Shown: positions 1 through 64,000 of the stretch, piece by piece | How positions within the stretch are numbered: position 1 is the first letter of the stretch | Layout of the letters: each line of letters opens with the position of its first letter | Assembly (NCBI GenBank): GCA_958295675.1 | Contig: OY282360.1 | Location: 358,394-422,393, forward strand | Direction of reading: 5' to 3' | DNA length: 64,000 nucleotides | Source of the DNA: Minisyncoccota bacterium | GTDB lineage: Bacteria > Patescibacteriota > Minisyncoccia > Phycocordibacterales > JABAAK01 | Notes under the pieces: model-generated | Database searches by the model: none | Seen by the model: only the letters and a program-made list of their open reading frames with translations | What the model was told of the DNA's origin: nothing | Position numbers and translations under genes: made by a program

Positions 1-254
1 GTCATGAGGATCCACTGTGTTTGTTGCCCTATGTAAGGAACAAGGCACACTGAGCCGTCACTTCTCATCTTCTGAATAGTATTATAGTATAAAATAGTAA
101 TTTATACAAGTTTTAGAATAGGGGGTGTTTGTCTTGATTTTACTAGGTATTTTGTTAGGTGTATCCCCTGTTGTATTCATATCCGATAAAAGCTGTTATT
201 GAAACCTCCGCAGCTGAGTATCATTAGGATATCAAGAGAGATATCCTAAATAAT

Positions 255-500
255 TACTGGAGATGTATAAAAAGTGAGAGGCACCGCCTGCGGAGAACCG
301 CAGGGGTGCCTGTGTTACAGGAGGTGTCTACTGCCTACTTTGAAAGAATGTTAAGTAGAGACCCGCCTGGGGTATTAAAAGGTAGAGGTATGGAGGTCTG
401 AAGATCAACCGGAACCAGGGATTCGCGCTGAAATGACAAAGGACCAAGCAAAACAACGCGAACATGCTAATCTCCATAAACCCCGCACACCTCCACCTTC
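255..500 (-). ncRNA. candidate structured small RNA (~245 nt) with its own promoter and intrinsic terminator
   Basis: Minus-strand promoter TTGATA (530-535) / 16-nt spacer / TACTAT (508-513). The 5' GGAGGUGU (plus 458-465) pairs with 3' ACACCUCC (plus 311-318). A GC hairpin at 266-301 is followed by a U-run on the minus strand. No credible ORF (405..635 has no RBS or homology). Family identity (6S/SRP/other) unknown. Confidence 0.3.
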
Positions 501-593
501 CAAATGTATAGTACCATGTTTCAATAAAATATCAAAAATATACCGTTTTGTGCTGTCTACACCAGCATAAATATTGCGTTTTAATTTTTTTTG

Positions 594-813
594 TGATATA
601 CTGAAATTTAGTTGAGAAAGTATCACAAAGATCATCGTACCGTTGTTTTCCCATTTTCGGCGGTATTTGCAAAAGCATCGACCTAGGCTGGCGATGTTAA
701 TAAATGGGAAGCATGCTCGTACTCGTGTTTCCTCCTTTCGCGATTATGGCATGTGGGGGAGGTTTCTTGCATATTTCCCGAGGAATTTGCAAGAAGCCCC
801 CTTTTCTTTTTTA
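594..813 (+). ncRNA. candidate plus-strand non-coding transcript
   Basis: TTGCGT (574-579) / 17 nt / TGaTATACT (594-602) promoter. Hairpin GGGGGAGGUUUCUUGCA...UGCAAGAAGCCCCC at 755-801 followed by a T-run at 802-813. Overlapping ORFs 643..855 and 704..976 lack an RBS and homology. Confidence 0.25.
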
Positions 814-923
814 TTCATCCACCGTATTTTTATACCACCATACACTCTACATTGACCATTGTTTTTTATATCTGCTATACTACTTGTGGATTCCAGTTGT
901 GAATTCCAGCCTCCCTTGGGATT

Positions 924-966
924 GGGGCTGTCTGTACTTAAAGTGCAGGCAGTCCCCTTTTTTATT
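924..966 (+). terminator. intrinsic terminator (14-bp stem incl. G-U pairs, loop UUAAA, T9 tail)
   Basis: ggggctgtctgtac-ttaaa-gtgcaggcagtcccc followed by tttttttatt. Confidence 0.45.
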
Positions 967-1004
967 CCGGCAATAGTAAAATAGCGCGGCAAAATGTTAT
1001 GGTG

Positions 1005-2045
1005 TCACGCCACACCCCTTTTTCCGTTACCGGCAAGCGGAATATCTTCGGTACCTTTGTATTTTTTTATAGCATGCTGCAATGTCTGAGTGAAAGCAAT
1101 CTGAGCGGTGTATGCATTTTCATCCTTTCCGTCCCATGCGGTAAGCGCGGGGTCCTGGAGTGCCCGTCCGTATGAAAAGGTAAGGGGCGGTCCGAATGAA
1201 AACTCAGTCCCCCGCTGTTCCGCGATGGCGCGAATACGCTGTATGTAGCTGATAGCGGTTTCTGAAGATAGTCCGCCTGATAGGAAAACAATGCCGTAAA
1301 ATCCTTTATCGCTGTCCAAGCCGATTTTTTTAAATACTGCCAGAGTTCGTTCGGCAACCGTATCCGCAGAAAGCGGTTCATTATCCAGTCCGGTTGCGGC
1401 AAAAGATGTTTTCAGGATGCATTGATGCGGATTGCAGTTAATATCACGAAGAGCGTGCACCACTGCTTCCAGTGTTCTCTCCAGTGCAGCGGCAACTTCA
1501 TCAATGGTATTGGTTCCTTTCAGCAGCACTTCCGGTTCCACAATGGGAACAAGATTGTGTTTCAGAACAGTTTGTGCGTATGTTGCCATGTTGGATGCCA
1601 TAGCCGCGAGAAATGCATCTTCTACGCCGGTAACCGGAATGACAGCGCGCCATTTCGTGAATGCAGCTCCTTCTTTTGCGTATTGCGCGCATTTTTTGTC
1701 CAGTGTTTCTAAACCTGTTGTGATAGAGAGCACATCACTGCCGTTATACGGCTCAAGTCCTTCGTCAACCTTAACACCGACGGCGATACCCATATGCTTC
1801 AGATAATCGCGTGTCGGCACGCCCTCAATACTGTGATCAGCGAATGTATCTTCCGAGAGGATAACTCCGCTGATGGTTCGTTCAAGGTTTGGGGTTGAGA
1901 AAAGCATATGCCGATAGCGCGACCGCATTTCTGCACTCGGCTCAATACCGCGAGATTCTAATCGTTTGTCCATTGATGACGGTCGTTCATCAGCGGCCAG
2001 GATACCTTTATACTCCTGAAAAATTGTTTGTAATGTTGTTCCCAT
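1005..2045 (-). CDS. fba: fructose-bisphosphate aldolase, class I
   Basis: 346 aa. Motifs ILAADE, FLSGG and SYGRALQ are typical of class I FBA. Confidence 0.85.
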   Translation of the reverse strand: MGTTLQTIFQEYKGILAADERPSSMDKRLESRGIEPSAEMRSRYRHMLFSTPNLERTISGVILSEDTFADHSIEGVPTRDYLKHMGIAVGVKVDEGLEPYNGSDVLSITTGLETLDKKCAQYAKEGAAFTKWRAVIPVTGVEDAFLAAMASNMATYAQTVLKHNLVPIVEPEVLLKGTNTIDEVAAALERTLEAVVHALRDINCNPHQCILKTSFAATGLDNEPLSADTVAERTLAVFKKIGLDSDKGFYGIVFLSGGLSSETAISYIQRIRAIAEQRGTEFSFGPPLTFSYGRALQDPALTAWDGKDENAYTAQIAFTQTLQHAIKKYKGTEDIPLAGNGKRGVA

Positions 2046-2055
2046 AGTGTTCGTG

Positions 2056-2493
2056 CTATGTGCTTTTTGCGACAGTAACGGTTAGGGGTTTCTTTGTATC
2101 GCCGCAATTGATGGTTATCACATGTGTTCCGGTTTCTTTGATAGCAACAGGAGGAAACCAAGAAACTAATGCGTCAATTCCTTGTTCCTTGAGGTGCTGT
2201 ATCAAGGTTTCAGCGGTAACTGCCTGAAAAAGAGTATCTTGTTCATTAACCGTTGCAGGTATAGTTATCTCAGACGGTATGCGTTCAAAAATAGCACTCT
2301 CTTTTTTAATTTTTTCAGCATGTTGTTCTTTTTGTGCCGCCTTCTGTGCCGCGATATTTTTTCCCTGTTCTCCAGTTTTTTCCGCCGCTTTTTTTTGTGG
2401 GATCAGACAGTTCATAGCATAGCCATCACGCACAACGCATACATCGCCGCGTGTTCCGAGTCCTTTAATATCTTCTAATAAAACAACTTCCAT
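2056..2493 (-). CDS. rplI: 50S ribosomal protein L9
   Basis: 145 aa. N-terminus MEVVLLEDIKGLGTRGDVCVVRDGYAMNCLIP matches the L9 N-domain. Confidence 0.85.
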   Translation of the reverse strand: MEVVLLEDIKGLGTRGDVCVVRDGYAMNCLIPQKKAAEKTGEQGKNIAAQKAAQKEQHAEKIKKESAIFERIPSEITIPATVNEQDTLFQAVTAETLIQHLKEQGIDALVSWFPPVAIKETGTHVITINCGDTKKPLTVTVAKST

Positions 2494-2793
2494 AGAGGGT
2501 ATACTATCATATTTTATTAAAAGATAGCAGACAAAGGAAGTACACGACAGATATATTCATAGCTCATATGTGTACATGTTGGGTATAAAAAACACCGAGG
2601 GAGACATCCGAAAATGTCTCCCTCGGTGTACCCTTTCCGAAGAAAAGGTACAGCAAGAAGTATACAGGAATCTATTTTCCTGTCAATACCATTATTGTAC
2701 TCCATAACATTATTGACAATTAGTATATTTCTTTGAAAAATACATAAAAAATACCCTTATATATAAGTGTTATTTTGGCAGTATTGAGAGGTA

Positions 2794-2822
2794 TTGACAA
2801 TTTCTTTAATTTAGTGTAATAT
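2794..2822 (+). promoter_or_regulatory. sigma70-like promoter (TTGACA / 17 nt / TAATAT)
   Basis: Perfect -35 hexamer at 2794-2799, 17-nt spacer, -10 at 2817-2822. No plus-strand CDS follows. Confidence 0.4.
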
Positions 2823-2829
2823 ATAGTCA

Positions 2830-2986
2830 GGTGGAAGACAGGGAATATCTTTGACATGAAGGCGGTTAGAAGACCAGCGTTCGGCGTAAAAACCGGCAAC
2901 AGAGTCCTACCGCTGCAGAAAACTGCTTAACTTCCCGCTTACCACCCACAAAAGGCACCTCCTCTGGAGGTGCCTCTTACTTTTAT
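2830..2986 (+). ncRNA. candidate small RNA (~155 nt) between promoter and intrinsic terminator
   Basis: Transcript would run from about 2830 to the hairpin aggcacctcc-tctg-gaggtgcct (2953-2975) plus T-run. The 5' GGUGGAAG can pair with 3' CUUCC..CCACC. Only a 25-aa ORF (MKAVRRPAFGVKTGNRVLPLQKTA) is present. Confidence 0.35.
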
Positions 2987-3109
2987 AGTGTACCAAAAAC
3001 TATTGAGCAGAGACATCCGTACCTATGTATACTTCCCCACACCAAACAACACACCCCGGCATAGTACCGGGGTGTGTTGTTTAACAAACAAAGTACGATA
3101 GAGTTCCGA

Positions 3110-4513
3110 TTATGGATTGAAGATATCTTTTTCTTTCTTCTCTTCTTTTCTCTCTCCGTTAGGAGTATCCTCTTTTTTCTTGCCATCAAGATTATCCCGC
3201 TTCTTATCATTGAAGATGTTCTGATTCTGACCGCCGAAGATATTGTTTTGATTCTTATCATCAAACATATCTTTTTGCTTTTTCTGCTCTTTCCAGCGTT
3301 TTATAGCCGGAGTGGCGATAATCAGAATAATGATAATAATCAGGAGAGTAAGAATCATCGCAGGGACTCTCCCTTCCGTGTCTTCCTTCTTGACATCTCT
3401 CTCTCTCGGTGTGAGCGTTATGGCAGCCTCTTTATCAATCTCACCTCCTTTCTTTTTTGTGATTACCAGAGGTGTATCGCTTTCTTTCTCTTTGTCCTTC
3501 TCACTCTCTTTCTCTCTTGACTCTTTCTCTTTCAACAGCGTTGCAATATCTGATTCAACCTTTCCGATTTTCTTATGAATTTCAAGAAGAAGGCGGTCAC
3601 GATCAACTTGCTCTGTTGCCGCGGCAATTCGTTCAAATTGTCCGACATCAACAGAAAGACCGCCTCCGCGACCATCAAACGCGATTTGCTGTTGCTGCGC
3701 TTTTAGTCGCTTCAATGCCATCTGTGTTTTGGCAATTTTCTTCCGAAGATAACGCACCATTTCCTCCCGGGTGAGTGTTTCACTTGTTTCCGGGTGCATA
3801 TATGAAACAGCAGAAGAATCAGCACTCATACTCTTTCTTTTACCGGATCGTGTGATTGTAACATGCGCACCGTCCGTTACTGTTTCGTTCAGCGGAAATG
3901 AAGCAATGTGTGTGCTTCGATGAACACTTGATTTTTTGGTCGGCAATATCGGAGCGACCGTTTCAGTCATGTCAACATGTTCTTCAAGCGGTTGTTTAAC
4001 GCGATCATGCGCCGCCTCTTTTTCGCTTACCATCACGGCAATTTTGCCGCGTACTTCTTCAATTTGCTGCTTGAGAAGAGCAACCATCTCTTTTCGTTTT
4101 AGTTCCGCATCTGCGGCGCGCTCCTCCAGGGTGTCAATTCTTTCCCGAACATTGTCAATTTTCTCCTGAATTTCTGCCGGATCCGCCTCATGTTCAGGTG
4201 TTTCGTCTTCGCGTGTCTCTTCTCCTTCTTCCTGCTCTTCCTCACCGTCAACCTCTTCGTCCTGCTGCTCTTCTTCAGATTCTTCGTCTTCTGTTTCAAT
4301 TTCAACAGTTATTTCCGGTTCTGTTTCTTCTTCAGGGTCAGTGTTTTGGGATATAACAGTGTGTGTCGCGAGCAGTGAAATACCGCAGGCAAGCACTACA
4401 AGGATATACGCTATCGTACTAGTATACTTACTATTCGTCATTTTAATTGTTGTAGATGGATAATTACAGGTTAAAAAAATGTAAAGATACAAACAAGAAA
4501 GTTTGTATATCAT
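3110..4513 (-). CDS. membrane-anchored coiled-coil protein with poly-acidic (E/D-rich) region and K-rich C-terminal tail
   Basis: 467 aa. N-terminal TM/signal, about 60 aa of E/D-rich low complexity, a long heptad-like helical region, a second TM near the C-terminus, then a K-rich tail. No recognizable enzymatic motif. Confidence 0.55.
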   Translation of the reverse strand: MIYKLSCLYLYIFLTCNYPSTTIKMTNSKYTSTIAYILVVLACGISLLATHTVISQNTDPEEETEPEITVEIETEDEESEEEQQDEEVDGEEEQEEGEETREDETPEHEADPAEIQEKIDNVRERIDTLEERAADAELKRKEMVALLKQQIEEVRGKIAVMVSEKEAAHDRVKQPLEEHVDMTETVAPILPTKKSSVHRSTHIASFPLNETVTDGAHVTITRSGKRKSMSADSSAVSYMHPETSETLTREEMVRYLRKKIAKTQMALKRLKAQQQQIAFDGRGGGLSVDVGQFERIAAATEQVDRDRLLLEIHKKIGKVESDIATLLKEKESREKESEKDKEKESDTPLVITKKKGGEIDKEAAITLTPRERDVKKEDTEGRVPAMILTLLIIIIILIIATPAIKRWKEQKKQKDMFDDKNQNNIFGGQNQNIFNDKKRDNLDGKKKEDTPNGERKEEKKEKDIFNP

Positions 4514-4662
4514 TAAGTAAAGTCAGATATACAAACATGTGTTGCATCTAACCGTAAAGATCACATCTCCAAAAGAACAAATATACCTCCAGCAGGGCTA
4601 TTGCCCGACTATGGATACATATTTCATGCTGCCATACCCCCTATAATAGCGCAAGGACGATT

Positions 4663-6303
4663 TTACTGGCTTTTTAGGTGTTCCACGGCACGATCAAGCG
4701 CATATGTTTCAATGTCAGCGTCCGCATCTTCTTTCAGCATTGCCCTCAAATCTTTTTCATAATCAACATCGGGCTCAATGCCGCCATCGCCGATCGGTTT
4801 TTTATCCGGCGTAAGCCAATGCGCGGTCGTGATTTTTAGTATAGCGTTATCACCAACCCGTTTCACGGTCTGCACGGATCCTTTGCCGGTTGTGTGGGTG
4901 CCGACGATATCAGCAATACCATGATGGCGGAGCGTCGCGGCAAGAATTTCAGATGCCGATGCGGTACCGCCGTCAACAAGAATAGTCATAGGCGGGAATA
5001 TGTCACCGCGGAATGCTGATTTATTGGTTCGATAGACACGCAGGCGTTCGGTGCCGTTATATTCGTAGAAGATGACGGAGCGATCGGGCAGGAAAAGACC
5101 GGCAATATACATCGCGGATGAGAGAACACCGCCGCTATTTCCTCGCATGTCCAGAAGAAGACGATTCGGTCCTCCGCTGTTCGCTTTATTAGAAAATTCC
5201 TGCAATGCGTTGCGAAATGCCTGAGGTGTTTGTTTTGTAAAATTCAGAAGATGAATCACGAAGACATCATCACGCACATCTGTCTCAACCGTCGGTATAT
5301 CCACCTTGTCGCGAAGTATGGCGATATCAAATTCTTCATCGGCTGAAGGGCGGTATATGTTCAGATTTACAAGGGTGCCTCGTTTGCCGCGAATAGCATG
5401 CGAGGCCTCCGCGAGGGAGTAACGCGTACTGGGCACACCGTCAATGGTGCGGATAACATCATCAGACCGTAAATCCGCCTGTGCCGCGGGACTTCTTTTT
5501 ATCGCTTTCAGGATGACTAATTCATCATCAACAATGGCAATGTATGCTCCGATAACACCGTCAATTTCGCCGTCCAGCACTTCTTCCCTGAATTTTTCCG
5601 CATCATCCATCGGCAGAAAACTAGTGTAGACATCGTTGGTCGCAAAGGTCAATCCGGCGGTGGCACCTTCCACCAAATCCTTTCTGGTCAGTTTTTCGGA
5701 TTCAAGAGGCACATTTTCACTCTCTTCCCTGTTTTCACCGTTCTTGTACCGTTCGGGCTGAGCAACAAAATCCCGCTCAATAATGCGCCACACTTCCCAA
5801 AACTCGCTGAAATCAGCATCCTGAAACTCTTCGGGAGTTTCACTCGCTACATCGTTAATGAATGAGTAGTCAACCTCCTCTTCAATGCGTACATGTTCTG
5901 TTTCCGAGAGCTCGTTCGGATTAGCAATGAATTGGGATAAGAATGGGTTGTTATGAACAACAAGAATAAAAAATACTCCGATACTCAATGCGATACCGCC
6001 GACAACACCCGCGAAGATTTTAAAACCGGTGTGACAAATCCGTTTTTTCAATTCCTGTATTGATATTTTTCTGCGTCCGGAAGCATTTTTTGTTCCCTCC
6101 GGCGGTGTCGCGGTATACCGCGATTGCACTGTTGAGGAGAGCGGCGGAGTATTCGTGGCGTGCTTTGTGGATCGTTTCTTCGCGATGCGCACTGTTCGTT
6201 TTTTTACCGATTTCGCTGATGAAGAGCCGGATTTTTTTTTGGACACGCGTTTTTTCGGCGTCCTGCCGGACGAAGGTTTCTTAGTTTCCGCCATACTGAA
6301 CAA
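4663..6303 (-). CDS. ctpA: carboxyl-terminal processing protease (S41 family, PDZ domain), membrane anchored
   Basis: 546 aa. LDMRGNSGG, GTASASEI and TTGKGSVQ match the S41 catalytic region. K-rich N-terminus plus TM. Confidence 0.8.
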   Translation of the reverse strand: MFSMAETKKPSSGRTPKKRVSKKKSGSSSAKSVKKRTVRIAKKRSTKHATNTPPLSSTVQSRYTATPPEGTKNASGRRKISIQELKKRICHTGFKIFAGVVGGIALSIGVFFILVVHNNPFLSQFIANPNELSETEHVRIEEEVDYSFINDVASETPEEFQDADFSEFWEVWRIIERDFVAQPERYKNGENREESENVPLESEKLTRKDLVEGATAGLTFATNDVYTSFLPMDDAEKFREEVLDGEIDGVIGAYIAIVDDELVILKAIKRSPAAQADLRSDDVIRTIDGVPSTRYSLAEASHAIRGKRGTLVNLNIYRPSADEEFDIAILRDKVDIPTVETDVRDDVFVIHLLNFTKQTPQAFRNALQEFSNKANSGGPNRLLLDMRGNSGGVLSSAMYIAGLFLPDRSVIFYEYNGTERLRVYRTNKSAFRGDIFPPMTILVDGGTASASEILAATLRHHGIADIVGTHTTGKGSVQTVKRVGDNAILKITTAHWLTPDKKPIGDGGIEPDVDYEKDLRAMLKEDADADIETYALDRAVEHLKSQ

Positions 6304-6371
6304 AGTATACCATTATGATATACTGCGCGTATAGATATCCACAAAAATATATGCGGAACCGACACACACTC

Positions 6372-7766
6372 ATGCTGTACGATACAAGGTCAAGAGAATG
6401 CCGCGCATTCCGACCTGCGGGAAAAAGAGTATCAATATATTCATGCGGTCCGACTCTGTACCGTCCGCAGCACATCGGCAATATACGCGCGTATGTATTC
6501 GCTGATACGCTCAACCGCGCGCTACGGCATTACGGCTATCAACCGAAGCATATCATCAATCTGACTGATGTCGGTCATTTGACCGATGACGCTGATGCCG
6601 GAGAGGATAAGATTGAGAAACAAGCGCAGACAGAAAACAGCACCGCACGGGCGATTACTGAAAAAATTGCAGGGATGTTTTTCAGTGATTTGGAGAAAAT
6701 GAACATATCTCTCAGGCGGTATATATTTCCGAGGGCGACCGATTATATTGCTGAACAAATTGAACTGGTACGGGCACTTGAAAAACAGGGACTCACCTAT
6801 GACATACCGGACGGCATCTATTTCAATACAGGTGCATATCCTCAGTACGGTGCGTTAGGATTGTCGTCTGAGAACGCGGATGACGCGCATGCGCGGATAG
6901 ATGCGGTTGAAGGAAAAAAAAGTTCACATGATTTCGCGTTGTGGAAGCGGACACCGCAGGGTGTCAGCCGCCAACAGGAATGGGATTCACCGTGGGGACG
7001 CGGTTTTCCCGGTTGGCATGCGGAGTGTTCGGCAATGGCAATGAAACTGTTGGGACAGACCATTGATATTCACACGGGCGGTGCGGATCACATTGCCGTG
7101 CATCACAACAACGAGATAGCGCAAAGCGAAGGTGCGACCGGGGAAACATTCGCGAAGGTGTGGATGCACGGCGCGTTTCTGATCATGGAAGGTGATAAAA
7201 TGGCGAAATCAGTCGGTAATGTGTATACAGTGAGCGATCTTGAAGAACGCGGCTATGAGCCGCTTGCGTTGCGGTATCTGTTTCTTCAATCCTCATACCG
7301 AACACCGCTTTCGTTTTCTTTTGCAGCACTTGAGGCGGCACAGACAGCGCTCCGGCGTCTGCAGAGAGAATATGATGCGCTTCCCCATCCTATGTTTCCT
7401 TTGTGGCGGAAAAAGCCGGATAATCAGTATATCGAACAGATAGATGTGGCAATTGCCGATAATCTGAATACTGCGAAAGTACTTGCCGCGGCATGGGACG
7501 CATTGCGCGACACTAAACTTGAACCGGCAGAGAGACAAAAGACAATACGGTATGCCGATTCCCTACTCGGTGTGTTATCAATGAGCCGAAAAAAGGATGA
7601 TGAAGAAATAGTTCCGCAGGAAGTTACAGCACTGCTGAAAAAACGGGATGAAGCGCGCGCAAAGAAAGCATACGATGAGGCGGACGCATTACGGGAGGAA
7701 ATAGCGAAACACGGATATGAAGTGTTTGATTCTGAAAAAGGGAGTTCTGTAGGAAAAAGGAGGTAA
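6372..7766 (+). CDS. cysS: cysteinyl-tRNA synthetase
   Basis: CGPTLY..HIGN (HIGH-type) and KMAKSVGN (KMSKS) motifs. Start moved to the ATG at 6372 (MLYDTRS...) from the track start at 6315. Confidence 0.85.
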   Translation: MLYDTRSRECRAFRPAGKRVSIYSCGPTLYRPQHIGNIRAYVFADTLNRALRHYGYQPKHIINLTDVGHLTDDADAGEDKIEKQAQTENSTARAITEKIAGMFFSDLEKMNISLRRYIFPRATDYIAEQIELVRALEKQGLTYDIPDGIYFNTGAYPQYGALGLSSENADDAHARIDAVEGKKSSHDFALWKRTPQGVSRQQEWDSPWGRGFPGWHAECSAMAMKLLGQTIDIHTGGADHIAVHHNNEIAQSEGATGETFAKVWMHGAFLIMEGDKMAKSVGNVYTVSDLEERGYEPLALRYLFLQSSYRTPLSFSFAALEAAQTALRRLQREYDALPHPMFPLWRKKPDNQYIEQIDVAIADNLNTAKVLAAAWDALRDTKLEPAERQKTIRYADSLLGVLSMSRKKDDEEIVPQEVTALLKKRDEARAKKAYDEADALREEIAKHGYEVFDSEKGSSVGKRR

Positions 7767-7840
7767 TATGTTTTGCACAGCATTTAGGGTTTTACACATT
7801 GCATATTCATTCCCTATTTTGTGATAATACATATATATAT

Positions 7841-9277
7841 ATGAATAATGAAGAAACACCGAAAGGTGTGTATACTGACACGCTGTTGCCGCCGCAGACA
7901 CACCCCGCACCTCATGAAAGCGCAGTTGAGATGTCATTGCTCGGCGCGCTGCTGTGGAATGCGGATCGTTTTCACGATGTTGCCGAAATTGTTGATATTG
8001 ACGCGTTCTATGTTCCAAAACACCGTCATATTTTTGAAGCGATGCATGTTATTTCAAAACAGGGTGAAGCGATTGACTCAGTGACGATTGGCACCACTCT
8101 TGAGCAGATTGATCAACTTGAGGCAATAGGCGGTCGGGAATACCTCGCCGATTTGATAGAGCAGTCCCCCTCTACCGCGCATGTGGAGAGTTACGCGAAG
8201 ATTATTCAGAACGCGTACATTCGCCGTCGGCTGCAGAACGCCGGCACCAACATAGCGGAACTAAGTGTTTCGGGCGACAAAGAAGTTGAAACGCTTATAG
8301 ATGAATCAGAAAAAGAGCTGTTTGAGATAACACAGCATCACACGCACGCGCGGTACAAGGAGATAGCCGGCGTTATTCCCGATCTTGTGCATGAAATAAT
8401 TACGGTATCAGAAAATAGCAACAAGCACCGCGGTGTGCCGACCGGCTATGAGAAAATAGATAACGCACTATCCGGTCTGCATCCGTCTGACCTTGTTATT
8501 CTCGCGGCTCGTCCGAGTGTGGGTAAAACCGCACTCGCACTGGATATCGCACGCCGCACCGCGCTTGATCACAAAACACCGGTCGGTATTTTTTCGTTGG
8601 AAATGAGCACTGCTCAATTGATTGAGCGTTTACTCGCCTCTCAATCAGGGCTTGATGCGTGGCGCATGCGGACCGGGAGAATAAAGTCACAAAAAGATTT
8701 TGCTGCCTTGAATGAAGCAGCTGATCGACTCCGCGCGCTCCCTATCTATATTGATGACCGATCAGCGATGTCCACTTTGAATATCCGGTCAACCGCACGG
8801 CGGATGAAGCGGGAGCATGACATTCAAATACTTATCGTGGACTACCTGCAGCTCGTTAATCCGCATGAGACCCGCAGGTCTGACTCGTTGGTGCAGCATA
8901 TTACTGAAGTATCCCGCACGCTCAAGCAAGTCGCACGGGAACTTTCCATACCGGTATTGGCACTTTCTCAACTATCCCGGGATATTGAAAAACGAATGGG
9001 CAAACCGCGACTCTCCGATTTGCGGGATTCCGGATCAATTGAACAAGACGCTGATGTCGTTATGTTTCTGCATCGCAAAACCGATCAAATGTATGAGGGT
9101 GATGATAACGCACCCATACCGACAGAACTGCTCATTGAGAAACACCGAAACGGACCGACCGGTCGGGTTGCGCTGCAGTTTGATAAAAAGTTCGCGACAT
9201 TTAAGGAGCCCGCACCGGAAGAGTATGCGGGACAGGAGTTTGATGAAGGGGTGTCAGATGATACTGTTCCGTTTTAG
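7841..9277 (+). CDS. dnaB: replicative DNA helicase DnaB
   Basis: N-terminal LLGALLWN, Walker A ARPSVGKTALALDIA, LIVDYLQL, SQLSRDIEKR..KPRLSDLRDSGSIEQDADVV. Start taken at MNNEETP (7841). Confidence 0.85.
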   Translation: MNNEETPKGVYTDTLLPPQTHPAPHESAVEMSLLGALLWNADRFHDVAEIVDIDAFYVPKHRHIFEAMHVISKQGEAIDSVTIGTTLEQIDQLEAIGGREYLADLIEQSPSTAHVESYAKIIQNAYIRRRLQNAGTNIAELSVSGDKEVETLIDESEKELFEITQHHTHARYKEIAGVIPDLVHEIITVSENSNKHRGVPTGYEKIDNALSGLHPSDLVILAARPSVGKTALALDIARRTALDHKTPVGIFSLEMSTAQLIERLLASQSGLDAWRMRTGRIKSQKDFAALNEAADRLRALPIYIDDRSAMSTLNIRSTARRMKREHDIQILIVDYLQLVNPHETRRSDSLVQHITEVSRTLKQVARELSIPVLALSQLSRDIEKRMGKPRLSDLRDSGSIEQDADVVMFLHRKTDQMYEGDDNAPIPTELLIEKHRNGPTGRVALQFDKKFATFKEPAPEEYAGQEFDEGVSDDTVPF

Positions 9278-9283
9278 AAGAAT

Positions 9284-9892
9284 ATGGAATACGGACAGAC
9301 ATTTCTCGCGCTCGTCGAGTTGTTTAAAAAATTTCCGGGTATCGGACAGCGGCAGGCATTGCGATTCGCACATTTTATTATCCATTCGGATCAGCGGTAT
9401 GCGCGTCAACTGACCGACACCATTACCGCGGCATATCAAGCAAGCAAGCAGTGTCCTCAGTGTTTTATTCGCCATGAGTCAGACAGTGATATATGCACCA
9501 TTTGTCTGCAGAACGGAGTAGATACGCTTACAATCGTTGAAAAAGATATGGATGTGCATGTATTGCTCGCATCCGCCGACGGCAATCTGCATACGCATTA
9601 CTTTGTATTCGGCGGTCTCATACCAATAGCGAATGATACATCGGATCATGTTCGTATACAGCAACTGATGGAAACGATAAAGACAAAAAAACCGAAAGAA
9701 ATAATAATCGCATTCTCAGTGCATCCCGATGCGGATCACACTATCCGCCACCTTGCAGATCAAATCCGCAGCACATTCTCAGACATTACCGTCTCCGCGC
9801 TCGGACGAGGTCTCTCAAGCGGATCAGAGATTGAATACGCTGATCCGGAAACTATCACGAATGCGCTTAAAAAGCGAGAAAATGTACTGTAA
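9284..9892 (+). CDS. recR: recombination protein RecR
   Basis: 202 aa. HhH FPGIGQRQALRFA, C4 zinc finger CPQC...CTIC, Toprim region. Confidence 0.85.
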   Translation: MEYGQTFLALVELFKKFPGIGQRQALRFAHFIIHSDQRYARQLTDTITAAYQASKQCPQCFIRHESDSDICTICLQNGVDTLTIVEKDMDVHVLLASADGNLHTHYFVFGGLIPIANDTSDHVRIQQLMETIKTKKPKEIIIAFSVHPDADHTIRHLADQIRSTFSDITVSALGRGLSSGSEIEYADPETITNALKKRENVL

Positions 9893-9915
9893 AATAAAGG
9901 TATTTTCTTAAAAAA

Positions 9916-9951
9916 TTGACAATATATATATATATATATATATGGTATAGT
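9916..9951 (+). promoter_or_regulatory. promoter with (AT)11 dinucleotide tract in the spacer (TTGACA-(AT)11-gg-TATAGT)
   Basis: TTGACA 9916-9921, (AT)11 9922-9943, TATAGT 9946-9951. The 24-nt spacer is supra-optimal. Candidate slipped-strand phase-variable promoter. Confidence 0.4.
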
Positions 9952-10081
9952 CCTTACTGGATGTAGAAACTTCCCTACTCTTGCTATCTGGTGTAAAGTA
10001 TTGTATACTGTATATCAGACAGTGAGAGCAGATTTCCTGTTTTTACTAAACCTTCACACTTTCACGAAAGGAGAAACTCTA

Positions 10082-10873
10082 GTGAAACAACTCATCACCA
10101 CGGCTGTCATGGCCGTACTCGCATGCGTGAGCATGTCTGCCACCGCTTCGGACCGAGGTTTCATCTCGGATGTTTCGGTAGCCTACGGGTCGCTTCTCCC
10201 GGACGTGATGCCACAGAGCTTCACGGAAGACAGCCTCGTAGTCGCCAGACTCACCGTCGAGGGCAGCTTGATCGTACGCGGCGATACCCCGGTAGTCGCG
10301 GCGGATGTACACGTCAACAACTACGACTTCGGCGGCGCGCTGCGAATTCGGCAGTTCATGTCGATTTCGCAAGACCAGGCCTTGGTGAACGCGGAGGTTG
10401 CTCCCGAAACCGAGGAGAGTCAATCGCATTTCGCGTTCAGCGCGGACAATACCGTAGTGACCAACGCGGATTCCGGCGAGGAGTGGCGCGTTAGCTCCGT
10501 AACCTCCGCGGTTTACGGTGGCGTGCGCGTCGTCAGCGTCATTGTTGACCGCGTAAGGACGGACAATTTGGCAGAGGTGACTGTCACAGTCAAGGATGCC
10601 ACGGCATTGGTTGGTTCTTTTTCGAAAGATTCCGGTCCAGATCCCATCAAACACTTCGATCGCCTTCACAAGGGCGGTTTGGAGCGACGCGATGTCCGTA
10701 CCGTCCTGCGGAACATGATGGACCAAGAGTCCGAGATTGTTTCGGTAGAGGTCACCGGCGCACCGGAGGCGAACAGTATTCGCCTCATTGCCTCGCAGGG
10801 TGAGGAGTCGGCAGAGACACGAGTTGCCGTCACGGGCGACGATTACGACGGTTACAGAGTGGTCAACCTGTAA
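10082..10873 (+). CDS. lipoprotein (lipobox VLAC), variable N-terminal half, conserved C-terminal half; paralog 1
   Basis: GTG start 9 nt after AAAGGAG. Signal VKQLITTAVMAVLAC|VS. GC-rich (~60%) relative to flanks. An alternative in-frame ATG at 10001 would add a 27-aa extension. Confidence 0.6.
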   Translation: MKQLITTAVMAVLACVSMSATASDRGFISDVSVAYGSLLPDVMPQSFTEDSLVVARLTVEGSLIVRGDTPVVAADVHVNNYDFGGALRIRQFMSISQDQALVNAEVAPETEESQSHFAFSADNTVVTNADSGEEWRVSSVTSAVYGGVRVVSVIVDRVRTDNLAEVTVTVKDATALVGSFSKDSGPDPIKHFDRLHKGGLERRDVRTVLRNMMDQESEIVSVEVTGAPEANSIRLIASQGEESAETRVAVTGDDYDGYRVVNL

Positions 10874-10886
10874 CTAGCCGTTTCTT

Positions 10887-10927
10887 CGGCACCACAGACC
10901 CGAATACGCTTACAGCGTGTTCGGGTC
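10887..10927 (+). terminator. intrinsic terminator
   Basis: gacccgaatac-gcttacagc-gtgttcgggtc plus tttcttttt. Confidence 0.55.
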
Positions 10928-10977
10928 TTTCTTTTTGTACAAAATGTCTTTGTTTTACACTACATTTTCTTAAAAAA

Positions 10978-11013
10978 TTGACAATATATATATATATATA
11001 TATATGGTATAGT
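10978..11013 (+). promoter_or_regulatory. promoter with (AT)11 spacer tract (copy 2)
   Basis: TTGACA 10978-10983, (AT)11 10984-11005, TATAGT 11008-11013. Confidence 0.4.
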
Positions 11014-11146
11014 CCTTACTGGATGTAGAAACTTCCTTACTCTTGCTATCTGGTGTAAAGTATTGTATACTGTATATCAGACAGTGAGAGCAGGTTTCCT
11101 GTTTTTACTAAACCTTCACAACACTTTCACGAAAGGAGAAACTCTA

Positions 11147-11938
11147 GTGAAAAAACTCATCACCACGGCTGTCATGGCCGTACTCGCATGCGTGAGCATG
11201 TCTGCCATTGGTGCCGGTGTAAACCAGACCCACGAATTCGATCCGAAGGAGGGTATGTTGAGCATCGTCATGGGATCGATGTTTGACAATACGTTGATGT
11301 CCGCCACATCCGACCGCGGTGCCAGCAACCTCTTTGCGATCAGGCTCAGTGCTCCCGAATTGGTAGTTAGCGGGGATGCCGAAGTAGGTGTCTCAGATGC
11401 CAGGGGTGTTAGCAGCTTTGATTTTGGCGGCGGACATCTGGAGATCAGGCAAATCGTCTCCATTTCGAGAGATCAGGCGCTGGTGAATGCCAAAGTTCTT
11501 GAGGATGGTTCGTCGACACAAACCCAAGGTGCTCCGTTCTTCAATGAGGACGGCACTATGGTTAACATTCACGGTGACCAATGGCGTGTCCGCACTGTCT
11601 CTTCGGCAATCTATGACGGAACTCGAGTGGCGAGTTTCATCGTTGACCGTGTAACGGATGACAACCTTGCGAAAGTTACCGTCACGGTCAAGAATGCTAC
11701 GACGGCACTTATCGAAGACACTCATCACCTTCACAAGGGTGGTTTGGAGCGACGCGATGTCCGTGCCGTCTTGCGGAACATAATGGACCAGGAGTCTGAG
11801 ATTGTCTCCGTAGAGGTTACCGATGTTCCGGAGACGAACAGCATTCGCCTCGTTGCCCAGCAGGATGAAGAACTGGCAGAGACCCGAATTGCCGTCACAG
11901 GCGGCGATTACGAAGACTACATGGTCATCAGCCAATAG
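11147..11938 (+). CDS. lipoprotein paralog 2 (same signal peptide and C-terminal 110 aa, divergent N-terminal mature region)
   Basis: GTG after AAAGGAG. VKKLITTAVMAVLAC lipobox. C-terminus HLHKGGLERRDVRAVLRNIMDQESEIVSVEVT is about 90% identical to paralog 1. Confidence 0.6.
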   Translation: MKKLITTAVMAVLACVSMSAIGAGVNQTHEFDPKEGMLSIVMGSMFDNTLMSATSDRGASNLFAIRLSAPELVVSGDAEVGVSDARGVSSFDFGGGHLEIRQIVSISRDQALVNAKVLEDGSSTQTQGAPFFNEDGTMVNIHGDQWRVRTVSSAIYDGTRVASFIVDRVTDDNLAKVTVTVKNATTALIEDTHHLHKGGLERRDVRAVLRNIMDQESEIVSVEVTDVPETNSIRLVAQQDEELAETRIAVTGGDYEDYMVISQ

Positions 11939-11966
11939 TCAACCGTTCTTTTCCCTCGGCACCACA

Positions 11967-12006
11967 GACCCGAATACGCTTACAGCGTGTTCGGGTCTTT
12001 CTTTTT
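11967..12006 (+). terminator. intrinsic terminator (copy 2)
   Basis: Same hairpin plus T-run as 10887-10927. Confidence 0.55.
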
Positions 12007-12143
12007 GTACAAAATGTCTTTGTTTTACACTACATTATTCTTGCTGTCTGATGTAAAGTATTGTATACTATGCGTCAGGCAGTAAGAGCAGGTTTCCTGT
12101 TTTTGCTTCTAAACCTTCACACTTTCGCAAAGGGGAGATATCA

Positions 12144-12419
12144 ATGTCCCATCCAAGTTTGGAGCAAAAGGAGCCATGTGTGTCAGCTCATGCTGTCATG
12201 TTTGTGCTTGTTCACTGCTACGCTTTTGCAGGATTGCATTTCTTCCTTGATGATTCCAACAATTGGCTTCCGCTAATCCTTGGATGTCTTGGAAGTGTCG
12301 TAACGGCTTTGTCGCTGTTACTAAAACGGTCAGCGCAAGTGAATATTACACTCGGATTGTTGCTCGGGTTCCTTGCTTTTCTTGTCTTCTTTGGTGTGGT
12401 TCTTCCTTTTTCTAGATAA
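12144..12419 (+). CDS. small hydrophobic membrane protein occupying the lipoprotein slot of degenerate cassette 3
   Basis: 91 aa with 2-3 TM segments. Preceded by the conserved leader 3' portion and AAAGGGGAG. This unit has lost the promoter and AT tract. Confidence 0.35.
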   Translation: MSHPSLEQKEPCVSAHAVMFVLVHCYAFAGLHFFLDDSNNWLPLILGCLGSVVTALSLLLKRSAQVNITLGLLLGFLAFLVFFGVVLPFSR

Positions 12420-12465
12420 GGATTGTGCAACGCCGTTGCTGTAAACACGGATTCCAGTAAACAAT

Positions 12466-12580
12466 GGCGTGTCAACACTGTCTCTTCGGTGGTCTACGAT
12501 GGAACTCGGGTGATGAACGGCGAAGACCTTCTTTACCGTCGACAGCGATTACAACGGTTACAGAGTGGTCAACCTGTAAC
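12466..12580 (+). pseudogene. remnant of a third lipoprotein paralog (internal deletion, frameshift)
   Basis: QWRVNTVSSVVYDGTRV and the ...DYNGYRVVNL tail match the paralog C-terminus but are joined by a short out-of-frame linker. Confidence 0.5.
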
Positions 12581-12602
12581 TAGCCGTTTCTTCGGCACCA
12601 CG

Positions 12603-12642
12603 GACCCGAATACGCTTACAGCGTGTTCGGGTCTTTCTTTTT
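12603..12642 (+). terminator. intrinsic terminator (copy 3)
   Basis: Same hairpin plus T-run. Confidence 0.5.
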
Positions 12643-12721
12643 GTACAAAATATCTTGAGCGTGAACTATATATATGCGCGACATTGGAAATATGCAGAAT
12701 AGATACACCCTCCTCTTCCCT

Positions 12722-13039
12722 TTATTTTATTGTATTGATTCGAACACGACAAAATGGCTGTCGGTGTCCGTAATGCCGACGGTAGTTTGACTTTGCCCGA
12801 AAGCGGATAACAGAAATCTTCTTTTGCTTTCCTACTTTCTCCACAGTACCAGTTACTGTTTTGCCGGTAATATACGGTTTTCCGATGTCAGTTTTTGTAC
12901 CGTCATCAAAAAGAAGCACTTTATCAAAAGTGACGGTCTTCCCTTCCTCGCATCCGGGAAATATTTCAATATCAAGAACCGTGTTATCATGCACACAGTA
13001 TTGCTTGCCGCCTGTTTGTATAACTGCAAGATTATTCAT
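12722..13039 (-). CDS. rplU: 50S ribosomal protein L21
   Basis: 105 aa. AVIQTGGKQYCV...FDKVLLFDDG...GHRQPF is the L21 signature. Confidence 0.85.
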   Translation of the reverse strand: MNNLAVIQTGGKQYCVHDNTVLDIEIFPGCEEGKTVTFDKVLLFDDGTKTDIGKPYITGKTVTGTVEKVGKQKKISVIRFRAKSNYRRHYGHRQPFCRVRINTIK

Positions 13040-13065
13040 AACAATTGTATAGTAGAGTATATAGA

Positions 13066-13101
13066 ATATTTTTTCAAGAAAATACCGCCTTTTCAGGCGG
13101 T
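13066..13101 (-). terminator. intrinsic terminator downstream of murF
   Basis: accgcct-tttc-aggcggt hairpin followed on the minus strand by a U-rich tract. Confidence 0.4.
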
Positions 13102-13313
13102 GTTGGTGAGCCGGAGGGGAATCAAATGAATCAAGATCGTTCTGTCCATGAACAAGAGCAATCCTTCCTCCTTTGTCAATGCATTCCCCCGCCAGCTCTC
13201 AAACAATATACACCTTTTGTATATAAAATGTCAAGAAGTTAATTAATTCAAAATCACAACGATATTTTATCATTCTGTCAAATTAGTATGTATCAATACA
13301 TGCGAGCACTTTC

Positions 13314-14573
13314 CTACCCTTCCCGTTTCCAGTGTGACTCCTGGCGGACAAGATGTTTCTTCGGATCGGTATCCGGCGCAAGAAGGGCTTCTGTGATATA
13401 TTCAAGTCGCGCAATCTGTGAACCTTTGCAGAAAAAAACAGTATCAGTGTCGGCAAGCTCCTTGCATTTTTTTACGATAAGATGATGATTTTTAAGGTAG
13501 TGTGTATTTGGTCCGTTGCCATAATACGCATCACCGGCCACAAACACATGGTGCGCTATTTCTTCAGCCATATTCCCAAGTATTCGGTGCATGTCTTCTG
13601 AATCGGGACCGAGTTGCGCCATAACGCCGAGGATAGCGATTTTTTTTTGCTTTTCCAATACCGCGAGTGTGCGCAATGCTTCCTCCATTGCGATTGGTGA
13701 TGCATTGTATGAGTCGTCAATAATAGTGCTGCCGTTATATCCCGGCAGGATGCGCATTCTGCCGGGTGTCGGATGGCGCGAGGCGATTGCTCGGCGTATA
13801 GTTTGCATGGGAATAACTTCGTATAAATTGACAATTGTAGTTACCGCCGCGATGAATGATTGTACAACGCCCGTACCGAGTGTTTCAGGGATGTAGAATG
13901 GTTCCTGCTCACCGTTCAGTGATAGGACTACATCCATACCGACAGGGTTATGACCGTCATAATGAATGCGTGTTTCTTCAATAAAGATAGAATCAGAATT
14001 AAACGCTCGCAGAGAAATAGTATCCGGCATATCCGCTATATACATTTTTTGAATATCATCCTCCGCGTTATACACGGCTATGCCGTCCTTTTTGACTGCG
14101 CGAAGCAAAGACATTTTTTCTTGGTACAATGATTCTTTATCCGGAAAATTCTCAAGATGGACAGGATTTGCGGGTAAGCGTGTCAGCACTGCCATGTCCG
14201 GTCTCAGCCAGCGAACAATGTTTGCTATATCTCCCGGTGTTTCCAGACCGACTTCCAGCACGACGAATTTTGGCATACTGAAAAGCATTCTGAAAAAAGC
14301 GACGCAGAGAACATATATCCAAATGAACGGGTTACGCATACCCGTCGGCAAATCAAAAATACTGAGCGGCACACCGAACTCGCCGTTGTAACTCTTGCGG
14401 CTGCTGCGAACCGGCATGCCTGCCGTCCGCAGAATACCGGCAATCATATCCTTGGTTGTGGTTTTCCCGACACTGCCGGTAATAGCGATTATGAACGGTT
14501 TATGTATCTTTAAGGCGGTGCGGGCGAAAGCGGTCAGGAGAAACAGAATAACGGTACTAAATATTTTTTTCAT
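13314..14573 (-). CDS. murF: Mur ligase, most similar to UDP-MurNAc-tripeptide--D-Ala-D-Ala ligase MurF
   Basis: ITGSVGKTTTK P-loop, DDSYNASPIAM and AILGVMAQLG. Start set at MKKIFSTV (14573). Confidence 0.7.
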   Translation of the reverse strand: MKKIFSTVILFLLTAFARTALKIHKPFIIAITGSVGKTTTKDMIAGILRTAGMPVRSSRKSYNGEFGVPLSIFDLPTGMRNPFIWIYVLCVAFFRMLFSMPKFVVLEVGLETPGDIANIVRWLRPDMAVLTRLPANPVHLENFPDKESLYQEKMSLLRAVKKDGIAVYNAEDDIQKMYIADMPDTISLRAFNSDSIFIEETRIHYDGHNPVGMDVVLSLNGEQEPFYIPETLGTGVVQSFIAAVTTIVNLYEVIPMQTIRRAIASRHPTPGRMRILPGYNGSTIIDDSYNASPIAMEEALRTLAVLEKQKKIAILGVMAQLGPDSEDMHRILGNMAEEIAHHVFVAGDAYYGNGPNTHYLKNHHLIVKKCKELADTDTVFFCKGSQIARLEYITEALLAPDTDPKKHLVRQESHWKREG

Positions 14574-14597
14574 ATATAGTACACACAGTATATCATG

Positions 14598-14673
14598 TGG
14601 AGCCACCTGTCGGATTTGAACCGACGACCTACGCATTACAAGTGCGTTGCTCTACCAACTGAGCTAAGGTGGC
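14598..14673 (-). tRNA. tRNA-Thr (anticodon UGU)
   Basis: Cloverleaf: acceptor gccacct/aggtggc, anticodon loop cuUGUaa, T-loop ttcaaat, CCA encoded. Confidence 0.8.
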
Positions 14674-14758
14674 ATCACGGACAGTATATACCACAACGAT
14701 ATACCAAAAAATACCTGCCCAATCTTACGATTTAGCAGGTAATGGTGCTGTCATCCCA

Positions 14759-15004
14759 TTACATAACGCACACAGCGTACAGAATGACGGACACAAGTAT
14801 CACAATGGTGAAGAACCAGTTTCTGTTCCCTGCCGGAATGGTCGTCGATGGTGATTTGTATTCAACAAGCACCCGAACAAGTACCGCTCCCGCAAGCGTA
14901 ATGCCGCAGTATAGCGGCCATCGATTACCTGACACCGCAGCCGCTTCAAAAGCGATCCAAACAAGAACAGCGGCAAGGACACATAGGCAGAAAACCCCAA
15001 ACAT
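14759..15004 (-). CDS. small membrane protein (3 TM)
   Basis: 81 aa, MFGVFCLCVLAAVLVW.... The longer track ORF overlaps the upstream gene, so this start was chosen. Confidence 0.35.
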   Translation of the reverse strand: MFGVFCLCVLAAVLVWIAFEAAAVSGNRWPLYCGITLAGAVLVRVLVEYKSPSTTIPAGNRNWFFTIVILVSVILYAVCVM

Positions 15005-15156
15005 TCTGCTTTCTTTTGAAGATTCTTTTACCTTTTCCGCTGTCGCTATTTTTGGTGTTTGCACATACGCCTCCTCTTTTTCAAAATGACCGATGGTATA
15101 TATTATATATAAAGTTTTATAAAAAGTATACCCACCGTCGCCGGTGGGTAATTGTG

Positions 15157-15495
15157 TCAGGGAATGCATTGGAGAAGACGCTCCAGCATGGATATCGCTC
15201 CTCGGAGATATATGATCCATCCGAGCAGGAGAACCAGAGTTGTCCCAAGAGATAAACCATGGCGCATCTTCATGAAGTGATGGGCTAACCACCACAGCGC
15301 AAAAGGTGCGGAAAAAGCACACCAGACAAAGGAAATGAAGGCGAAGGTTTGAAGGGCCGGCAAAAACTGAATGAACTCAACAAGTGCCATAATGAAACCT
15401 ACGAGAACAAACTTCCCGATAAGTCCCATACTGCCGATCAAATCTTCCCTGTGTTCCATTTCCATCTCGTATTCCAGTTTTTCGGGTTCGGGCAT
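15157..15495 (-). CDS. small membrane protein
   Basis: 112 aa from MPEPEKLEYEME. GGAGGA RBS 5 nt upstream. Three hydrophobic helices. Confidence 0.45.
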   Translation of the reverse strand: MPEPEKLEYEMEMEHREDLIGSMGLIGKFVLVGFIMALVEFIQFLPALQTFAFISFVWCAFSAPFALWWLAHHFMKMRHGLSLGTTLVLLLGWIIYLRGAISMLERLLQCIP

Positions 15496-15552
15496 TAAAA
15501 TCCTCCGTTTACTTGAAACTACCCTGCAGTATAGTATATCACACAAAACAAA

Positions 15553-16005
15553 TCAGTTCAAACATTCATTTGCAATTCGGGAAACAACTGAACCGTCTGC
15601 CTGTCCCTTTAGTTTTTGCATCACTGCCTTCATCAACGCACCAATATCTTTTTTTTCAGATACGCCAAGTTCATCCCGTGTTTTTATAACAATAGTTCTC
15701 ACTTCATCTTCAGGCATTGTCGGCGGCAGGTATGATTCCAGGATACCCTTTTCGGAATCTTCAGCGGCAGCTCGTTCCTCCTGACTTGCGTTTCTGTACT
15801 GTGTCGCGGATTCTTGCCGCTGCTTCACCAGTCGTTTTAGAACAGCCGCGGTCTCTTCATCCGTCAGTTTTTCCGTCGGCTTTTTACCTTTTTCCACAAG
15901 TGTATTTGTGCATGCGGTCAATGCGAGGCGTAAGGTCTGCAGCCGAACAGCATCCTTTGCTTTCATTGCCGCCTGCATGTCAGTTCTGAGTGTGTCGTGC
16001 AACAT
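15553..16005 (-). CDS. yqeY: GatB/YqeY domain protein
   Basis: 150 aa. DMQAAMKAKD..RL..LRL, LKRLVKQRQES and KDIGALMKAVMQKLKGQADG match the YqeY family. Confidence 0.75.
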   Translation of the reverse strand: MLHDTLRTDMQAAMKAKDAVRLQTLRLALTACTNTLVEKGKKPTEKLTDEETAAVLKRLVKQRQESATQYRNASQEERAAAEDSEKGILESYLPPTMPEDEVRTIVIKTRDELGVSEKKDIGALMKAVMQKLKGQADGSVVSRIANECLN

Positions 16006-16031
16006 ATAGAAATACAGTATAGCAGAGAATG

Positions 16032-17075
16032 TTACTCTTTTTCCGCGCTGTGCGGACGGTCAAGCAGTTCTTTACTGTATTCCCCTCCTTCACCGGTTAT
16101 TTTAAAGACATCCTTATCAATCATATCGTATTGCTGTTCCGTTTTGTTATAATGGTTCACCGCGGTACCGAGCGCTCTGCCGACACCATGAAAAGCATTT
16201 GAATGGGTTTCAAGATGATTTTTGAGTTTCACAACCTGTTTCATAATTTCCTGCGCATGTTTTTCCACCTTTAACGCGCGCAATCCGAGGTTGACGGTCT
16301 GCAGGTACGCTAATAGTGTGGTCGGTGAGACAATAATCACACGATGCTGATTAAATGCGTATTCCAGTAAATTCTCCGCACCTCCGGATCCTGATCCTAT
16401 TTTTTGTGTGAGTAAGTCGTAGTACAGCGATTCAGACGGTATGAACATAAACGCATGATCTAATGTATTTTCTTTTGGCAGAATATATTTCGCTGTCTCT
16501 TGTATGCGTTTTTTCAGATCTTCTTTCAGAGTTTTTTCAATCTGCTGCGGATTTTCCTCCTCACCGCTGAGTAGTTTTGTATAGTTGTCCAGTGAGAACT
16601 TCGCGTCAATGCTTATCATTTTCTTATTTTCCAAAAATATGACCGCGTCCGCCCGTACTCCGCCGCTGAATGTATATTGCGTTGCGTAACTGTCGGGCGG
16701 TAGCACATTGGCAATAACCTGTTCAAGCACATATTCACCGACCGCGCCCCGCCGCTGCGGGTTTTTTAGAGTGCGTTCTAATGCCTGCAATTGTTCGGTG
16801 AATGACAGCATTTCCCTGCCGGTTGCCTTCACTTCAGTTAATTCTTTAGTGATGTCGGTGATGAGTTTGTTTGAAGATTCAAACTGCTTATGCATCATTT
16901 TTTGCATAGATTCTGTGGTTTGATACAGGCGGGTGTCCATGGTTTTCTGCAGATCATGGAGTCGCGCATCAAACACCTTGCCTCCGTCATCAGTATCTTT
17001 TTTCCGCACAATAAATGCTAACAGTGCGATAACCGGGATAAACAAGATGATAATAAGAATAGTATTTATATCCAT
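16032..17075 (-). CDS. rmuC: DNA recombination protein RmuC
   Basis: N-terminal TM, coiled coil, C-terminal RmuC nuclease-like core (FMFIPSESLYYDLL, VIIVSPTTLLAYL). Confidence 0.8.
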   Translation of the reverse strand: MDINTILIIILFIPVIALLAFIVRKKDTDDGGKVFDARLHDLQKTMDTRLYQTTESMQKMMHKQFESSNKLITDITKELTEVKATGREMLSFTEQLQALERTLKNPQRRGAVGEYVLEQVIANVLPPDSYATQYTFSGGVRADAVIFLENKKMISIDAKFSLDNYTKLLSGEEENPQQIEKTLKEDLKKRIQETAKYILPKENTLDHAFMFIPSESLYYDLLTQKIGSGSGGAENLLEYAFNQHRVIIVSPTTLLAYLQTVNLGLRALKVEKHAQEIMKQVVKLKNHLETHSNAFHGVGRALGTAVNHYNKTEQQYDMIDKDVFKITGEGGEYSKELLDRPHSAEKE

Positions 17076-17159
17076 AGTTTCAGTATATAAGAATATGGGA
17101 AGATTATACTAATAAAGACAGGAAATATGCTCAATTTCCGTTATTCAAGCGGAGGGGGA

Positions 17160-17250
17160 GGGATTCGAACCCTCGATACGGTGTTTAAACCATATACCGG
17201 TTTTCGAGACCGGCGCCTTCAACCGCTCAGCCACCCCTCCTGCAACACGG
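17160..17250 (-). tRNA. tRNA-Ser (anticodon CGA), class II long variable arm
   Basis: Acceptor ggagggg/cccctcc, anticodon loop cuCGAaa, long variable arm, T-loop gttcgaat. Confidence 0.75.
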
Positions 17251-17267
17251 TACCATATTCCGCCCGG

Positions 17268-19004
17268 TTACCTGTCCGGCGGTATCGCATAGTATGCGAT
17301 AAGAAAGTCAGTCAGGTCGCTGAACGGTCGCGCAAGAGTTTCGGAGGCAAATTTCGCTTTCGGATCCACCGCGAAAAGGAAAATAATATATTGCGGATCC
17401 CGTGCCGGGAAGTAACCGAAGAAAGAATGTAGAAATTTACCCTCGGCATATTCACCGGTCGCCGGATCCACAAGTTGCGCGGTACCTGTTTTTGCCGCGA
17501 TACTGTATTGAGGATTACGCAGTAAACCGCCGAGCATGGCATAATCATACACACGAATGAGATATTCAGTCACCTGATCCGTTATTTTTTCACGAAAAAT
17601 CCGTTTTCGTTCTCTGGTATTCTTAGTGAGTGTGCCGCTGATGAGACCGCCTTTGCGGGGTTGTTCAACGCGCGAGAGGACATGCGGTTCAACAATAAAT
17701 CCGCCATTTGCCAAGGAAGAAAATGCTTTTGCGGCGGCAATGGGAGTGATAGCGATACCATGTCCGTAGGATGCGGTAGCGAATTCAATCTCCTGTCCGG
17801 TCTCCAGATTGTCCACAAGCCCGGGAATCTCTTTTGGCAAATCTATTCTGGTCACATCATTAAAACGAAATCGATCAAGATAATCCTTATACACACCGAT
17901 GGTTGTTTTTTGCAGCAAGAATACAGCACCGGTGTTGAGCGATTGAGAAAGGATGGTTTGAATAGGAATATTCTTGCCGCGCCCAACGCCGTCATAGTTT
18001 GAAATAGTTCTGTTATCTATGGTCAAACTCCCGTGATCCGTGTAGGTGTCGTTTCTTGATACTCTGCCGGAATCAAGACCGATAGCGACAGTCAGTGCTT
18101 TAAAAACAGATCCCATTTCGTACACATCCTGCACATTTGGGTTATTGAAAACACGGTAGTCCGCAACCTTACTAAAGTTATTCGGGTCAAAAGTCGGCAC
18201 TGCCCCCATTGCTATCACTGAACCGTCATGAGGATTCATAACAATACCGCCGACCTTTTTTGCTCCCCACTTTTGTTTCACATTCCTGAGTTGTGTTTCA
18301 ATTTCTTTCTGAACATTAATATCTATCGTCAGAAATACATTACCTGCCCTATCGGATCCGCGAGGCGGAAGTTCGTTAAGTTGCTCAAGTAAGGTGTCTC
18401 CGGGAGATTGTGCTGTTTTATTGGATGCCGTGAGTACATCATTAAAAGTATTCTCAATTCCGTATTGTCCCAGAGTTGTGTCATTGTCGTCAACGGAGAC
18501 AAAACCGATAACATGAGAACCCAATGAACCGTGTATGTACTCCCGTTTTTTAAAAGATTCAAGCCATACACCTGTCAGATCATAATCCGAAATCCGTTTC
18601 TCTATCCGTTCCCGAACGGACTCCGGAAGATCGCGTTTAATAATCTCATATTGGCTCTCATCGTTCTGTATTTTAGAAAAGAATATATCCTGATCCAGAT
18701 CAATCTCTTCGCTCAAATGTTCATAAATTTCTTTAGAATCCCCGAGTTGAAGCGGTGAAATGACCAAATTGTAACCAAAGTGTGTTGATGCAACCAAATG
18801 ATCCGCGTCATTTTTATCGGTGAAGAAAATATGTCCGCGGTCGCCGACACTCCGAAACGGCAATCGTATTTCAATGGATCCTTCCACGCGTTTATTAAAT
18901 TGATTGTCGTACAGCAGATATACCGCCAGCAGCGCAAAAATACATACACAATAAAACGGTATATACGGATTATTAAATATTTTGTGAATACGCGGTATGT
19001 TCAT
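17268..19004 (-). CDS. ftsI: penicillin-binding protein transpeptidase (FtsI-like, class B PBP)
   Basis: N-terminal TM, SVFK (SxxK) and KTGTAQ (KTG). Located at the end of a dcw-type cluster. Confidence 0.75.
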   Translation of the reverse strand: MNIPRIHKIFNNPYIPFYCVCIFALLAVYLLYDNQFNKRVEGSIEIRLPFRSVGDRGHIFFTDKNDADHLVASTHFGYNLVISPLQLGDSKEIYEHLSEEIDLDQDIFFSKIQNDESQYEIIKRDLPESVRERIEKRISDYDLTGVWLESFKKREYIHGSLGSHVIGFVSVDDNDTTLGQYGIENTFNDVLTASNKTAQSPGDTLLEQLNELPPRGSDRAGNVFLTIDINVQKEIETQLRNVKQKWGAKKVGGIVMNPHDGSVIAMGAVPTFDPNNFSKVADYRVFNNPNVQDVYEMGSVFKALTVAIGLDSGRVSRNDTYTDHGSLTIDNRTISNYDGVGRGKNIPIQTILSQSLNTGAVFLLQKTTIGVYKDYLDRFRFNDVTRIDLPKEIPGLVDNLETGQEIEFATASYGHGIAITPIAAAKAFSSLANGGFIVEPHVLSRVEQPRKGGLISGTLTKNTRERKRIFREKITDQVTEYLIRVYDYAMLGGLLRNPQYSIAAKTGTAQLVDPATGEYAEGKFLHSFFGYFPARDPQYIIFLFAVDPKAKFASETLARPFSDLTDFLIAYYAIPPDR

Positions 19005-19007
19005 ACG

Positions 19008-20036
19008 CTATACATAGTACCCTTTTAGTTTTAACTGATACCTGACATAATCAGGGTTGGCGAATGATGTGAGGCACCCAGCGGCTTTTGCCGCGCCTAT
19101 TGGTTTTCCATCCTTACTTGTATAATTAATAACAGCTTTTGCCACATTGTTCGGCATTCCCTGTAGATTTTCAAGAGAGCGTACCACATATTGAATTTCA
19201 TCCCGTTCTAATAAACGATTAACAATATCTATACGATCAATGCTTGCCGGGAATTTTTTAATATGAAGCATGAGGACATCTCCTTGCCCTGATTTCATCA
19301 ATCCACTTACTATTTGTTCATAATTCGGCCGTTCAATGTTTTTCATACATTCAAAAACTCTGGATCCATAACAATGACTGATGAGTTTAGATGCCGTGTA
19401 CATAGTGAAGGAAGAAAAATTAGGTAATTCTTCCTCAAGTATTTTATACTGATTAGTATCAATTAATTGCTCTGCGATATAAGGGTGGGTAGATGGCTCA
19501 AACCTTTGTAGAAATTCAAGAATGGTAGGCGAATAAAGGACTAACTTGCTATCTTTGGAACGGATAAGATAAAAAAGTTTGTAAGCAATATTTTTATCAA
19601 GATTGCTGAAGTATTCTAAATTTTGAAACAAATTCTCAAGAAGCATTGTATATATATAATATCTTTCCACTATAGAATATTTTTCTATCAAAAAATCAAG
19701 AATTGTATTCATAATGGCGATATGGGAGAGTGGAGCAAATGAATCAAGAGTACTGCACATTTTATTAAAATGAGATGGAGATTCATCAGCATAGCACCGT
19801 TCCAAAACATCTAAGATTTCCTTCTTTTTTTCAAACGATTCTCTAAACGATTCAATATCAGATTTGAGATCGCCGGATAGAGTTTCAAAGGTATCCCGAA
19901 GACCGTCCAAGGTTTCCCTGTTTTTCAGGGCGGAATCGCCGGCAATCAGTGCTTTCATATACTCATCTTTTGCAATGTTTAAAATTTCTAAATCGTCCCG
20001 AAGTGATGTACATGTGATATGTTTCTTCCGCGGCAT
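19008..20036 (-). CDS. hypothetical protein inserted between ftsL-like and ftsI genes
   Basis: 342 aa, helical, no TM, AT-rich codon usage, no recognizable motifs. Confidence 0.5.
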   Translation of the reverse strand: MPRKKHITCTSLRDDLEILNIAKDEYMKALIAGDSALKNRETLDGLRDTFETLSGDLKSDIESFRESFEKKKEILDVLERCYADESPSHFNKMCSTLDSFAPLSHIAIMNTILDFLIEKYSIVERYYIYTMLLENLFQNLEYFSNLDKNIAYKLFYLIRSKDSKLVLYSPTILEFLQRFEPSTHPYIAEQLIDTNQYKILEEELPNFSSFTMYTASKLISHCYGSRVFECMKNIERPNYEQIVSGLMKSGQGDVLMLHIKKFPASIDRIDIVNRLLERDEIQYVVRSLENLQGMPNNVAKAVINYTSKDGKPIGAAKAAGCLTSFANPDYVRYQLKLKGYYV

Positions 20037-20086
20037 ATATACCTAATATACCAAGAAAAATAAGGATTATTATGCGTAGAGGTGTA

Positions 20087-20356
20087 TTAGTGAGATACGG
20101 ATACAGCGACCGGTTCAACAACAACGACATGTGATACCGTGATATCATCATGTTCAACCGAGATAGTACCGTTACCGGAAACTTTCATAATGTCAACGCG
20201 AGCGGCATAAATTTCTTCTTCTAATGTGTGCACGGCGGCAATATTGTATGTTGTCACATAAGCGAAATACATGTTAAATAGGATTGTCGCGACGGAAAAA
20301 ACCGACAAAATAAACAGAAAATATCTATAGGGGGTTGTTAAGGATGTAATACTCAT
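20087..20356 (-). CDS. FtsL/DivIC-like small bitopic cell-division protein
   Basis: 89 aa: TM then coiled coil. ATGA overlap with the rsmH stop. Confidence 0.4.
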   Translation of the reverse strand: MSITSLTTPYRYFLFILSVFSVATILFNMYFAYVTTYNIAAVHTLEEEIYAARVDIMKVSGNGTISVEHDDITVSHVVVVEPVAVSVSH

Positions 20357-21252
20357 ACATTGAAAATAAAGGTTCGTAATTGCGCGCTTGTCGCCCGCGG
20401 ATTGCGGATACATTCTTCGTGAGAAGACCGTATCGCTTTTTTTGAATATCGTTTTCCGATACTCTCGCTTTCCCACTGTTTGAACATTTGTTTAACAATT
20501 CTATCCTCTAAACTATGGAAAGAAATGATTGCTAAACGGGTATCGGTGCGAATAAGTGTTTTCAGAGATTCCAAAAACTCTTGCAATATATTCAGTTCGT
20601 CATTGACAGCAATGCGAAGTGCCTGAAATGTTTTTGTGGCAGCATGTCGATGTTTTGGATGCAATTTACGCGGTACAGCACCGGAAACAATGTTCGCAAG
20701 ATGCTTGCTTGTGACAATCGGCTTTTCTTTGCGGGCATTGACGATAAAACGGGCAATTCGGACCGCCCATCGCTCTTCTCCATACTCTTTCAAAATAGTC
20801 ACGAGTGCGGATTCTTCAAAAGTATTCACTATATCCAGCGCGGTTACAGCACAGGCATGTTCCCGTTTGCTGAAACACATATTCAGAGGTTCGTCATGCA
20901 TGAAAGAAAACCCTCTACCGCTTGTCAGCTGATGACTGCCCCAACCGAGATCCACAAGCACACGGTCATATGTTTCAATGCCTAAATCAGATGATATGTT
21001 TGTGATGTGCCTGAAATTGTTCTCAATAAAATGAACGCGGATAGTGTCAGATACAGCCGCAAGAGTATGCTTTGCGCGAGTCAATGCAGCACTGTCAGTG
21101 TCAATACCGATGAATGTGCCGCTCTGCATGGCGTTGATAATTGCCTTAGCATGACCTCCGGTACCCACTGTCGCATCAAGTATTGTGCTGTTCGGTCGTA
21201 TTGTAAGAAAATCTAATGTTTCACGCAGTAATACAGGCGTATGATCATCCAT
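20353..21252 (-). CDS. rsmH: 16S rRNA (cytosine1402-N4)-methyltransferase RsmH
   Basis: HTPVLL, LDATVGTGGH and DLGWGSHQL motifs. Confidence 0.85.
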   Translation of the reverse strand: MDDHTPVLLRETLDFLTIRPNSTILDATVGTGGHAKAIINAMQSGTFIGIDTDSAALTRAKHTLAAVSDTIRVHFIENNFRHITNISSDLGIETYDRVLVDLGWGSHQLTSGRGFSFMHDEPLNMCFSKREHACAVTALDIVNTFEESALVTILKEYGEERWAVRIARFIVNARKEKPIVTSKHLANIVSGAVPRKLHPKHRHAATKTFQALRIAVNDELNILQEFLESLKTLIRTDTRLAIISFHSLEDRIVKQMFKQWESESIGKRYSKKAIRSSHEECIRNPRATSAQLRTFIFNV

Positions 21253-21257
21253 AGCAA

Positions 21258-21710
21258 TTATGCTTCAGGTTCATCAGTTAATCGTTGAAATTCGTCGCTT
21301 TCGGCAAGCGCGCGAACTTCATCCATGGTCGGCATGCCATCGCGTTCCCATCGTTCAGAACTCCAAATTTGGAATCCTTCTTCAGTGCCGACACAGACAA
21401 TGGTTTCACGCAGTTCCGCAAAATTAGCAAGGTGATCGGGTATGACAATCCTGCCGGACGAATCAACATCAACATGGTCGCCGACAGTCAAAAAACGGGA
21501 AATCTTTCGATGTTTCTCGTTAATGGAAAGACGCTTGTTCAATTTTTGCGCCTGTGTCATTCCCTTTTCCCATAATGAGAACGGATACACACTAATGCAT
21601 CCGTCTAAATGGCGCGTTATGACCACAGATTTACCAATCTCTCTCCGATATCGTGTCGGAATGGAGATCCGTCGTTTTGCATCCATGGTGAGATGTATTT
21701 CTGACAACAT
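21258..21710 (-). CDS. mraZ: transcriptional regulator MraZ
   Basis: Two DxxxR repeats (MDAKRRISIP, VDSSGRIVIP). Start at MLSEIHL. Confidence 0.8.
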   Translation of the reverse strand: MLSEIHLTMDAKRRISIPTRYRREIGKSVVITRHLDGCISVYPFSLWEKGMTQAQKLNKRLSINEKHRKISRFLTVGDHVDVDSSGRIVIPDHLANFAELRETIVCVGTEEGFQIWSSERWERDGMPTMDEVRALAESDEFQRLTDEPEA

Positions 21711-21889
21711 ATACAGTTTTAGTAGTACATCCCACCACACCCTCACTATACGCCATTTACTTCCACCATATTCCACAATTTTCCACAGTTTTCCACATAT
21801 ACAGAAAATACCTTTATTTTTTAAGACATTTTATCAATACTTTTTCAAATAATTGTGGAAAACTGAGAAATTTTGTACTTGACGGAGGG

Positions 21890-22345
21890 TTATGATTTTA
21901 TCTTAAGCACCTTCATTTCCGTTTCTCCTTTCGGAAGATGAATAACAACGACATCACCGACTTTTTTCCCGAGCAGTCCTTCGGCGATAGGTGAATGAGG
22001 TGAAATCATAATGTCATTTCCTTCTGTGCCGATATTAAAAGTTTTTTTGCCCTCTCCTTTGATATCTACAGTTACTGTGTTGCCGATAGTAACGATTTCC
22101 ACATGGTGATCTTCCCGCAGCACTGTTGCGGTTTTCAGATTACTTTCAATTTCACTAATACGGGTTTCAAGGGCTGCCTGCTGTTTTCTCGCGTTCTCAT
22201 ACTCACTATTTTCACTAAGATCGCCGTACGCCCGCGCGATACGCAGCTGCTCAATAACCTTCACTCGTTCAACTTCTTTCAAGTTTTGTAATTCTTTCTC
22301 TAAAGATTCTTTTTCTTTTCGAGTAATAAAGTGGTTGTCATTCAT
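21890..22345 (-). CDS. greA: transcription elongation factor GreA
   Basis: 151 aa. GDLSENSEY and a C-terminal FKBP-like domain. Confidence 0.85.
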   Translation of the reverse strand: MNDNHFITRKEKESLEKELQNLKEVERVKVIEQLRIARAYGDLSENSEYENARKQQAALETRISEIESNLKTATVLREDHHVEIVTIGNTVTVDIKGEGKKTFNIGTEGNDIMISPHSPIAEGLLGKKVGDVVVIHLPKGETEMKVLKIKS

Positions 22346-22379
22346 AAGTCCTTTAAGTATACTACATCATTCTTTCCAG

Positions 22380-24053
22380 TCAAGAGCGAAAATATTCAGG
22401 CAGGTGTATCTGCAGCGTATCAAAAAATTGTCTCGCGGCATTGACCGCTCCGCCTGTTTTTCCGCGCTCCATAACAATCGCAAAGGCGTATTTCGGATTC
22501 TCATACGGAAAAAAACCGATTACCAGAGAGTTTATAACACCGCGATTCCCTACCTGTGCGGTACCGGTTTTTGCGGCGATAGTGTACGCATCTGTTTTCA
22601 GATGCTTTGCGGTTCCGTTCAGGACTCCCTGCCGCATTCCATCCCGCACGACCTCAAGTGTTGAATGTGAAATAACCAATTTTACCTTTTGTGAAATCTC
22701 CCCCTTATTGAAATGCGGTTCAACAAGATAGCCGCCGTTCGCGAGTGCTGCGGTCGCTCGGGCAAGTTGTAGCGGTGTCACCTGGAATGCATATTGCCCT
22801 ATAACGGTGTTATAGGTGTCGCCGATACGCCATTCATCGCCATGTTCCTGCTCTTTCCATAGCGGACTCGGAATAAGACCGTCCGGTTCGTGAAAAACAC
22901 CGAGTGATGTCGGTGTTCCGAAACCGAAAATACTCGCGTATGTTTTGAGACGGTCAATGCCGAGACCGATGCGATCGCCATATCCGCCGCCTATATAGTA
23001 AAAATATACATTAGATGACTGCGCGAGCGCGCCGTACATATTTAATGCGCCATGCACCCGCCAATCCTTATAGGTGTACACAATATCAGGATCATACGGG
23101 CTTTGCACGCTGATATGTCCTTTGCTGACAATAGTTTCATGCGGGTCAATGATGTCTTCCTCAAGAGCGGCAATGGCAAAGAAAGGTTTTATGGCAGACC
23201 CGGGGCTGTACAGGCCTGAAATAGCACGATGAACAAACGCGCCGCGGTCTTGCTGTTGTATATACAGTTCCCGCTCCTCGCCGGAAAGGTTGGTCATGGT
23301 ATTATTGTTAAACTCAGGGTATGATGCGATGGCTATAATTTCACCGGTGGTGCTGTCCAAAAGCACACCTGATCCGGCATCAAAGTCCCGTTCTTCCGCG
23401 ACTTCTTTCAGGGTGTTATAGAGCAATTGCTGTGTCTGGGCATCTACGGAAAGCGTGATATCTTCACCGTCTTTCTGCTTTTCTATGTATAGTTCGGAGA
23501 CAAGATCTCCGACGGCATTTCTTTCTAACACCAAGGAGCCGCTCGTACCCGCCAATTCACGATCGTACAGTTCTTCTATGCCACCCTGCCCCAATGTCTG
23601 CGGGAGATAGTACGCGCCGGTAGTATCCTGCCGGGGATAACGGACAAAACCGAGAAGGTTACTGAATCCGCCGTTCCGATAGTTCCGTGTGGGTACCTGA
23701 TCATCAGCTTCGCCAGTATTCCATGCTATATGTTCGCCGTTTCTGCCGTATATATCACCGCGCACCGGCAGTACAATTTTCTTGGCAAATGTGTTATTTT
23801 CACTGATAAACGCATACTCACTGCTTTCAACAATTTGAAGCGTGCCGATGCGGAATATGAGAAGAAACACGCCGACAGCGACCACAAACCAAAGCCAAAA
23901 TAGCTGGTTAGCGGAAACGGATCGGCGTAAATGTCCTTCTCCATGATGCACGGAGAATCCTTCTCTGCCGGCACCTTTGTCCATGTATGTTTCATGGAGA
24001 TTAGGAGTGCGTTTCGGGCGTTTTTTCGGTCTGAATGATATATGCGGTATCAT
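22380..24053 (-). CDS. mrdA: penicillin-binding protein 2 (elongasome transpeptidase)
   Basis: SAIKP (SxxK), SSN (SxN), KTGTAQ. Lies downstream of mreBCD. Start set at MIPHISF with a 4-nt overlap to the upstream gene. Confidence 0.75.
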   Translation of the reverse strand: MIPHISFRPKKRPKRTPNLHETYMDKGAGREGFSVHHGEGHLRRSVSANQLFWLWFVVAVGVFLLIFRIGTLQIVESSEYAFISENNTFAKKIVLPVRGDIYGRNGEHIAWNTGEADDQVPTRNYRNGGFSNLLGFVRYPRQDTTGAYYLPQTLGQGGIEELYDRELAGTSGSLVLERNAVGDLVSELYIEKQKDGEDITLSVDAQTQQLLYNTLKEVAEERDFDAGSGVLLDSTTGEIIAIASYPEFNNNTMTNLSGEERELYIQQQDRGAFVHRAISGLYSPGSAIKPFFAIAALEEDIIDPHETIVSKGHISVQSPYDPDIVYTYKDWRVHGALNMYGALAQSSNVYFYYIGGGYGDRIGLGIDRLKTYASIFGFGTPTSLGVFHEPDGLIPSPLWKEQEHGDEWRIGDTYNTVIGQYAFQVTPLQLARATAALANGGYLVEPHFNKGEISQKVKLVISHSTLEVVRDGMRQGVLNGTAKHLKTDAYTIAAKTGTAQVGNRGVINSLVIGFFPYENPKYAFAIVMERGKTGGAVNAARQFFDTLQIHLPEYFRS

Positions 24054-24310
24054 AGAGTAACAGTATATCGCAGATACGCATACAGCGGCAAAAAAAGTAT
24101 CGTACAGAAAACAGGTGAAACCCAAAACGGCACGCCGGTGGGCAAGAGAAACGAATCAATAAGTATTGAAAAAAATAGGGCAACCGCCGGTGCTTCCAGA
24201 ACCATCGCCGCAATCGGAAAGAATAAAAGAAAAAAGAAAGGAAGAAACGGAGCAAGAATAATACCGCTGAGTAAAACACCGTATCCGATAATTTTTCTGG
24301 TGATGTGCAT
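24050..24310 (-). CDS. MreD-like small polytopic membrane protein
   Basis: 86 aa, entirely hydrophobic, in the mreD position. Confidence 0.35.
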   Translation of the reverse strand: MHITRKIIGYGVLLSGIILAPFLPFFFLLFFPIAAMVLEAPAVALFFSILIDSFLLPTGVPFWVSPVFCTILFLPLYAYLRYTVTL

Positions 24311-24318
24311 AGAGTATA

Positions 24319-25065
24319 TTACTTTGAAAATATTTCCGCCGATTCAGAATGCAGCGTATCAACACGCTTTTTCGCCTGTTCAAATTCATGTTCAAAAATC
24401 TTTCTCTCATCCTGAGCGCGGATATACAGCATGGGTGTTTGCAGCGGATTGACGGCGATAATGCCGTGTACCCGCTGCACATTTTTTTCCGGGAATCGTT
24501 CGATAACACTGACCGTGCTGACTGTACCGCCGGTTGCCTGATGTACAATCGGCAATCCGGTGACAATATCAGCATCTATTGGTGTGGAAAGATAGAAACT
24601 GCCGCCACCGGTCCCGGTACCGCTTGATATATGTCCGTTTACTGAGAAAAGTTCCCTGCTGACAGATGAACTGAACAGCACTATAACATAGATGGTATCG
24701 CGTTTTTCATGAATATAACCAACCGCGATGCCGCGATCGTTATACACATACTTTGATACAATATCCGGCTCGTCGTTCATGGGTGGACGGGTCGCGAGTA
24801 TAAAATCATACGGCACCTGCGGCGGTCGAACCATGGTATACAGGGGTGTCAGCTCCTTGCCGTCCATATATACATATTCAGAAGTGACATTAATTTCGGC
24901 AGACGGAGCATTATAACGATACAGAGAACTGAAGAGTGATTGGGAAACACGGATATAGACAGACGGGAAAAATAAGAATGTGAGAAGGATAACAGCAAAC
25001 AGAATATATGTGCCGTGTGTGAAGAATGATGAGGTATATATCCGCATATCATCACTATACAGCAT
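24319..25065 (-). CDS. MreC-like rod-shape protein
   Basis: N-terminal TM, Gly-rich beta domain (GTGTGGGSFYL, ATGGTVS), mreC position. Confidence 0.45.
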   Translation of the reverse strand: MLYSDDMRIYTSSFFTHGTYILFAVILLTFLFFPSVYIRVSQSLFSSLYRYNAPSAEINVTSEYVYMDGKELTPLYTMVRPPQVPYDFILATRPPMNDEPDIVSKYVYNDRGIAVGYIHEKRDTIYVIVLFSSSVSRELFSVNGHISSGTGTGGGSFYLSTPIDADIVTGLPIVHQATGGTVSTVSVIERFPEKNVQRVHGIIAVNPLQTPMLYIRAQDERKIFEHEFEQAKKRVDTLHSESAEIFSK

Positions 25066-25080
25066 CGCTATCCTACCGCA

Positions 25081-26232
25081 TCATAGGAAATATTTTGAGT
25101 ATTGTTCCGGGTGTTGGGCGATAAGCGCGGTGCCGCGGGCGACGACGGTGGTCGGATTATTCGGGACCAATATTTTTAAATTCAGCGCTGCCTCAATTTT
25201 TTCGGAAAAAGTATGAATGGACGGACCGCCGCCGACAAAATATATATTATTATTCTGCAAATCAGAAAGAACTTCAGGTGACACGCGCTCAATAAACGAA
25301 TTAATATGGCTGACCACGCTGTCCAGAGGATCAGAGATAAAATCAAGTACTTCGTCAAGAGTAACTTCAACCTCAAGCGGTAATCCGGTTGAAACATTTC
25401 TGCCCTGCACGCTGAATGTTTTTCGTTCTTCAACCGATTGCATAATCGCCATTTTAAGATCTTCAGCGGTACGCCTGCCGACCGCAAGCTGCATGCGTTC
25501 CTTCAGTCCGTTAATAATAGATTCATCAAACGCATCACCGGCGATTCGTATACTGTCATTAGCAACAATTTCCCCGCCGACCAGTATCATGGCATCGCTG
25601 GTGCCGCCGCCGACATCAACCACCATAATCGCTGTCTCTTCACTCAATGACAAGTCAAGACCGATTGCGGCTGCAAGAGGTTCATACACGATATGCACTC
25701 GCCGCGCGCCGGCATCAATAGTAGCATCCCGAACGGCGTTGATTTCTGTCTGAGAACTACAGCACGGCACGCCGACAATGACTGTCGGGCCAAGAATGCG
25801 CGGTGACGATGCTTGAACCTTGCGAAAAATATATTCAAATAACTGTTCGGTAACTTCATAGTCATACACTACCCCCCGCTGCATGGGCTGCACTACTGTG
25901 ATATGTTCGGGAGTGCGTCCGACCATCACACGCGCCTTTTTTCCGACCGCTACCACCTGTTCTGTTTTTTTGTTGACGGCAACCAATGTCGGTTCCCGCA
26001 ACACAACGCCTTTCCCTTCAACATACACAACTGTTGATGCGGTCCCGAGATCAATGCCGACTTGATTTGAAAAAAAATTACCGCTGCTTCGTGCGCGTTT
26101 TTTCTTTGATTTAAGTTGTCGTATTCGTTCCTTCAGCGCGGGTAATGCTGAATTGGCAACACGAGATAATCGACGCCACAGCGCTTTTATTAATTCTTTC
26201 CCCGGAATATATTTTCGCTTTTTATATGCCAT
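25081..26232 (-). CDS. mreB: rod shape-determining protein MreB
   Basis: VGIDLGTASTVVYV, VVDVGGGTSDAMIL and YFVGGGP actin-fold motifs. Start trimmed to MAYKKRKY (the track ORF extends 89 aa upstream into frr). Confidence 0.8.
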   Translation of the reverse strand: MAYKKRKYIPGKELIKALWRRLSRVANSALPALKERIRQLKSKKKRARSSGNFFSNQVGIDLGTASTVVYVEGKGVVLREPTLVAVNKKTEQVVAVGKKARVMVGRTPEHITVVQPMQRGVVYDYEVTEQLFEYIFRKVQASSPRILGPTVIVGVPCCSSQTEINAVRDATIDAGARRVHIVYEPLAAAIGLDLSLSEETAIMVVDVGGGTSDAMILVGGEIVANDSIRIAGDAFDESIINGLKERMQLAVGRRTAEDLKMAIMQSVEERKTFSVQGRNVSTGLPLEVEVTLDEVLDFISDPLDSVVSHINSFIERVSPEVLSDLQNNNIYFVGGGPSIHTFSEKIEAALNLKILVPNNPTTVVARGTALIAQHPEQYSKYFL

Positions 26233-26239
26233 ATATTCG

Positions 26240-26803
26240 CTATATCTGTATATCTTGCAGTTTAGTTTGGTGCATAGCATCAACTTCCCTGTTTGCTTCG
26301 TCAACCTTCTCCTGCAAATATTTTTTTGCGGAAAACTCCTCATCTTCAGAAAGATTAGATGCCGCTTTTGCATGTTTAATCTCAGCAATCTCCTTTTCTC
26401 TCGCATTGCGAATTGATTGTTTTGCTTCTTCCATCCGCTCCCGAGCAGCTCGTTCCAACAGCACTCTGCGCTCACCGGTAAGTTCCTGTGCTGTAACACG
26501 GATACCTGTATCGCCGACTGAAAGCGACATGGATGGCATTCGCTCCCGTAATTCTGATTCTATGGCTGGTAATAAAGATGTATCATACGGCGTTACCAAT
26601 AATACTTTCTGATCTTCTAGAGTGATAGTCGAGCAATGACTCAGTGCAGTTTTCGTACCATACGCTTCAATCGTTACTCTATCCAACAAAGATGGTGTGA
26701 TTTTGCCGGATTGTATACCGATATACTCTTTCCCGAGCCAATCAATAATTTCTTTGACTCTACCTGAAAAAGTACTGAAATCATACTGCATTACATGTAT
26801 CAT
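26240..26803 (-). CDS. frr: ribosome recycling factor
   Basis: 187 aa. LTGERRVLLERAARERMEEAK is the Frr signature. Confidence 0.85.
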   Translation of the reverse strand: MIHVMQYDFSTFSGRVKEIIDWLGKEYIGIQSGKITPSLLDRVTIEAYGTKTALSHCSTITLEDQKVLLVTPYDTSLLPAIESELRERMPSMSLSVGDTGIRVTAQELTGERRVLLERAARERMEEAKQSIRNAREKEIAEIKHAKAASNLSEDEEFSAKKYLQEKVDEANREVDAMHQTKLQDIQI

Positions 26804-26852
26804 AGCATACAGCGTTTTAAGGGTGAAATAGAGATTAAGGACAAAAAATCAA

Positions 26853-26875
26853 CCCCAAACACACAGTGTTTGGGG
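26853..26875. terminator. bidirectional hairpin terminator element, copy 1 of 13 (CCCCAAACAC-loop-GTGTTTGGGG; A-tract 5' and T-tract 3')
   Basis: Perfect 10-bp inverted repeat. Confidence 0.55.
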
Positions 26876-26911
26876 TTTTGTGGCTCCAGAACGGGAGTTG
26901 GGTGCGCTCTT

Positions 26912-27520
26912 TTATCTCAAGGGTTGTACTCTCGCGCGGATTGCTTCCGGCGTGTTCGGGTCTTCAAGAACACTCTTTCGAACTTCGTCGTCGCGACCGT
27001 TGCGTAGATCATTGATGAACTGATCAACATCTTCCGGCGGTATGTTCGGGTTTGCAAGAAGATTCCTTCGAACCTCATCATCGTAGAATAAGGCATTGAC
27101 AAGTAGAGCGAAAGCTTCTACCGGTGCTTCAGGATTTCCGGCAACACTCGCTCGCACATTCTCAAATGAATGATTGGCAAGTTTGATGAGAACCTCTTTC
27201 GGTGTTTCTTGGTTTCCAGCGACTTTTTCCTGCACACAAACATCATCATCCTCAGCGAGTTTGATGAGAACTTCTTTTGATGCTTTCCCATGCTCGGCAA
27301 CTCTCTCTCGCACCCGCTTATCTTCATCCTCAGCAAGTTCAGGGAGGATTTCCGTGAGGATTTCCGTCGGGATATCTTCACGACATGCGAGACCTGCTCG
27401 CACCTTCCAATCCGCATCCTTGGCAAGTTCAAAGAGGATTTCAATTTCCCTCGGGGTCATCGGGGCATCTTCATCCCTAGCAAGTTGTTTGAGTACCTCA
27501 TCTGGTATTTTCAGTACCAT
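26912..27520 (-). CDS. LRV-repeat protein
   Basis: 202 aa. ...DVCVQEKVAGNQETPKEVLIKLA...VRASVAGNPEAP. Confidence 0.65.
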   Translation of the reverse strand: MVLKIPDEVLKQLARDEDAPMTPREIEILFELAKDADWKVRAGLACREDIPTEILTEILPELAEDEDKRVRERVAEHGKASKEVLIKLAEDDDVCVQEKVAGNQETPKEVLIKLANHSFENVRASVAGNPEAPVEAFALLVNALFYDDEVRRNLLANPNIPPEDVDQFINDLRNGRDDEVRKSVLEDPNTPEAIRARVQPLR

Positions 27521-27556
27521 CTCTTTCCTCGGTTTTCAGTTGGTTTAGTCAACTAC

Positions 27557-27577
27557 GATGAGAGAAAAACTCTCATC
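27557..27577 (-). promoter_or_regulatory. conserved 5'-UTR stem-loop of minus-strand LRV genes (gatgagag-aaaaa-ctctcatc)
   Basis: Same element at 28281-28301. Lies between the promoter-like region (tatagtat) and the RBS. Confidence 0.35.
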
Positions 27578-27623
27578 ACCAAAATATAGTATAGCACATT
27601 AAACTATATTTTCAAAAAATAAA

Positions 27624-27646
27624 CCTCAAACACTATGTGTTTGGGG
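27624..27646. terminator. bidirectional hairpin terminator element, copy 2
   Basis: cctcaaacac-tat-gtgtttgggg. Confidence 0.5.
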
Positions 27647-27682
27647 CTTTATTGTTCTGGAACGAGAGTTGCGCACTCTCTT

Positions 27683-28234
27683 TTATCTCAAGGGTTGTAC
27701 TCTCGCGCGGATTGCTTCCGGCGTCTTCGGGTCTTCAAGAACATCCTTTCGCACTTCGTCGGCGTAACCGTTGCGCAGATCATCGACAAACTGATCAACA
27801 ACTTTTGGCGGTATGTTCGGGTTTGCAAGAAGATTCCTTCGAACATCCTCCCAGTAGAGTAAATCCATGGCAAGTAATTTGAAAGCTTCCGCTGGTGCCT
27901 TAGGATTTCCGGCAACACTCGCTCGCACATCGTCAAACAAATCCTGAGCAAGTTTGATGAGATCTTCCGGTGGTGTGTTTTCATTCCCACCGACTCTCGC
28001 TCGCACATTCTCATCCTCATCCGCAGCAAGTCTGGTCAGGGTTTCCGGCGGTGTGTTACCGTTGCCAGCAGCTTCTTTCCGAACACCCTTAAATGCATCA
28101 TTTGCCAGTTCAGCGAGAACTTCCAGCGGGGTATCTTCATCACCTGCGACACCTGCCCGCACAAGCGAATCCGCATCCTTGGCAAGTTGTCTAAGTACTA
28201 CAGGTGATGATTTCTCTGGTATTTCCATTGCCAT
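27683..28234 (-). CDS. LRV-repeat protein
   Basis: 183 aa. C-terminal 60 aa nearly identical to 26912..27520. Confidence 0.65.
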   Translation of the reverse strand: MAMEIPEKSSPVVLRQLAKDADSLVRAGVAGDEDTPLEVLAELANDAFKGVRKEAAGNGNTPPETLTRLAADEDENVRARVGGNENTPPEDLIKLAQDLFDDVRASVAGNPKAPAEAFKLLAMDLLYWEDVRRNLLANPNIPPKVVDQFVDDLRNGYADEVRKDVLEDPKTPEAIRARVQPLR

Positions 28235-28338
28235 CTCTTTCCTCGGTTTTCAGTTGGTTTAGTCAACTACGATGAGAGAAAAACTCTCATCACCAAAATA
28301 TAGTATAGCACATTAAACTATATTTTCAAAAAAATAAA

Positions 28339-28364
28339 CCCCTGAACACATAAGTGTTTTGGGG
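28339..28364. terminator. bidirectional hairpin terminator element, copy 3
   Basis: cccctgaacac-ataa-gtgttttgggg. Confidence 0.5.
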
Positions 28365-28382
28365 TTTAAGTGGTTCACGGAT

Positions 28383-29432
28383 TTACGCAAGCGAATCCGA
28401 TCGTCTGTTCCTGAGATGCAGCAGAGCAATGTGGCGCACAAACTCATTCTCATCTTTGACAAGTTTTTCGAGTACTTCAATCGGTGTGTTCGGATGTTGA
28501 GCGACAAGAGATCTGATCAGCAAATCCGCATTGCCGGCAAACAATGTAAGTTGTTCTGCCGGTGTATTCGGGTTACAAATGGCAGAACGCAATACCAATT
28601 CATCTGTATCTTTGAGAAGGAATGTCAGAGATTCTAGTGGAATGTTCTCGTTTTCAGCAAGCAGTTTTCGCACAAACCAACTTTTATCTACAGAAAGTAA
28701 TGCGAATGCTCTCGTCAAAGTAATCTTACTTCTAGCTATTTCTGCCCGCACATCCTCATCAGGATCTGTAGCAAAACCTGTGAGTGCTTTTATTAACCGT
28801 TTCTTTCTCTTGGCAAGAGTCAACCGCACAGAATCAGCCTTATCCTTGGCGAGTCGCATGAATACTGGGATCGGCAGCTTCTTTCTCTTGGCAAGAGTAA
28901 ACCGTACATGGACATCTTCGTCTTCAGTGAGACGCATGAGTATTTGGATTGGCAGCTTCTTTCTCTTGGCAAGAATACACCGTACATACCAATCCTCATC
29001 CTCAGCAAGTCGCATGAGTACTTGGATCGGCAGCTTCTTTTTCTCGGCAAGAATACGCCGTACATGTACATACCAATCCCCACTCTCAGCAAGTCGCATG
29101 AGTACTTGGATCGGCAGCTTCTTTCTCTCGGCAAGAATACACCGTACATACCAATCCTCATCCTCAGCAAGTCGCATGAGTACTTGGATCGGCAGCTTCT
29201 TTCTCTTGAGAATAGCACGCTGTACATAAAAATTCTCATCCTCAGCAAGTCGCATGAGTACTTCTTCCGGCAGATCCTCTCTCTCGGCAACAATATACCG
29301 TACATGCCAATTCTCATCCTCAGCAAGTCGAGCAAGTGTTTCTTGCGAAGATGTTATTTTGGCAAGAATATATCGCGGAAGAGTAGTAAGTATACCCAGA
29401 ACCCACAAACAGATTTCTTGGAATACATTCAT
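28383..29432 (-). CDS. LRV-repeat protein with N-terminal hydrophobic segment
   Basis: 349 aa. Seven or more LPIQVLMRLAEDEDWYVRCILAERKK repeats (26 aa). Confidence 0.6.
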   Translation of the reverse strand: MNVFQEICLWVLGILTTLPRYILAKITSSQETLARLAEDENWHVRYIVAEREDLPEEVLMRLAEDENFYVQRAILKRKKLPIQVLMRLAEDEDWYVRCILAERKKLPIQVLMRLAESGDWYVHVRRILAEKKKLPIQVLMRLAEDEDWYVRCILAKRKKLPIQILMRLTEDEDVHVRFTLAKRKKLPIPVFMRLAKDKADSVRLTLAKRKKRLIKALTGFATDPDEDVRAEIARSKITLTRAFALLSVDKSWFVRKLLAENENIPLESLTFLLKDTDELVLRSAICNPNTPAEQLTLFAGNADLLIRSLVAQHPNTPIEVLEKLVKDENEFVRHIALLHLRNRRSDSLA

Positions 29433-29641
29433 CCGAGTACCTCCTTCTTCGGTTCCTTTAGGATCAAAGACCCATCCTGATTCATAGTATTATATTTTAA
29501 GTGTATTGTCAATAAATAACTGAATATACTGATAGTATATTTTGTTTACAAATGGCAGAACGCAACACCACTTCAATGATCCAATTTCACTTGCCAATCT
29601 TCATCCTTCACAATGGTGTAATATATTTTCTAAAAAATGAA

Positions 29642-29664
29642 CCCCGAACATATAGTGTTCGGGG
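29642..29664. terminator. bidirectional hairpin terminator element, copy 4
   Basis: ccccgaaca-tata-gtgttcgggg. Confidence 0.5.
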
Positions 29665-29733
29665 TTTAGCGGAAACGCCGGTGAGTTCAGGTACGAATCA
29701 GGGTTTGCCTTTTATCAAGCAAGAACTGCACTT

Positions 29734-32103
29734 TTAGGAAACCGTCTGTCTTTTGAGATTCTCAACAGCCGTCTCTCGCACCCACGGATTCTTATCCTCC
29801 GCAAGCTTGGCAAGAACTTCTTTCGGTGTGTTCCGATGCTTGGCAACAGCCAACCGAATCCGCCAATACGCATCCTCAGCAAGTCGCACGAGTACTTCTA
29901 TGAGAACTTCCCTCGGTGTGTTCCGATGTTTGGTAACACTAAACCGCACCCACGCATTCTCATCCTCGGCAAGCTTGGTGAGAGCTTCTTTCGGTGTGTT
30001 CCGATGTTTGGTAACACTCAACCGCACCCACGCATTCTCATCCTCAGCAAGCTTGGTAAGAGCTTCTTTCGGTGTGTTCGGATGCTCGGCAACTTCCTGC
30101 CGCACCCACGCATTCTCATCCTCGGCAAGCTTGGTGAGAACTTCTTTCGGTGTGTTCCGCTGCTTAGCAACTTCCCGCCGCACCCACGGATTCTTATCCT
30201 CGGCAAGCATTTTAAGCACTTCCAAAGGTGTGTTTGGATTCATGGCGACACCTATTCGCACACCTGCATTCTCATCCTCGGCAAGCTTGGCAAGAATTTC
30301 TTTCGGTGTGTTCCGATGCTTAGCAACTTCCTGCCGCACCAACACATTTTCATCCTCAGCAAGTCGCATGAGTGCTTCTTCCGGTAAGTCCTTCCTCTTG
30401 GCAAGAGTCAACCGCACATCCAGATTTTTATTATCAGTAAGATGAATGAGATCTTCTTTCGGTGTGTCCCGATGTTTAGCAAAAGCCAACCAAACCCGCC
30501 AATTCTTATCCTCAGTAAGTCGCACGAGTGCTTCTTCCGGCAAGTCCTTCCTCTTGATAAGAGTAAGCTGCACATCCAGATTCTTATCCTCGGCAAGCTT
30601 GGTGAGAGCTTCTTTCGGTGTGTTCGGATGCTCGGCAACTTCCCGCCGAACCCGCCAATCCTTATCCTCAGCAAGTCGCACGAGTACTTCTTCCGGCAAG
30701 TCCTTCCTCTTGGGAAGAGTAAGCTGCACATCCAGATTCTTATCCTCGGCAAGTTTGATGAGAGCTTCTTTCGGTGTGTTCCGATGCTTAGCAACTTCCT
30801 GCCGCACCAACGCATTCTCATCCTCGGCAAGCTTGGTGAGAACTTCTTTTGATGCTTTCTTATACTTGGCAACAGCAAACCGAACCCGCCAATTCTTATC
30901 CTCAGCAAGTCGCACGAGTACTTCTTCCGGCAAGTCCTTCCTCTTGGGAAGAGTCAACCGCACATCCAGATTCTTATCCTCGGCAAGTTTGATGAGAGCT
31001 TCTTTCGGTGTGTTCCGATGATTAGCAACTTCCTGCCGCACCAACGCATTCTCATCCTCGGCAAGCTTGGTGAGAGCTTCTTTCGGTGTGTTCCGATGCT
31101 TGGCAACAGCCAACTGAATCCGCCAATCCTTATCCTCAGCAAGTCGCATGAGTGCTTCTTCCGGCAAGTCCTTCCTCTCGGTAAGAGTCAACCGCACATC
31201 CAGATTTTTATTACCAGTAAGATGAACGAGAGATTCTTTCGGTGTGTTCCGATGCTTGGCAACAGCCAACCGAACCCGCCAATTCTTATCCTTAGCAAGT
31301 CGCATGAGTGCTTCTTCCAGTAAGTCCTTCCTCCTGGTAAGAGCAAGCCGCACATCCAGATTTTTATCATCAGTAAAATGAACGAGAACTTTTCTCGGTG
31401 TGTTCCGATGCTTAGCAACTTCCTGCCGAACCCGCCAATCCTTATCCTCAGCAAGTCGCACGAGTACTTCTTCCGGCAAGTCCTTCCTCTTGGCAAGAGT
31501 CAACCGCACATTCTGTTTCTTATCCCCGGCAAGTTTGATGAGAGCTTCTTTCGGTGTGTTCGGATGCTCGGCAACTTCCCGCCGCCGCAGCCAATCCTTA
31601 TCTCCGGCAAGTTGCATGAGTACTTCTCTGAGAATTTCCCTCGGTGTGTTTCGATGTTTGGTAACACTCAACCGCACCCACGAATCCTTATCCCCGGCAA
31701 GTTTGATGAGAACTTCTCTCGGCGTGTTCCGATTCTTGGCAACTTCCCGCCGCACGGACCGATTCTTATCCTCGGCAAGTTTGATGAGAATTTCTCTCGG
31801 TGTGTTCCGATGCTCGGCAACAACCGACCGAACCGACCAATTCTCATCCTCAGCAAGTTTGATGAGAACTTCTTTTGGTGCGTTCCTATGCCTGGCAATT
31901 CTATCTCGCACAAACCAAAACGCATCTTCAGCAAGTCGCACGAGTACTTCTTCCGGCAGATCCTTTCTCTCGGCAAGAGTCAACCGCACCAGAAAATCCT
32001 TATCCCCGGCAAGTCGCATGAGTTTTTCATGAGATGTACAAGGGTCCTTGGCGGCTTTCAATCGTGCCACCACATTTCTCTTTCTCCTGCTCTTTCTACT
32101 CAT
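29734..32103 (-). CDS. giant LRV-repeat protein (~27 repeats)
   Basis: 789 aa of LAEDKNWRVRQEVAKHRNTPKEALIK-type 26-aa units. K/R-rich N-terminus. Confidence 0.65.
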   Translation of the reverse strand: MSRKSRRKRNVVARLKAAKDPCTSHEKLMRLAGDKDFLVRLTLAERKDLPEEVLVRLAEDAFWFVRDRIARHRNAPKEVLIKLAEDENWSVRSVVAEHRNTPREILIKLAEDKNRSVRREVAKNRNTPREVLIKLAGDKDSWVRLSVTKHRNTPREILREVLMQLAGDKDWLRRREVAEHPNTPKEALIKLAGDKKQNVRLTLAKRKDLPEEVLVRLAEDKDWRVRQEVAKHRNTPRKVLVHFTDDKNLDVRLALTRRKDLLEEALMRLAKDKNWRVRLAVAKHRNTPKESLVHLTGNKNLDVRLTLTERKDLPEEALMRLAEDKDWRIQLAVAKHRNTPKEALTKLAEDENALVRQEVANHRNTPKEALIKLAEDKNLDVRLTLPKRKDLPEEVLVRLAEDKNWRVRFAVAKYKKASKEVLTKLAEDENALVRQEVAKHRNTPKEALIKLAEDKNLDVQLTLPKRKDLPEEVLVRLAEDKDWRVRREVAEHPNTPKEALTKLAEDKNLDVQLTLIKRKDLPEEALVRLTEDKNWRVWLAFAKHRDTPKEDLIHLTDNKNLDVRLTLAKRKDLPEEALMRLAEDENVLVRQEVAKHRNTPKEILAKLAEDENAGVRIGVAMNPNTPLEVLKMLAEDKNPWVRREVAKQRNTPKEVLTKLAEDENAWVRQEVAEHPNTPKEALTKLAEDENAWVRLSVTKHRNTPKEALTKLAEDENAWVRFSVTKHRNTPREVLIEVLVRLAEDAYWRIRLAVAKHRNTPKEVLAKLAEDKNPWVRETAVENLKRQTVS

Positions 32104-32246
32104 GTATAATCCTCCCTTGGTTCAGTTTCTTCAGATAAGAGGCATTCTCTCATCACCGAGAATAGTATACTATGTTTTCTAAAAAAATAAACCTTAAAAA
32201 GATTATATAAAAAAATTCCACCAGCATTTCTACTAGTGGAGTGAGT

Positions 32247-32963
32247 TTAGAGCACTTCCGTAAAGAACCGTCTTTCAAACCAAGAAAGGATAGCCTGCAC
32301 CACTTGATCTCGTTCCAATGTACCGTCCAGGAATGCTTTTACAACTTTTATGAAAGCCAGAAACCAGAAATCCATTTCTACATCTTCGTTGGAAAGTAGG
32401 TCAGATGCTCCAATCTCTAGTTCTTGGACACTTGAGTAGACAGCTTGCCACGAATCTTTTGCATCTTCTTCAAATGTTTTAAGCATGGCAAGCCGTGCTT
32501 TGGTAAAATTCACTTCAAACTCAAGAAACATCACTCTAAGAGTAGAGGCAGAAATGCTCCTTTCTTTTTCGTAGTATTTTACAATTTCAAGAAGAAGTAT
32601 TAGTTCCTTCGGTATGTTTGAGTTTCTGTAGAGAAATTCAAGCACAATGGAGGACACCTTTTTCTCGTCTTTGGCAAGTTGCATCAGAATTTCAAAAGAT
32701 GCTTTTGGATTCTTGCCGACATTTCTTCGCACATACCAGTGCGTGTCTCCAGCGAGTTGCGTAAGAGATTTCACCGGCATGCTTGGGTGCTCAGCGGCAG
32801 CTGCCCGCACCCGCCAATCCTTGTCTCTGGCAAGCCGTACGAGAGATGCTACTGGTGTATCCGGATTCCTGGCTGCACGGCGTTGCACACGCCAATCATC
32901 GTCTTTTGCATACGCAATGAGCATTTTTTCCGGAACAGGTTCTCGCCGCGCAAAAACAAGCAT
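32247..32963 (-). CDS. LRV-repeat protein with unique C-terminal domain
   Basis: 238 aa: four LRV units then about 130 aa of non-repeat helical sequence. Confidence 0.6.
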   Translation of the reverse strand: MLVFARREPVPEKMLIAYAKDDDWRVQRRAARNPDTPVASLVRLARDKDWRVRAAAAEHPSMPVKSLTQLAGDTHWYVRRNVGKNPKASFEILMQLAKDEKKVSSIVLEFLYRNSNIPKELILLLEIVKYYEKERSISASTLRVMFLEFEVNFTKARLAMLKTFEEDAKDSWQAVYSSVQELEIGASDLLSNEDVEMDFWFLAFIKVVKAFLDGTLERDQVVQAILSWFERRFFTEVL

Positions 32964-33040
32964 TCAATACCTCCTTTTAGGTTTGTTTAGCATGAGACAA
33001 AATCTCCAAAGTAAGTATACCACTTTAGGATACATTTTTC

Positions 33041-33063
33041 AAAAAACAAACCCCAAACACATA
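33041..33063. terminator. bidirectional hairpin terminator element, copy 5
   Basis: ccccaaacac-ata-gtgtttgagg. Confidence 0.45.
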
Positions 33064-33083
33064 GTGTTTGAGGTTCTGATGAC

Positions 33084-33618
33084 TCAGGAAGAAGTCGATG
33101 ATGTATTCAGTTCTGCTCGTGCAGTAAGTCCTGTCCGCACAACCAAATTCTCATCCTCAGCAAGCAGCGTGGCTACCTCAGTCGGCAAAGTCATTTCTCC
33201 TGGCAAGAGCGGACCGTACCCGCCGATCCTTATCCTTAGCAAGCCGCATGGCTGCCTCAGTCGGCAAGTCATCTCTCCTGGCAAGAGCGGACCGTACCCG
33301 CCGATTCTTATCCTCAGCAAGCCACATGGCTACATTAGCCGGCAGGTCATCTCTCATGGCAAGAGAACGCCGAACAGACGCTTTTGCATCCTCAGCAAGC
33401 CGCATGGCTACTTCAGCAGGCAACTGCTTTCTCTTAGTAAGAAGAAGCCGTACACGCACCCCTCCATTCTCTGCAAGACGAACAAGTCTTTTTGATGAAG
33501 ATGATCTTACGGCAAGAATCTGCCACACAAGATCAAGCATCATTTTTCGGAACACATGCATGACCCAAATACCTCCTTTTAGGTTTGTTTGGAATGAGAG
33601 AAAACCTCTAAATAACAA
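33084..33618 (-). pseudogene. LRV-repeat gene split by a frameshift
   Basis: ORF 33178..33618 (LRV units) and ORF 33084..33320 (continuing ...LPTEVATLLAEDENLVVR) are in different frames. Confidence 0.45.
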
Positions 33619-33648
33619 TATACAATAATATATTCAGGTTTACAAGTT

Positions 33649-34293
33649 TCAAATAAAAGCAAGGATGTGGAGAGTGCCTTTGTGCAGTGCACCATGATAT
33701 ATCGCATCTCGTAAACTCTCTGCCACTTTCCTGCATTGTATTAAAGAATCATCCTTTGTATCTGTGGTGTCTGCAATACGATTATGCACATATTTTTCAA
33801 GATTCTGCAGCATGTGAAGGATTGTGACATGGCGTGTATTTTCTCCTTCTTCCCATATATCATCAATTATCTTCAGTCGATCTTTTGGAGATGCGTTAAT
33901 AAATTCCTTGAAGTCAGAAGATAATTTTGTGATATCCGTTTCTGTTATGTCGGTGATATAGCAGCGGGAAAGCAGGGTGTCCAGTACTTCTGTTCCGACA
34001 GGAAGACAAATAAAAAAATAGACACCTTTTTGAACATCCTCAACAATTTTTAAAAGAGCGTTTTGCGCCTGATGCGTGATGCCCGACGCGCTGATCACGA
34101 CTCTTCTGGTATCGTGACCGACTGATTGAAAGGCATAATCATGAAGCCAACGAATATCCTCAACACCGATTCTTTTTTCAGACCTAATGACATACAAATT
34201 ATCTTTTTCTCGTGATGTAATGTGTTCCGGTAAATCAGCGAAAATCAGGTATGCATGATGTTGCGGCTGATTGATAATCTTTTCAAAACCCAT
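33649..34293 (-). CDS. DNA polymerase III delta-prime-like clamp-loader subunit (degenerate, no P-loop)
   Basis: HAYLIF in place of a Walker A, ...AQNALLKIVE..., SRC motif. Confidence 0.4.
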   Translation of the reverse strand: MGFEKIINQPQHHAYLIFADLPEHITSREKDNLYVIRSEKRIGVEDIRWLHDYAFQSVGHDTRRVVISASGITHQAQNALLKIVEDVQKGVYFFICLPVGTEVLDTLLSRCYITDITETDITKLSSDFKEFINASPKDRLKIIDDIWEEGENTRHVTILHMLQNLEKYVHNRIADTTDTKDDSLIQCRKVAESLRDAIYHGALHKGTLHILAFI

Positions 34294-34313
34294 ACACTAT
34301 CATAATACCTCTT

Positions 34314-34949
34314 TTATTGTTCCGGTGCGCAGCGATTCACTACTTTAGCAATGGCGGCAAGTAAGTGATGCACATCATTTTCATCTTCAAGAGTGGTGCC
34401 GTATCGTGCCTGCAATTCCGTATTGATAGACATGCGCACTTCCGAAAGCGCAATTTCCTGCTCCTCATCACTCACATTTTGTAGAATCATTCTTTCTGTA
34501 AGATATTTTTCAACTAGTGTAGCATAGAGCGAGTCCACGGTAAGTAACATATCTCCATATTCCGGTAACGGGCATCCGGCAAGATGTGCAAGGACTTCCG
34601 GGCTTACCATACCACCGCATCGCATACTGTCAGGAAACTTCCATGTCGGGTATCCGGTTATTTGCTCGTCCTGACACACCTGCGTCTGTTCAGTACGATC
34701 GGGAGTTGAGCATTCCACATACAATAGTTTTTTACTTGCGGAAGAACCGAATGCCGTTTTTTGCTGCGCGCATACCGGACACCAAAATGCGCCGTAAAAG
34801 GTCACGCCGCGATCTTTCAGACACTGCGCCAATGCAGTGTATGCTTCTCGTTTCGGTGCATCAGCGCGGTCAAGAAACCACAAGCCGAAAATAATGGTAA
34901 CAATTAAAACAACTAAACCAACGGTATATACAACAATATGCCTTTCCAT
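34314..34949 (-). CDS. membrane-anchored thioredoxin-fold thiol-disulfide oxidoreductase (CPVC)
   Basis: N-terminal TM, then FYGAFWCPVCAQQK, which resembles the Trx-like domain associated with VKOR/DsbA-type proteins. Confidence 0.6.
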   Translation of the reverse strand: MERHIVVYTVGLVVLIVTIIFGLWFLDRADAPKREAYTALAQCLKDRGVTFYGAFWCPVCAQQKTAFGSSASKKLLYVECSTPDRTEQTQVCQDEQITGYPTWKFPDSMRCGGMVSPEVLAHLAGCPLPEYGDMLLTVDSLYATLVEKYLTERMILQNVSDEEQEIALSEVRMSINTELQARYGTTLEDENDVHHLLAAIAKVVNRCAPEQ

Positions 34950-34978
34950 AGAATTATGAAATATAATATAGCATGGTG

Positions 34979-36004
34979 TCAGCGGGCAAGCAATGTCTGT
35001 CTGTGAAAATTAAGATGCTCGGTCTGAATACTTTTACCGATACCGCGGATAACAGCGTGCTCGGGATGATCAGCAACTTGTACCGGTGCGTTTATATGTT
35101 TCTCAACCGCGCGATCAAGACCGTTAAGATTTGCTACGCCACCGGTCAAAATGACACCTTTTTCAAGTATGTCAGAAGTGAGTTCCGGTCGCGTTCCCTG
35201 GAATACGCTCGCGATAGTATCTAATATTTTTCTGACTTCTTCCTGTATTGCTTCAGCAACATCATTTGAATTAATATGTATAATACGCGGAAGATTATTG
35301 TTCATGTCACTTCCCTTTACCTTGATTCCTTTCGGAGTATCTGATACAGCCACTGTGCCTATTTTTTCTTTTACCTGTCTGGCGACATTTTCACTGATGA
35401 GTAAGTGGTAACGCTGTTGAATATGCCGGACAATTGATGTGTCCATATCATTGCCTCCCACTCTTTCAGAACGATAACTGCTCATACCGCCAAGGGAAAT
35501 AACCGCGGTTTCAGTTAATCCCGCACCGATATCCGTCACCATTCTGCCGCGCAATTCATCGCGGTGCATACCGACCCCGAATGCCGCAAGGATAGCATTC
35601 TGTTCGGTGAACACAGAACGCGCACCTGTTCGCTTACATGTTTGGATGGCAGCGCGCTGCTCCATACTGGTCGCACCGGTCGGTACACTGATGAGAATAT
35701 CGCTCCGAAAGAATCGCAGTATACCTTGCGCCTGTCGGATAGCGCTGTGTAAATATTTTTCGGCTATATGTTCATCCTGAATCGCACCGCGGGAAACGGT
35801 TGTATGGATATTAATATGATTCGGCGCGCGACCGACCATTTCTTCCGCGCATTCTCCGACACAAATAAGACGTTTTTTGCCGTCGCCTTCAAAGGCCAAT
35901 TTGCTTGGTTCGTCAAAGATAACGCCGCGGTATGGGATATAGATACGGGTCTGTGATGTACCCAAATCTATTCCAACATTACGGGAAAACGAAAAAAAAG
36001 ACAT
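34979..36004 (-). CDS. second MreB/Mbl-like actin homologue
   Basis: VGIDLGTSQT, DIGAGLTETAVISLGG, Hsp70/actin-fold phosphate motifs. Confidence 0.7.
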   Translation of the reverse strand: MSFFSFSRNVGIDLGTSQTRIYIPYRGVIFDEPSKLAFEGDGKKRLICVGECAEEMVGRAPNHINIHTTVSRGAIQDEHIAEKYLHSAIRQAQGILRFFRSDILISVPTGATSMEQRAAIQTCKRTGARSVFTEQNAILAAFGVGMHRDELRGRMVTDIGAGLTETAVISLGGMSSYRSERVGGNDMDTSIVRHIQQRYHLLISENVARQVKEKIGTVAVSDTPKGIKVKGSDMNNNLPRIIHINSNDVAEAIQEEVRKILDTIASVFQGTRPELTSDILEKGVILTGGVANLNGLDRAVEKHINAPVQVADHPEHAVIRGIGKSIQTEHLNFHRQTLLAR

Positions 36005-36061
36005 AAGGAGAGTATACCACAGAGCTTTTTTTGCCTGTAACTACAATGTTATATTGAATAT

Positions 36062-36337
36062 ATGGGCTCTTTAGATCAAGAGATAGACAGTTTTTTAAAG
36101 AATAAGAAAAATCCGACATCTCAACGGGCGCACCTCATTCAACAGGTGTGTGATACTCTTTTTGATGATACTCATTTCAAGAAGATATTGGGACAAACGC
36201 ACCAATTCACAGTTGCAGAAATACAGGAAATCTTTGAAGAAGCAAAAAATTGGGAAATAAATCCACAGGCACTTTTTTGGAAGTTGGTTCGGGAGAAACA
36301 GAGTGAGATACGCAAACAAATCACAGATTCAGCGTGA
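36062..36337 (+). CDS. small hypothetical helical protein
   Basis: 91 aa, no motifs. Confidence 0.3.
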   Translation: MGSLDQEIDSFLKNKKNPTSQRAHLIQQVCDTLFDDTHFKKILGQTHQFTVAEIQEIFEEAKNWEINPQALFWKLVREKQSEIRKQITDSA

Positions 36338-36345
36338 TATATATT

Positions 36346-36582
36346 CTACGCATTCATTTTTGAGGTCAGATATGCGATAATATCGTCGCTTTCATACATG
36401 GAGGTATCATTCTCGCTGTCAATAAGAAACGGTACCTGCTGCTTGCCGCCTTTAGCAATCAATGCATCAGCGTGTTCCTGATCCATAATATCTTTTAAAT
36501 CAACCGTGATATTATTTTCTTTAATGAATGCAAGAACTTTTTGGCAAAACGGGCAGGTTGATTTGTAGTACAGTGTATACAT
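36346..36582 (-). CDS. glutaredoxin (CPFC active site)
   Basis: 78 aa. YKSTCPFCQKV...GGKQQVPFLIDS. Confidence 0.75.
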   Translation of the reverse strand: MYTLYYKSTCPFCQKVLAFIKENNITVDLKDIMDQEHADALIAKGGKQQVPFLIDSENDTSMYESDDIIAYLTSKMNA

Positions 36583-36673
36583 GGTGAGATATAGGTGAAC
36601 TCAATAATAATACTTTAAGTATACCATAAAAACTTTCCAAAATAACACTCTAGTTTATGCTATACTCAATATA

Positions 36674-36745
36674 TCACTATATTCCGCGGTAGCTCAGCGG
36701 TAGAGCAACCGGCTGTTAACCGGTAGGTCGCAGGTTCGAATCCCG
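36674..36745 (+). tRNA. tRNA-Asn (anticodon GUU)
   Basis: Acceptor tccgcgg/ccgcgga, anticodon loop cuGUUaa, T-loop ttcgaat. Confidence 0.8.
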
Positions 36746-36851
36746 CCCGCGGAGCAATAACACAGATTTCACATTTTTTCAAAAAATGGTATATTATTTG
36801 TTAGAAAGGTTTCCTTTTCTGTTCATTTCAAACACACCAAAAGGAGGTTTT

Positions 36852-37139
36852 ATGAACCTACACCCACCACCGAAAATGGTTGGAATGCTGATACCACAAA
36901 ACCGTATGCTTCGGCTTTGGGAGAAGTTGAAGCAGTGTGCTGTGACGACCTTTCATCTCATCACACTCCGTAGGTGGATGCGGCCCGACGTTTACGTTGC
37001 TCGCAACTACAGCATACCACCGGAAGTGCTTGCACAACTGGCAAGGGATCCGGATGCGGTTACTCGGCAGATAGTTGCTCACCGCACCGTACCACCAGAA
37101 GTCCTTGCAAGATTGACGGACGATAAGGTTTCTCCCTGA
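36852..37139 (+). CDS. short LRV-type protein carrying the shared N-terminal module (MLRLWEKLKQ...ITLRR)
   Basis: ATG after AAGGAGG. Two IPPEVLAQLARDPDAVTRQIVAHRTVPPEVL units. Ends ...LTDDKVSP. Confidence 0.55.
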   Translation: MNLHPPPKMVGMLIPQNRMLRLWEKLKQCAVTTFHLITLRRWMRPDVYVARNYSIPPEVLAQLARDPDAVTRQIVAHRTVPPEVLARLTDDKVSP

Positions 37140-37149
37140 GTCGTCAGAA

Positions 37150-37172
37150 CCCCAAACACACAGTGTTTGGGG
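37150..37172. terminator. bidirectional hairpin terminator element, copy 6
   Basis: ccccaaacac-aca-gtgtttgggg plus T-tract. Confidence 0.55.
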
Positions 37173-37276
37173 TTTATTTTTTAAATAACTTAAAAATTAT
37201 AGTTAAAAGATGTATACTTGGGTGGGAGAAAATCCCTAACCACCCCTAACCGAGTCGAAATGAAGGAGGTCCGATA

Positions 37277-37777
37277 ATGGGCATAGCCCTGCTAGAAAAT
37301 TTGTTGCAGAAGCAAGTTTTCAAAGAAATAGACTCAAACGCAACATCAGTTGAAGTGCTTGCATCATTGGTGTCACTGACATTAGATGAGTTCATTGCGA
37401 CCAGAGACCCGAACACATCGAAAAAGACGCTTGCACGACTTGCAAACAGTGACAATCTGCTCGTTCAGATACTTGTTGCCAAACATCCGAACACATCACC
37501 AGAAACTCTCAAGCAGTTTGTTGAGATGGTGAAACAGGGCAAACAGTTTGGAACTGAAATTCAGTTTCTTCTGCAAATACCTCTCATCCAAAATCAAAAT
37601 ACGCCTTCGGAAGCACTCGCGTTTTTTGCCGAGAGTGAGAACGAGGATGTACGGTGTGCCGTTGCCAGAAATCCGAACACACCGCCGGAAGTTCTCCTCA
37701 AACTTAAGGAGGATAGGAGTTTACTCGTGCAGCAGTATGCCGAAGAGAACCCAAACACACCGTTGACTTCTCCCTGA
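37277..37777 (+). CDS. LRV-repeat protein
   Basis: 166 aa. GAAGGAGG RBS. ...DVRCAVARNPNTPPEVLLKL.... Confidence 0.65.
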   Translation: MGIALLENLLQKQVFKEIDSNATSVEVLASLVSLTLDEFIATRDPNTSKKTLARLANSDNLLVQILVAKHPNTSPETLKQFVEMVKQGKQFGTEIQFLLQIPLIQNQNTPSEALAFFAESENEDVRCAVARNPNTPPEVLLKLKEDRSLLVQQYAEENPNTPLTSP

Positions 37778-37786
37778 GTCGTCAGA

Positions 37787-37809
37787 ACCCCAAACACACA
37801 GTGTTCGGG
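37787..37809. terminator. bidirectional hairpin terminator element, copy 7
   Basis: ccccaaacacacagtgttcgggg. Confidence 0.55.
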
Positions 37810-37827
37810 GTTTATTTTTTAAATAAC

Positions 37828-37855
37828 TTGAAAATTATAGTTTAAATGGTATCTT
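37828..37855 (+). promoter_or_regulatory. cassette promoter TTGAAA / 16 nt / TGgTATCTT (representative; repeated before each family-A gene)
   Basis: Same sequence near 38160, 39090, 40100, 42780 and 43980. Confidence 0.4.
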
Positions 37856-37862
37856 GTTTGTT

Positions 37863-37880
37863 AGAAAGGTTTCCCTTTCT
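37863..37880 (+). promoter_or_regulatory. conserved 5'-UTR stem-loop agaaagg-tttc-cctttct (representative)
   Basis: Present in every family-A leader and in the leader of 36852..37139. Confidence 0.4.
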
Positions 37881-37913
37881 GTTCGTTTCAAACACACCAA
37901 AAGGAGGTGTTTT

Positions 37914-38090
37914 GTGAATCAAAAGATGTACCGGATCCGTGAGAAGATACAGCACACTGATGATGATTTAGATCTCAGCAACCTCACCTCCGCGAAAGGA
38001 CTCACCTTGCCGAGGAAGATTGGTGGTGATCTGGTTCTCAGCGGTCTCAGAATACCACCGGAAGAAGTCTTTAAGTCCTTGCAAGATTGA
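37914..38090 (+). CDS. family-A mini-gene (single 22-aa repeat)
   Basis: GTG after AGGAGG. VNQKMYRIREKIQHTDDDLDLSNLTSAKGLTLPRKIGGDLVLSGLRIPPEEVFKSLQD. Confidence 0.45.
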   Translation: MNQKMYRIREKIQHTDDDLDLSNLTSAKGLTLPRKIGGDLVLSGLRIPPEEVFKSLQD

Positions 38091-38123
38091 TGGACGATAA
38101 GGTTTCTCCCTGAGTCGTCAGAA

Positions 38124-38146
38124 CCCCAAACATATAGTGTTTGGGG
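38124..38146. terminator. bidirectional hairpin terminator element, copy 8
   Basis: ccccaaacatatagtgtttgggg. Confidence 0.5.
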
Positions 38147-38251
38147 TTTGTTTTTAAACAATTTGAAAACATAGTTAAAAAAAATGGTATATTATTTGTT
38201 GGAAAGATTCCCCTTTCTGTTTATTTCAAACACACCAAAAGGAGGTGTTTT

Positions 38252-38968
38252 GTGGATCCACACATGTCTCGGCTCCGTAGGAATATACAGCACGTTGATG
38301 ATAATTTAGATCTCAGCAATCTCACCTCCGCGAAAGGACTCACGCTACCTGAAGAGATTGTTGGTGATCTGAATCTCAGCGGTCTTGTCTCCGCTGAGGG
38401 ACTCACCCTGCCGAGGAAGATTGGTGGTGATCTGCGGCTCAACGGTCTCACCTCCGCTGAAGGACTCACGCTACCTGAAGAGATTGGTGGTCATCTGGAT
38501 CTCAGAGATCTCACCTCCGCGAAAGGACTCACGCTACCTGAAGAGATTGGTGGCAGTCTGGTTCTCAGCGGTCTCACCTCCGCTGAGGGACTCACCCTGC
38601 CGAGGAAAATTGGTGGTGGTCTGTTTCTCAGCGGTCTCAAGTCCGCGAAAGGACTCACGCTACCTGAAGAGATTGGTGGTGATCTGTGGCTCATCGGTCT
38701 CACCTCCGCGAAAGGACTCACGCTACCTGAAGAGATTAGTGGCAGTCTGTGGCTCGACAATCTCACCTCCGCGAAAGGACTCACGCTACCTGAAGAGATT
38801 AGTGGCAGTCTGTGGCTCGACAATCTCACCTCCGCGAAAGGACTCACCCTGCCGAGGAAAATTGGTGGCATTTTGTTTCTCAGCGGACTCACCTCCGCTG
38901 AGGGACTTACACTCCCTGAAGAGATTGGTGGTTATCTGTGGATCGGAGGAAGGAAGGTACAGCATTAG
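38252..38968 (+). CDS. family-A 22-aa tandem-repeat protein (about 10 repeats)
   Basis: GTG after AGGAGG. VDPHMSRLRRNIQHVDDNLDLSNL then LTSAKGLTLPEEIGGxLxLxGL units. Confidence 0.65.
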   Translation: MDPHMSRLRRNIQHVDDNLDLSNLTSAKGLTLPEEIVGDLNLSGLVSAEGLTLPRKIGGDLRLNGLTSAEGLTLPEEIGGHLDLRDLTSAKGLTLPEEIGGSLVLSGLTSAEGLTLPRKIGGGLFLSGLKSAKGLTLPEEIGGDLWLIGLTSAKGLTLPEEISGSLWLDNLTSAKGLTLPEEISGSLWLDNLTSAKGLTLPRKIGGILFLSGLTSAEGLTLPEEIGGYLWIGGRKVQH

Positions 38969-39042
38969 TGTTGCTATAAGCAACCCACCACCGGAAGTCC
39001 TTGCAACATTGATGGACGATAAGGTTTCTCCCTGAATCGTCA

Positions 39043-39065
39043 GAACCCCGAACATTATGTGTTCG
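39043..39065. terminator. bidirectional hairpin terminator element, copy 9
   Basis: ccccgaacattatgtgttcgggg. Confidence 0.5.
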
Positions 39066-39171
39066 GGGTTTATTTTTTAAATAACTTGAAAATTATAGTT
39101 TAAATGGTATCTTGTTTGTTAGAAAGGTTTCCCTTTCTGTTCGTTTCAAACACACCAAAAGGAGGTGTTTT

Positions 39172-40095
39172 GTGAATCAAACTGGCTCCGTGATGCAACA
39201 CACTGATGATTTAGATCTCAGCAACCTCACCTCCGCGAAAGGACTTACACTCCCTGAAGAGATTACTGGCACTCTGGATCTCAGCGGTCTCACCTCCGCT
39301 GAGGAACTCACGCTACCTGAAGAGATTGGTGGTAATCTGGATCTCAGAGGTCTCACCTCCGCTGAGGGACTCACCCTGCCGAGGAAGATTGGTGGTGCTC
39401 TGTTGCTCGACGGTCTCACCTCCGCGAAAGGACTCACGCTACCTGAAGAGATTGGTGGTGATCTGTGGCTCATCGGTCTCACCTCCGCGAAAGGACTCAC
39501 GCTACCTGAAGAGATTGGTGGTCATCTGGTTCTCAACGGTCTCACCTCCGCGAAAGGACTCACCCTGCCGAGGAAAATTGGTGGCATTTTGTTTCTCATC
39601 GGTCTCACTTTCGCTGAAGAACTCACCCTGCCGAGGAAGATTAGCGGTAGTCTGTATCTCAACGGTCTCACCTCCGCTAAGGGACTTACGCTACCTGAAG
39701 AGATTGGTGGTCATCTGATTCTCAGCGGTCTCACTTCCGCGAAAGGACTCACCCTACCGAGGAAGATTGGTGGTGCTCTGGTTCTCAGCGGTCTCACCTC
39801 CACTGAAGGACTCACCCTGCCGAAGAAGATTGGTGGTGATCTGGATCTCAACGGTCTCAAGTCCGCTGAAGAACTCACACTACCTGAAGAGATTGGTGGC
39901 AGTCTGTTTCTCGACGGTCTCAGTTCCGCTGAGGGACTCACGCTACCTGAAGAGATTGGTGGCATTCTGGTTCTCAACGGTCTCACCTCCACGAAAGGAC
40001 TCACCCTGCCGAGGAAGATTGGTGGTCATCTGGATCTCAGAGGTCAGAACCCCGAACATTATGTGTTCGGGGTTTATTTTTTTAAACAACTTTAA
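39172..40095 (+). CDS. family-A 22-aa tandem-repeat protein (about 13 repeats); 3' tail deleted, ORF reads through the terminator hairpin
   Basis: GTG after AGGAGG. The repeat is fused directly to tcagaaccccgaaca...; ends FGVYFFKQL. Confidence 0.55.
   Translation: MNQTGSVMQHTDDLDLSNLTSAKGLTLPEEITGTLDLSGLTSAEELTLPEEIGGNLDLRGLTSAEGLTLPRKIGGALLLDGLTSAKGLTLPEEIGGDLWLIGLTSAKGLTLPEEIGGHLVLNGLTSAKGLTLPRKIGGILFLIGLTFAEELTLPRKISGSLYLNGLTSAKGLTLPEEIGGHLILSGLTSAKGLTLPRKIGGALVLSGLTSTEGLTLPKKIGGDLDLNGLKSAEELTLPEEIGGSLFLDGLSSAEGLTLPEEIGGILVLNGLTSTKGLTLPRKIGGHLDLRGQNPEHYVFGVYFFKQL
40047..40069. terminator. bidirectional hairpin terminator element, copy 10
   Basis: ccccgaacattatgtgttcgggg. Confidence 0.5.
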
Positions 40096-40179
40096 AATTA
40101 TAGTTAAAAATGGTACCTTGTTTGGTAGGAAAGGATTTCCCTTTCTGTTCATTTCAAACACACCAAAAGGAGGTGTTTT

Positions 40180-42579
40180 GTGAATCAAAAGATGTACCGG
40201 ATCCGTGAGAAGATACAGCACACTGATGATGATGATTTAGATCTCAGCAATCTCACCTCCGCGAAAGGACTCACTCTGCCGAGGAAGATTGGTGGCAGTC
40301 TGTTTCTCAGAGGTCTCACCTCCGCGAAAGAACTCACGCTACCTGAAGAGATTGGTGGTGATCTGTGGCTCGACGGTCTCACCTCCGCGAAAGGACTCAC
40401 GCTACCGAAAGAAATCGGCGGTGTTCTGAATCTCAACGGACTCACCTCCGCTGAAGGATTCACGCTACCTGAAGAGATTGGTGGTGGTCTGTGGCTCAAC
40501 GGTTTCGATCCCGCGAAAGGATTCACCCTGCCGAGGAAGATTGGTGGTGATCTGCGGCTCGACGGTCTCACCTCCGCGAAAGGACTCACGCTACCTGAAG
40601 AGATTGGTGGTCTGTTTCTCAGAGGTCTCACCTCCGCAAAAGGACTCACACTACCTGAAGAGATTGGTGGTGATCTGGATCTCACCGGTCTCACTTCCGC
40701 GAAAGGACTCACTCTGCCGAGGAAGATTGGTGGTGATCTGTGGCTCAACAGACTCACTTCCACGAAAGGACTCACGCTACCTGAAGAGATTGGTATTGGT
40801 GGTGATCTGCGGCTCGACGGTCTCACCTCCGCGAAAGGACTCACCCTGCCGAGGAAGATTGGTGGTCTGGATCTCAGCGGTCTCACTTCCGCGAAAGGAC
40901 TCACGCTACCTGAAGAGATTGGTGATGATCTGTTGCTCGACAATCTCACTTCCGCGAAAGGACTCACGCTACCTGAAGAGATTGGTGGCAGTCTGGTTCT
41001 CAGAGGTCTTACCTCCGAGAAAGGACTCACCCTGCCGAGGAAGATTGGTGGCAGTCTGTTTCTCAGAGGTCTCGCCTCCGCGAAAGAACTCACGCTACCT
41101 GAAGAGATTGGTGGTGATCTGGATCTCAGCGGTCTCACTTTCGCGAAAGAACTCACCCTGCCGAGGAAGATTGGTGGTGAACTGGATCTTAGCGGTCTCA
41201 CCTCCGCGAAAGAACTCACGCTACCTGAAGAGATTGATATTGGTGGTCATCTGGATCTCAGAGGTCTCACCTCCGCTGAAGAACTCACCCTGCCGAGGAA
41301 GATTGGTGGTCATTTGCGGCTCGACGATCTCAAGTCCGCTGAGGGACTTACACTCCCTGAAGAGATTGGTGGTGATCTGCGGCTCGACGGTCTCACCTCC
41401 GCAAAAGGACTCACGCTACCTGAAGAGATTGGTGGTCGTCTGGATTTCAGCGGTCTCACTTCCGCTGAAGAACTCACGCTACCTGAAGAGATTGCTGGTG
41501 ATCTGGTTCTCAGAGGTCTCACCTCCGCGAAAGGACTCACGCTACCTGAAGAGATTGGTGGTGATCTGGTTCTCATCGGTCTCACCTCCACGAAAGGACT
41601 CACCTTGCCGAGGAAGATTGGTGGTGATCTGGTTCTCAGAGGTCTCACCTCCGCGAAAGGACTCACGCTACCTGAAGAGATTGGTGGTGATCTGGATATC
41701 AGCGGTCTCACCTCCGCGAAAGGACTCACGCTACCTGAAGAGATTGGTGGTGATCTGGTTCTCATCGGTCTCACCTCCGCTGAAGAACTCACACTACCTG
41801 AAGAGATTGGTGGTAGTCTACATCTCAGCGGTCTTACCTCCGCGAAAGGACTCACCCTGCCGAGGAAGATTGGTGGTGGTCTGTATCTCATCGGTCTCAC
41901 CTCCGCGAAAGGACTCACCCTGCCGAGGAAGATTGGTGATCATCTGTGGCTCGACGGTCTCACCTCCGCGAAAAAACTCACGCTACCTGAAGAGATTGGT
42001 GGTCTGTTTCTCAGCGGTCTCACTTCCGCTAAAGAGATAAGTGGCAGTCTGTATCTCAACGGACTCACTTCAGCGGAAGGACTCATCCTACCGAGGAAGA
42101 TTGGTGGTCATCTGGTTCTCAGCGGTCTCACCTCCGCTGAAGAACTCACACTACCTGAAGAGATTGGTGGTGATTTGGATCTCAGCGGTCTCACCTCCGC
42201 GAAAGGACTCATACTACCGGAAGAGATTGGTGGTGATTTGATTCTCAGCGGTCTCACTTCCGCGAAAGGACTCACGCTACCTAAAGAGATTGGTGGTCAT
42301 CTGGATCTCAGCGGTCTCACCTCCACGAAAGGACTCACCTTAGCGAGGAAGATTGGTGGTGAACTGGATCTTAGCGGTCTCACCTCCGCGAAAGAACTCA
42401 CGCTACCTGAAGAGATTGATATTGGTGGTCATCTGGATCTCAGAGGTCTCACCTCCGCGAAAGGACTCACTCTGCCGAGGAAGATTGGTGGTGATCTGCT
42501 TCTCAGCGGTTATTATCCCATGCTTCTTTCTTTTTCTCTTCATTCTCAGCATCTATTTCCTCCTGCCGAGGAAAATTAG
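40180..42579 (+). CDS. family-A giant 22-aa tandem-repeat protein (about 35 repeats), interrupted near the 3' end
   Basis: 799 aa in frame 1. A non-repeat ~52-nt segment at about 42512-42565 replaces 24 nt of one repeat, causing a +1 shift. The repeat frame resumes and ends at 42706 (...LKSLQD). Confidence 0.55.
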   Translation: MNQKMYRIREKIQHTDDDDLDLSNLTSAKGLTLPRKIGGSLFLRGLTSAKELTLPEEIGGDLWLDGLTSAKGLTLPKEIGGVLNLNGLTSAEGFTLPEEIGGGLWLNGFDPAKGFTLPRKIGGDLRLDGLTSAKGLTLPEEIGGLFLRGLTSAKGLTLPEEIGGDLDLTGLTSAKGLTLPRKIGGDLWLNRLTSTKGLTLPEEIGIGGDLRLDGLTSAKGLTLPRKIGGLDLSGLTSAKGLTLPEEIGDDLLLDNLTSAKGLTLPEEIGGSLVLRGLTSEKGLTLPRKIGGSLFLRGLASAKELTLPEEIGGDLDLSGLTFAKELTLPRKIGGELDLSGLTSAKELTLPEEIDIGGHLDLRGLTSAEELTLPRKIGGHLRLDDLKSAEGLTLPEEIGGDLRLDGLTSAKGLTLPEEIGGRLDFSGLTSAEELTLPEEIAGDLVLRGLTSAKGLTLPEEIGGDLVLIGLTSTKGLTLPRKIGGDLVLRGLTSAKGLTLPEEIGGDLDISGLTSAKGLTLPEEIGGDLVLIGLTSAEELTLPEEIGGSLHLSGLTSAKGLTLPRKIGGGLYLIGLTSAKGLTLPRKIGDHLWLDGLTSAKKLTLPEEIGGLFLSGLTSAKEISGSLYLNGLTSAEGLILPRKIGGHLVLSGLTSAEELTLPEEIGGDLDLSGLTSAKGLILPEEIGGDLILSGLTSAKGLTLPKEIGGHLDLSGLTSTKGLTLARKIGGELDLSGLTSAKELTLPEEIDIGGHLDLRGLTSAKGLTLPRKIGGDLLLSGYYPMLLSFSLHSQHLFPPAEEN

Positions 42580-42739
42580 TGGTAGTCTGTTTCTCAGCGG
42601 TCTCACTTCCGCGAAAGGACTCACCCTACCTGAAGAGATTGGTGGTGATTTGGTTCTCAGCGGTCTCACCATACCACCGGAAATCCTTAAGTCCTTGCAA
42701 GATTGATGGACGATAAGGTTTCTCCCTGAGTCGTCAGAA

Positions 42740-42762
42740 CTCCGAACACATAGTGTTCGGGG
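42740..42762. terminator. bidirectional hairpin terminator element, copy 11
   Basis: ctccgaacacatagtgttcgggg. Confidence 0.5.
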
Positions 42763-42863
42763 TTTATTTTTAAATAACTTGAAAATATAGTTAAAAAATA
42801 GTACATTGTTTGTTAGAAGGGTTTCCCTTTTTGTTCACTTCAAACACACCAAAAGGAGATTTT

Positions 42864-43904
42864 ATGAATGTGGGGACACCACCAACAAAACTTACAGCGG
42901 AAGTGATTGCAGGGTGGGGGGCACCAGACAACTGGATGCTCCGGCTTTGGAAGAAGTTGAAGCAGCGTGCTGTGATCTTTTGTCTCATCACACTCCGTAG
43001 GGAGATGCAGTACATTGATGGCGATATGGATCTCAGCGGTCTCACCTCCGCTGAGGGACTCACCCTGCCGAGGAAGATTGGTGGTTGTCTGGATCTCAGC
43101 GGTCTCACCTCCGCTGAGGGACTCACCCTGCCGGAGGAAATCGGTGATTGGCTGGATCTCAGAGGTCTCACCTCCGCTGAGGGACTCACCCTGCCGGAGG
43201 AAATCGGTAATTGGCTGGATCTCAGCGGTCTCACCTCCGCTGAGGGACTCACGCTACCGAAAGAGATTACTGGCAATCTGTTTCTCAGCGGTCTCACCTC
43301 CGCGAAAGGACTCACCCTGCCGAGGAAGATTGGTGGCGGTCTGGATCTCAGCGGTCTCACCTCCGCTGAGGGACTCACCCTGCCGAGGAAAATTGGTGGT
43401 GGTCTGTTTCTCAGCGGTCTCACCTCCGCGAAAGGACTCACCCTGCCGAGGAAGATTGGTGGTTTTCTGTGGTTCAGCGGTCTCACCTCCGCTGAGGGAA
43501 TCACCTGGCCGGAAGAGATTGGTGGTGATCTGGATCTCAGCGGTCTCACTTCCGCGAAAGGACTCACGCTACCGAAAGAGATTACTGGCAATCTGTTTCT
43601 CAGCGGTCTCACTTCCGCGAAAGGACTCACGCTACCGAAAGAGATTACTGGCAATCTGTTTCTCAGCGGTCTCACTTCCGCGAAAGGACTCACGCTACCT
43701 GAAGAGGTTGGTGGTGATCTGGATCTCAGAGGTCTCACTTCCGCTGAAGAACTCACACTACCTGAAGAGATTGGTGGCGATCTGGTTCTCAACGGTCTCA
43801 CCTCCGCGAAAGGACTTACGCTACCGAGGAAGATTGGTGGTGATCTGGTTCTCAGCGGTCTCAGAATACCACCGGAAGAAGTCTTTAAGTCCTTGCAAGA
43901 TTGA
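42864..43904 (+). CDS. family-A 22-aa tandem-repeat protein with LRV-type N-terminal module (MNVGTPP...MLRLWKKLKQRAV...ITLRR)
   Basis: ATG after AAAGGAG. N-terminal 55 aa are homologous to 36852..37139, then about 13 of the 22-aa repeats. Confidence 0.65.
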   Translation: MNVGTPPTKLTAEVIAGWGAPDNWMLRLWKKLKQRAVIFCLITLRREMQYIDGDMDLSGLTSAEGLTLPRKIGGCLDLSGLTSAEGLTLPEEIGDWLDLRGLTSAEGLTLPEEIGNWLDLSGLTSAEGLTLPKEITGNLFLSGLTSAKGLTLPRKIGGGLDLSGLTSAEGLTLPRKIGGGLFLSGLTSAKGLTLPRKIGGFLWFSGLTSAEGITWPEEIGGDLDLSGLTSAKGLTLPKEITGNLFLSGLTSAKGLTLPKEITGNLFLSGLTSAKGLTLPEEVGGDLDLRGLTSAEELTLPEEIGGDLVLNGLTSAKGLTLPRKIGGDLVLSGLRIPPEEVFKSLQD

Positions 43905-43937
43905 TGGACGATAAGGTTTCTCCCTGAGTCGTCAGAA

Positions 43938-43960
43938 CCCCAAACATATAGTGTTTGGGG
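43938..43960. terminator. bidirectional hairpin terminator element, copy 12
   Basis: ccccaaacatatagtgtttgggg. Confidence 0.5.
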
Positions 43961-44065
43961 TTTGTTTTTAAACAATTTGAAAACATAGTTAAAAAAAATG
44001 GTATATTATTTGTTGGAAAGATTCCCCTTTCTGTTTATTTCAAACACACCAAAAGGAGGTGTTTT

Positions 44066-45265
44066 GTGGATCCACACATGTCTCGGCTCCGTAGGAATAT
44101 ACAGCACGTTGATGATAATTTAGATCTCAGCAATCTCACCTCCGCGAAAGGACTCACGCTACCTGAAGAGATTGTTGGTGATCTGAATCTCAGCGGTCTT
44201 GTCTCCGCTGAGGGACTCACCCTGCCGAGGAAGATTGGTGGTGATCTGCGGCTCAACGGTCTCACCTCCGCTGAAGGACTCACGCTACCTGAAGAGATTG
44301 GCGGTGATCTGAATCTCATCGGTCTCACCTCCGCTGAAGGACTTACGCTACCTGAAGAGATTGGTGGTGGTCTGAATTTCAGCAATCTCACCTCCGCTGA
44401 GGGACTCACCCTGCCAAGGAAGATTGGTAGTCATCTGCGGCTCGACGATCTCAAGTCCGCTGAGGGACTTACACTCCCTGAAGAGATTGGTAGTGATCTG
44501 CTTCTCAGCAGACTCACCTCCGCGAAAGGACTCACCCTGCCGAGGAAGATTGGCCGTAATCTGTGGCTCAACGGTCTCACTTCCGCTGAGGGACTCACGC
44601 TACCTGAAGAGATTGGTGGTCATCTGGTTCTGAGCGGTCTCACTTCCGCGAAAGAACTCATCCTGCCGAGGAAGATTGGTGGTAAACTGGATCTCAGCGG
44701 TCTCACTTCCGCTGAAGAACTCACGCTACCTGAAGAGATTGGTGGTGATCTGTTGCTCAACGGTCTCACCTCCGCTGAGGGACTCACCCTGCCAAGGAAG
44801 ATTGGTGGTTCTCTGTGGCTCAACGGTCTTACCTCTGCGAAAGAACTCACCCTGCCGAGGAAGATTGGTGGTGGTCTGTATCTCCGCGATCTCACCTCTA
44901 CTGAAGGACTCACGCTACCTGAAGAGATTGGTAGCAGTTTGTTTCTCAGCGGTCTCACCTCCGCTGAAGAACTCACGCTACCTGAAGAGATTGGTGGTGC
45001 TCTGGATCTCAGCGGTCTCACCTCCGCGAAAGGACTCACCCTGCCGAGGAAGATTGGTGGTGATCTGCGGCTCAGCGGACTCACCTCCGCGAAAGGACTC
45101 ACGCTACCTGAAGAGATTGGCCGTGATCTGTGGCTCAGAGGTCTCACCTCCACTGAAGGACTCACGCTACCTGAAGAGATTGGCCGTAATCTGGTTCTCA
45201 GCAGTTTCACCTCCGCGAAAGGACTCACCCTGCCGAGGAAGAGAGGAAGATTGGTGGTTTTCTGA
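44066..45265 (+). CDS. family-A 22-aa tandem-repeat protein (about 17 repeats)
   Basis: GTG after AGGAGG. The first ~350 nt (from the terminator through the start) are near-identical to the 38126-38420 region. Confidence 0.65.
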   Translation: MDPHMSRLRRNIQHVDDNLDLSNLTSAKGLTLPEEIVGDLNLSGLVSAEGLTLPRKIGGDLRLNGLTSAEGLTLPEEIGGDLNLIGLTSAEGLTLPEEIGGGLNFSNLTSAEGLTLPRKIGSHLRLDDLKSAEGLTLPEEIGSDLLLSRLTSAKGLTLPRKIGRNLWLNGLTSAEGLTLPEEIGGHLVLSGLTSAKELILPRKIGGKLDLSGLTSAEELTLPEEIGGDLLLNGLTSAEGLTLPRKIGGSLWLNGLTSAKELTLPRKIGGGLYLRDLTSTEGLTLPEEIGSSLFLSGLTSAEELTLPEEIGGALDLSGLTSAKGLTLPRKIGGDLRLSGLTSAKGLTLPEEIGRDLWLRGLTSTEGLTLPEEIGRNLVLSSFTSAKGLTLPRKRGRLVVF

Positions 45266-45331
45266 TGCTCAAAAATCGCATCTTCCGCGTAAGATTGACG
45301 GACGATAAGGTTTCTTCCTGAGTCGTCAGAA

Positions 45332-45354
45332 CCCCGAACACACAGTGTTCGGGG
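45332..45354. terminator. bidirectional hairpin terminator element, copy 13
   Basis: ccccgaacacacagtgttcgggg. Serves the convergent genes 44066..45265 and 45408..46244. Confidence 0.5.
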
Positions 45355-45407
45355 TTTATTTTTAAACAACTCTATATTTTCAAAGAGGCCGCTTCTTTTG
45401 CATTGTG

Positions 45408-46244
45408 TTATTTTTGTATAGTCACAGATGTAGAATCTATGACTTTTTTGAGAATGGATTCTGTTTCAATAGGATCAGAAACCGACACAGCATCAATCCC
45501 GGATTCCAATACTATATAATCATTACCTTCTTCTTGCATCTGATCACCAAAGAAAAGCATGTTTGAAACAGAAATCCCGAGTATCTCTCCTATCGTTCGC
45601 ACACCATCTGCTTTATTAGAACGAGTAATGTCAACTGATGTTGAACCGCCTATTCGCACCTGCATATCCGGCAGACGGGTTTGGAGTGCTTTCTGTAACT
45701 GAGGTCTGATATCCTGTGTTTCATTCCACTGTTTTTTTAATTCCAGAGGTGCCTGTTGTCCGAGCGCGGAAAAAGTAATTTGTGTTCCCCGATCCTCCAC
45801 CACTTCACCGTATGTTTTCTCCGGCGGAGTGTACCCAATCTCATCCAATGACTGTTGTATAGATTCGATTATTATTTGTTTCTCTTCACTACTAAATGGT
45901 TCTATTTGGTATATAGACATCCACTGTCTTTCGTCAGTACGGGTATATACTGATCCGCCGGAAACAGGAGCAATTAAAAGTTTTTTTGTGAGATTGATAT
46001 CCACACCTGCAATAATTTGTTCCGCGCATTGTGTTCTTAATTGGTCGTAACCGCCTCCGCCCAGTAGTGCGACATGGTATGTTTCTAAAAGTGTCCGCAG
46101 TGTCCCTGCCATACTGTCAGTGATATCCGCCTTGCTTTCCGTCAGCGTGCCATCCACATCAAAGATAAAAACATGCTTTTCAACGATATTTCGTTTTTCC
46201 TGTACAATATCAGCACCTTTTTTATTCAGTACGGGAACAAGCAT
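45408..46244 (-). CDS. HAD-IIB hydrolase, eukaryotic-type phosphomannomutase-like
   Basis: FDVDGTLT motif I. GGSTSVDITRSNKADGV resembles the PMM GGQISFDVFPxGWDK. Confidence 0.5.
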   Translation of the reverse strand: MLVPVLNKKGADIVQEKRNIVEKHVFIFDVDGTLTESKADITDSMAGTLRTLLETYHVALLGGGGYDQLRTQCAEQIIAGVDINLTKKLLIAPVSGGSVYTRTDERQWMSIYQIEPFSSEEKQIIIESIQQSLDEIGYTPPEKTYGEVVEDRGTQITFSALGQQAPLELKKQWNETQDIRPQLQKALQTRLPDMQVRIGGSTSVDITRSNKADGVRTIGEILGISVSNMLFFGDQMQEEGNDYIVLESGIDAVSVSDPIETESILKKVIDSTSVTIQK

Positions 46245-46246
46245 AC

Positions 46247-46618
46247 CTATTTCCTGTTGTAATCATCCTCGTAGCGGATAATATCATTTTCACGAGGTTT
46301 GCCGAGCGCGACTTCCAATACAACACCATCGGTCACGCCGGACAGACGGTGCTTTTCTCCCTGCTGTATATGGCAGGTCTCACCGGCAGATAGTACAGTT
46401 GCTTTCCCGCCTTTCAATGCCCGAACGGTTCCCTGCAATACCAACCAGAATTCTTCACGATCCGCATGGCTCTGCAGACTGGTTTGCTCACCTTTGGTGA
46501 CGAATAGTTTTTTTACCCAGTAATAATCGCGTTTTTCCATGATCTCATATCCGCCCCACGGTCTGGTAACTTTTGTATTTTTCTTTGTGGTCTTTTTCAT
46601 ACGCGAATCAGCGCACAT
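46247..46618 (-). CDS. cupin-domain protein (mannose-6-phosphate isomerase type II-like cupin)
   Basis: RPWGGYE...SLQSHADREEFWLVLQG...ETCHIQQGEKHRL. Confidence 0.5.
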   Translation of the reverse strand: MCADSRMKKTTKKNTKVTRPWGGYEIMEKRDYYWVKKLFVTKGEQTSLQSHADREEFWLVLQGTVRALKGGKATVLSAGETCHIQQGEKHRLSGVTDGVVLEVALGKPRENDIIRYEDDYNRK

Positions 46619-48527
46619 GCAGCGCAGTATACATGTCTTTCAATGATATTTTCGCGACATTGATAACCTGATCCGCGCCACCGTAATATGTCAGTATTGT
46701 ATCATCTAGAATTACACTGCCGCAAGGAAAGACAACATTCGGGATTTCTCCGACTTTTTCATATTCTTCTTCGGGTTCAAGCAGGGGTCCGTCTGTTCTG
46801 CCGATAATGTGAGTTGGATCTTTCAAATCCATCATTACCGCACCGACACGGTAAATATGGTCCTCTTTTGAGACACCATGATATAGCAACACCCACCCTT
46901 TCGGTGTCCGCATGGGTGGTGATGCGATACCGACTTTCTCATTATCCCAATATTCCCGTCGCGCCCGCATCCAGCGATATTCATCTATCCAGCGGGAATC
47001 GTCAAAATGAAGTGTATCAGTAAACGCAATATCAATCTCACCGGCTATTCGGTGAAAGATAAGATATTTACCGTTTACTTTTTCAGGGAACAGACACGCA
47101 TCTTTATCATCCAATCCAGGCGGACTGATCAGTACGGGATCTGACCACTTATCCCACCGGCGATTCAGGAATGATTCTAACGGTATTGAGGTCAATGCCA
47201 CTCGAGGTACATTTATACCGTCAAAGGCGGTATAGAGCATGTAGAGCGTGTTGCCTATCACGGTTGTTCTCGCGTCTTCACAGCCGGAATTACCGCTGCC
47301 TTTCTTTTGTTCAAACTCAGCGCGCGGGGTGTAAATCGGTTCGCTCAGGCGTTCAGCGACGGTGATACCGTCATTACTCACCGCATAGCCAAATACGGAA
47401 GTACCGTCCATAGATTGCGCGCGATACACAATATGTACCTTACCCTCAGCGTAAAATGCGGCAGGATTAAAGGTTGTACGGTCTTCCCACGGATGTTCGG
47501 ATATTGGTTCAATAATAGGATCTTTATTACAACGCTCCATTTTCACAAAATCTTCTTCCGGTTTTTTCATGCGAATAAGCAAGTCCGCGAGCGGTATGGT
47601 AGCCGCATTACAAGTGGTATCAGTTGCACCGTAGAAAATATGAATATTCTTTCGTTCCCGCAGTGCGCCGGACGGAAAGATAACATTCGGCACCATGCCG
47701 TACAGTTCATTGTATGCGTCCGGCATCATAATAGGTCCGTAGGTACGGTCAATAATCTTTTTCGGGTTATTCCGGTCAAGAATCACAGCTTCAATGCCGA
47801 ATAGTACATCTTCCTTTCCGTAGTGATTAATGTGCGAGTAAATCAGCAGCCACCCTCTGTCAATCAGCACAGGAGGTGCGCCGATCTCAATATGGTCATC
47901 CTCTTCCCTTTTCAGGTTAATGGTATGCGTGTCTATGTCTTTGTACCAGGCCCACCAATGATCTGTGTTCCACATTTGCTCCGGTTCGTCAAAATAAATA
48001 ATGCCGGTTTTTGACGGCGGTTGATCAGTATCCACGCTTAAAATTGCCGCCATGCGACCTTGTATTTTTTTCGGAAAAAGTGTCATGGCTTTCGCGTTAA
48101 ACGGTGTTACTAAATGTTTTTCATCAACAGTTTTTAAATTTTTTGAGAGAGCGACAGCAACTTTTATTCCCGGCGCGCTGAACGGATAGGTGGAAAGCGC
48201 GGTATAAAAAATATAGTGCATGCCGTCCAGTTTAGTAACCCGCGGATCCTCGCAGCCGAATCGCTCCCACTGGTGTTCAGGAACGATGAATTGTTTCGGG
48301 TTGGAATAATGGAAACCGTCCAAACTCGCCGCATGTCCGATAGTTGAAAAAGAAAGGCGTTCCCGGGCAAGATCATCGTACTGCTCCAGCGATAACGCGC
48401 GGAAAAACAAATGTGTACGCAGCCCCGCCCGTATCGGACAGCCATTAAATGTCGCCAGGGCTTGCCATGCGTATCTGGAATCCGGCGAGAGTATAGGATT
48501 GTGTTTGTAACGGGAGACAGTGAACAT
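46608..48527 (-). CDS. tandem two-domain GH130-family (beta-mannoside phosphorylase-like) protein
   Basis: Two copies of the NP..SP...W......FNP / GCEDPR / YTA..DG pattern. Confidence 0.55.
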   Translation of the reverse strand: MFTVSRYKHNPILSPDSRYAWQALATFNGCPIRAGLRTHLFFRALSLEQYDDLARERLSFSTIGHAASLDGFHYSNPKQFIVPEHQWERFGCEDPRVTKLDGMHYIFYTALSTYPFSAPGIKVAVALSKNLKTVDEKHLVTPFNAKAMTLFPKKIQGRMAAILSVDTDQPPSKTGIIYFDEPEQMWNTDHWWAWYKDIDTHTINLKREEDDHIEIGAPPVLIDRGWLLIYSHINHYGKEDVLFGIEAVILDRNNPKKIIDRTYGPIMMPDAYNELYGMVPNVIFPSGALRERKNIHIFYGATDTTCNAATIPLADLLIRMKKPEEDFVKMERCNKDPIIEPISEHPWEDRTTFNPAAFYAEGKVHIVYRAQSMDGTSVFGYAVSNDGITVAERLSEPIYTPRAEFEQKKGSGNSGCEDARTTVIGNTLYMLYTAFDGINVPRVALTSIPLESFLNRRWDKWSDPVLISPPGLDDKDACLFPEKVNGKYLIFHRIAGEIDIAFTDTLHFDDSRWIDEYRWMRARREYWDNEKVGIASPPMRTPKGWVLLYHGVSKEDHIYRVGAVMMDLKDPTHIIGRTDGPLLEPEEEYEKVGEIPNVVFPCGSVILDDTILTYYGGADQVINVAKISLKDMYTALHVR

Positions 48528-48532
48528 ACATG

Positions 48533-49615
48533 CTATTTCCTTTTGAAACAGTTGCCAATAGCACGAAGAATATTTCTTCGCATAGAGGTAGCGGCAACAG
48601 CACCACTCTCTAATTCACTGAGAAAAGTAGAAAGATTAGCATACGCGACACAGACAAAACTGTCCGCTCCGCCGTAATACAGTAGTAAACGATCATCCTT
48701 AACAACCGCCCCGGATGCGTACACCACTCCATTTTTATAGCCCTCAATTTCACACATATCTTCCGGTCTTATAACCGGCTTATCAGAACGGTGCAATACC
48801 TTTGTCGGATCTTCAATATCCAAAAGCATTGCCCCAATTTTATAATGTGACATGTTACCGTGATTCATCGCATGGTAAAAGAGCAACCAACCGCTGTCAG
48901 TTTTAATCGGCGGCGGTCCCACACCGCGCGTATATGAATCCCAGCGTTCTGACGGTTCGCCTGGTGTGTAGACACTTTGTATATACGCTCCGTCAGCAAA
49001 GTCAAGATTATCCAAATATTCAATTGAGAGTGGACTCAGCGAATGACAGATTGCGTATTTGCCCTGTATTTTTTCAGGGAACAAAACCCAATTTTTATGC
49101 ACCTCGCCCGGGGGAGACATAAACCTCGGTCGTTTCCACATGTGCCATCGCTTGGCGCGAAAGTCATCTGTTGATATGGAAGAAATCGCCATGCGCAAAC
49201 CATCCGAACAGGATGTGTATGTCAGGTATATGGTGTCCTCGTCCTCCATGTGTACCAGTCGCGGGTCTTCACAGCCGACAAAACTACCCCCGGATCGCAT
49301 TGAGTACACGGCATACCGCACATCTCCGCTCATTTCACGATACGCGGGTTTTTCCGGGCAATCATCTATTTGGAAACCGTCAGGAGAACTCGCGTATCCG
49401 AAACGGGATACACCGTCAGCACCGATAGCCCGATACAAAAGGTGCACTCTGTCATCCAATAGAACTGCCGCCGGGTTGAAAGTTTGCCAAGAGCGCCAGT
49501 CAACACTATTGTCCGGAGACATGATAGGGTTTTTGGAGGAGCGGGAAACACTATCAAAGGTTTTTTCCCTTTGTTTCTTTGTTTTTTTTCTGGTAAAAAA
49601 AGAGAATAACTTCAT
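48533..49615 (-). CDS. GH130-family glycoside phosphorylase-like protein
   Basis: KNPIMSPDNSVDWRSWQTFNPAA...GCEDPRLV...YTSCSDG. Start set at MKLFSFF to avoid overlapping the tRNA. Confidence 0.55.
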   Translation of the reverse strand: MKLFSFFTRKKTKKQREKTFDSVSRSSKNPIMSPDNSVDWRSWQTFNPAAVLLDDRVHLLYRAIGADGVSRFGYASSPDGFQIDDCPEKPAYREMSGDVRYAVYSMRSGGSFVGCEDPRLVHMEDEDTIYLTYTSCSDGLRMAISSISTDDFRAKRWHMWKRPRFMSPPGEVHKNWVLFPEKIQGKYAICHSLSPLSIEYLDNLDFADGAYIQSVYTPGEPSERWDSYTRGVGPPPIKTDSGWLLFYHAMNHGNMSHYKIGAMLLDIEDPTKVLHRSDKPVIRPEDMCEIEGYKNGVVYASGAVVKDDRLLLYYGGADSFVCVAYANLSTFLSELESGAVAATSMRRNILRAIGNCFKRK

Positions 49616-49730
49616 TATTAATATAAAACTAAATAGGATAGTATAAAATACTAAACATGTATAGTATACAAGAGAAAATAACAATTTAAAGATATACACA
49701 TAAAACAACGAGTGTGGTATGGTACTCACA

Positions 49731-49824
49731 GGAGAGGTGGCTGAGCGGTCGAAGGCGCTCCCCTGCTAAGGGAGTAGGGGGTTTAAAAGCCCCCTCGAGG
49801 GTTCGAATCCCTCCCTCTCCGCCA
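49731..49824 (+). tRNA. tRNA-Ser (anticodon GCU), class II, CCA encoded
   Basis: Acceptor ggagagg/cctctcc, anticodon loop cuGCUaa, long variable arm, T-loop gttcgaat. Confidence 0.8.
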
Positions 49825-49910
49825 TATATTCAAAAAATTTCCCCTATATCAAATGTACGATGCACACTTGATATAGGGAAAATGCAGGTTTTCCTGAAAA
49901 CACTCAGTCA

Positions 49911-50120
49911 CTAAATGTCATCAGCAATGTTGCGTATGGCCAAAACCAGGTCCTCATCACTCCTTTCTCCTTTCGCAACACATCTGACCATGTGCTTGAT
50001 CTGGAGAATGTTGCTATCAGACAGACCTCCCAACACTTCCGGTTTCCTTTCCGGCCAATGCTCCAACATCCTGCTTGCGGCACATTGTACCTCAACTGAC
50101 GGAACAATGCGTTGACTCAT
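49911..50120 (-). CDS. small hypothetical protein
   Basis: 69 aa, no motifs, next to the tRNA. Confidence 0.25.
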   Translation of the reverse strand: MSQRIVPSVEVQCAASRMLEHWPERKPEVLGGLSDSNILQIKHMVRCVAKGERSDEDLVLAIRNIADDI

Positions 50121-50231
50121 TGCACTAACCTCCCCCCTCTTTTGTCAGTGGTTTGCTTTTATTGTCTGTTGAAACAGACAATAAAATTAGAGTACTATAC
50201 ACATTGTATCAAATAAATTTTATGTGGAAAA

Positions 50232-51251
50232 CTAAAATATTGGATTTGTGTTTGTTTCTATGCGCGTATTCTCAATCTGCGATAAATCACCGACTACATC
50301 CCAGTGTTCAACAATGACACCTTTTTCAAGACGGTAAATATCAAACGCGTACGGACCTGATGTGTAATCTTTTGAATCACGCGGAGCATAGTGTACTTGT
50401 GTAATTACGAAATCACCATCAGCAACAGATTGTTTCACATTAGCGATGACATCAGGAAACTGTTTCTTAAGCGGTCTAAAAATCTCAATCAGACCATCTA
50501 AACCATTCGGTTCATTCAGGTTGTGTTGTATCAAGTCATGAGCAACGATTTTTCGCAATTTTGGGTTATCATAATCTCCTTCGTCAAAGAATAAACGACT
50601 GTATTCTAACACAACTCTTTTATTTTTATCCCTGTGCCGTTGATTGATGCGCTTTTTAGCGTGCAATGAATCCCCGCGTTCTTTTGCAGCCATAACATGC
50701 TTTGTTCTCTTATTTACTGCACCGTCAAAAAGCGAATTACCGTTAATTGAAGATGTGTATGGGTTTACTTGCTGTGTGAGTCCCCAATATTCCGCAATAC
50801 GATGTTCGTCATCCATCCTGAACATGCTGACAAGAGCATAACCGGTACCGTAATCATTGCCGATATCACGTTTGTCAAAAAGCAGATGCGTCTGCAGTAT
50901 CACCAAATCGTTTTCAGCAAACATACGTTTTACATCCATATATGGATTTGGGAAATTAGCAAATTCACGGCGGTAAAATGAAATAAATCCTTCTGGACCG
51001 TCCGGGATATACGGTGTATGTTGTATGAAATTAGGAGCGAATGCAGAACGGAGAGTTTTTGTGTCTTGTTCGTTATATCCCTGTTCAACAAAATTAAGAA
51101 CAGCGGCAACATTTCGAGTTTCTACAGATGCCATACCACTGTCACTGTTGTAAAAGAAAGAAATAATAAGCAAAAAAGCAATCGCGACAAGCACGAGGGC
51201 AGGCATATTCTTTTTACTCTTTTGATGTATTTTTTTCATGGTGTGTTTCAT
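50232..51251 (-). CDS. membrane-anchored protein with two NTF2/SnoaL-like domains
   Basis: N-terminal TM, then two roughly 130-aa units with SnoaL-like patterning. Confidence 0.4.
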   Translation of the reverse strand: MKHTMKKIHQKSKKNMPALVLVAIAFLLIISFFYNSDSGMASVETRNVAAVLNFVEQGYNEQDTKTLRSAFAPNFIQHTPYIPDGPEGFISFYRREFANFPNPYMDVKRMFAENDLVILQTHLLFDKRDIGNDYGTGYALVSMFRMDDEHRIAEYWGLTQQVNPYTSSINGNSLFDGAVNKRTKHVMAAKERGDSLHAKKRINQRHRDKNKRVVLEYSRLFFDEGDYDNPKLRKIVAHDLIQHNLNEPNGLDGLIEIFRPLKKQFPDVIANVKQSVADGDFVITQVHYAPRDSKDYTSGPYAFDIYRLEKGVIVEHWDVVGDLSQIENTRIETNTNPIF

Positions 51252-51327
51252 ACAAATTTTACATTCTTATTCTTTATATTTTAATAATAAATAGTATACA
51301 CCATAGTTTATACTATATATCTATAGT

Positions 51328-52190
51328 TTACCTAAATTGAACCTGATCAGGATACTGTTTCTTCAGTTCTTCTTTCTCGTTGTCTGGCAGTGCTTGACTT
51401 GCAAATATAGAGTTTCCAATTTTTATAGGCCAGTTGGTGATACCTTGAGTGGATGTGAGTCTATTAAGGTACAGATTATCACCAATCTCTTTCGGCATAG
51501 TGATCTCAGTATCTTCAGTATCTATGGATGTGAGACTGATAAAATTCAGACTACCACCAACCACCTCCGGCATAGTGAATTTAGTATCTATGGATGTGAT
51601 TCTCCTGAGATCCAGACCACCAACTCCTTCGGCATGGTAATCTCAGTATCTATAGATGTGAGATTGCCGAGAGCCAGAGTACCGCCAACCTCCTCCGGCA
51701 GCGTGAGTCCCTCAGCGGAGGTGAGATCACCGAGATCCAAGTCACCATAATGATACCGTATAGTACCGGAAAGCGCCTCTTCTTCAGTCAAAGAAATACG
51801 ATTGGAAGTGGTGCCAAACGCAAGCGCGAGATCCTGTTTCTTCTCTTCATCGCTTCTCCATCTTTTCATCATCTCTCTTCGTCTTTCTTCTTCCTCATAA
51901 TTCCTACTTTTCAAGTGCTGACCTATGCCATACAACACCCAGTATTCCCATTTCGTCAGGTTCTTCTTGTCCTCCATCTTCCGCTCTATATCGTCCAGAC
52001 GCTCATTAAACGGCTGTTTGTACAATACCACCACATCACGCAATTCTTCCGCAAGGTTATCAAACTTTCTAACTGTTTCCTTTACCGCATCAGATTCCAT
52101 TCCTTCTTTGACAAGCACAGAGAGACACAATTCTCGCAATCCGTCCAATACTTTCAATTGTTTCTGTAGTTCTTCGCATATATCCGCCAT
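51328..52190 (-). pseudogene. family-B repeat-protein gene disrupted by partial duplication/frameshift
   Basis: N-terminal ORF 51588..52211 (MADICEELQKQL...) and C-terminal ORF 51328..51573 (...ITNWPIKIG...KKQYPDQVQFR) are in different frames. The IDTEITMPKE segment is duplicated at the junction. Confidence 0.5.
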
Positions 52191-52280
52191 GCTGACGGTA
52201 GTGTACCCCATATATCAAATGCCGTACTCTTTCTTGTGTGAAGATGTTTTTTAGTTTTAATTGTATTCCATTTCATTATT

Positions 52281-53321
52281 TTATCCATAATGAACCTGAC
52301 CCGGATACCGTTTCTCCAGCTCTTCTCTCTCGTTGTCTGGCAATGCTTTGTTTGCATATATAACACCTCCAATCTTTGATGGCCAGTAAGTGATACCTTG
52401 GATAGTGTTAAGACCATATATATCTAAACCATTACCAATCTCTTCAGGTAGCGTGAGTCCTTTCGCGGAGGTGAGACCTCTGAGATCCAGATGACCTCCG
52501 ATTTTTTTTGGCAGTCTGAGTCCTTCAACGAAGGTGAGACTACTGAGATGTAGACTACCATTAATCTCTTCTGGCAGGGTAAATCCCTCAGCGGAGGTAA
52601 GATTGTCAAGCCACAGGCTACCACCAATATTCCTCGGCAAAGTGAGTCCCTTAGCGGAACTGAGACCGCCGAGATCTAGATGACCACCAATCTCCCTCGG
52701 CAGGATGAGTCCTTCAGCGGAGGTGAGTCTACTGAGATGTATACTACCACCAATATTCCTCGGCAAAGTGAGTCCCTTAGCGGAGGTGAGACTACTGAGA
52801 TGTAGACTACCACTAATCTCTTCTGGCAGAGTGAGTCCCTCAGCGAAAGTGATACCGTCAAGCCACAAATCACTACCAATCTCCCTCGGTAGGATGAGTT
52901 TCTCAGCGGACTTGAGACCGCCGAGATCCAGATGACCACCAATCTTCCTCGGCAAAGTGAGTCCCTTAGCGGAGGTGAGTCTGCCGAGATGTAGACTGCC
53001 ACTAATCTCTTCCGGCAGGGTGAATCCCTCAGCGGAAGTGAGACCGTCGAGCCACAGACTGCCGTTATGATACCGTATTTTTCCAGAAAGTGCTTCTTCT
53101 TCATTCACGGAAATACGATCAGGTGTGGTGTCAAACGCGCGCGCGAGATCCTGTTTCTTTTCTTCATCACTTCTCCTGTTCTCTGGCAAAACAAGATCTT
53201 GACCTATATTCTCTGGCAAAACAAGATCTATATCAGCATTTGGTTCATCATGTTCTGTTTTGGGTTTTCTGTATTTTCCGTCTAAAGGACCTGATTCCTT
53301 CATATGTGTATAATTTACCAT
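52281..53321 (-). CDS. family-B protein, N-terminally truncated variant (unique 45-aa N-terminus, about 11 repeats, conserved C-terminal module)
   Basis: ...RRSDEEKKQDLARAFDTTPDRISVNEEEALSGKIRYH then 22-aa repeats, ending GITYWPSKIGGVIYANKALPDNEREELEKRYPGQVHYG. Confidence 0.55.
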   Translation of the reverse strand: MVNYTHMKESGPLDGKYRKPKTEHDEPNADIDLVLPENIGQDLVLPENRRSDEEKKQDLARAFDTTPDRISVNEEEALSGKIRYHNGSLWLDGLTSAEGFTLPEEISGSLHLGRLTSAKGLTLPRKIGGHLDLGGLKSAEKLILPREIGSDLWLDGITFAEGLTLPEEISGSLHLSSLTSAKGLTLPRNIGGSIHLSRLTSAEGLILPREIGGHLDLGGLSSAKGLTLPRNIGGSLWLDNLTSAEGFTLPEEINGSLHLSSLTFVEGLRLPKKIGGHLDLRGLTSAKGLTLPEEIGNGLDIYGLNTIQGITYWPSKIGGVIYANKALPDNEREELEKRYPGQVHYG

Positions 53322-53370
53322 ACATATATATGGTAGATACGAATGTGGAAAAATTGATTATATCTATAGT

Positions 53371-54093
53371 TTACACATATTGAACCTGATCAGGATACTG
53401 TTTCTTCAGTTCTTCTTTCTCGTTGTCTGGCAGTGCTTGACTTACAATTATCTCGTGTCTAATTTTTATAGGCCAGTTGGTGATACCTTGAGTGGATGTG
53501 AGACCGCTGAGAACCAGACCACCACCAATCTTTCTCGGCAACTCAAGCCCTTCCGCGGAGATGAGAGCGGCGAGAAGCAGATGACCACCAATCTCTTCCG
53601 GCAATGTAACTCCTTTTGCGGAGGCGGTATCTTTAAGATATAATTCATCGTAATGATATCGTATGTTACCGGAAAGTGCTTCTTCTTCGGTCACGGAAAT
53701 ACGGTTAGGTGTGGTGTCAAATTCAATTGCGAGATCCTGTTTCTTCTCTTCATCGCTTCTCCATTTTTCTACAATTTCTTTTCGTCTTTTATCTTCTTCA
53801 TATTTAAGACGGCCCGGATACCAATCCACACCATACAACAGACGACATTCCCGTCTATCAAGTGGTTTCTTGTCCTCCATTTTCCGCTCTATATCGTCCA
53901 GACGCTCATTAAACGGCTGTCTGTAGAATACCGTAGCATCACGCAATTCTTCCGCCAGCGTATCAAACTCCCTAACCGCTTTCTTCGCCGCATCAGATTC
54001 CATTCCTTCTTTGACAAGCACAGAGAGACACGATTCCCGCAATCCGTCCAATACTTTCAGATCTTTCCGCAGTTCTTTGCATATATCTGCCAT
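53371..54093 (-). CDS. family-B protein (N-terminal ~150-aa helical domain + 2-3 repeats + C-terminal module)
   Basis: MADICKELRKDLKVLDGLRESCLSVLVKEGMESDAAKK ... QGITNWPIKI ... KKQYPDQVQYV. Confidence 0.65.
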   Translation of the reverse strand: MADICKELRKDLKVLDGLRESCLSVLVKEGMESDAAKKAVREFDTLAEELRDATVFYRQPFNERLDDIERKMEDKKPLDRRECRLLYGVDWYPGRLKYEEDKRRKEIVEKWRSDEEKKQDLAIEFDTTPNRISVTEEEALSGNIRYHYDELYLKDTASAKGVTLPEEIGGHLLLAALISAEGLELPRKIGGGLVLSGLTSTQGITNWPIKIRHEIIVSQALPDNEKEELKKQYPDQVQYV

Positions 54094-54160
54094 ACTGGAA
54101 AATAGTATACCCTATATACTAAACATTTCCTTTGGTTTGATTGTATTCCATTTCATTATT

Positions 54161-55636
54161 TTATTCATAACGAACCTTGCCCGGATACCGTTTCTCCAGT
54201 GCTGCTTTCTCATTGCCTGGTAGTGCTTCGTTTACATATATAACACCTCCAATCTTTGATGACCAATCAGTGATACCTTGAGTGGATGTGAGACCGTTGA
54301 GAACCAGAGTACCACCAATCTTCCTCGGCAGGATGAGTCCCTCGGCGGAAGTGAGACCGCTGAGAACCAGACCACCACCAATCTTCCTCGGCAACTCAAG
54401 CCCTTCCGCGGAGGTGAGACCGCTGAGAAGTAGACTACCACCAATCTCTTCAGGTAGTGTGAGTTCTTCAGCGGAGGTGAGACCTCTGAGAACCAGATCA
54501 CCACCAATCTCTTCAGGTAGCGTGAGTCCTTTCGCGGAGGTGAGACCGCTGAGAACCAGATCACCACCAATCTCTTCAGGTAGCGTGAGTCCTTTCGCGG
54601 AGGTGAGACCGCTGAGAACCAGATCACCACCAATCTCTTCAGGTAGTGTGAGTTCTTCAGCGGAGGTGAGACCTCTGAGAACCAGATCACCAGCAATCTC
54701 TTCAGGTAGCGTGAGTTCTTCAGCGGAGGTGAGACCGTTGAGAACCAGAGTACCACCAATCTTCCTCGGCAGGATGAGTCCCTCGGCGGAAGTGAGACCG
54801 CTGAGATTCAGACCGCCACCAACCTCTTCAGGTAGCGTGAGTCCCTCAGCGGAAGTGAGACCGCTGAGAAACAGACCACCAATCTCTTCAGGTAGCGTGA
54901 GTTTTTTCGCGGAGGTGAGACCGTCGAGCCACAGATGACCACCAATCTTCCTCGGCAGGGTGAGTCCTTTCGCGGAGGTGAGACCGTTGAGATACAGACC
55001 ACCACCAATCTTCCTCGGCAGGGTGAGTCCTTTCGCGGAGGTGAGACCGCTGAGAAGTAGACTACCACCAATCTCTTCAGGTAGTGTGAGTTCTTCAGCG
55101 GAGGTGAGACCGATGAGAACCAGATCACCACCAATCTCTTCCGGCAATGTAACTCCTTTTGCGGAGGCGGTATCTTTAAGATATAATTCATCGTAATGAT
55201 ATCGTATGTTACCGGAAAGTGCTTCTTCTTCGGTCACGGAAATACGGTTAGGTGTGGTGTCAAATTCAATTGCGAGATCCTGTTTCTTCTCTTCATCGCT
55301 TCTCCATTTTTCTACAATTTCTTTTCGTCTTTTATCTTCTTCATATTTAAGACGGCCCGGATACCAATCCACACCATACAACAGACGACATTCCCGTCTA
55401 TCAAGTGGTTTCTTGTCCTCCATTTTCCGCTCTATATCGTCCAGACGCTCATTAAACGGCTGTCTGTAGAATACCGTAGCATCACGCAATTCTTCCGCCA
55501 GCGTATCAAACTCCCTAACCGCTTTCTTCGCCGCATCAGATTCCATTCCTTCTTTGACAAGCAGAGAGATACAAAATTGTCGCCATGCATCCAGCTCTTT
55601 CAAATCTTTCAGCAGTTCTTTGCATATACTCGCCAT
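54161..55636 (-). CDS. family-B protein (N-domain + about 14 repeats + C-terminal module)
   Basis: Start at MASICKELL. N-domain 95% identical to 53371..54093. Confidence 0.65.
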   Translation of the reverse strand: MASICKELLKDLKELDAWRQFCISLLVKEGMESDAAKKAVREFDTLAEELRDATVFYRQPFNERLDDIERKMEDKKPLDRRECRLLYGVDWYPGRLKYEEDKRRKEIVEKWRSDEEKKQDLAIEFDTTPNRISVTEEEALSGNIRYHYDELYLKDTASAKGVTLPEEIGGDLVLIGLTSAEELTLPEEIGGSLLLSGLTSAKGLTLPRKIGGGLYLNGLTSAKGLTLPRKIGGHLWLDGLTSAKKLTLPEEIGGLFLSGLTSAEGLTLPEEVGGGLNLSGLTSAEGLILPRKIGGTLVLNGLTSAEELTLPEEIAGDLVLRGLTSAEELTLPEEIGGDLVLSGLTSAKGLTLPEEIGGDLVLSGLTSAKGLTLPEEIGGDLVLRGLTSAEELTLPEEIGGSLLLSGLTSAEGLELPRKIGGGLVLSGLTSAEGLILPRKIGGTLVLNGLTSTQGITDWSSKIGGVIYVNEALPGNEKAALEKRYPGKVRYE

Positions 55637-55662
55637 ACTGGAAAATAGTATAACACACAGGT

Positions 55663-56130
55663 TCAAGCATATGCATCTACAACTTCTGCTAATACTTTTT
55701 CCGCGTGTCCATCTGCTTTCACATTTCTCCAGTGTTTTTGGACTTTGCCATCAGGATTAATTAGCACTGTACTTCTTACAATACCCATATATGTCTTTCC
55801 ATAGTTATTCTTTTCTCGCCATGCGTCATATGCTTCAAGCATCTTACCCTCTTCATCACTCAATAAATCTATTTTAAATGCATATTTCTCATGAAATTTT
55901 TTATGCGATTCCACAGAATCCTTGGAAACACCGAACACAACAGTATTCTTTTTTGCAAAATCATCATGTAACGCAGAGAATTGTTGTCCTTCAACAGTAC
56001 ACCCCGGCGTATCATCTTTTGGATAGAAGTAAAGCACAACATGTTTGCCGGCAAAATCCGTTAAAGAAACTTCTTTACCATCCTGGTTTAGTAGGTGAAA
56101 TGTCGGTGCTTTTCTCCCTTCTTCAATCAT
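55663..56130 (-). CDS. bcp: peroxiredoxin Bcp (thiol peroxidase)
   Basis: FYPKDDTPGCT active-site motif, 155 aa. Confidence 0.8.
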   Translation of the reverse strand: MIEEGRKAPTFHLLNQDGKEVSLTDFAGKHVVLYFYPKDDTPGCTVEGQQFSALHDDFAKKNTVVFGVSKDSVESHKKFHEKYAFKIDLLSDEEGKMLEAYDAWREKNNYGKTYMGIVRSTVLINPDGKVQKHWRNVKADGHAEKVLAEVVDAYA

Positions 56131-56193
56131 AATGATAGTATAACATGAATAGAAAAAAGTTGTGCATGAACACTATATAAAAATCTTCTCTAC

Positions 56194-57186
56194 ATGGTCT
56201 TATTATGTGGTATAGTACTGGTGATGGAGAAGTATGCAGTACGCTATAGGTGGGCGTTTGTTCCGGCGGTTATTATCCTGCTGATGTGGTTGCCCGGTAT
56301 TAATTTCTCAGAACCCACAGGATTTGAGCATCTCTTCCGCTCGGTCGCGTGGATATTGGCTGCCTCTTGCGCGTACATCTATATATTAAACAAAATTGAG
56401 ACACTACGGCATCAGAACATATTCCTCGTACTCTCACTGATCACATTGCCTTTTGTTATTTTCGGGATATTGCTCGGAGGATTAATCGGAGCCACTGGCA
56501 TTATCATCAATTCCGGTATTCCATTGCTCATCCTCCTTATCCTCGGTGGCGGAACGCTCTACAAACAGGAAGGCGTGCGCACGAGAGCAATTGTTTCAAT
56601 ACTAATTTTTATAGCATTTTTCATCTCCATGATTTGGTTTTTCGTCTCTTCAATCCAGAAAGAGAATGTAATGCGGTGTACAGATCTTTATTTCGGCACA
56701 TGGAACGAAACAGAGAAACGGTGTGATGAGCCGCCGGATCAGGCACTGAGAAATGCTATATATTTCTCGTATGATATCACTTTGGAGGACGGACAGATAT
56801 ACTTTGACCGGCCGAAAGCGGATGAAGAAAAGCAGCATAGCAAATGGGGTGATTGGACAGCACTGCTGAGTGTAAGCGGCACAGATGCCGGTGATGTGCG
56901 GTTCCATACCGATCTCGCCCTGACACGCGATGACCTCATATTCGTTCCTCTTACATCAGAAATCACAGGAAACATATATCTCCTTTCTCTGAAGAAAGCA
57001 GCGTCTCCCGTCGGTCTTTTCGGGCATTCAAAACAGGCGGATATCGCGCAGATTGACGGTTTACAAATTACTGAACTGGCGTTTGATAATGACGGCGCGC
57101 TCAATGTGACGGTAAGGCATGCGGAAGAAGGTGTAAAAACTTTGGTATTCAGCATTTCAAATGCAGGCAATCTTATAGCAAAATAA
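56194..57186 (+). CDS. polytopic membrane protein with C-terminal extracytoplasmic domain
   Basis: At least 5 TM helices in the N-terminal 170 aa. Hypothetical. Confidence 0.45.
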   Translation: MVLLCGIVLVMEKYAVRYRWAFVPAVIILLMWLPGINFSEPTGFEHLFRSVAWILAASCAYIYILNKIETLRHQNIFLVLSLITLPFVIFGILLGGLIGATGIIINSGIPLLILLILGGGTLYKQEGVRTRAIVSILIFIAFFISMIWFFVSSIQKENVMRCTDLYFGTWNETEKRCDEPPDQALRNAIYFSYDITLEDGQIYFDRPKADEEKQHSKWGDWTALLSVSGTDAGDVRFHTDLALTRDDLIFVPLTSEITGNIYLLSLKKAASPVGLFGHSKQADIAQIDGLQITELAFDNDGALNVTVRHAEEGVKTLVFSISNAGNLIAK

Positions 57187-57381
57187 TACTATTACCCCTA
57201 CTCTCGTGGAAGTTCAAACACGCTCCCACTACTTATAGATACTTGCGAAAAGGCATACATTTTCTTATATACTCAATAAAAAAATATAGTATAGGGACAT
57301 TGCTTTATTTTTATAATTATAGTATAATAGATAATAGAGCAGTAAAACACCGAAACCCGTTGTTCAAGGAGAACACAACAC

Positions 57382-57981
57382 ATGAAAATTGCCCTTTTTC
57401 CACTGATGTTGCTTCTGGTACTCCCGAGCTATGCTCAGGAGGAGATCGTCAATACCTGTGTGATTTCCGTCACTCAGGAAGAGGCGCAGGCAATCATCCT
57501 CAACCCACAGCACATCGCCGAGGAGTTCAAACGGCACGAAGGCGATTTGTTCTGTCAGGAAGAAGAGGTTGTCCATTTGCTTTTGGAAAAAGTAGATGGT
57601 GGTGAGCAACCCTTCTTCCGACAGGTAGCTGAACAGTATGCCGACGGAAAAGTAGGCGGACACATCACCGCAAAAGCGCTAAGGAGGGTAGGTGATGACG
57701 ACACCTTTTTCAAGAGGATGTACGAAACCGCAACGCAGTATTCTGCGCGAACGGAAGCATTCCTGCGAATCAATGACTTGGCATATGTCAAGGAAAGGAT
57801 TGAGAGACAGGCAGCAAAGGCAGAGGAAGTCAGTTTTGGTCAGGCAAGCCCTGCGAGCACCTTTCTCGAAGCTCGTGGCAGCGAGGTGAAACGGGCGTAC
57901 CCTGAATTCATCAACACTCTCGCTGAGTCGGCACAAAACTCTTACATCAAGAGAGAGGCAGCTCGGCTCCGGCAGCAGTAG
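57382..57981 (+). CDS. secreted helical protein (signal peptide)
   Basis: MKIALFPLMLLLVLPSYAQEE signal. Hypothetical. Confidence 0.5.
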   Translation: MKIALFPLMLLLVLPSYAQEEIVNTCVISVTQEEAQAIILNPQHIAEEFKRHEGDLFCQEEEVVHLLLEKVDGGEQPFFRQVAEQYADGKVGGHITAKALRRVGDDDTFFKRMYETATQYSARTEAFLRINDLAYVKERIERQAAKAEEVSFGQASPASTFLEARGSEVKRAYPEFINTLAESAQNSYIKREAARLRQQ

Positions 57982-58044
57982 ACCTATAACCACCATGGAC
58001 ATCGTTCATGGTGGTTACTTTTTTAAAAGGATATTAAACGAATG

Positions 58045-58356
58045 CTATAAATTAAAGATAAGGTAAATAATAGCAATAAGGACTGAGAGAGCAAGCAAGA
58101 GTGCGTCTTCTTTCTTGTCCCACTTATCAAACCGCTTTCCTTTCTTCAAAAACGCCATAAGTGAAAAAACGATGGCCAAAAGAGCAAACAGAAGGAAAAC
58201 AGAGTTTTGTATTTTCAGGAATACGGATACGGCTGATGTAAATATGCCGTTCGCCGCATGCCATGAAAAAATCCAAAGCACCAAAGTAATTATCGGAGCT
58301 GTCAGAAAGAGTGCCGCAGCAAGGGAGGTTGTTTTAACTTTTATTTCTTTTAACAT
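58045..58356 (-). CDS. small membrane protein (3 TM)
   Basis: 103 aa, hydrophobic. Confidence 0.35.
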   Translation of the reverse strand: MLKEIKVKTTSLAAALFLTAPIITLVLWIFSWHAANGIFTSAVSVFLKIQNSVFLLFALLAIVFSLMAFLKKGKRFDKWDKKEDALLLALSVLIAIIYLIFNL

Positions 58357-58400
58357 ATGTTTTTATATTTCGGTAATATACAAAAAGTATAGCATATAAA

Positions 58401-59074
58401 TCAATCAAAAAGATGATCATGATGCTCACGAATGGAATAGTAATCATCCTGTGTAATGATAACATGATCAGCAAATGATATTCCGAGTATATCACCTGCC
58501 TCAACGAGTCGCTTGGTAACAGCGAGATCTGCATCCGACGGTTCACACACATTTGAAGGATGATTGTGCGCACCGATAATACACGCTGCGCTCCGCTCAA
58601 CCGCCTTGCTGAATACTTCTCGCGGATGCACAATGCTGGCATTTATCGTTCCGATACTCACCACTTCCCTATCAATTTCTCTGTTACGAGAATCAAGATA
58701 CAAAATGATAAAATGCTCTTTTTTACTGGCGCGCAGGTCAGCTAATGCTTCCCACACCCGTTCCGGTTTTATATCATCAAGGTTTTCCCACCCTCCGCGC
58801 ATACGAACGGCAAGTTCAACACAGGAAAGTATCTTGCTAATTTTCGCGTCACCGAGACCGTGAATATTCCGCAAATCTTCATGTGTTGCTCGGTAATTTC
58901 GGCGTTCTAAAACACTCCATATCTCATCGGCAAGGCGTTTTACATCTTTTTCTTTCGTGCCGCTTCCCAGCAGTATTTGCATCAGCTCCTGACTTGTCAG
59001 TTGCACAGCACCGCGATTCTTCAACTTTTCACGAGGTCTGTCCTCAATAGGAATATCTCTGAAATGTTTTTTCA
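58401..59074 (-). CDS. radC: RadC-like JAB/MPN domain protein
   Basis: HNHPSNVCEPSDADLAVTKRL...DHVII signature, N-terminal HhH. Start at MKKHFRD. Confidence 0.75.
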
Positions 59075-59144
59075 TCTGCGTGCAGTATAACATCAATAAT
59101 AGAAACAAAGATAAAGATATTTTTTACGGTACACTACTTTCAGT

Positions 59145-60653
59145 ATGGCGGATATATGCGAAGAACTACAGAAACAACTGCATGAGTTAGATGTTCTGCG
59201 GAAATCGTGTGGCTCTTTGCTTCTCAGAGAAGGAATGGAATCCGATGCGGCAAAGAAAACGATTGAGGAGTTTGATACACTGGCGGAACACTTGCGTGAT
59301 GAGGTCGCGTTTTACAGACAACCGTACAGTGAACATTTGGATATACTTGAAAAAAAGATAGACGACAAGAAACCGCTTGACAGACGGGAATGCGGTCTGT
59401 TGTACGGTGTGGATCGGTATCCAGGAAATGTCAGTGATGCTGAAAAAGTAAAACGATACACTCTAATAAAGAAAAGAACCGGTGCAGAGAAAAAAGAAGA
59501 TCTCAAACTTGCGCTTGAGGAACTCACCCCGCCGAGAGAGATTGATGGTGATTTGGATCTTGGTGATCTCACCTCCGCTGAGGGACTCATCCTGCCGGAA
59601 GAGATTGATGGTGATCTGTGGCTCAATGCTCTCACCTCCGCTGAGGGACTCACCCTGCCGAGGAAGATTGGTGACAGTTTGTTTCTCAACGGTCTCAAGT
59701 CCGCTGAGGGAATCACCTGGCCGGAAGAGATTGGTGATGATCTGCGGCTCAACAGACTCACCTCCGCTGAGGGACTCACCCTGCCGAGGAAGATTGTTGG
59801 TACTCTGATTCTCAACGGTCTCACCTCCGCGAAAGGACTCACCCTACCGGAAGAGATTGGTGGTAGACTGTATCTCAGCGGTCTCAAGTCCGCTGAGGGA
59901 CTCACCCTGCCGAGGAAGATTGGTGACAGTTTGTTTCTCAACGGTCTCAAGTCCGCTGAAGAACTCACACTACCAGAAGAGATTGGTGATGATCTGTGGC
60001 TCAGCGGTCTCACCTCCGCGAAAGGACTCACCCTGCCAGAAGAGATTGGTGGTTATCTGGTTCTCAGCGGTCTCACTTCCGCTGAAGAACTTACCCTGCC
60101 GAGGAAGATTGGTGGCGGTCTGGATCTCGGCGGTCTCACTTCCGCTGAAGAACTTACCCTGCCGAGGAAGATTGGTGGTGGTCTGTATCTCAGAGGTCTC
60201 ACCTCCGCGAAAGAACTCACGCTACCTGAAGAGATTGCTTATGATCTGGAACTCAACGGTCTCACCTCCGCGAAAGGACTCACCCTGCCAGAAGAGATTG
60301 GTGGTTATCTGGTTCTCAGCGGTCTCAAGTCCGCTGAAGAACTTACCCTGCCGAGGAAGATTGGTGACAGTTTGTTTCTCAACGGTCTCAAGTCCGCTGA
60401 AGAACTCACACTACCAGAAGAGATTGGTGACAGTCTGTGGCTCAGCGGTCTCACCTCCGCGAAAGGACTCACACTACCGGAAGAGATTGGTGGTAGACTG
60501 TATCTCAGCGGTCTCACATCCACTCAAGATATCACCAACTGGCCTGTCAAAATTGGAGGAATTGTGAAAATGAACACAGTACTACCGAAAAACGAGAAAG
60601 TAGAAATGGAGAAACGGTATCCTGGTCAGGTTAAGTATGTGGATTATTCCTAA
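59145..60653 (+). CDS. family-B protein (N-domain + about 15 repeats + C-terminal module)
   Basis: MADICEELQKQLHELDVLRKSCGSLLLREGMESDAAKK ... QDITNWPVKIGG ... EKRYPGQVKYVDYS. No SD; ATG lies about 13 nt after a tatact-like box. Confidence 0.7.
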   Translation: MADICEELQKQLHELDVLRKSCGSLLLREGMESDAAKKTIEEFDTLAEHLRDEVAFYRQPYSEHLDILEKKIDDKKPLDRRECGLLYGVDRYPGNVSDAEKVKRYTLIKKRTGAEKKEDLKLALEELTPPREIDGDLDLGDLTSAEGLILPEEIDGDLWLNALTSAEGLTLPRKIGDSLFLNGLKSAEGITWPEEIGDDLRLNRLTSAEGLTLPRKIVGTLILNGLTSAKGLTLPEEIGGRLYLSGLKSAEGLTLPRKIGDSLFLNGLKSAEELTLPEEIGDDLWLSGLTSAKGLTLPEEIGGYLVLSGLTSAEELTLPRKIGGGLDLGGLTSAEELTLPRKIGGGLYLRGLTSAKELTLPEEIAYDLELNGLTSAKGLTLPEEIGGYLVLSGLKSAEELTLPRKIGDSLFLNGLKSAEELTLPEEIGDSLWLSGLTSAKGLTLPEEIGGRLYLSGLTSTQDITNWPVKIGGIVKMNTVLPKNEKVEMEKRYPGQVKYVDYS

Positions 60654-60707
60654 TCATCAATAATAGAAACAAAGATAAAGATATTTTTATAGTATACTAC
60701 CCTCGGT

Positions 60708-61655
60708 ATGACAGATATATGCAAAGAGCTGCGGAAAGATCTGAAAGAACTGGACGCATTGCGGGAATCGTGTGTCTCCGCGCTTGTCAGAGAAGGAATG
60801 GAATCCGATGCGGCAAAGAAAACGATTGAGGAGTTTGATACGCTGGCGGAACACTTGCGTGATGTGGTGGCATTGTACAAACAGCCGTTCGGTGAGTATC
60901 TTGATATGCTTGAAAAAAAGATAGACGACAAGAAACCGCTTGACAGGCGGGAATGCGGTCTGTTGTACGGTGTGAATCGGTATCCAGGAAATGTCAGTGG
61001 TGCTGAAAAAGTAAAACGATACATTCTCATAGAAAAAAGAACCGGTGCAGAGAAAAAAGAAGATCTCAAACTTGCACTTGAGGAACTCACGCCGCCGAGA
61101 GAGATTGATGGTGATTTGAATCTTGGTGATCTCACCTCCGCTGAGGGACTCATCTTGCCGGAGAAAATTGGTGGTGATATGTACCTCCACAATCTCACCT
61201 CCGCAAAAGAACTCACGCTACCTGAAGAGATTGGTGGTGATCTGTGGCTCAGCGGTCTCACCTCCGCTGAAGAACTCACGCTACCTGAAGAGATTGGTGG
61301 TGATCTGTTTCTCAGCGATCTCACTTCCGCAAAAGAACTCACCCTGCCGAGGAAGATTGGTGGTGATATGTACCTCCACAGTCTCACCTCCGCAAAAGAA
61401 CTCACGCTACCTGAAGAGATTGGTGGTGATCTGTGGCTCAACGGTCTCACCTCCGCAAAAGAACTCACGCTACCTGAAGAGATTGGTGGTGATCTGTGGC
61501 TCGACGGTCTCACCACTATTATAGGTATCAAACACTGGCCATCAAAGACAGGAAGGGCTATGTTTATAAACAAAAAACTACCGCAAGAAGAGAAAAAAGA
61601 ACTGGAGAAACGGTATCCTTATCCTGGTCAGGTTAAGTATGTGGATCATTCCTAA
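60708..61655 (+). CDS. family-B protein (N-domain + about 7 repeats + C-terminal module)
   Basis: MTDICKELRKDLKELDALRESC..., ends KRYPYPGQVKYVDHS. Confidence 0.7.
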   Translation: MTDICKELRKDLKELDALRESCVSALVREGMESDAAKKTIEEFDTLAEHLRDVVALYKQPFGEYLDMLEKKIDDKKPLDRRECGLLYGVNRYPGNVSGAEKVKRYILIEKRTGAEKKEDLKLALEELTPPREIDGDLNLGDLTSAEGLILPEKIGGDMYLHNLTSAKELTLPEEIGGDLWLSGLTSAEELTLPEEIGGDLFLSDLTSAKELTLPRKIGGDMYLHSLTSAKELTLPEEIGGDLWLNGLTSAKELTLPEEIGGDLWLDGLTTIIGIKHWPSKTGRAMFINKKLPQEEKKELEKRYPYPGQVKYVDHS

Positions 61656-61712
61656 TCATCAATAATAGAAACAAAGATAAAGAGATATTTTTTATACTAC
61701 ACTACTCTTTAT

Positions 61713-62564
61713 ATGGCGGATATATGCGAAGAACTACGGAAACAACTGCATGAGTTAAATGTTCTGCGGGAATCATGTGTCTCGGCACTTGTCAGAGAAG
61801 GAATGGAATCCGATGCGGCAAAGAAAACGATTGAGGAGTTTGATACACTGGCGGAAGAATTGCGTGATGCGGTGGCATTGTACAAACAACCGTTTGATAA
61901 GCGTTTAAACGGTATAGAGCGGAAGATAAAGAAGAAAGAGAACCTGACAAAATGGGAATGCTGGGTGTTGTTAAACGGTATAGAGCGGAAGATAAAGAAG
62001 AAAGAGAACCTGACAAAATGGGAATGTCGGGTGCTGTATGGTATAGATTGGTATTCGGAAGGTGATGAGGGTAAGGAGTATTTTAGACGGAAAAATATAG
62101 AAGAAAGGAGGAGTGACAAAGAAAAGAAACAGGATCTTGCGCTTGCTTTTGATACCACTCCTGACCGTATTTCCGTGACTGAAAAAGAAGCACTTTCCGG
62201 TAACATACAGTACCATTATAATATTCTGAATCTCAATAGGTACACCTCAACAGAAGGACTCATCCTGCCGGAAGAAATTGGAGGTCATTTAGATCTCAAT
62301 AGATTTACCTTTATGGAAGGGTTTACCTTGCCAAAAAAGGTTGGAGGTAATCTGTATCTCCGCAGACTTATTTCCGCAAAAAGATTTATGCTGCCAGAGA
62401 GAATCAGAGGAGGTTTATATCTCCCCAGGCTCACCACAATTCAAGGCATCACAAGATGGCCGTCAAAACTGCTCATATTAGAAATAAACAGAGCATTACC
62501 CCAGGAAGAAAAAGAAGAACTGAAGAAACGGTATCCGGGTAAGATTAGTTATGTGGATTCCTAA
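61713..62564 (+). CDS. family-B protein, divergent repeats, internal 66-bp tandem duplication
   Basis: MADICEELRKQLHELNVLRESC.... The 61908-61973 segment is repeated at 61974-62039 (LNGIERKIKKKENLTKWEC x2). Confidence 0.65.
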   Translation: MADICEELRKQLHELNVLRESCVSALVREGMESDAAKKTIEEFDTLAEELRDAVALYKQPFDKRLNGIERKIKKKENLTKWECWVLLNGIERKIKKKENLTKWECRVLYGIDWYSEGDEGKEYFRRKNIEERRSDKEKKQDLALAFDTTPDRISVTEKEALSGNIQYHYNILNLNRYTSTEGLILPEEIGGHLDLNRFTFMEGFTLPKKVGGNLYLRRLISAKRFMLPERIRGGLYLPRLTTIQGITRWPSKLLILEINRALPQEEKEELKKRYPGKISYVDS

Positions 62565-63598
62565 TCATCAATAATAGATTCCGCTTGATCAAAGAAAGGC
62601 AGTGCAGATTCAGTTTGCCTCTCCAGCCACTCTTCATCTGTTACCAGTGTCCCTTGAAAGAATAGGACACAAGTGATTAAGAGTATGAATGTGCCAATAA
62701 TCATAGCAACCTGAAGCAATACCGGTGTTTTCTCTGTTTCCTGTGGTCTTTGACCAACAAGAAGATCGTTATACAACGCATATCCGTAGCAGAAACAAAA
62801 CGGCGCGAAGAGGATGATTGTCATGAACAGAATCAGAAAGAAAAGAATCGCGCCGATAGCAGGAGAAAATGCTATTAGGATAAGAGAGAGCATCAGGAGA
62901 CCGAACGCGATCGCAAAAACAATGATGCTGAGAAGAATGAGTCGGAACAACACACTGAACCATCTGTCGCGCACACAATAATAACTCTTTTTCAACGCAT
63001 TCATGGCAGTGTCCCGACCGGCGGCAAGTGCGAACGGAGCCTGAGAAATATATATGCTTGAAACAATGAAAAACAGGAATGAAACGATAGTGATCAGGAA
63101 GAATATCGGTCGGAATGCCGCTGAATATTCAAACATATTAAGTAGCGTACCGGCAATCTCAGGAATCAAACTAACAGCCCATACAATCCAGGTTAAAATA
63201 AGCAGTGCGATTAGCGAGAGAGATCTTCGTAATGATATCTTGAAAGATTCAAAAACACCGGCATTGTTTCCGGCAATTGCGGTAAAACAAGAGATAAGAA
63301 ACAACGCAAAAAAACCATTTTCAGCATATTCAATAATGTGAAAAAATTTCTCAACGGTGATAATTGAATCGGAAAAAACACGCGACATGATAGATGTCAG
63401 TGTTCCGAGTGTAAGATTTAGAGCAATCCATGCTATACTGACAAGAAAAACTACGCCGATGTATTTCCAAAAGTGCTGTTTAAGTAATCCGACAGCAGAT
63501 TTAAAGAGAGCAGAAATGCCGGAAAGTCCTTGGTGCGAAGTTTCTGGTTCTTCCTGCGAAGTTGTAGTTCCGGAAGAAGCGATATTTGTAGCATCCAT
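62561..63598 (-). CDS. polytopic membrane protein (8-10 TM), hypothetical
   Basis: Start MDATNIASSG. Highly hydrophobic. Flanked by direct ~190-bp copies of a family-B 3' end. Confidence 0.5.
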   Translation of the reverse strand: MDATNIASSGTTTSQEEPETSHQGLSGISALFKSAVGLLKQHFWKYIGVVFLVSIAWIALNLTLGTLTSIMSRVFSDSIITVEKFFHIIEYAENGFFALFLISCFTAIAGNNAGVFESFKISLRRSLSLIALLILTWIVWAVSLIPEIAGTLLNMFEYSAAFRPIFFLITIVSFLFFIVSSIYISQAPFALAAGRDTAMNALKKSYYCVRDRWFSVLFRLILLSIIVFAIAFGLLMLSLILIAFSPAIGAILFFLILFMTIILFAPFCFCYGYALYNDLLVGQRPQETEKTPVLLQVAMIIGTFILLITCVLFFQGTLVTDEEWLERQTESALPFFDQAESIIDD

Positions 63599-63734
63599 AA
63601 TGCAAAAGTATAGAAATAAATGATAATACAGCACATGACCATATCACCGCACATAGTATACCACACATGTTTTTATAACAAAGAACCGTTAAAAAGACAG
63701 GCATGGTATACTGAATTACTTATACAGGTATTCG

Positions 63735-63928
63735 CACTTATTTCCACAAAAAGATTTATGCTGCCAGAGAGAATCAGAGGAGATCTATATCTCTCCAGGC
63801 TCACCACAATTCAAGGCATCACAAGATGGCCGTCAAAACTGCTCATATTAGAAATAAACAGAGCATTACCCCAGAAAGAAAAAGAAGAACTGGAGAAACG
63901 GTATCCGGGCAAGGTTCATTATGGATAA
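63735..63928 (+). pseudogene. 3' fragment of a family-B gene (duplicate of 62375-62564)
   Basis: ...KRFMLPERIRGDLYLSRLTTIQGITRWPSKLLILEINRALPQKEKEELEKRYPGKVHYG. No N-terminal part. Confidence 0.45.
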
Positions 63929-64000
63929 AATAATGAAATGGAATACAATTAAAACTAAAAAACATCTTCACACAAGAAAGAGTACGGCATTTGATATATG

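Follow-up and report, generated by a model that had tools for sequence, protein, structure and literature searches.

Layout of the Locus

The window analyzed here is a 64,000-nt stretch of contig OY282360.1 (assembly GCA_958295675.1), which belongs to a small genome of the candidate phyla radiation (CPR) type. Directly 3′ of a tRNA-Asn gene lie eight transcription units, all on the plus strand: two LRV genes (LRV1 and LRV2), followed by six genes built from a 21-aa repeat (c1–c6; table 1). LRV1 is a true LRV protein by profile (Pfam PF01816, 38.4 bits, 1.2e-9; curated cut-off 21.6 bits), and LRV2 passes the same profile at 50.8 bits (1.3e-13). The marks of a tRNA-linked genomic island were not found: the window does not repeat the 3′ end of the tRNA-Asn gene (up to three mismatches allowed), and the ORFs scanned there include no integrase.

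Table 1. Features of the tRNA-Asn-Linked Array and Related Elements (window positions)
Feature	Positions	Strand	Remarks
tRNA-Asn(GTT)	36683..36755	+	ARAGORN and Rfam; array starts about 30 nt downstream
LRV1 promoter-like site and leader	36768..36851	+	TTCACA-16-TGgTATATT; 55-nt leader with 5′ hairpin and RBS box TTCAAACACACCAAAAGGAG
LRV1, 95 aa	36852..37139	+	N-module 36852..36984, then two LRV units; ends ...VPPEVLARLTDDKVSP*
Intrinsic terminator, 13-bp stem	37147..37175	+	Representative of 8 in the cluster
LRV2, 166 aa	37277..37777	+	Own leader; stop context ttctccctgagtcgtcagaacc and terminator common to the cluster
c1, minimal gene, 58 aa	37914..38090	+	Mosaic of c3/c4-like 5′ part and c5-like end
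478-nt exact duplicate, copy one	38010..38487	+	Runs from the last repeat through tail, terminator, promoter and leader to the end of the first 3.5 repeats in the following gene
c2, 238 aa, GTG start	38252..38968	+	Body joined out of frame to LRV remnant
c2 untranslated LRV remnant	38969..39035	+	Other frame reads ...VAISNPPPEVLATLMDDKVSP*
c3, 307 aa	39172..40095	+	LRV tail deleted; repeat fused directly to terminator (GTC microhomology)
c4, 799 aa, about 37 repeats	40180..42579	+	Last 800 nt of repeats, 41711..42510
c4 unique 51-nt insert	42511..42561	+	Replaces 23 nt and shifts frame; at end of tract collinear with 54161..55666
c4 3′ remnant, shifted frame	42562..42706	+	Two repeats plus ...LSGLTIPPEILKSLQD*
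c5, 346 aa	42864..43904	+	Full N-module 42864..43003, 13 repeats, then ...LSGLRIPPEEVFKSLQD*
478-nt exact duplicate, copy two	43824..44301	+	Identical to 38010..38487
c6, 399 aa	44066..45265	+	8-nt tandem duplication 45235..45250 gives premature stop
Other cluster terminators (starts)	about 37785, 38121, 39043, 40047, 42737, 43935, 45329	+
Identical-type hairpin after five LRV genes	26853, 27624, 28340, 29642, 33051	-
Standard 21-aa-family gene	54161..55666	-	N-domain, repeats, C-cap; repeat tract 54356..55167 is nearest relative of c4 3′ body

Each unit of the cluster is preceded by a promoter-like site, whose spacer holds an A-run that varies between paralogues (A3, A5, A6, and A8, giving spacers of 16–19 nt). 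The 20-nt RBS box is exact in all seven of its copies, and the start codons stand at a fixed distance from the Shine–Dalgarno (SD) site. The shared boxes reach further than the earlier note had listed, taking in the RBS box, the terminator box, and the promoter-like sites.

LRV-Type Ends on 21-aa-Repeat Genes

The six c-genes are chimeras in which a body from the 21-aa family sits within an LRV expression shell (promoter, leader, 3′ end, and terminator) and which were later amplified in tandem. We call them chimeric because their N-module, tail, and terminator are of LRV type, whereas the other seven 21-aa-repeat genes of the window end differently. The earlier note had proposed that the N-terminus of LRV1 is homologous to that of c5, and the alignments bear this out: the two N-modules share 56% identity across 45 aa (pairwise E 7e-11), and their DNA matches at 99 of 121 aligned positions (82%). 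A six-frame tblastn finds no third copy in the window, and no homologues of the module were found beyond LRV1 and c5. The remaining genes (c1–c4 and c6) carry the same module minus ~100 nt internally; their alignment resolves to a single deletion of this size with a common right border, which implies a single ancestry of the short N-termini.

At the 3′ end, the tail sequence GACGATAAGGTTTCTCCCTGA occurs six times at up to one mismatch (expected, 0), and the tail DNA matches the 3′ end of LRV1 at 44 of 48 positions. The peptide that it encodes, PPEVLARLTDDKVSP, fits the unit consensus P(P/E)EVLxxLxxDK of the window's LRV genes, and c2 preserves an entire LRV unit (VAISNPPPEVLATLMDDKVSP); together with the DNA match, this places the origin of the c1–c6 tail in an LRV unit. 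LRV1 reads the peptide in frame, whereas in c2 it falls 3′ of the stop codon and in another frame. It is partly past the stop in c1, c4, and c5, and a fragment is kept in c6. The conserved tail that the earlier note placed downstream of the family-A genes is found in c1, c2, c4, and c5, and partially in c6 (...RLTDDKVSS), but has been lost from c3, where the repeat is joined straight to the terminator so that the ORF reads through the hairpin. When the small inserts are removed (11 nt in c1 and c5, 8 nt in c4, and the 8-nt duplication in c6), the LRV C-terminus and its stop are restored, as ...IPPEVLARLMDDKVSP or ...RLTDDKVSS (in c6, at 45321), and the founding fusion was therefore probably in frame.

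The window holds 13 copies of the 13-bp-stem terminator, all of them 3′ of LRV genes or cluster genes; the seven standard 21-aa-repeat genes lack it. Furthermore, terminator, promoter, hairpin leader, and AAAGGAGG are arranged in the same way at the LRV genes of 33.0 and 33.6 kb, where the sequence can be aligned in part. This distribution and layout, together with the Pfam LRV matches, point to an LRV origin of the shell.

The Repeat Body and Its Relatives

The period of the repeat is 63 nt, hence 21 aa rather than the 22 aa first reported. The seven standard genes of the family lie at 51.5–62.6 kb and have their own N-domain and C-cap and leaderless-type promoters; their repeat units intermingle with those of the cluster genes. 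In c2 and c5, the family's pre-repeat motif NIQ(Y/H) directly follows the LRR of the N-module. In the annotated frame of the cluster genes, the ratio of synonymous to nonsynonymous change is 1.18, which equals that of the standard genes (1.12); the two alternative frames give 0.31 and 0.19.

An AlphaFold2 model of c5 is a β-solenoid with the repeats at pLDDT about 90, the N-module below 50, and a helical tail. Its top PDB match is YopM, at a probability of 0.98 but with E 0.079 and a TM-score of 0.43, followed by the LRRs of SspH1 and IpaH. As for canonical LRR proteins of the short bacterial YopM/IpaH class, no LRR profile passes for the c-genes or the standard genes; the multi-repeat matches are spurious, with 0 significant stretches, and LRR_14 reaches 18 bits on the homologue P0001 against a cut-off of 40. 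At E ≤ 0.001, the family counts over 1,200 homologues; it has no Pfam match, every source name among the homologue matches listed is "hypothetical protein," and the named matches are from Patescibacteria. Neither a signal peptide nor a lipobox is visible in the cluster products.

Exchange Tracts and Their End Points

Exact blocks of 478, 123, and 82 nt stand out against a background identity of about 85%, so that the nearest relatives of a gene differ between its 5′ and 3′ ends. At its 5′ end, c1 shares 123 identical nt with c3 and 82 with c4, whereas from 38010 on, it is identical to the end of c5; likewise, c2 equals c6 at its 5′ end, yet the terminators of c2 and c6 are 81.6% identical. With paralogues in tandem on one strand, long tracts of identity, and 5′ and 3′ relationships that disagree, the locus fits a tandem array under concerted evolution. 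A further tract joins c4 to a distant member of the family: positions 41711..42510 are 88.4% collinear with the repeat tract of the minus-strand gene at 54161..55666, against no more than 82.5% for anything else.

The earlier note read the locus as cassette-style exchange in which shared 5′ and 3′ boxes supply the homology for swapping repeat bodies. LRV-type 5′ and 3′ parts are indeed joined to an unrelated 21-aa body; the role assigned to the boxes, however, is not supported, as the donor family lacks them and most recent tracts, including the larger ones (478 and 800 nt), end inside 63-nt repeats, although the shorter 123-nt tract does fall within the intergenic block. The founding junctions lie after ctccgtagg and before ataccaccggaa, and since the donor family has neither box, they fall outside any shared homology. 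Moreover, the boxes of LRV1 and c5 are 82–92% similar, no higher than the N-module, so descent by tandem duplication suffices to explain them.

A Probable History of the Chimeric Genes

We favor, as probable, a history in which the eight paralogues, each transcribed on its own, form a tandem array that started out as an array of LRV genes. In the putative founding event, the LRV repeats of an LRV1-like gene would have been replaced by a tract from the 21-aa, LRR-like solenoid family, copied from the NIQ(Y/H) motif to the middle of a repeat and fused in frame. Retained from the LRV gene would be the promoter, the leader with its 5′ hairpin, a strong SD, the N-module up to ...LRR, the C-terminal IPPEVLARLxDDKVSP*, and the LRV-type terminator; the direction of transfer, from the 21-aa family into the LRV shell, is inferred. 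The shared boxes would then be predicted expression signals inherited by descent rather than dedicated recombination sites.

Unequal crossing-over and gene conversion, both ordinary forms of homologous recombination, would then have amplified and reshuffled the chimera, as is evident for the recent tracts, with the 63-nt repeats as the main substrate and the ~190-nt intergenic blocks as another, and with at least one further transfer involving a distant family member (c4 and the gene at 54161). Decay at the edges would account for the loss of about 100 nt from the N-module of every c-gene but c5, and for at least four independent events in which the LRV tail was deleted or lost its frame. The predicted products are solenoids of 1 to about 37 repeats, cytoplasmic or unconventionally exported. 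Against this account, the untranslated tail is conserved at least as well as the leader (0–2 differences in 38 nt), more than neutral descent by itself would call for. It may contribute to a small hairpin 5′ of the terminator, or conversion may have homogenized it.

An unlikely alternative, though the best placed of those we weighed, is that the chimeras are decaying by-products, nonfunctional remnants of chance recombination, in a region rich in repeats, whose conservation reflects recent origin only. Five of the six c-genes are damaged at the 3′ end (out-of-frame junction, tail deletion with read-through, 51-nt insert, or 8-nt duplication), c1 is left with about one repeat, and c2–c6 are missing from the public protein collection in which LRV1, LRV2, and c1 are present (on the same 724,510-bp contig). 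The repeat is also open in several frames, and long ORFs are consequently weak evidence for coding. The frame-specific synonymous excess, at the level of the standard genes, nonetheless argues against this reading, as do bodies of up to 799 aa without a stop in the coding frame, the invariant RBS box with its fixed spacing to the start codon, and a new tail that still forms a capping helix in the AlphaFold2 model.

Less plausible still is an active cassette or contingency system, in which the 5′ and 3′ boxes serve as handles for repeated body swaps and programmed protein variation. Variable bodies do lie between conserved flanks, the structure is mosaic with very recent exchanges, the exact block shared by the 5′ parts of c1 and c3 is intergenic, the promoter-spacer A-run ranges from 3 to 8, and a second CPR genome holds the family in tandem, again with conserved ends. 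Apart from the end points of the larger tracts and the box-free donor, however, each of the seven boxed units carries a promoter-like site, an exact RBS box, a start codon, and a terminator, and with its own promoter, SD, and terminator on each unit, there are no silent cassettes. Nor does the locus resemble a shufflon or other invertible system: all units share one orientation, and no site-specific recombinase was found in the window; among the about 40 ORFs scanned there, Pfam detects no recombinase, transposase, or reverse transcriptase, just RecR, RmuC, and RadC. The products show none of the export signals noted above, and N-modules only 82% identical between LRV1 and c5 indicate that the exchange between the LRV and 21-aa families is old rather than ongoing. 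The likelier origin of c1–c6 is a true fusion of genes that was then duplicated in tandem and recombined in the ordinary way; a cassette-switching system is not demonstrated, and the locus does not reveal a new recombination mechanism.

That misjoins induced by repeats in a metagenome-assembled genome produced the mosaics and exact duplicates is scarcely credible, for although the region consists of 63-nt repeats with identical blocks of up to 478 nt and its long repeat genes are not in the public protein set of the matching contig, the key observations concern diverged copies (82–92%) with distinct indels, beyond the reach of misassembly, and c1, the most mosaic gene, is matched by an identical 58-aa protein in the public 724,510-bp contig (perhaps the same assembly).

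Relation to Known Variable Arrays

Several well-studied loci share features with the c-array. Internalins likewise form tandem, same-strand genes for LRR-type solenoids in which recombination between neighbors yields chimeras and repeat number varies; however, their chimeras arise within one family, whereas the c-genes combine a predicted β-solenoid body with flanks of the LRV α-type, a different repeat class, and internalins bear signal peptides and wall anchors that the c-gene products do not show. The Vlp and Vsp proteins of Mycoplasma hyorhinis and M. bovis, respectively, are encoded in clusters with a highly conserved 5′ noncoding region and N-terminus and bodies of in-frame repeats that expand and contract, with a homopolymeric A-tract in the promoter spacer of Vlp; both are lipoproteins that bear a lipobox as well as a signal peptide, and switching of Vsp relies on inversions and a site-specific recombinase. 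Conserved 5′ ends, repeat bodies, and (with Vlp) a promoter A-tract are common to the c-array, but no signal peptide, lipobox, recombinase, or inversions were found here, and the A-run variation is seen between paralogues. In Neisseria pilE/pilS and Borrelia vlsE/vls, a single expression site receives variable segments by gene conversion from promoterless donors; conversion between copies with conserved flanks is again shared, whereas every unit of the c-array carries its own promoter, SD, and terminator.

We give little credence to the more ambitious view that the array serves a CPR episymbiont for active diversification, with LRV-type shells of high expression displaying LRR-like solenoids that differ in length, the dispersed standard genes acting as conversion donors (as for c4 and 54161), and the A-run of the promoter spacer tuning or switching individual units; were it true, the locus would be a bacterial repertoire of binding proteins made from repeat cassettes. 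On the fusion account, it would be a base-by-base record of a gene family gaining a new body while keeping the promoter, leader, N- and C-terminus, and terminator of another family, with the spread and erosion of the hybrid also visible, and an instance, in an uncharacterized CPR repeat family, of shuffled modules that evolve in concert.

Searches for sister genomes gave no contigs with exact-protein look-ups and chance matches only with pattern scans. A precedent exists in Candidatus Campbellbacteria (CP064977.1, locus L005, 9221..20113), where 11 tandem paralogues of the same 21-aa family have near-identical N- and C-terminal modules around 5–13 repeats; those genes, however, lie 3 nt apart in an operon-like arrangement and have the family's own N-domain and C-end, with no LRV-derived parts seen. 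Because this large, Pfam-less family forms tandem arrays with conserved ends, which it does in at least two genomes, it can reasonably be proposed as a candidate source of proteins that interact with a host or partner, in a group of organisms with a poorly understood surface biology.

Repeat Bodies of One Class in Transcription Units of Another

Eight genes on the same strand follow directly on a tRNA-Asn gene (see table): LRV1 and LRV2, both above the Pfam cut-off for the leucine-rich repeat variant (LRV; PF01816), and c1–c6, whose bodies are tandem repeats (consensus GLTLPEEIGGDLDLSGLTSAK) that matched no family in a Pfam scan. The repeat, given as 22 aa in the earlier note, has a measured period of 63 nt, that is, 21 aa. 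The cluster is surrounded by core genes (dcw cell-wall and division genes, DnaB, CysS, MreB and RRF). A tRNA-linked island was rejected, as the end of the tRNA-Asn has no second copy in the window and no integrase was found in the ORFs scanned. Among the neighboring genes, there are two MreB paralogues (25081..26499 and 34979..36004), one of which has a 140-aa N-terminal extension.

Positions of the cluster genes, their bordering genes and the promoter spacers that contain an A-run
Feature	Position	Strand	Remark
tRNA-Asn(GTT)	36683..36755		upstream border of cluster
LRV1	36852..37139	+	
LRV2	37277..37777	+	
c1	37914..38090	+	
c2	38252..38968	+	
c3	39172..40095	+	
c4	40180..42579	+	shifted-frame remnant extends to 42706
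c5	42864..43904	+	
c6	44066..45265	+	
phosphomannomutase (PMM)-like gene	45408..46244		convergent to cluster; downstream border
promoter spacer	36768..36800		
promoter spacer	37828..37855		
promoter spacer	38165..38200		
promoter spacer	40080..40115		
promoter spacer	42779..42807		
promoter spacer	43979..44014		

Every unit of the cluster is a complete transcription unit, with a promoter-like site (-35/extended -10), a leader of 55-59 nt with a 5' hairpin, an RBS box (TTCAAACACACCAAAAGGAG, exact in 7/7 copies), a start codon (ATG or GTG) at constant distance, and an intrinsic terminator with a 13-bp stem. The 64-kb window contains 13 copies of the terminator hairpin (CCCCRAACAC...GTGTTYGGGG): eight lie in the cluster, the other five follow minus-strand LRV genes at 26.9-33.1 kb, and there are none elsewhere. 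These minus-strand genes have the same layout (terminator, TTGAAA, TATAxT, hairpin leader and AAAGGAGG), and the leaders of the LRV genes at 33.0 and 33.6 kb can be partly aligned. On the minus strand, 26912..33560 is occupied by six arrayed LRV genes whose period is 78 nt; the largest encodes 789 aa, and the terminator-promoter blocks are conserved. The LRV gene at 33084..33560 has a frameshift near 33190.

The window's seven other 21-aa-repeat genes (herein the standard genes; 51.5-62.6 kb, 51588..62564) carry their own N-domain of ~140 aa (MADICEEL...) and their own C-cap (...ITNWPxKIGG...EKRYPGQV), with TATACT ~11 nt before the ATG and neither an SD site nor a hairpin terminator; they look leaderless, unlike the LRV-type units. 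Because the flanking boxes of the cluster units are shared with LRV genes and absent from standard genes, they are LRV-family expression signals. The genes c1–c6 are 21-aa-repeat bodies housed in LRV shells, comprising promoter, leader, N-terminal module, tail and terminator. An Rfam search returned tRNAs only and no known leader motif, and comparison of the exact 20-nt RBS box with genome and metagenome collections yielded only isolated chance matches in unrelated organisms.

The A-run in the promoter spacers is 3, 5, 6 or 8 nt long, which sets the -35/-10 spacing at 16-19 nt, the differences seen being between paralogues. These spacers resemble phase-variable Vlp promoters; as a lead, the A-run could permit switching of units.

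A Probable Ancestral Fusion and the Decay of Its 3' End

LRV1 and c5 have homologous N-termini, as the earlier note had claimed (45 aa at 56% identity, E 7e-11; 99/121 aligned DNA positions identical). A third copy of this N-module is absent from the window; a word-index search found no homologues, and HMMER, run exhaustively against 1.84 billion representatives, returned nothing beyond LRV1 and a single spurious tandem-repeat ORF. In alignment, the short N-termini of c1–c4 and c6 are related to the c5 module by one ~100-nt internal deletion with a common right border. At the 5' junction, the sequence ...ctc cgt agg (LRR) is common to LRV1, c5 and c2/c6; LRV1 then diverges into its own sequence, and c5 and c2 continue into (E/N)(M/I)Q(Y/H), a motif that stands ahead of the repeats both in the standard genes (as SGNIQYHY in standard gene 61713) and in distant homologues (as ALSGNIxYHYG).

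The 3' tail (GACGATAAGGTTTCTCCCTGA) that the earlier note had noticed is present six times, with none expected; in c3 it is gone, a repeat being joined straight to the terminator, through which the ORF reads. The LRV peptide PPEVLARLTDDKVSP is in frame in LRV1, past the stop and in another frame in c2, partly past the stop in c1, c4 and c5, and reduced to a fragment in c6. The 3' junction in c4, c1 and c5 runs from mid-repeat (...LSGL) into ata cca ccg gaa (IPPE) in the LRV frame, and removal of an 8-nt (c4) or 11-nt (c1, c5) insert restores ...IPPEVLARLMDDKVSP followed by the stop; in c6, removal of an 8-nt tandem duplication restores ...RLTDDKVSS and the stop, and in c2 an LRV unit survives complete but out of frame. 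What the earlier note saw is thus confirmed, with corrections to the repeat period, c3 and c6. Since these removals restore the LRV C-terminus, the founding chimera was an in-frame fusion to it, and the LRV C-terminal reading was lost later, independently, at least four times. Both an alternative genetic code and translational read-through as far as the tail were considered and dropped, given that LRV1 and LRV2 end on the same TGA immediately ahead of the terminator and that housekeeping ORFs are intact under table 11. Additionally, the untranslated tail and stop region (37119..37146 and equivalents) could fold a small hairpin (GACGAU...AUCGUC) just before the terminator, with a stem lengthened in c2 by a G-to-A change; this hairpin may explain the conservation of the tail.

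Recent Recombination and the Mode of Exchange

Against a background identity of ~85%, a 478-nt exact repeat (38010..38487 = 43824..44301) takes in the end of one gene (last repeat, tail and terminator) and the start of the next (promoter, leader and first 3.5 repeats); exact blocks of 123 nt and 82 nt are shared by the 5' regions of c1 and c3 and by the heads of c1 and c4, respectively. As a result, in each gene the nearest relative of the 5' flank is not that of the 3' flank: c1 matches c3 at its 5' end and c5 at its 3' end, and the 5' flank of c2 is that of c6, yet the c2 and c6 terminators are just 81.6% identical.

Exchange also reaches the standard genes, with whose repeat units those of the cluster intermingle. 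The last 800 nt of the c4 repeats are collinear, at 88.4%, with the repeat tract of standard gene 54161..55666 on the opposite strand (the first five units match at 56-63/63 positions), versus at most 82.5% for anything else, other c-genes included. At the exact end of this tract, a unique 51-nt insert in c4 (42511..42561) replaces 23 nt of repeat and shifts the frame, in which it encodes a hydrophobic stretch (AVIIPCFFLFLFILSIYFLL); no source sequence was found within the window, and the insert may be a junction scar. A 437-nt exact duplicate (53584..54020 / 55127..55563), which covers the N-domains of the neighboring standard genes 53371..54093 and 54161..55666, is probably a further recent conversion or duplication. 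Other repeated sequences in the window include an 89-nt exact inverted repeat (52209..52297 and 63912..64000, extending to the window end) and a tandem gene pair without a Pfam match (10001..10873 and 11063..11938) with exact blocks of 70-80 nt in common.

The module exchange suggested by the earlier note is thus real as a historical gene-fusion event, in which a body of 21-aa repeats came to lie between LRV-type 5' and 3' parts; the swapping of bodies through the boxes that it envisaged is unsupported. Neither box exists in the donor family, which excludes recombination within shared boxes as the source of the founding junctions, and recent tracts mostly end inside repeats: the 478-nt and c4 tracts do so, the 82-nt block stops in the first repeat, and the 123-nt block is contained in the intergenic block. 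This pattern fits unequal crossing-over and gene conversion, which would have acted between 63-nt repeats and intergenic blocks to produce the observed ends, and not body swapping through flanking boxes. With a promoter on every unit, none is a silent cassette; all units share one orientation, and no integrase, invertase, transposase or reverse transcriptase was found among ~40 ORFs scanned.

Fold, Distribution and Precedents

An AlphaFold2 model of c5 is a confident beta-solenoid (repeat pLDDT ~90) with an unstructured N-module (pLDDT <50) and a short C-terminal helix; its best PDB matches, the short bacterial LRRs YopM, SspH1 and IpaH, are weak (E 0.079, TM-score 0.43). The synonymous/non-synonymous ratio is 1.18 in frame versus 0.31 and 0.19 out of frame, a frame-specific excess equal to that in the standard genes; coding constraint is visible in these ratios, but much of the variation may predate capture of the repeat body. 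No signal peptide is visible in the cluster proteins.

The 21-aa-repeat family has >1,200 homologues at E <= 0.001, and every one among the matches listed is named "hypothetical protein" in its source. The named sources are Patescibacteria (Shapirobacteria, Falkowbacteria, Paceibacterota and Campbellbacteria). Most homologues are ~800-850 aa long and have a large conserved N-domain of ~440 aa without a Pfam match (e.g., the database proteins P0001, P0028, P0087, P0010 and P0060; motifs YPxWFKYY, GTGWCTAG, GGDFYVYY and PRIAIRMEG), which we take for a widespread, uncharacterized CPR protein domain. A locus in Candidatus Campbellbacteria (CP064977.1; L005 9221..20113) has 11 tandem family genes, 3 nt apart, with 5-13 repeats between near-identical ~130-aa N-domains and C-ends; with the cluster as a second case, arrays in which conserved ends enclose variable bodies are thus characteristic of the family. 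With full c5 as the query, only the repeat region was matched and no chimera was found in other genomes; within the reach of the searches, the LRV shell is confined to this genome.

A public contig of 724,510 bp, fully or almost identical to the source sequence, carries the exact proteins LRV1, LRV2, c1, MreB and standard genes 60708 and 61713; c2–c6 and the long standard genes 59145, 54161 and 52281 are absent from the public protein collection for this contig. These absences may reflect pseudogene flags or repeats that were assembled differently.

We found no account in the literature of LRV or 21-aa repeat arrays in CPR. The nearest precedents for the c-gene fusion are the Mycoplasma Vlp/Vsp-type families and the chimeric internalin genes of Listeria. 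Among the latter, inlH joins the 5' part of inlC2 to the 3' part of inlD (PMC3977354). The c-genes differ from both precedents in that body and shell come from unrelated repeat classes.

Follow-up and report, generated by a model that had tools for sequence, protein, structure and literature searches.

Simple-sequence contingency loci carry perfect short repeats (units of 1-8 nt) in a coding region or promoter. LRR proteins usually bind their ligands through the concave beta-sheet, and among the 'LPX' effectors those that combine an LRR with an enzyme domain (IpaH, SspH and SlrP) stand beside LRR-only relatives such as YopM. Here we analysed a window of 64,000 nucleotides from a Patescibacteria genome of ~0.72 Mb that hosts six back-to-back repeat-protein genes (cassettes c1-c6), each with its own promoter. 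On balance, we think it probable that these form a tandem cluster of separately transcribed paralogues, each encoding a stand-alone LRR solenoid of 21-residue units that has been diversified by recombination. Given a hypervariable predicted binding face together with segment exchange, the locus resembles a repertoire of recognition proteins and not a classic contingency locus.

The cassettes differ from Leptospira LIC11098, the Listeria internalins and Yersinia YopM in several respects. Their units contain no conserved Asn/Cys 'ladder' residue and instead share a conserved IGG and a dimorphic EE/RK pair, and they come without a signal peptide, an LPXTG motif or a T3SS context. The family to which they belong is set apart from IpaH, SspH, SlrP and YopM by reversed domain order, lineage and repeat motif. 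It matches the FNIP/IP22-type LRRs of the CroV giant virus and Dictyostelium only weakly and only at the level of the fold, and unit length (22 residues versus 21), motif and host lineage differ.

An earlier note on this DNA had described six co-oriented cassettes, and we find all six on the plus strand between 37.8 and 45.4 kb (Table 1). It had also correctly listed their parts: each has a promoter, which we find to be sigma-70-like, then a 5' hairpin and AAAGGAGG, a start codon (GTG or ATG), tandem units (1 to about 35 by its account, 1-35 by ours) and a terminator. No cassette lacks a promoter-like site, an SD, a start codon or a terminator, the last having a 13-bp stem in which one pair varies in a compensatory manner (A-U versus G-C, four sequences each). 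The leader motif occurs seven times and the tail motif eight times in the window, with a chance expectation of 0 for both. The GTG start predicted for c1 yields an exact 58-aa protein of the public collection. Such an investment of coding capacity is remarkable in so small a genome, a point of the earlier note that we uphold.

Other parts of that description require revision. The array was said to begin at 37780; a seventh unit, c0, lies upstream with the same leader, tail and terminator. Its protein matches Pfam LRV (E=1e-9), has an exact copy in the public protein collection and is 56% identical to c5 at the N-terminus. Between c0 and c1 lies an LRV/HEAT-like gene whose leader differs from that of the cassettes and whose stop and terminator module is the same. 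The supposedly identical promoters and leaders show a mean column identity of 83%, the only identical pairs being c1 = c3 and c2 = c6. The tail is not conserved throughout, as c3 lacks 'tggacgataaggtttctccctga' and only c1 and c5 read it in frame. The -35/-10 spacers of c1-c6 measure 16, 19, 16, 17, 17 and 19 nt, differences accounted for by a poly-A run of 3, 5, 6 or 8 nt within the spacer; a 19-nt spacer is poor for sigma-70. This run, overlooked in the earlier note, is the sole contingency-like feature.

Table 1. Coordinates of the cassettes, neighbouring genes, paralogues and shared tracts within the window.
Feature	Position	Strand	Details
LRV gene	28383-33618		True LRV match by HMM
tRNA-Asn	36683-36755		Directly upstream of c0
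Cassette c0	36768..37185	+	Promoter-like site 36768-36795; leader motif 36826; shared leader and SD
c0 ORF	36852-37139	+	95 aa, LRV/HEAT-like; shared tail; terminator 37147-37175
LRV/HEAT-like gene	37277..37823 including terminator module; gene 37277-37777	+	166 aa, LRV E=1e-13
Cassette c1	37828..38149	+	Promoter TTGAAA-16-TATCTT 37828-37855; 5' hairpin 37862-37881; terminator 38121-38149
c1 ORF	37914-38090	+	GTG start, 58 aa, 1 unit, tail RIPPEEVFKSLQD*
Identical block	38010..38487 = 43824-44301	+	478 bp, 100%
Cassette c2	38163..39071	+	Promoter TTGAAA-19-TATATT with A8 run, 38163-38193; terminator 39043-39071
c2 ORF	38252-38968	+	GTG, 238 aa, 10 units; stop, then out-of-frame LRV-like tail (VAISNPPPEVLATLMDDKVSP*)
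Cassette c3	39086..40095	+	Promoter 39086-39113; hairpin 39120-39139; promoter and leader as in c1
c3 ORF	39172-40095	+	GTG, 307 aa, 13 units; array runs into terminator 40047-40075
Cassette c4	40091..42765	+	Promoter TTTAAA-17-TACCTT 40091-40119; hairpin 40128-40146; terminator 42737-42765
c4 ORF	40180-42579	+	GTG, 799 aa, 35 units
c4/g54 near-identical tracts	41615..42030	+	g54 is a full-length paralogue on the opposite strand, 13 kb away
c4 insert	42509-42561	+	Foreign, 53 nt, frame-shifting
c4 orphaned part	to 42706	+	Two units and tail TIPPEILKSLQD*
Cassette c5	42779..43963	+	Promoter TTGAAA-17-TACATT 42779-42807; terminator 43935-43963
c5 ORF	42864-43904	+	ATG, 346 aa; 59-aa c0-related N-terminus, 13 units, in-frame tail RIPPEEVFKSLQD*
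Cassette c6	43977..45357	+	Promoter 43977-44007 with A8, 19-nt spacer; promoter and leader as in c2; terminator 45329-45357
c6 ORF	44066-45265	+	GTG, 399 aa, 18 units
c6 duplication	last unit	+	7 nt (GAGGAAG), frame-shifting, ahead of degenerate tail
Paralogue cluster	51588..55636	-	Short N-domain (~135 aa) and C-terminal tail
Paralogues in this cluster	51588-52211; g52 52281-53321; g53 53371-54093; g54 54161-55636	-
Further paralogues	59145..62564	+	With N-domain and tail
g59	59145-60653	+	15 units
g60	60708-61655	+	6 units
g61	61713-62564	+

The repeat has a period of 63 bp (21 aa) by TRF and unit parsing; the value of 66 bp (22 aa) given earlier arose because the count had run on into the leading L of the following unit. 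The unit motif, LTSA(K/E)GLTLP(EE/RK)IGGxLxLxG, is within the 20-30 residues of tandem LRR units and continues into an LxLxGL pattern, with no conserved N or C position of the LxxLxLxxN/CxL core. Structure prediction for the c5 protein gives a curved solenoid with a parallel beta-sheet and one strand region per unit, suggesting an LRR fold. HMM searches of Pfam, NCBIfam and the PDB detected no similarity to solved bacterial LRR proteins. There was no significant match to the Pfam LRR clan, the only LRR model listed being LRR_EndoS (E=0.14; 12.8 bits, with a cut-off of 27.9), and a resemblance to BspA-type LRR_5 (PF13306; TpLRR/BspA units of ~23 residues) that had been proposed failed the HMM test, as none of five repeat proteins matched at E<=1. 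Matches to Thr_synth_N, Glutaredoxin2_C and HNH_5 contained no significant stretch and were rejected as sums of weak repeat matches.

Among the 133 units 118 are distinct, and residues 16, 18 and 20 occur in 83 different triplets. Mean unit identity is 79%, adjacent units average 75-84%, and the EE/RK pair tends to alternate along neighbouring units. The codon positions behave differently in the two parts of the unit. Nucleotide diversity at the first, second and third positions is 0.087, 0.055 and 0.267 for conserved residues, and 0.52, 0.58 and 0.26 for unit positions 16, 18 and 20. Based on the DSSP strand register of the predicted model and general LRR knowledge, these variable positions (x in GGxLxLxG) are probably exposed to solvent on the concave beta-sheet.

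The window contains at least seven more genes of the 21-aa repeat family, at 51.3-55.7 kb on the minus strand and 59.1-64 kb on the plus strand. The cassette units fit the family pattern LTSAEGLxLPxxIGGxLxLxxL, which we propose, from homology, to define a 21-aa LRR family represented by no database model. Searches gave 573 matches among 8,000 candidates and 2,105 representative clusters at E<=1e-3; the named matches are from Patescibacteria, and a few members are on viral (phage) contigs. Nearly all other members have both an N-domain, recognized by the motifs TGWCTAG, GDFYVYY, PRIAIRM and GFGY..DPRI or as a ~135-aa C-terminal remnant of it, and a C-terminal tail, '(E/D)K..L..(K/R)(Y/R)P' or '...EK..L.KRYP...'; g51-g54 and g59-g61 carry this tail and the short form of the N-domain. 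The N-domain, which the cassettes do not have, weakly resembles GNAT acetyltransferases. The species was not found in the genome and metagenome collections searched.

Sequence exchange has left several traces in the array. The 478-bp identical block, a recent segmental duplication or conversion, takes in the tail and terminator of c1 together with the promoter, leader and first ~3.7 units of c2, and matches the corresponding stretch of c5 and c6. It lies within a 544-bp match whose nine mismatches all fall in the last 43 bp. A further 123 bp are 100% identical between c1 and c3 (37801-37923 = 39059-39181), and head and tail types are shuffled among the cassettes. Cassette c4 and the complete gene g54 are connected by tracts of the kind that conversion leaves: 41737-42030 equals 55141-54848 (294 bp, 98.6%) and 41615-41844 equals 54636-54407 (230 bp, 97%). 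Eight of the ten distinct nucleotide differences in these tracts change an amino acid, mostly at positions 15-20.

The cluster may have originated by repeated duplication of a gene unit lying between shared promoter/5'-hairpin/SD and stop/terminator modules, which also serve neighbouring LRV/HEAT-repeat genes. The tails (IPPE..L...) are frame-shifted or truncated LRV units, and a c0-like LRV gene whose interior was swapped for LRR units would be the source of the c5 head and of the c1, c2, c4 and c5 tails. The flanking c0 and the genes at 37277-37777 and 28383-33618 give true LRV matches, whereas the 21-aa repeat, which has no PF01816 match, is not LRV by HMM. LRV proteins form an alpha/3-10 superhelix, and the 21-aa repeat is instead predicted to form a beta-containing solenoid. 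Unequal recombination among the 63-bp units would then add or remove units without a change of frame, copying among cassettes and to or from full-length paralogues would move blocks of 120-480 bp, and amino-acid-changing substitutions would build up at the three alternating positions, steps in part visible in the tracts and units described above. The outcome would be a set of predicted LRR binders varied in length and surface, whose partner may be a variable protein of a host cell or phage.

Alternatively, the locus may be a decaying pseudogene cluster, in which truncated, functionless leftovers of full-length genes preserve a repeat pattern formed by past selection. The cassettes lack the family N-domain and C-terminal tail, and the 3' end is damaged or missing in four of the six, so they could be decaying copies: c3 has lost its tail, and c2, c4 and c6 retain it but are interrupted just upstream by a stop, the 53-nt insert and the 7-nt duplication. 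In addition, c1 has a single unit, and no long cassette protein is in the public protein collection. Functional ancestors or conversion may be the source of the codon-position signature, which then would not reflect maintenance in the cassettes themselves. Against decay, all six cassettes retain their expression signals, and the coding frame runs through ~5.6 kb of repeats uninterrupted by internal frameshifts or stops. The three disruptions are confined to the last ~2 units, which random placement would produce with a probability of ~1e-3 by a rough calculation. The earlier note had argued that changes in repeat number leave the frame intact, and this holds, as the six length-irregular units of c4 all differ by whole codons ((1/3)^6 = 0.0014 for six indels that are all multiples of 3). 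Its claim that five of six frames are free of stops does not, as the consensus unit is stop-free in three (+0, +1 and -1) and in c4 the coding frame is the only one without a stop. Finally, recently exchanged tracts differ mostly by amino-acid changes at variable positions and not randomly. We consider decay unlikely, if still the most serious rival.

A second alternative is that the LRR-only cassettes mainly feed gene conversion into g52-g54 and g59-g61. The c4/g54 tracts, with two rarities among them (a 20-aa unit and 'SAKK'), are in favour of such a reservoir, and the terminal domains are missing, as in donor cassettes. However, silent donors have neither promoter nor start and serve a single expression site, and none of the six cassettes is of this type. 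Moreover, tracts of such length are found in g54 only, and we saw no dedicated recombinase, recombination site or deaminase nearby. A mainly donating role seems very doubtful to us.

Equally doubtful is the 'classic contingency-locus architecture' claimed in the earlier note, in which unit number would slip frequently and homopolymer spacers would switch expression on and off, as in Mycoplasma vlp. In its favour, the poly-A run differs in length among the spacers of these paralogues, the run that follows QHT differs by one D between c1 and c4, and two adjacent unit duplications are perfect (exact runs of 87 and 102 bp at offset 63). However, the units are long and imperfect, only four adjacent pairs reach 95% identity, an A8 run is short for frequent slippage, and in-frame gain or loss of units leaves expression unswitched. 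The possibility that mis-assembly of repetitive reads created the arrays or set their unit numbers is very remote: short-read assembly could go astray at exact repeats of 100-480 bp, and window proteins with at least 10 units are missing from the public collection while all low-repeat neighbours tested are present (one 724,510-bp contig), so that the arrays in public records may differ or be unannotated, yet the number of distinct units and their low mean identity make most of the array uniquely assemblable, frames and unit register hold throughout, and the independent complete Campbellbacteria genome CP064977 contains comparable arrays (11 paralogues in tandem, their ends identical, of roughly 5-14 units).

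We return to the reading of the cassettes as separately transcribed, recombination-diversified LRR paralogues. Inspection of the N-termini by eye shows no signal peptide, in line with the earlier note, and no transmembrane segment. Since there is no Sec signal, we speculate that the proteins either work inside the cytoplasm or are exported by a non-Sec pathway, for instance a type IV secretion system; these systems are common in the Patescibacteria phylum. Roles at the surface, in episymbiosis or as decoys are guesses. A more ambitious version, to which we assign a low likelihood, is a recombination-driven recognition repertoire in which the cassettes would be both expressed binders and donors for the GNAT-like/LRR paralogues, and phages would carry counter-copies of this repeat. 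Were it correct, a minimal-genome episymbiont would possess quickly re-assortable specificities for host-cell or phage proteins.

Among known variable systems, the array is similar to Mycoplasma vlp/vsa in being a cluster of paralogues with a conserved promoter and leader, variable-length in-frame repeats and a promoter spacer with an A-run that is longer in some paralogues than in others. It differs in that the cassettes have no lipoprotein signal peptide, the A-runs are short (3-8), and the repeats, a low-complexity surface region in vlp/vsa, are here predicted to form a folded LRR. With Neisseria pilS/pilE, Borrelia vls and lamprey VLR it shares cassettes of variable segments (LRRs in VLR) near complete genes, and conversion-like tracts. 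Unlike in those systems, each cassette here has its own promoter and start, and there is no single expression site. If the more ambitious repertoire reading is true, the locus would be a functional bacterial counterpart of VLR/NLR-type LRR diversification.

We identified six cassettes (c1 to c6) encoding tandem leucine-rich repeat (LRR) proteins, arranged head to tail on the plus strand as an earlier note on this DNA had described. Tandem Repeats Finder returned a period of 63 bp over 38.3-45.2 kb, and cutting the ORFs at each unit anchor gave a unit of 21 residues with the consensus LTSA(K/E)GLTLP(EE/RK)IGGxLxLxG; the 22 residues and 66 bp reported before had included the first leucine of the next unit. 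Spacing between the units of c4 is 21 residues in 28 of 34 cases, with two spacings of 20, three of 23 and one of 35 residues. A 22-nt leader motif and a 24-nt tail motif occur seven and eight times in the window, respectively, where none is expected by chance, and with the additional copies the array reaches upstream of 37780, previously given as its start. The LRR cassettes occupy about 7.5 kb; together with at least seven further family members and the LRV genes, which form a second solenoid family, they make up about one third of the 64 kb. Within 38141-45370 the arrays also contain long 'shadow' ORFs, both in the +1 frame and antisense; they are by-products of repeat composition, and gene callers could be misled by them. 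The consensus unit lacks stops in three of the six frames, rather than in five.

Features of the repeat cassettes and of related genes
Feature	Position	Strand	Description
c1 ORF	37914-38090	+	58 aa, 1 unit
c2 ORF	38252-38968	+	238 aa, 10 units
c3 ORF	39172-40095	+	307 aa, 13 units
c4 ORF	40180-42579	+	799 aa, 35 units
c5 ORF	42864-43904	+	346 aa, 13 units
c6 ORF	44066-45265	+	399 aa, 18 units
c0	36768-37185	+	directly 3' of tRNA-Asn; leader, SD, tail and terminator as in cassettes
Shadow ORF	42791-43975	-	394 aa
Shadow ORF	40478-42040	+	520 aa
Promoters with differing poly-A spacer	38163-38193, 40091-40119, 42779-42807, 43977-44007	+	
Four LRV/HEAT-like genes	28383-33618	-	349, 789, 238 and 146 aa; 78-bp (26-aa) repeats
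At least seven more family genes	51588-55636 (-), 59145-64000 (+)	-, +	~135-aa N-domain and conserved C-terminal tail
Frameshifted family member	51588-52211	-	

Sequence searches of Pfam, NCBIfam and PDB gave no real match for the 21-aa repeat proteins. The entries listed for Thr_synth_N, Glutaredoxin2_C, HNH_5, threonine synthase and the Lcl adhesin contained no significant individual stretch and were rejected as artefacts of summed weak repeat matches. An AlphaFold2 model of c5 based on 59 homologues (mean pLDDT 88, about 96 over the repeats; pTM 0.83) places two short strand segments in each unit, at positions 12-13 and 17-18. The predicted fold is a divergent LRR solenoid, in agreement with the LRR-like fold proposed earlier. 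In the GGxLxLxG strand, the hypervariable x positions alternate with core leucines and, by analogy with known LRRs, would be expected to point to the concave side, where ligands bind. EE and RK at positions 11-12 show 79 alternations between neighbouring units versus 45 non-alternations, with about 60 alternations expected, a pattern that fits charge stacking along the folded solenoid. Charge pairing within units, between position 5 and positions 11-12, was not significant (Fisher p=0.6). Inspection of the N-termini of the cassette proteins showed no Sec signal, in line with the earlier note.

In 84 units from the array, conserved residues have nucleotide diversities of 0.087, 0.055 and 0.267 at the first, second and third codon positions, a pattern characteristic of purifying selection in the coding frame. 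At unit positions 16, 18 and 20, the x residues of the strand, the corresponding values are 0.52, 0.58 and 0.26, so that variation there is mostly amino-acid-changing. Each of the six indels in c4 spans whole codons, bearing out the proposed in-frame variability of repeat number, and c4 is stop-free in its coding frame only. The predicted GTG start of c1 gives exactly the 58-aa protein found in the public collection. Of the readings considered, the favoured one, which we think somewhat probable, is that the cassettes are a cluster of predicted expressed, LRR-only binding proteins, diversifying in unit number and surface residues. Diversification would proceed by unequal recombination, block conversion and substitution at the three variable positions.

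The 3' ends of the cassettes speak for the alternative that the cluster consists of decaying pseudogenes, a reading which we consider unlikely. The conserved tail previously ascribed to every cassette is in frame only in c1 and c5, which end in RIPPEEVFKSLQD followed by the stop. In c4, a 53-nt unrelated insert (42509-42561) replaces 25 nt and shifts the frame, stranding two more units and the tail (TIPPEILKSLQD and stop). The last unit of c6 holds a 7-nt duplication, and c2 has a stop just ahead of an out-of-frame LRV-like end (VAISNPPPEVLATLMDDKVSP and stop) matching the end of c0. These three cassettes are disrupted before the tail; in c3 the tail is lost, and the frame passes from the array into the terminator. 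Each of the three frame disruptions lies in roughly the last two units of its own array, a placement that would be unlikely were disruptions tolerated anywhere along the arrays. The coding signatures could, in part, be inherited from functional paralogues or imported by conversion.

The cassette tail itself is what is left of an LRV unit (IPPEVLARL...). The upstream unit c0 contains a 95-aa LRV/HEAT-type ORF (Pfam LRV E=1e-9), and the N-termini of c5 and c0 are 56% identical (E=7e-11). The stop and terminator module is also common to the LRV gene at 37277-37777 and ends one of the minus-strand LRV genes (tail motif 33070-33093); the region 29734-32103 matches Pfam LRV at E=1e-120. We infer that the cassettes arose from an LRV-type gene in which LRR units took the place of the interior. 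Integration at tRNA-Asn was considered and rejected, as no repeated copy of the 3' end of this tRNA delimits an integrated island.

The promoters and leaders, once described as identical, have a mean column identity of 83% when aligned, with c1 identical to c3 and c2 to c6. The -35/-10 spacer measures 16 nt in c0, c1 and c3, 17 nt in c4 and c5, and 19 nt in c2 and c6; the differences come almost wholly from a poly-A run (3, 5, 6 or 8 A). With eight A and 19 nt, c2 and c6 would be poor sigma-70 promoters, and the poly-A run may be a tuning or phase-variation element. Every cassette ends in a hairpin with a 13-bp stem followed by a T-run; among nine copies, one pair of this stem is A-U in four sequences and G-C in four. 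The 5'-UTR hairpin (37862-37881, 39120-39139, 40128-40146) was flagged as terminator-like because of the T-rich stretch directly 3' of it; its changes are G-U only, with no compensatory pair. RNAalifold returned a second helix, in which CAAACACACC pairs with the SD-to-start spacer. Covariation supports neither of these predicted 5'-UTR helices, which could serve translational control.

Exchange between copies has left long matching tracts. The promoters and leaders of c1 and c3 are exact copies (37801-37923 and 39059-39181), and an exact 478-bp block, which spans part of the c1 tail, the terminator, promoter and leader and reaches the fourth unit of c2 (38010-38487), recurs in the equivalent stretch from c5 to c6 (43824-44301). 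Head types A (c1, c3, c4), B (c2, c6) and C (c0, c5) combine freely with tail types. Mean unit identity is 0.792 within cassettes and 0.786 between them, which is evidence of mixing. Part of c4 (41737-42030) is 98.6% identical over 294 bp to g54, a full-length paralogue on the opposite strand 13 kb away, and a second c4/g54 tract is 97% identical; 8 of the 10 distinct nucleotide differences in these tracts are amino-acid-changing, mostly at positions 15-20. Such tracts might also be expected if the cassettes were a reservoir of donor sequence for conversion of the full-length genes, a reading that we hold to be quite doubtful. Just as doubtful is a true phase- and size-variable contingency locus, the poly-A promoter runs being the feature most in keeping with it: only four adjacent unit pairs are at least 95% identical, so slippage-type instability should be modest. 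The label of 'classic contingency locus' in the earlier note is therefore not supported; its observation was confirmed in part, and its interpretation stands for the LRR-like fold and in-frame variability.

The CysRS, MreB, HAD, GH130 and several low-repeat genes of the window, c0, c1 and g60 among them, have identical proteins on one 724,510-bp NCBI/ENA contig, and all low-repeat neighbours tested are present in the public protein collection. All window proteins with at least 10 units, LRR and LRV, were absent from the 15-billion-protein collection as exact or near-identical entries. We ruled out that a gene caller took the antisense shadow ORF instead; that of c5 is also absent from the collection. 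Either the long arrays are unannotated in the public record, or the record differs from the window exactly there, in reality or through assembly. An assembly artefact, to which the missing long proteins could point, is very improbable.

The public paralogue P0021 (346 aa), on the 724,510-bp contig, shares its first 160 residues with g59, a plus-strand family member in the window, has 7 different units and at first resembled a shorter allele of g59. Its upstream codons (MG versus LR in g59) and tail differ, and it is not encoded in the window; it is thus probably another paralogue. Comparison of the two sequences suggests N-domain homogenisation between distant paralogues.

A word-indexed search returned 573 matches to the 21-aa LRR family, all 'hypothetical', and those with named sources belong to Campbellbacteria or Patescibacteria. 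An exhaustive search of 1.84 billion representatives gave 2,105 clusters (defined at 50% identity) at E<=1e-3, of which 195 pass E<=1e-30. Neither Pfam nor NCBIfam has a model for the family. The paralogues g51-g54 and g59-g61 keep only the last ~135 aa of the family N-domain, plus the tail; near-identical N-domain duplicates occur at 53572-54026 and 55115-55569 (99.3%). The cassettes c1-c6 lack both the N-domain and the C-terminal family tail, which is rare in the family, and none of 58 homologues examined has an N-terminal length below 60 aa. Campbellbacteria CP064977.1 (L001 9221-20113) carries 11 tandem in-frame paralogues of roughly 5-14 units, with near-identical 135-aa N-domains and tails and separators of a stop plus one codon only, and a JGI contig holds one tandem pair. 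Relatives also occur on phage contigs, as stand-alone proteins. In EBPR podovirus 1 (JF412294.1; L006 1-735), an unannotated 5'-end ORF specifies >10 related units of 20 aa and precedes the annotated RecT and exo genes, and in IMG/VR UViG_3300023246_000127 (L007 2697-3671) a protein of 324 aa contains ten 21-aa units and is encoded next to genes that by inspection are recombination- and exonuclease-like and a pentapeptide-repeat protein.

Genome-collection contig scans with the flanking HAD protein and with non-repeat peptides of c5 as queries found no relative, and two metagenome matches to the invariant 20-nt leader, on a plant-like GST contig and a Bacteroidetes-like contig, were due to chance. 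PADLOC reported nothing for the LRR proteins, and PHROG tail-protein matches were weak and repeat-driven. The next-best CysRS matches are 60-65% identical, the first named one being Candidatus Kaiserbacteria, which places the organism in the Parcubacteria group of the Patescibacteria. Genomes in the Patescibacteria/CPR are very small, and one survey reports that they contain very few paralogues (PMC12455944). Two PBP2-type transpeptidases and two MreB paralogues, one with an N-terminal extension of ~140 aa, lie within 20 kb (17268-19004, 22380-24125, 25081-26499, 34979-36004), which is notable for such a small genome. Near-identical direct repeats (97-98%), unrelated to the arrays, sit among ORFs of 10-12.7 kb (9902-10142 and 10964-11207; 10840-10950 and 12546-12656).

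Little is known of how Patescibacteria/CPR recognize their host cells and make use of them. According to a preprint, type IV secretion systems are common across the Patescibacteria, and one member needs them for epibiotic growth (10.1101/2025.01.22.634366), so export of the cassette proteins by this route is conceivable; given the phage-borne relatives, a role in phage-host conflict is equally conceivable. The variable residues cluster on the predicted binding face, and the copies bear clear marks of recent exchange. With about 2,100 clusters, no model, and no relevant publication found in literature searches on CPR and LRR or repeat proteins, the family is a specific candidate, open to testing, for proteins of partner recognition or conflict in the phylum, and population studies could use its repeat number and surface residues as a simple read-out. 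What is new here is the unmodelled LRR family and the unusual organisation of its modular cassettes; whereas usual LRRs carry an Asn/Cys ladder, the 21-aa repeat is built without one.

Follow-up and report, generated by a model that had tools for sequence, protein, structure and literature searches.

The repeat gene g5 appears to carry a recent biological indel that truncates the 3′ end of an LRR-type gene, a reading to which we assign a probability of roughly 0.55. The gene is the fifth of seven tandem cassettes (g1 to g7) found at 36.8–45.3 kb of the window, the 64,000-nt stretch of DNA that was analyzed. It is an array of 63-nt/21-aa units with the encoded consensus LTLPEEIGGDLxLSGLTSAKG, and its third unit from the 3′ end is interrupted by a 53-nt segment that moves the repeat from frame 0 to frame +1. 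A frameshifting 3′-end indel is an ordinary event. The practical use of the finding is an annotation caveat: g5 is to be read as a 799-aa, 3′-truncated gene, and the indel of one paralog is of little weight alone. More noteworthy is the cluster in which it lies: its LRR-type cassettes consist of arrays alone, share identical leaders and terminators, and are hypervariable at positions with a putative role in binding.

A 53-nt Replacement Shifts the Reading Frame of g5

The g5 coding sequence is made up of 36 intact 21-aa LRR-like units followed by 22 novel residues (YYPMLLSFSLHSQHLFPPAEEN), and at this length the label of a giant gene given in the initial annotation is overstated. The same annotation reported a non-repeat insertion with a net gain of 28 nt at about 42512–42565. 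The quoted string is present in the sequence and the net gain was borne out, with coordinates that need correction by 1–3 nt (Table 1). Each boundary of the insert is uncertain by 1 nt (a shared T on the left and a shared C on the right), so "52 replaces 24" and "53 replaces 25" both describe a net change of +28 nt. Beyond the 53-nt segment, the interrupted unit picks up again at CTGCCGAGG. The segment has a G+C content of 34% vs 53% for g5, is 77% pyrimidine, and is T-rich and of low complexity.

Table 1. Features of the g5 locus, in window coordinates
Feature	Position	Strand	Remarks
Cassette 5′ leader TTCAAACACACCAAAAGGAGG	40153–40179	+	Conserved; RBS GGAGG at 40169–40173
g5 coding sequence	40180–42579	+	GTG start, TAG stop; 799 aa; from ORF list, translation, and unit census
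Cryptic SD-like GAGGA followed by TTG/GTG/GTG	42477–42493	+	Frame +1; possible 72-aa product; function speculative
Unique 53-nt segment TTATTATCCCATGCTTCTTTCTTTTTCTCTTCATTCTCAGCATCTATTTCCTC	42510–42562	+	Replaces 25 nt (TCTCACCTCCGCGAAAGGACTCACC) of one unit; net +28 nt
Inverted repeat TTTCCTC-CTGCC-GAGGAAA	42556–42574	+	7 bp, spanning the right insert junction
Stranded 3′ remnant	42563–42706	+	Frame +1; from translation and alignment with g2/g6 tails
Intrinsic terminator	42737–42775	+	13-bp stem and T-tract; conserved across all cassettes

The regularity of the arrays was examined by a unit-spacing census, in which the distance between successive GLTSAKGLT anchors was recorded across the 11 arrays of the window (131 spacings). 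The great majority measured 63 nt (122 spacings), with four of 60 nt, three of 69 nt, one of 45 nt, and one of 154 nt (2 × 63 + 28) at the g5 insert. The g5 site is the single spacing that is not divisible by 3, and the other eight length variants all are. The arrays accept indels in whole codons only, with the g5 insert as the one within-array exception.

The lesion is located 92% along the gene. After the shift, frame 0 runs into a TAG codon at 42577–42579, where GAG GAA AAU UAG is what a normal PRKISG unit gives in the wrong frame. Translation also bore out the earlier claim that the repeat continues to 42706 in another frame: the remnant contains the rest of the interrupted unit, one more unit, and a final partial unit fused to the tail, reading LPRKISGSLFLSGLTSAKGLTLPEEIGGDLVLSGLTIPPEILKSLQD* in frame +1 and ending with the tail IPPEILKSLQD and a TGA at 42704–42706. 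No stops or additional frameshifts were found in this remnant, and alignment of the g5 tail with the g2/g6 tail revealed a few substitutions and one frame-preserving indel of 3 nt as the sole differences. The shift is therefore young relative to the divergence of the tails.

Predicted Product of the Truncated Gene

We propose that a complex indel would have placed 53 nt of foreign or scrambled sequence where 25 nt had been, a type of scar that illegitimate recombination, template switching, or patchy gene conversion could leave in a highly recombinogenic array. Translation would then exit the repeat frame, gain 22 unrelated residues, and end at 42579, and the product would lack the last two-plus units and the short helical tail, amounting to the last tenth of the protein. 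Since neither the promoter, RBS, and start nor the 36 in-frame units are affected, the gene most likely yields an LRR protein of 799 aa that ends in a disordered C-terminal stub. An AlphaFold (AF2) model of the C-terminal 169 residues of truncated g5 is confident in the solenoid as far as ...GGDLLLSG, with pLDDT values below 50 in the 22 new residues. Judging from the models, the 38-unit solenoid is likely shortened by two units and lacks a small C-terminal cap.

Relative to the intact paralogs g2 and g6, which end in IPPEEVFKSLQD, the frame of g5 is disrupted (net +28 nt, stop at 42579). There is no sign of further decay, the leader, RBS, start, and 36 units being intact and the remnant clean. 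Recent pseudogenization, one of the readings offered in the initial annotation, is viable as far as a recent mutational disruption goes. The term itself is too strong, and "3′ truncation" fits better, because the lesion falls at 92% of the gene, the 36 upstream units retain intact signals, and three sister cassettes are similarly lesioned. The g5 gene is likely a truncated allele rather than a dead gene or a null, and the shortened protein is presumably still made and tolerated.

Naturally truncated LRR surface or effector genes have a precedent in the premature-stop alleles of Listeria inlA. The likeness lies in a 3′-proximal frameshift or nonsense lesion in an LRR gene, most of whose repeat domain can still be translated. 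The inlA alleles lose a known cell-wall anchor and have a known phenotype, whereas g5 loses two units and a 12-residue tail, in an allele seen once.

Sister Cassettes Carry Independent 3′-End Lesions

Each cassette of the cluster has the same leader (an identical 21-mer) and the same 3′ tail module with a strong terminator. The first, g1, encodes a small LRV-repeat protein (PF01816), and the common cassette tail is derived from an LRV repeat, with a reading frame that differs (two frames) between cassettes. Independent 3′-end lesions are present in four of the six arrays (g3, g4, g5, and g7), all within the last one to three units, and the long upstream arrays of the lesion-bearing cassettes remain in frame. 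In g3, the array is joined out of frame to the LRV-like tail (38939–38968). The tail of g4 has been lost and its array runs directly into the terminator hairpin (40036–40053), with a GTC shared at the junction. In g7, an 8-nt tandem duplication (GAGGAAGA|GAGGAAGA; 45235–45250) shifts the frame five codons before a stop. The lesions in g3, g4, and g7 are of classical mutational types (slippage and microhomology), clearly biological in kind.

This bears on the suggestion of the initial annotation that the interruption is a sequencing or assembly error, which remains viable, with the evidence leaning to a real, recent lesion rather than an artefact. According to this alternative, the true gene would be intact through 42706 and the 53 nt would derive from a low-quality or chimeric read in a low-coverage MAG consensus; we consider it appreciably less probable than a genuine indel. 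Tandem 63-nt arrays are difficult to assemble, but the contig keeps apart exact repeats as long as 478 and 437 nt, an argument for long, accurate reads, and such reads typically err by 1-nt homopolymer indels rather than by 53-nt substitutions. The insert is unique, of low complexity, and matchless in the collections searched, and its 3′ 24 nt look like a degraded copy of a unit (19/24), as an error-laden read would. Its two junctions, however, are in register within a single unit, unlike a chimeric join. The downstream remnant is pristine and in frame, as an artefact would leave it, but lesions of clearly biological type occur in the neighboring cassettes. A Pfam scan of ten non-repeat genes of the window gave essentially full-length domain matches, 8 of the 10 with a clear family assignment; indels are therefore not a general problem of the assembly, which also speaks against an error at g5.

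Origin of the Insert and Recombination in the Family

Against the indel favored here stands the failure to find a donor of the 53 nt. No second copy of the insert exists in the window at up to 3 mismatches, and comparison of the insert with the window by blastn-short and Smith–Waterman alignment on both strands returned nothing exceeding the shuffled background. A 17-nt match at 32554 was rejected as a chance occurrence within an unrelated gene. Searches for a donor in GTDB species genomes, viral contigs, plasmids, and phages gave none, or chance-level matches only, and a check for template switching off the opposite strand of neighboring DNA yielded no significant match to the insert. Features of an insertion sequence or MITE were likewise not found, the insert being single-copy in the window and absent from the collections searched. 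Such an identity was rejected: 25 nt were replaced instead of a target being duplicated, and the only inverted repeat is the 7-bp one shared with the flank.

Two weak resemblances emerged within the locus. Nucleotides 17–39 of the insert resemble the cassette leader (19/22, p 0.004–0.013, post hoc and with shuffles restricted to leaders), and nucleotides 29–51 resemble the unit segment TTGATTCTCAGCGGTCTCACTTCC, which encodes LILSGLTS (19/24 with two 1-nt gaps, p ~0.006, post hoc). The two resemblances overlap, and therefore at most one of them is meaningful.

Active exchange and recombination are visible in the family. An exact 478-nt duplication makes the g2 end/g3 head identical to the g6 end/g7 head, and a second exact duplication in the family spans 437 nt. 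Within g5 itself, an exact intragenic duplication of 115 nt ends 52 nt before the insert, and g5 shares 598 nt at 87% identity with the gene at 54161–55666.

Such exchange is also the background for the unlikely possibility that insert-bearing and insert-free alleles coexist in the population, with the assembly showing one of them and the C-terminus switching stochastically. Unequal recombination between the units on either side could remove the lesion and bring back the frame: these flanking units are ~85–93% identical to other units, recent duplication and conversion are abundant in the family, and the arrays differ in length by whole units and by whole codons, which indicates that unit-level recombination occurs. 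This would be ordinary recombination rather than a programmed switch, however, and dedicated switching machinery or a simple-sequence tract is absent at the site. The locus resembles contingency loci in that the frameshift falls in a gene whose protein family is variable and probably interaction-related. In contrast to simple-sequence contingency loci, the g5 shift comes from a complex 53-for-25 replacement, with no short tandem tract (T5 at most). In the region 42480–42600, no simple-sequence tract was found, the longest homopolymer being T5, and TRF gave only the 63-nt array.

Recoding and Internal Initiation

The initial annotation had also raised programmed frameshifting or phase variation. 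This found no support, as no slippery site, simple-sequence tract, invertible or mobile-element features, or known RNA motif was detected, and the g5 site is most likely not a recoding or phase-variation site. In its specific form, the proposal is that recoding restores the conserved C-terminus, either by a +1 shift at AAU-UAG (42574–42579) or by a 58-nt hop from CTC at 42502–42504 to CTC at 42560–42562, and it is highly improbable; equally slight is the chance that the patch is a recoding site rather than a lesion and that a full-length protein with the IPPEILKSLQD end is still made. Were recoding to occur, the product would span the lesion into ...LPRKISGSLFLSG...IPPEILKSLQD.

A likeness to the prfB +1 frameshift and the T4 gene 60 bypass does exist, in that a ~50-nt non-coding patch lies inside a coding region and the downstream frame is kept. 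A +1 shift anywhere in 42344–42576 would rejoin that intact frame, but there is no known shifty heptamer, the AAU codon is unable to re-pair at +1, and reading the PRKISG unit in the wrong frame yields the UAG by chance. The CUU-UGA with an SD at 3 nt that characterizes prfB is lacking at the g5 site, where GAGGA lies 1 nt from the AAU codon. For a hop, there are matching CTC codons on both sides of the insert, and a weak stem of 5 bp (42496–42509) lies over the would-be take-off site; the CTC match is uninformative because CTC is the commonest codon of the unit, and the codon that follows it is AGC, not a stop. T4 gene 60, by comparison, has a stop after its take-off codon and a strong take-off hairpin. 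The local RNA fold is unremarkable (z −1.75), Rfam covariance models gave no match at E ≤ 1 over 42400–42700, and a promoter/terminator scan at the insert detected no promoter-like site. In a milder version, the cluster might be a cassette system in which 3′-end lesions and unit-level recombination toggle C-termini on and off.

Internal initiation offers another way of using the shifted frame. The +1 frame stays open from 42353 onward, the insert is preceded by GTG codons and an SD-like motif (Table 1), and it reads as hydrophobic; a membrane-anchored or secreted 72-aa mini-LRR protein could on this basis be made from 42488–42706, an idea we regard as very doubtful. In this product, the insert in frame +1 would serve as a 25-residue hydrophobic N-terminus (VICFSAVIIPCFFLFLFILSIYFLL) behind GAGGA-N6-GTG. 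The SD/GTG motif belongs to every PRKIGG unit and is not site-specific, because it occurs 17 times in the window, and a hydrophobic translation is expected of any T-rich sequence. Furthermore, the promoter scan found no promoter-like site near the insert, and no such product was present among the 120 family proteins listed. Taken together, the exotic readings of the site have little chance of being correct.

Repeat Family, Predicted Fold, and Genomic Setting

The encoded repeat has the hallmarks of an LRR-type protein. Across 120 21-aa units, L at positions 2, 8, 10, 18, and 20 and I at position 14 form a nearly invariant skeleton, and most of the variability falls at positions 17, 19, and 21, the x residues of xLxLx, a distribution like that of LRR binding faces. 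The predicted structure is a curved solenoid with one β-strand per unit. In the AlphaFold model of the intact paralog g6, the array is confident (pLDDT above 90) and the tail forms a short helix of moderate confidence. The LRR-type fold and the variable xLxLx positions therefore make the products plausible binding proteins rather than junk DNA.

Comparison of the 21-aa repeat with Pfam, including the LRR clan, gave no true match. Matches to Glutaredoxin2_C and Thr_synth_N were rejected as spurious summed scores with no stretch passing alone. Database searches recovered 556 relatives of the repeat protein at E < 1e-5, and the source names among the matches listed were all "hypothetical protein." The family seems to be confined to Patescibacteria, and a literature search found nothing specific on this repeat in Patescibacteria/CPR. 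The closest LRR relatives in kind are short bacterial LRR proteins, namely Yersinia YopM, Leptospira LIC11098, and the LRR domains of IpaH/SspH. The g5-family repeat differs from these in being undetected by Pfam LRR models and in having no E3-ligase or secretion domain.

A second subfamily is encoded at 51.6–55.7 kb (− strand) and 59.1–62.6 kb (+ strand) and carries an N-terminal domain together with the end typical of the family, "...EK..LEKRYPG...". In contrast, the g1 to g7 cassettes are without the family's usual N-terminal domain and "...EK..LR.KYP.L" end, and terminate instead in the LRV-repeat-derived fragment. The cassette leader 20-mer had two unrelated chance matches only in GTDB genomes, and the unique 30-mer from the right flank of the g5 insert and the cassette 3′ module were absent from the JGI metagenomes searched. 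Neither these searches nor those of GTDB species genomes and protein databases turned up a second strain or an ortholog sharing the g5 site. The two nearest relatives, with 76–78% identity in a neighboring protein, have the GH130 neighborhood and do not have the repeat cluster. Names carried by some homologs of the GH130 protein and of the repeat protein place this bacterial chromosome among Patescibacteria/CPR. The remodeled 3′ ends of four of the six arrays are suggestive of rapid turnover, driven by recombination, among proteins with a putative role in host interaction in an episymbiont lineage. The window also encodes PBP2, MreB, CysS, a Mur ligase, and GH130 enzymes.

Cassette architecture and the shared 3' module

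The seven tandem paralogous cassettes g1-g7 begin directly after a tRNA-Asn gene and have a leader/RBS module, a 3' tail and a terminator in common (see table). The 21-nt leader/RBS module is identical across all seven, and the number of LRR-like units per cassette ranges from 0 to 38. The cassettes lack both the N-terminal domain found in family members elsewhere and the canonical C-terminal end of those members. No such cluster occurs beside the GH130/nucleotidyl-transferase genes in L001 and L002, relatives with 76-78% identity in a neighboring protein. The terminator module is also carried by the gene at 37277-37777 and by one or more of the LRV genes, including one on the minus strand that ends near 33073-33095.

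The C-terminal tail shared by the cassettes derives from an LRV repeat, and the version in g1, the small LRV-repeat protein, reads PPEVLARLTDDKVSP up to its stop. A short AAGTCCTT-like insertion shifts the frame in g2, g5, and g6, and the same tail DNA therefore reads ...KSLQD before a TGA stop within GATTGATGG. A single 3' module is thus read in two frames. Beyond the frameshifting segment of g5, three independent 3'-end lesions were found in g3, g4, and g7. Lesions are thus present in four of the six arrays, in each case within the last one to three units.

Coordinates of features in and around the LRR-like cassettes
Feature	Position	Strand	Remark
tRNA-Asn	36683-36755
Cassettes g1-g7	36827-45341
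Shared C-terminal tail	37092-37139, 38060-38090, 42670-42706, 43874-43904
g3 lesion	38939-38968		array/LRV-tail junction out of frame
g4 lesion	40036-40053		tail deletion; array fused to terminator hairpin
g7 lesion	45235-45250		8-nt tandem duplication
Antisense ORFs across arrays	40185-41219, 41310-41918, 42791-43975	-
478-nt exact duplication	38010-38487 = 43824-44301		LRR-like family
437-nt exact duplication	53584-54020 = 55127-55563		LRR-like family
115-nt exact duplication	41162-41276 = 42344-42458		LRR-like family
Large LRV/HEAT-like genes	28383-33495	-	78-nt units
Example, 789 aa	29734-32103	-	PF01816, E 1e-120
Second LRR-like subfamily	51588-55666	-	same repeat
Second LRR-like subfamily	59145-62564	+	same repeat
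66-nt tandem duplication	61905-62037		inside gene 61713-62564 (second subfamily)

Repeat variation and gene calling

Three exact duplications, both between and within LRR-like family members, indicate that segments were duplicated, or gene conversion took place, very recently. Amino-acid variability in all arrays (e.g., 40180-42509) is concentrated at unit positions 17, 19, and 21, the xLxLx positions. Entropy there is 2.3-3.1 bits, whereas the Leu positions stay below 0.3, a distribution that fits a putative diversifying binding surface.

Opposite the arrays, the antisense strand likewise stays open over hundreds of codons, and one antisense ORF (394 aa) exceeds g6 in length. A search of 5.8 billion proteins recovered other proteins from the same contig but not the products of g5 and g6. 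These genes may therefore have been mis-called or skipped by gene callers.

The second subfamily has an N-terminal domain of ~140 aa (MADICEELRK...) and closes with the canonical end GITNWPSKIGG...EKEELEKRYPGQV.

Follow-up and report, generated by a model that had tools for sequence, protein, structure and literature searches.

Clustered, opposed paralogues with exchangeable 5' parts are found in the R64 shufflon (Rci), the vsa locus of Mycoplasma pulmonis (HvsR) and the Bacteroides shufflons, all of which depend on short conserved inverted sites and on a recombinase encoded next to them. In the sap locus of Campylobacter fetus, opposed homologues whose 5' ends face an invertible segment reportedly recombine via RecA. 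For hundreds of bp the sap 5' regions hardly differ, and the invertible piece carries a single promoter. The locus contains sapCDEF together with multiple copies of sapA/sapB, and recombinant chimeras are described (PMC4943207).

Here, we describe a stretch of 64 kb (the window) from a Patescibacteria genome of ~0.72 Mb related to Kaiserbacteria, in which two sets of genes from one family, family B, surround a block of ordinary genes running from bcp to radC. As in C. fetus sap, multi-copy homologues surround a conserved gene block, and the innermost genes, L2 on the minus strand and R1 on the plus strand, both start beside this core. However, the facing 5' regions are much less similar than in sap, and each gene has its own leader. 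The clustered, opposed paralogues and their exchangeable 5' parts are also shared with the shufflons and vsa. Unlike in these systems, the main ORFs throughout the window gave no recombinase family in Pfam scans, and no short conserved inverted sites exist at the core edges, where the only inverted repeats are the diverged 5' ends of the genes.

Relatives with the same architecture form co-directional arrays, with 11 genes in Candidatus Campbellbacteria CP064977.1 (L003, 9221-20113) and four genes in the ENA contig L002 (6168-8939), while L001 contains a single copy. The proteins of the two arrays are organised as here, with a helical N-domain, the 'ISxTxEEALSG' linker, 21-residue LTSAxGLxLP repeats and a short C-domain. 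Their paralogues have near-identical N-domains and vary in repeat number, the spacers are 3 nt or the genes overlap, and all genes run in one direction. In contrast, the arrays of the present locus are opposed to each other on the two sides of a core, their paralogues have diverged further, and they exchange sequence with another array, family A.

The closest known short-repeat bacterial LRR proteins are YopM, the LRR domains of IpaH/SspH/SlrP, and LIC11098 and LIC12234 from Leptospira. Compared with the YopM/IpaH-type proteins, the B proteins have new domains at both termini, come from a Patescibacteria host and lack a type III secretion context. The functions of these effectors must not be transferred to the B proteins.

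Layout of the locus

The features referred to below are:

41711-42510, plus strand: part of the family-A gene A3 (799 aa), with inverted homology to L2
51328-52211, minus strand: L5, family-B pseudogene with ORFs of 207 aa and 81 aa
52281-53321, minus strand: L4, B gene of 346 aa
53371-54093, minus strand: L3, B gene of 240 aa
54161-55636, minus strand: L2, B gene of 491 aa, 13 repeats detected
55663-59108: unique core of ~3.4 kb, bcp through radC
55663-56130, minus strand: bcp (PF00578)
56194-57186, plus strand: protein of 330 aa without a family match
57382-57981, plus strand: ORF of 199 aa in the core
58045-58356, minus strand: ORF of 103 aa in the core
58401-59108, minus strand: radC (PF04002), its real start probably near 59075
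59145-60653, plus strand: R1, B gene of 502 aa, 15 repeats detected
60708-61655, plus strand: R2, B gene of 315 aa, identical to P0001
61713-62564, plus strand: R3, B gene of 283 aa
62561-63634, minus strand: hydrophobic ORF of 357 aa, unrelated to family B, a probable membrane protein
63736-63928, plus strand: Rf, 3' fragment of a B gene
63856-64000, plus strand: left-arm-type patch on the right arm, reverse complement of 52209-52353

An earlier note on this DNA had placed minus-strand B genes in 51328-55636, plus-strand B genes at 59145, 60708 and 61713 with a fragment behind them, and a unique core in between. All of these were found. The left arm (51328-55636) has four B genes, one of them frameshifted, while the right arm (59145-63928) has three ORFs with the B architecture and the fragment, which starts at 63736. 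No repeats exist between bcp and radC. L2 starts 26 nt beyond the stop of bcp. The right arm is broken by the 357-aa ORF, which sits between the 3' end of R3 and a 95% copy of that end.

Both sets point outward, i.e., transcription leads away from the core. Each arm has its longest gene innermost and turns its 5' ends to the core, and on both arms 'PLDRREC'-type genes are found inside and 'NLTKWE'-type genes outside. This symmetry is striking, and the head-to-head layout could have a functional reason.

Some of the B genes carry lesions or internal duplications. In L5, one nucleotide is lost at about 51612 (GAGGTTGG to GAGTTGG), and an additional upstream ATG would provide an MGYTT leader. In L4, about 100 aa are missing from the start of the N-domain, while the linker, repeats and C-domain are retained. 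Among the intact B genes, L3 has the fewest repeats, with two 63-nt units detected, and the N-domain of R3 contains a 66-nt tandem duplication (61905-62036). The N-domains of L3 and L2 share an exact direct repeat of 437 nt (53584-54020, minus strand, and 55127-55563), which marks a recent duplication or conversion within the arm. On the right side, R1 and the protein P0002 are identical over 154 N-terminal residues. A derived linker deletion is common to R1, R2 and P0002 and missing from all left-arm genes.

Family B proteins

The B proteins consist of a helical N-domain of ~130-150 aa, a variable number of 21-residue repeats and a C-domain of ~50 aa. In the alignment of 11 members, the motifs are MADICxEL... 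in the N-domain, RSDEEKKQDL...ISxTEEEALSGxIRYH in the linker and LTSTQGITNWP...EKRYPG in the C-domain. The consensus of 138 repeats is LTSA[KE][GE]LTLP[ER][EK]IGGxLxLxG, with Leu conserved at positions 1, 7, 9, 17 and 19 and Ile at 13, and with T/S replacing the usual Asn/Cys of LRRs. Only positions 16, 18 and 20 reach an entropy of 2.5-3.3 bits.

In the AlphaFold2 model (pLDDT 82), helices cover residues 8-131 and are followed by a solenoid. Both hallmarks of the LRR superfamily are found, that is, regularly spaced leucines in tandem repeats and, in the model, a curved solenoid to whose concave face every repeat adds one short beta-strand. The 21-residue repeats are thus predicted to fold into a short LRR solenoid of the bacterial type. 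Curated LRR models (Pfam LRR_1, LRR_4, LRR_6, LRR_8 etc.) match none of the A or B proteins, and Pfam LRR matches occur only in the distant homologues P0077, P0083, P0088 and P0091. Distant homologues with the same linker have mostly unannotated N-terminal domains, with single cases of FNIP, AAA_5 and FGE-sulfatase, and they offered no clue to function.

Family B is a lineage-restricted and fast-evolving paralog family. A profile search with the N-domain among 1.84 billion representatives found only 74 proteins at E<=1e-3 and nine at E<=1e-10. Scans of genome_contigs and JGI metagenome contigs with the B alignment gave no relative, and Pfam, NCBIfam and PADLOC searches do not recognise the family. 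No solved structure is related in sequence, and Foldseek against the PDB gave no match. A literature search on LRR families in Patescibacteria and the candidate phyla radiation returned nothing relevant. No family of exported or surface proteins matches the B proteins, whose N-terminus is predicted to be a hydrophilic helix. A role in defence was also considered and rejected; eight proteins of the locus had no PADLOC match. Because the variability falls on the predicted ligand-facing xLxLx strand, we infer that the B proteins may form a diversifying binding repertoire.

Similarity between the arms

The two arms had been described as long inverted repeats and as mirror images of each other, and both descriptions hold in part. 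Collinear inverted blocks do cross gene boundaries, for example 53816-55167 against 60985-59635 (1375 nt, 78.6% identity), so the similarity is more than scattered matches of repeat units. However, the identity between the arms is 73-82%, and much of it comes from off-register matches among the 63-nt units. The mirror holds for the orientation, but not gene for gene. N-domains and spacers group by arm, as largely do the C-domains, and no orthologous left-right pairs were found in comparisons of any of the three. At the nucleotide level, the N-domains are 84-92% identical within the left arm, 80-83% within the right arm and 73-81% between the arms, while upstream spacers are 74-82% identical inside the right arm and 48-59% across arms.

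The N-domain tree clusters the genes by arm, and the C-domain tree differs. Since the two trees disagree, the B genes are mosaics. Neither L2 nor R1 has the other as its nearest relative. Clustering within the arms could also reflect concerted evolution that erased an original gene-for-gene mirror.

At the core edges, the initial 210 nt of L2 and R1 are 73% identical. A stretch of 204 nt (55440-55643 / 59138-59341) reaches 75%, and this homology stops 7 nt upstream of each ATG. The longest exact match between the arms outside the distal patch is 44 nt. The exact inverted matches that L2 shares with R1/R2 (30-44 nt) and with A3 (85-91 nt) would suffice for occasional RecA-type recombination.

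Exchange between inverted copies

A single inverted stretch of high identity exists between the arms, 52209-52353 / 63856-64000 (92.5%). The earlier note had reported an exact reverse complement of 95 nt here (63906-64000). The partner is 52209-52303 rather than 52206-52300 and contains two mismatches, but an exact run of 89 nt (52209-52297 / 63912-64000), bounded by the window end, is present. The match of the window end to the region upstream of the L5 start is also found, and the expected further B gene fits an ATG at 63998-64000 that begins P0002 (MGYTTFSM...). P0002 is encoded on a contig with the recorded length of 724,510 bp, as are the window's own proteins. The protein sequence of P0002 is the only view of the right arm past 64000.

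Rf is R3-like (95%) up to about 63905 and then continues as the 3' tail of L4 and the L4-L5 spacer; the switch from R3-type to L4-type falls within the shared GAGAAACGGTATCCGGG. After about 8 codons, the P0002 protein is R1-type again. This supports reading 63856-64000 as a short left-arm patch within right-arm sequence, that is, as a signature of gene conversion and not an inversion endpoint. The proposal of gene conversion between the arms is supported by this switch with its 89-nt exact run, by the return to R1-type and by the low identity of the other between-arm spacers.

Of the long inverted homologies in the region, the best is instead between L2 (55167-54356) and A3, with 88.9% identity over 820 aligned nt. 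This A3-like block lies within the repeat array of L2 (54356-55167) and is flanked by a B-type N-domain and C-domain. Judged by alignment, the family-A array pairs with the left arm in inverted orientation at least as well as the right arm does, and the picture of two arms is therefore incomplete. As each inverted exchange is a bounded tract with flanks of the other type, both point to non-reciprocal conversion rather than to an inversion breakpoint.

Evolution of the arrays

We consider it likely that the locus represents two divergent tandem arrays of one recombining LRR paralog family and not a working DNA switch. The comparison of the locus covers one genome. The arrays evolve chiefly through local duplication, changes of repeat number and gene conversion within each arm, with exchange between inverted copies being rarer. 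The opposite orientation is probably left over from a single ancient event, an inverted duplication or an inversion, after which the arms expanded separately. Homologous inversion across the core is conceivable in principle but should be rare, and an in-register inversion would exchange the 5' halves of L2 and R1 without switching anything on or off.

The earlier note had proposed that the 55.66-59.1 kb segment can invert. As a variation switch of the sap type, recombination between the 5' ends of L2 and R1 would flip bcp...radC and re-pair promoters or 5' halves. The homologues are opposed with their 5' ends toward the core and share the 204-nt inverted homology, the many in-register 63-nt units would yield in-frame chimeras, and the mosaic genes show that recombination happens. 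However, identity between the facing 5' regions is no higher than 73-75%, exact matches outside the distal patch do not exceed 44 nt, L2 and R1 are not closest relatives and neither a recombinase among the ORFs scanned nor short inverted sites at the core edges were detected. Both inverted exchanges seen are internal patches, and a crossover at the sole high-identity pair would invert the interval from 52.3 to 63.9 kb, about 11.6 kb, instead of the core. A leader with TAYACT is conserved, one per gene, in all six full-length B genes, so a flip of the core would probably silence or activate nothing; a scan for consensus promoters and terminators performed no better than on shuffled sequence. 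Inversion of the core is unsupported, and we regard such a switch as unlikely.

It can also be speculated, as a rather unlikely reading, that the A and B genes provide an episymbiotic Patescibacteria cell with a diversifying set of receptors, perhaps for host recognition or intracellular phage sensing. Selection would then favour the head-to-head and convergent placement, since inverted copies can recombine in frame and exchange N-domains and LRR blocks reciprocally without loss of copies. If true, this would be a recombinase-free bacterial counterpart of the diversification of clustered plant R genes or lamprey VLRs.

Alternatively, L4, L5 and Rf could be silent donors copied into expressed B genes, as in the pilS, vls and msp2 pseudogene systems. 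One copy is frameshifted, another is truncated at its 5' end and a third is a 3' fragment, transfers are patchwise and non-reciprocal, and variability is focused on the predicted binding face. Such programmed cassette variation is nevertheless quite improbable. Most copies are complete, each having its own start and a conserved leader, and there is no single expression site. The few defective copies carry single lesions that fit ordinary gene decay or assembly error, and no exported or surface protein family is matched.

An ancestral palindrome, in which a single inverted duplication of the whole multi-gene array is upheld by arm-to-arm conversion, would account for the shared inner-to-outer order of subtypes, the similar lengths of the innermost genes and the one arm-to-arm conversion tract. 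However, we find this very improbable, as left-right orthologous pairs are absent, the linker deletion of R1, R2 and P0002 occurs in no left-arm gene, and the arm-to-arm identity is far below the level that active conversion would keep. Finally, the region is highly repetitive, the source is apparently metagenome-derived with a single contig whose proteins are singletons, and the L5 frameshift resembles a sequencing error, but an inverted arm or chimeric junction from mis-joined repeats is extremely improbable, as arms 20-25% apart, with spacers specific to each of them, are no collapsed or duplicated versions of a single sequence, and the unique core and flanks meet the arms at gene boundaries with intact ORFs.

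Families A and B occupy about 17 kb (26%) of the window; the genome is tiny, yet about a quarter of this stretch is given to a single LRR module of 21 residues that lacks annotation. The focus of variability on the predicted binding face, together with clear signs of continuing duplication and conversion, makes these proteins candidates for host or phage interaction in little-known organisms. The inverted layout is an ordinary outcome for a multigene family and adds little unless inversion is shown.

The sign of the GC skew changes near 56 kb, and a replication origin at the core was therefore considered. No DnaA-box cluster is found there and no dnaA in the window, and the idea was dropped because the skew tracks the coding strand of the purine-rich B genes.

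Arrangement of the two B arrays

The locus is most likely a recombining, diversifying multigene family of LRR genes. The earlier note had described family B as mirror-image inverted arrays that enable inversion of the intervening core and gene conversion between the arms; its observation stands after minor corrections, and its interpretation is half right. The B-gene positions noted on both strands are borne out by the ORF listing and tblastn mapping used for the gene map.

Genes of the left arm (L), the right arm (R) and adjoining features
51328-52211, minus: L5, split by a 1-nt deletion
52281-53321, minus: L4, 346 aa, without the first half of the N-domain
53371-54093, minus: L3, 240 aa
54161-55636, minus: L2, 491 aa
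59145-60653, plus: R1, 502 aa
60708-61655, plus: R2, 315 aa
61713-62564, plus: R3, 283 aa
62561-63634, minus: hydrophobic ORF of 357 aa after R3, unrelated to B
63736-63928, plus: Rf, 3' fragment of a B gene
63998-64000, plus: ATG of the next B gene (protein P0002)

Between the arms lies a repeat-free core of 3.4 kb with bcp, radC and three ORFs without a family match, and transcription of both arrays points outward from it. In L5, one missing G (GAGGTTGG to GAGTTGG, window 51600-51625, minus strand) separates the "pseudogene" from an intact frame; the gene may have been inactivated recently, or the base may have been lost through an error in sequencing or assembly. The R3 N-domain carries a 66-nt tandem duplication (61905-62036, plus, 95% identical) doubling 22 residues (LNGIERKIKKKENLTKWEC.VL). 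The 357-aa ORF, probably a membrane protein, occupies a region (62554-63735) flanked by the R3 3' end (62366-62553) and its 95% copy (63736-63923), an arrangement suggestive of a B gene that was disrupted or partly replaced. Long opposite-strand or other-frame ORFs are open through the repeats at 52400-55200 and 59300-61600 (e.g., 60650-61573, minus, 307 aa); they arise from the repeat composition and are not genes in their own right. Cumulative GC skew has its minimum near 56 kb (region 54000-58000), where the B arrays change strand. A replication origin here was rejected, as a DnaA-box cluster and a dnaA gene are both absent nearby, and the minimum probably reflects coding-strand composition.

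B proteins and their repeat

The aligned B proteins share, in this order, the N-terminal domain MADICxELRKQL..., the linker RSDEEKKQDL...ISxTEEEALSGxIRYH (shortened in R1, R2 and P0002), 21-residue (63-nt) repeats in varying number and the C-domain LTSTQGITNWP...EKRYPG. They have no meaningful match in Pfam, NCBIfam or PADLOC, and no related solved structure was found by sequence search. The window's 138 repeats give the consensus LTSA[KE][GE]LTLP[ER][EK]IGGxLxLxG, with nearly all variability at positions 16, 18 and 20. If the repeat is read as an LRR, the variable x of the xLxLx strand would, by analogy with the known LRR fold, be the predicted ligand-binding face.

A conserved GGTAYACTA / TAYACT motif lies 12-17 nt upstream of all six full-length B ATGs (52190, 54093 and 55636, minus; 59145, 60708 and 61713, plus), and none of the six has an upstream Shine-Dalgarno sequence. 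This combination suggests that the transcripts may have very short leaders or be leaderless.

Inverted homology and divergence of the arms

When 51.0-55.7 kb is compared with 59.05-64.0 kb by BLAST, 129 minus-strand HSPs result. The claim of long inverted repeats overstates the likeness. The best HSP (53816-55167 against 60985-59635, 1375 nt) is collinear over a gene boundary and only 78.6% identical, and all but one of the exact inverted matches between the arms are no longer than 44 nt. The repeat arrays themselves form an off-register diagonal lattice at 73-82% identity. The exception is an 89-nt exact match, 52209-52297 / 63912-64000, ended by the window edge; extended to 52209-52353 / 63856-64000 it is 92.5% identical. 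The 95-nt match reported as exact at the window end has two mismatches and maps to 52209-52303.

A gene-for-gene mirror is not seen: N-domains group by arm, spacers largely do so, and there is no left-right pairing.

Identity within and between arms (within left; within right; between arms)
N-domain, nt 1-210: 84-92%; 80-83%; 73-81%
Upstream spacer, 70 nt: 50-60%; 74-82%; 48-59%

Downstream spacer types mostly track the arms. The N-domain tree contains the groups (L5,(L2,L3)) and (R2,(R1,P0002)) and sets R3 outside both. Its topology is not that of the C-domain tree, which makes the B genes mosaics. Recent events are within arms: L3 and L2 share a 437-nt exact repeat, R1 and P0002 are identical over 154 N-terminal residues, and Rf is a 188-nt copy of the R3 3' end (95%). 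Most likely, an old inverted duplication or inversion set the arms in opposite orientation, each arm then expanding separately.

Gene conversion between inverted copies

The proposed exchange between inverted copies is supported at two places. In a four-way alignment, Rf is R3-like to about 63905 and continues as the L4 3' tail and L4-L5 spacer, with the switch point inside the shared GAGAAACGGTATCCGGG. P0002 begins with the L5-type leader MGYTTFSM, followed by R1-identical sequence. The Rf switch and this return to R1 type delimit a left-arm patch of ~150 nt between right-arm-type flanks. L5 and R1 share an exact 33-nt match at MADICEELQKQ, which is likely a second junction. Such flanks point to a tract of gene conversion and not to the endpoint of an inversion.

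The second place is internal to L2. Nearly its entire repeat array (54356-55167, minus) matches part (41711-42510, plus) of A3, a gene of the other 21-residue-repeat array, family A, over 820 nt inverted at 88.9%. This exceeds every arm-to-arm match and is the best long inverted homology of the whole region, implying that families A and B have traded whole LRR blocks. Together, the Rf patch and the A3/L2 block show that ectopic conversion among inverted arrays is real and not specific to the B arms.

Inversion of the core

There is no support for an inversion of the bcp-radC core that is functional or frequent. In the main ORFs across the window, Pfam scans detected an LRV-repeat family and housekeeping genes, among them aldolase, CysRS, DnaB, RecR, MreB, RmuC, GH130 and the cell-wall and division genes for Mur ligase, PBP2, MraW and MraZ, and no recombinase family. 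At the core edges, the inverted homology is made up simply of the diverged 5' ends of the genes and ends 7 nt before each ATG. Because all full-length B genes carry their own TAYACT, a core flip would have no obvious on or off effect on any gene.

Relatives of family B

The window proteins come from one 724,510-bp contig, whose CysRS shares 60% identity with a protein from Candidatus Kaiserbacteria and ~48% with proteins from Wolfebacteria and Taylorbacteria; the host is therefore a member of the Patescibacteria (Parcubacteria) with a small genome. An N-domain profile matched 74 proteins among 1.84 billion representatives, most of them over the linker half only, within larger proteins. A 46% identical B gene (P0006, locus L001) is single copy amid housekeeping genes, while contig L002 has four genes of the same tripartite layout. 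Candidatus Campbellbacteria CP064977.1 (L003, 9221-20113) has 11 co-directional tandem paralogues of this layout at 3-nt spacing; their N-domains are nearly identical, and the count of LTSA-type repeat motifs is 5-9 in each gene. That array is far more homogeneous than the window's B arrays, with the same architecture. An ORF adjoining it has a faint HNH_5 match. Tandem expansion of the B architecture recurs in Parcubacteria; among the loci examined, the opposed-arm layout occurs in this genome only. Family B is new and unannotated but familiar in kind; its interest is moderate and lies chiefly in Patescibacteria biology.

Other repeat and paralogue genes

Family A comprises five genes (38141-45265, plus) built nearly wholly from the same 21-residue LRR repeat, with 10-35 units each (A3 has 799 aa) and without B-type N- and C-domains; LRR21 arrays therefore span ~17 kb of the 64-kb window. 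An exact direct repeat of 478 nt is shared by 38010-38487 and 43824-44301. A second arrayed repeat-protein family, the leucine-rich repeat variant LRV (PF01816; 26912-32963, minus, and 37277-37777, plus), has one member of 789 aa and a periodic TTATCCTCA motif inside the array. In E. coli, the RmuC family has been associated with restricting inversion at inverted repeats; the window has one RmuC gene along with paralogue pairs of MreB, PBP2 and GH130 (16032-17075, 17268-24125, 25081-26499, 34979-36004, 46608-49729). One MreB paralogue has an N-terminal extension of ~140 aa.
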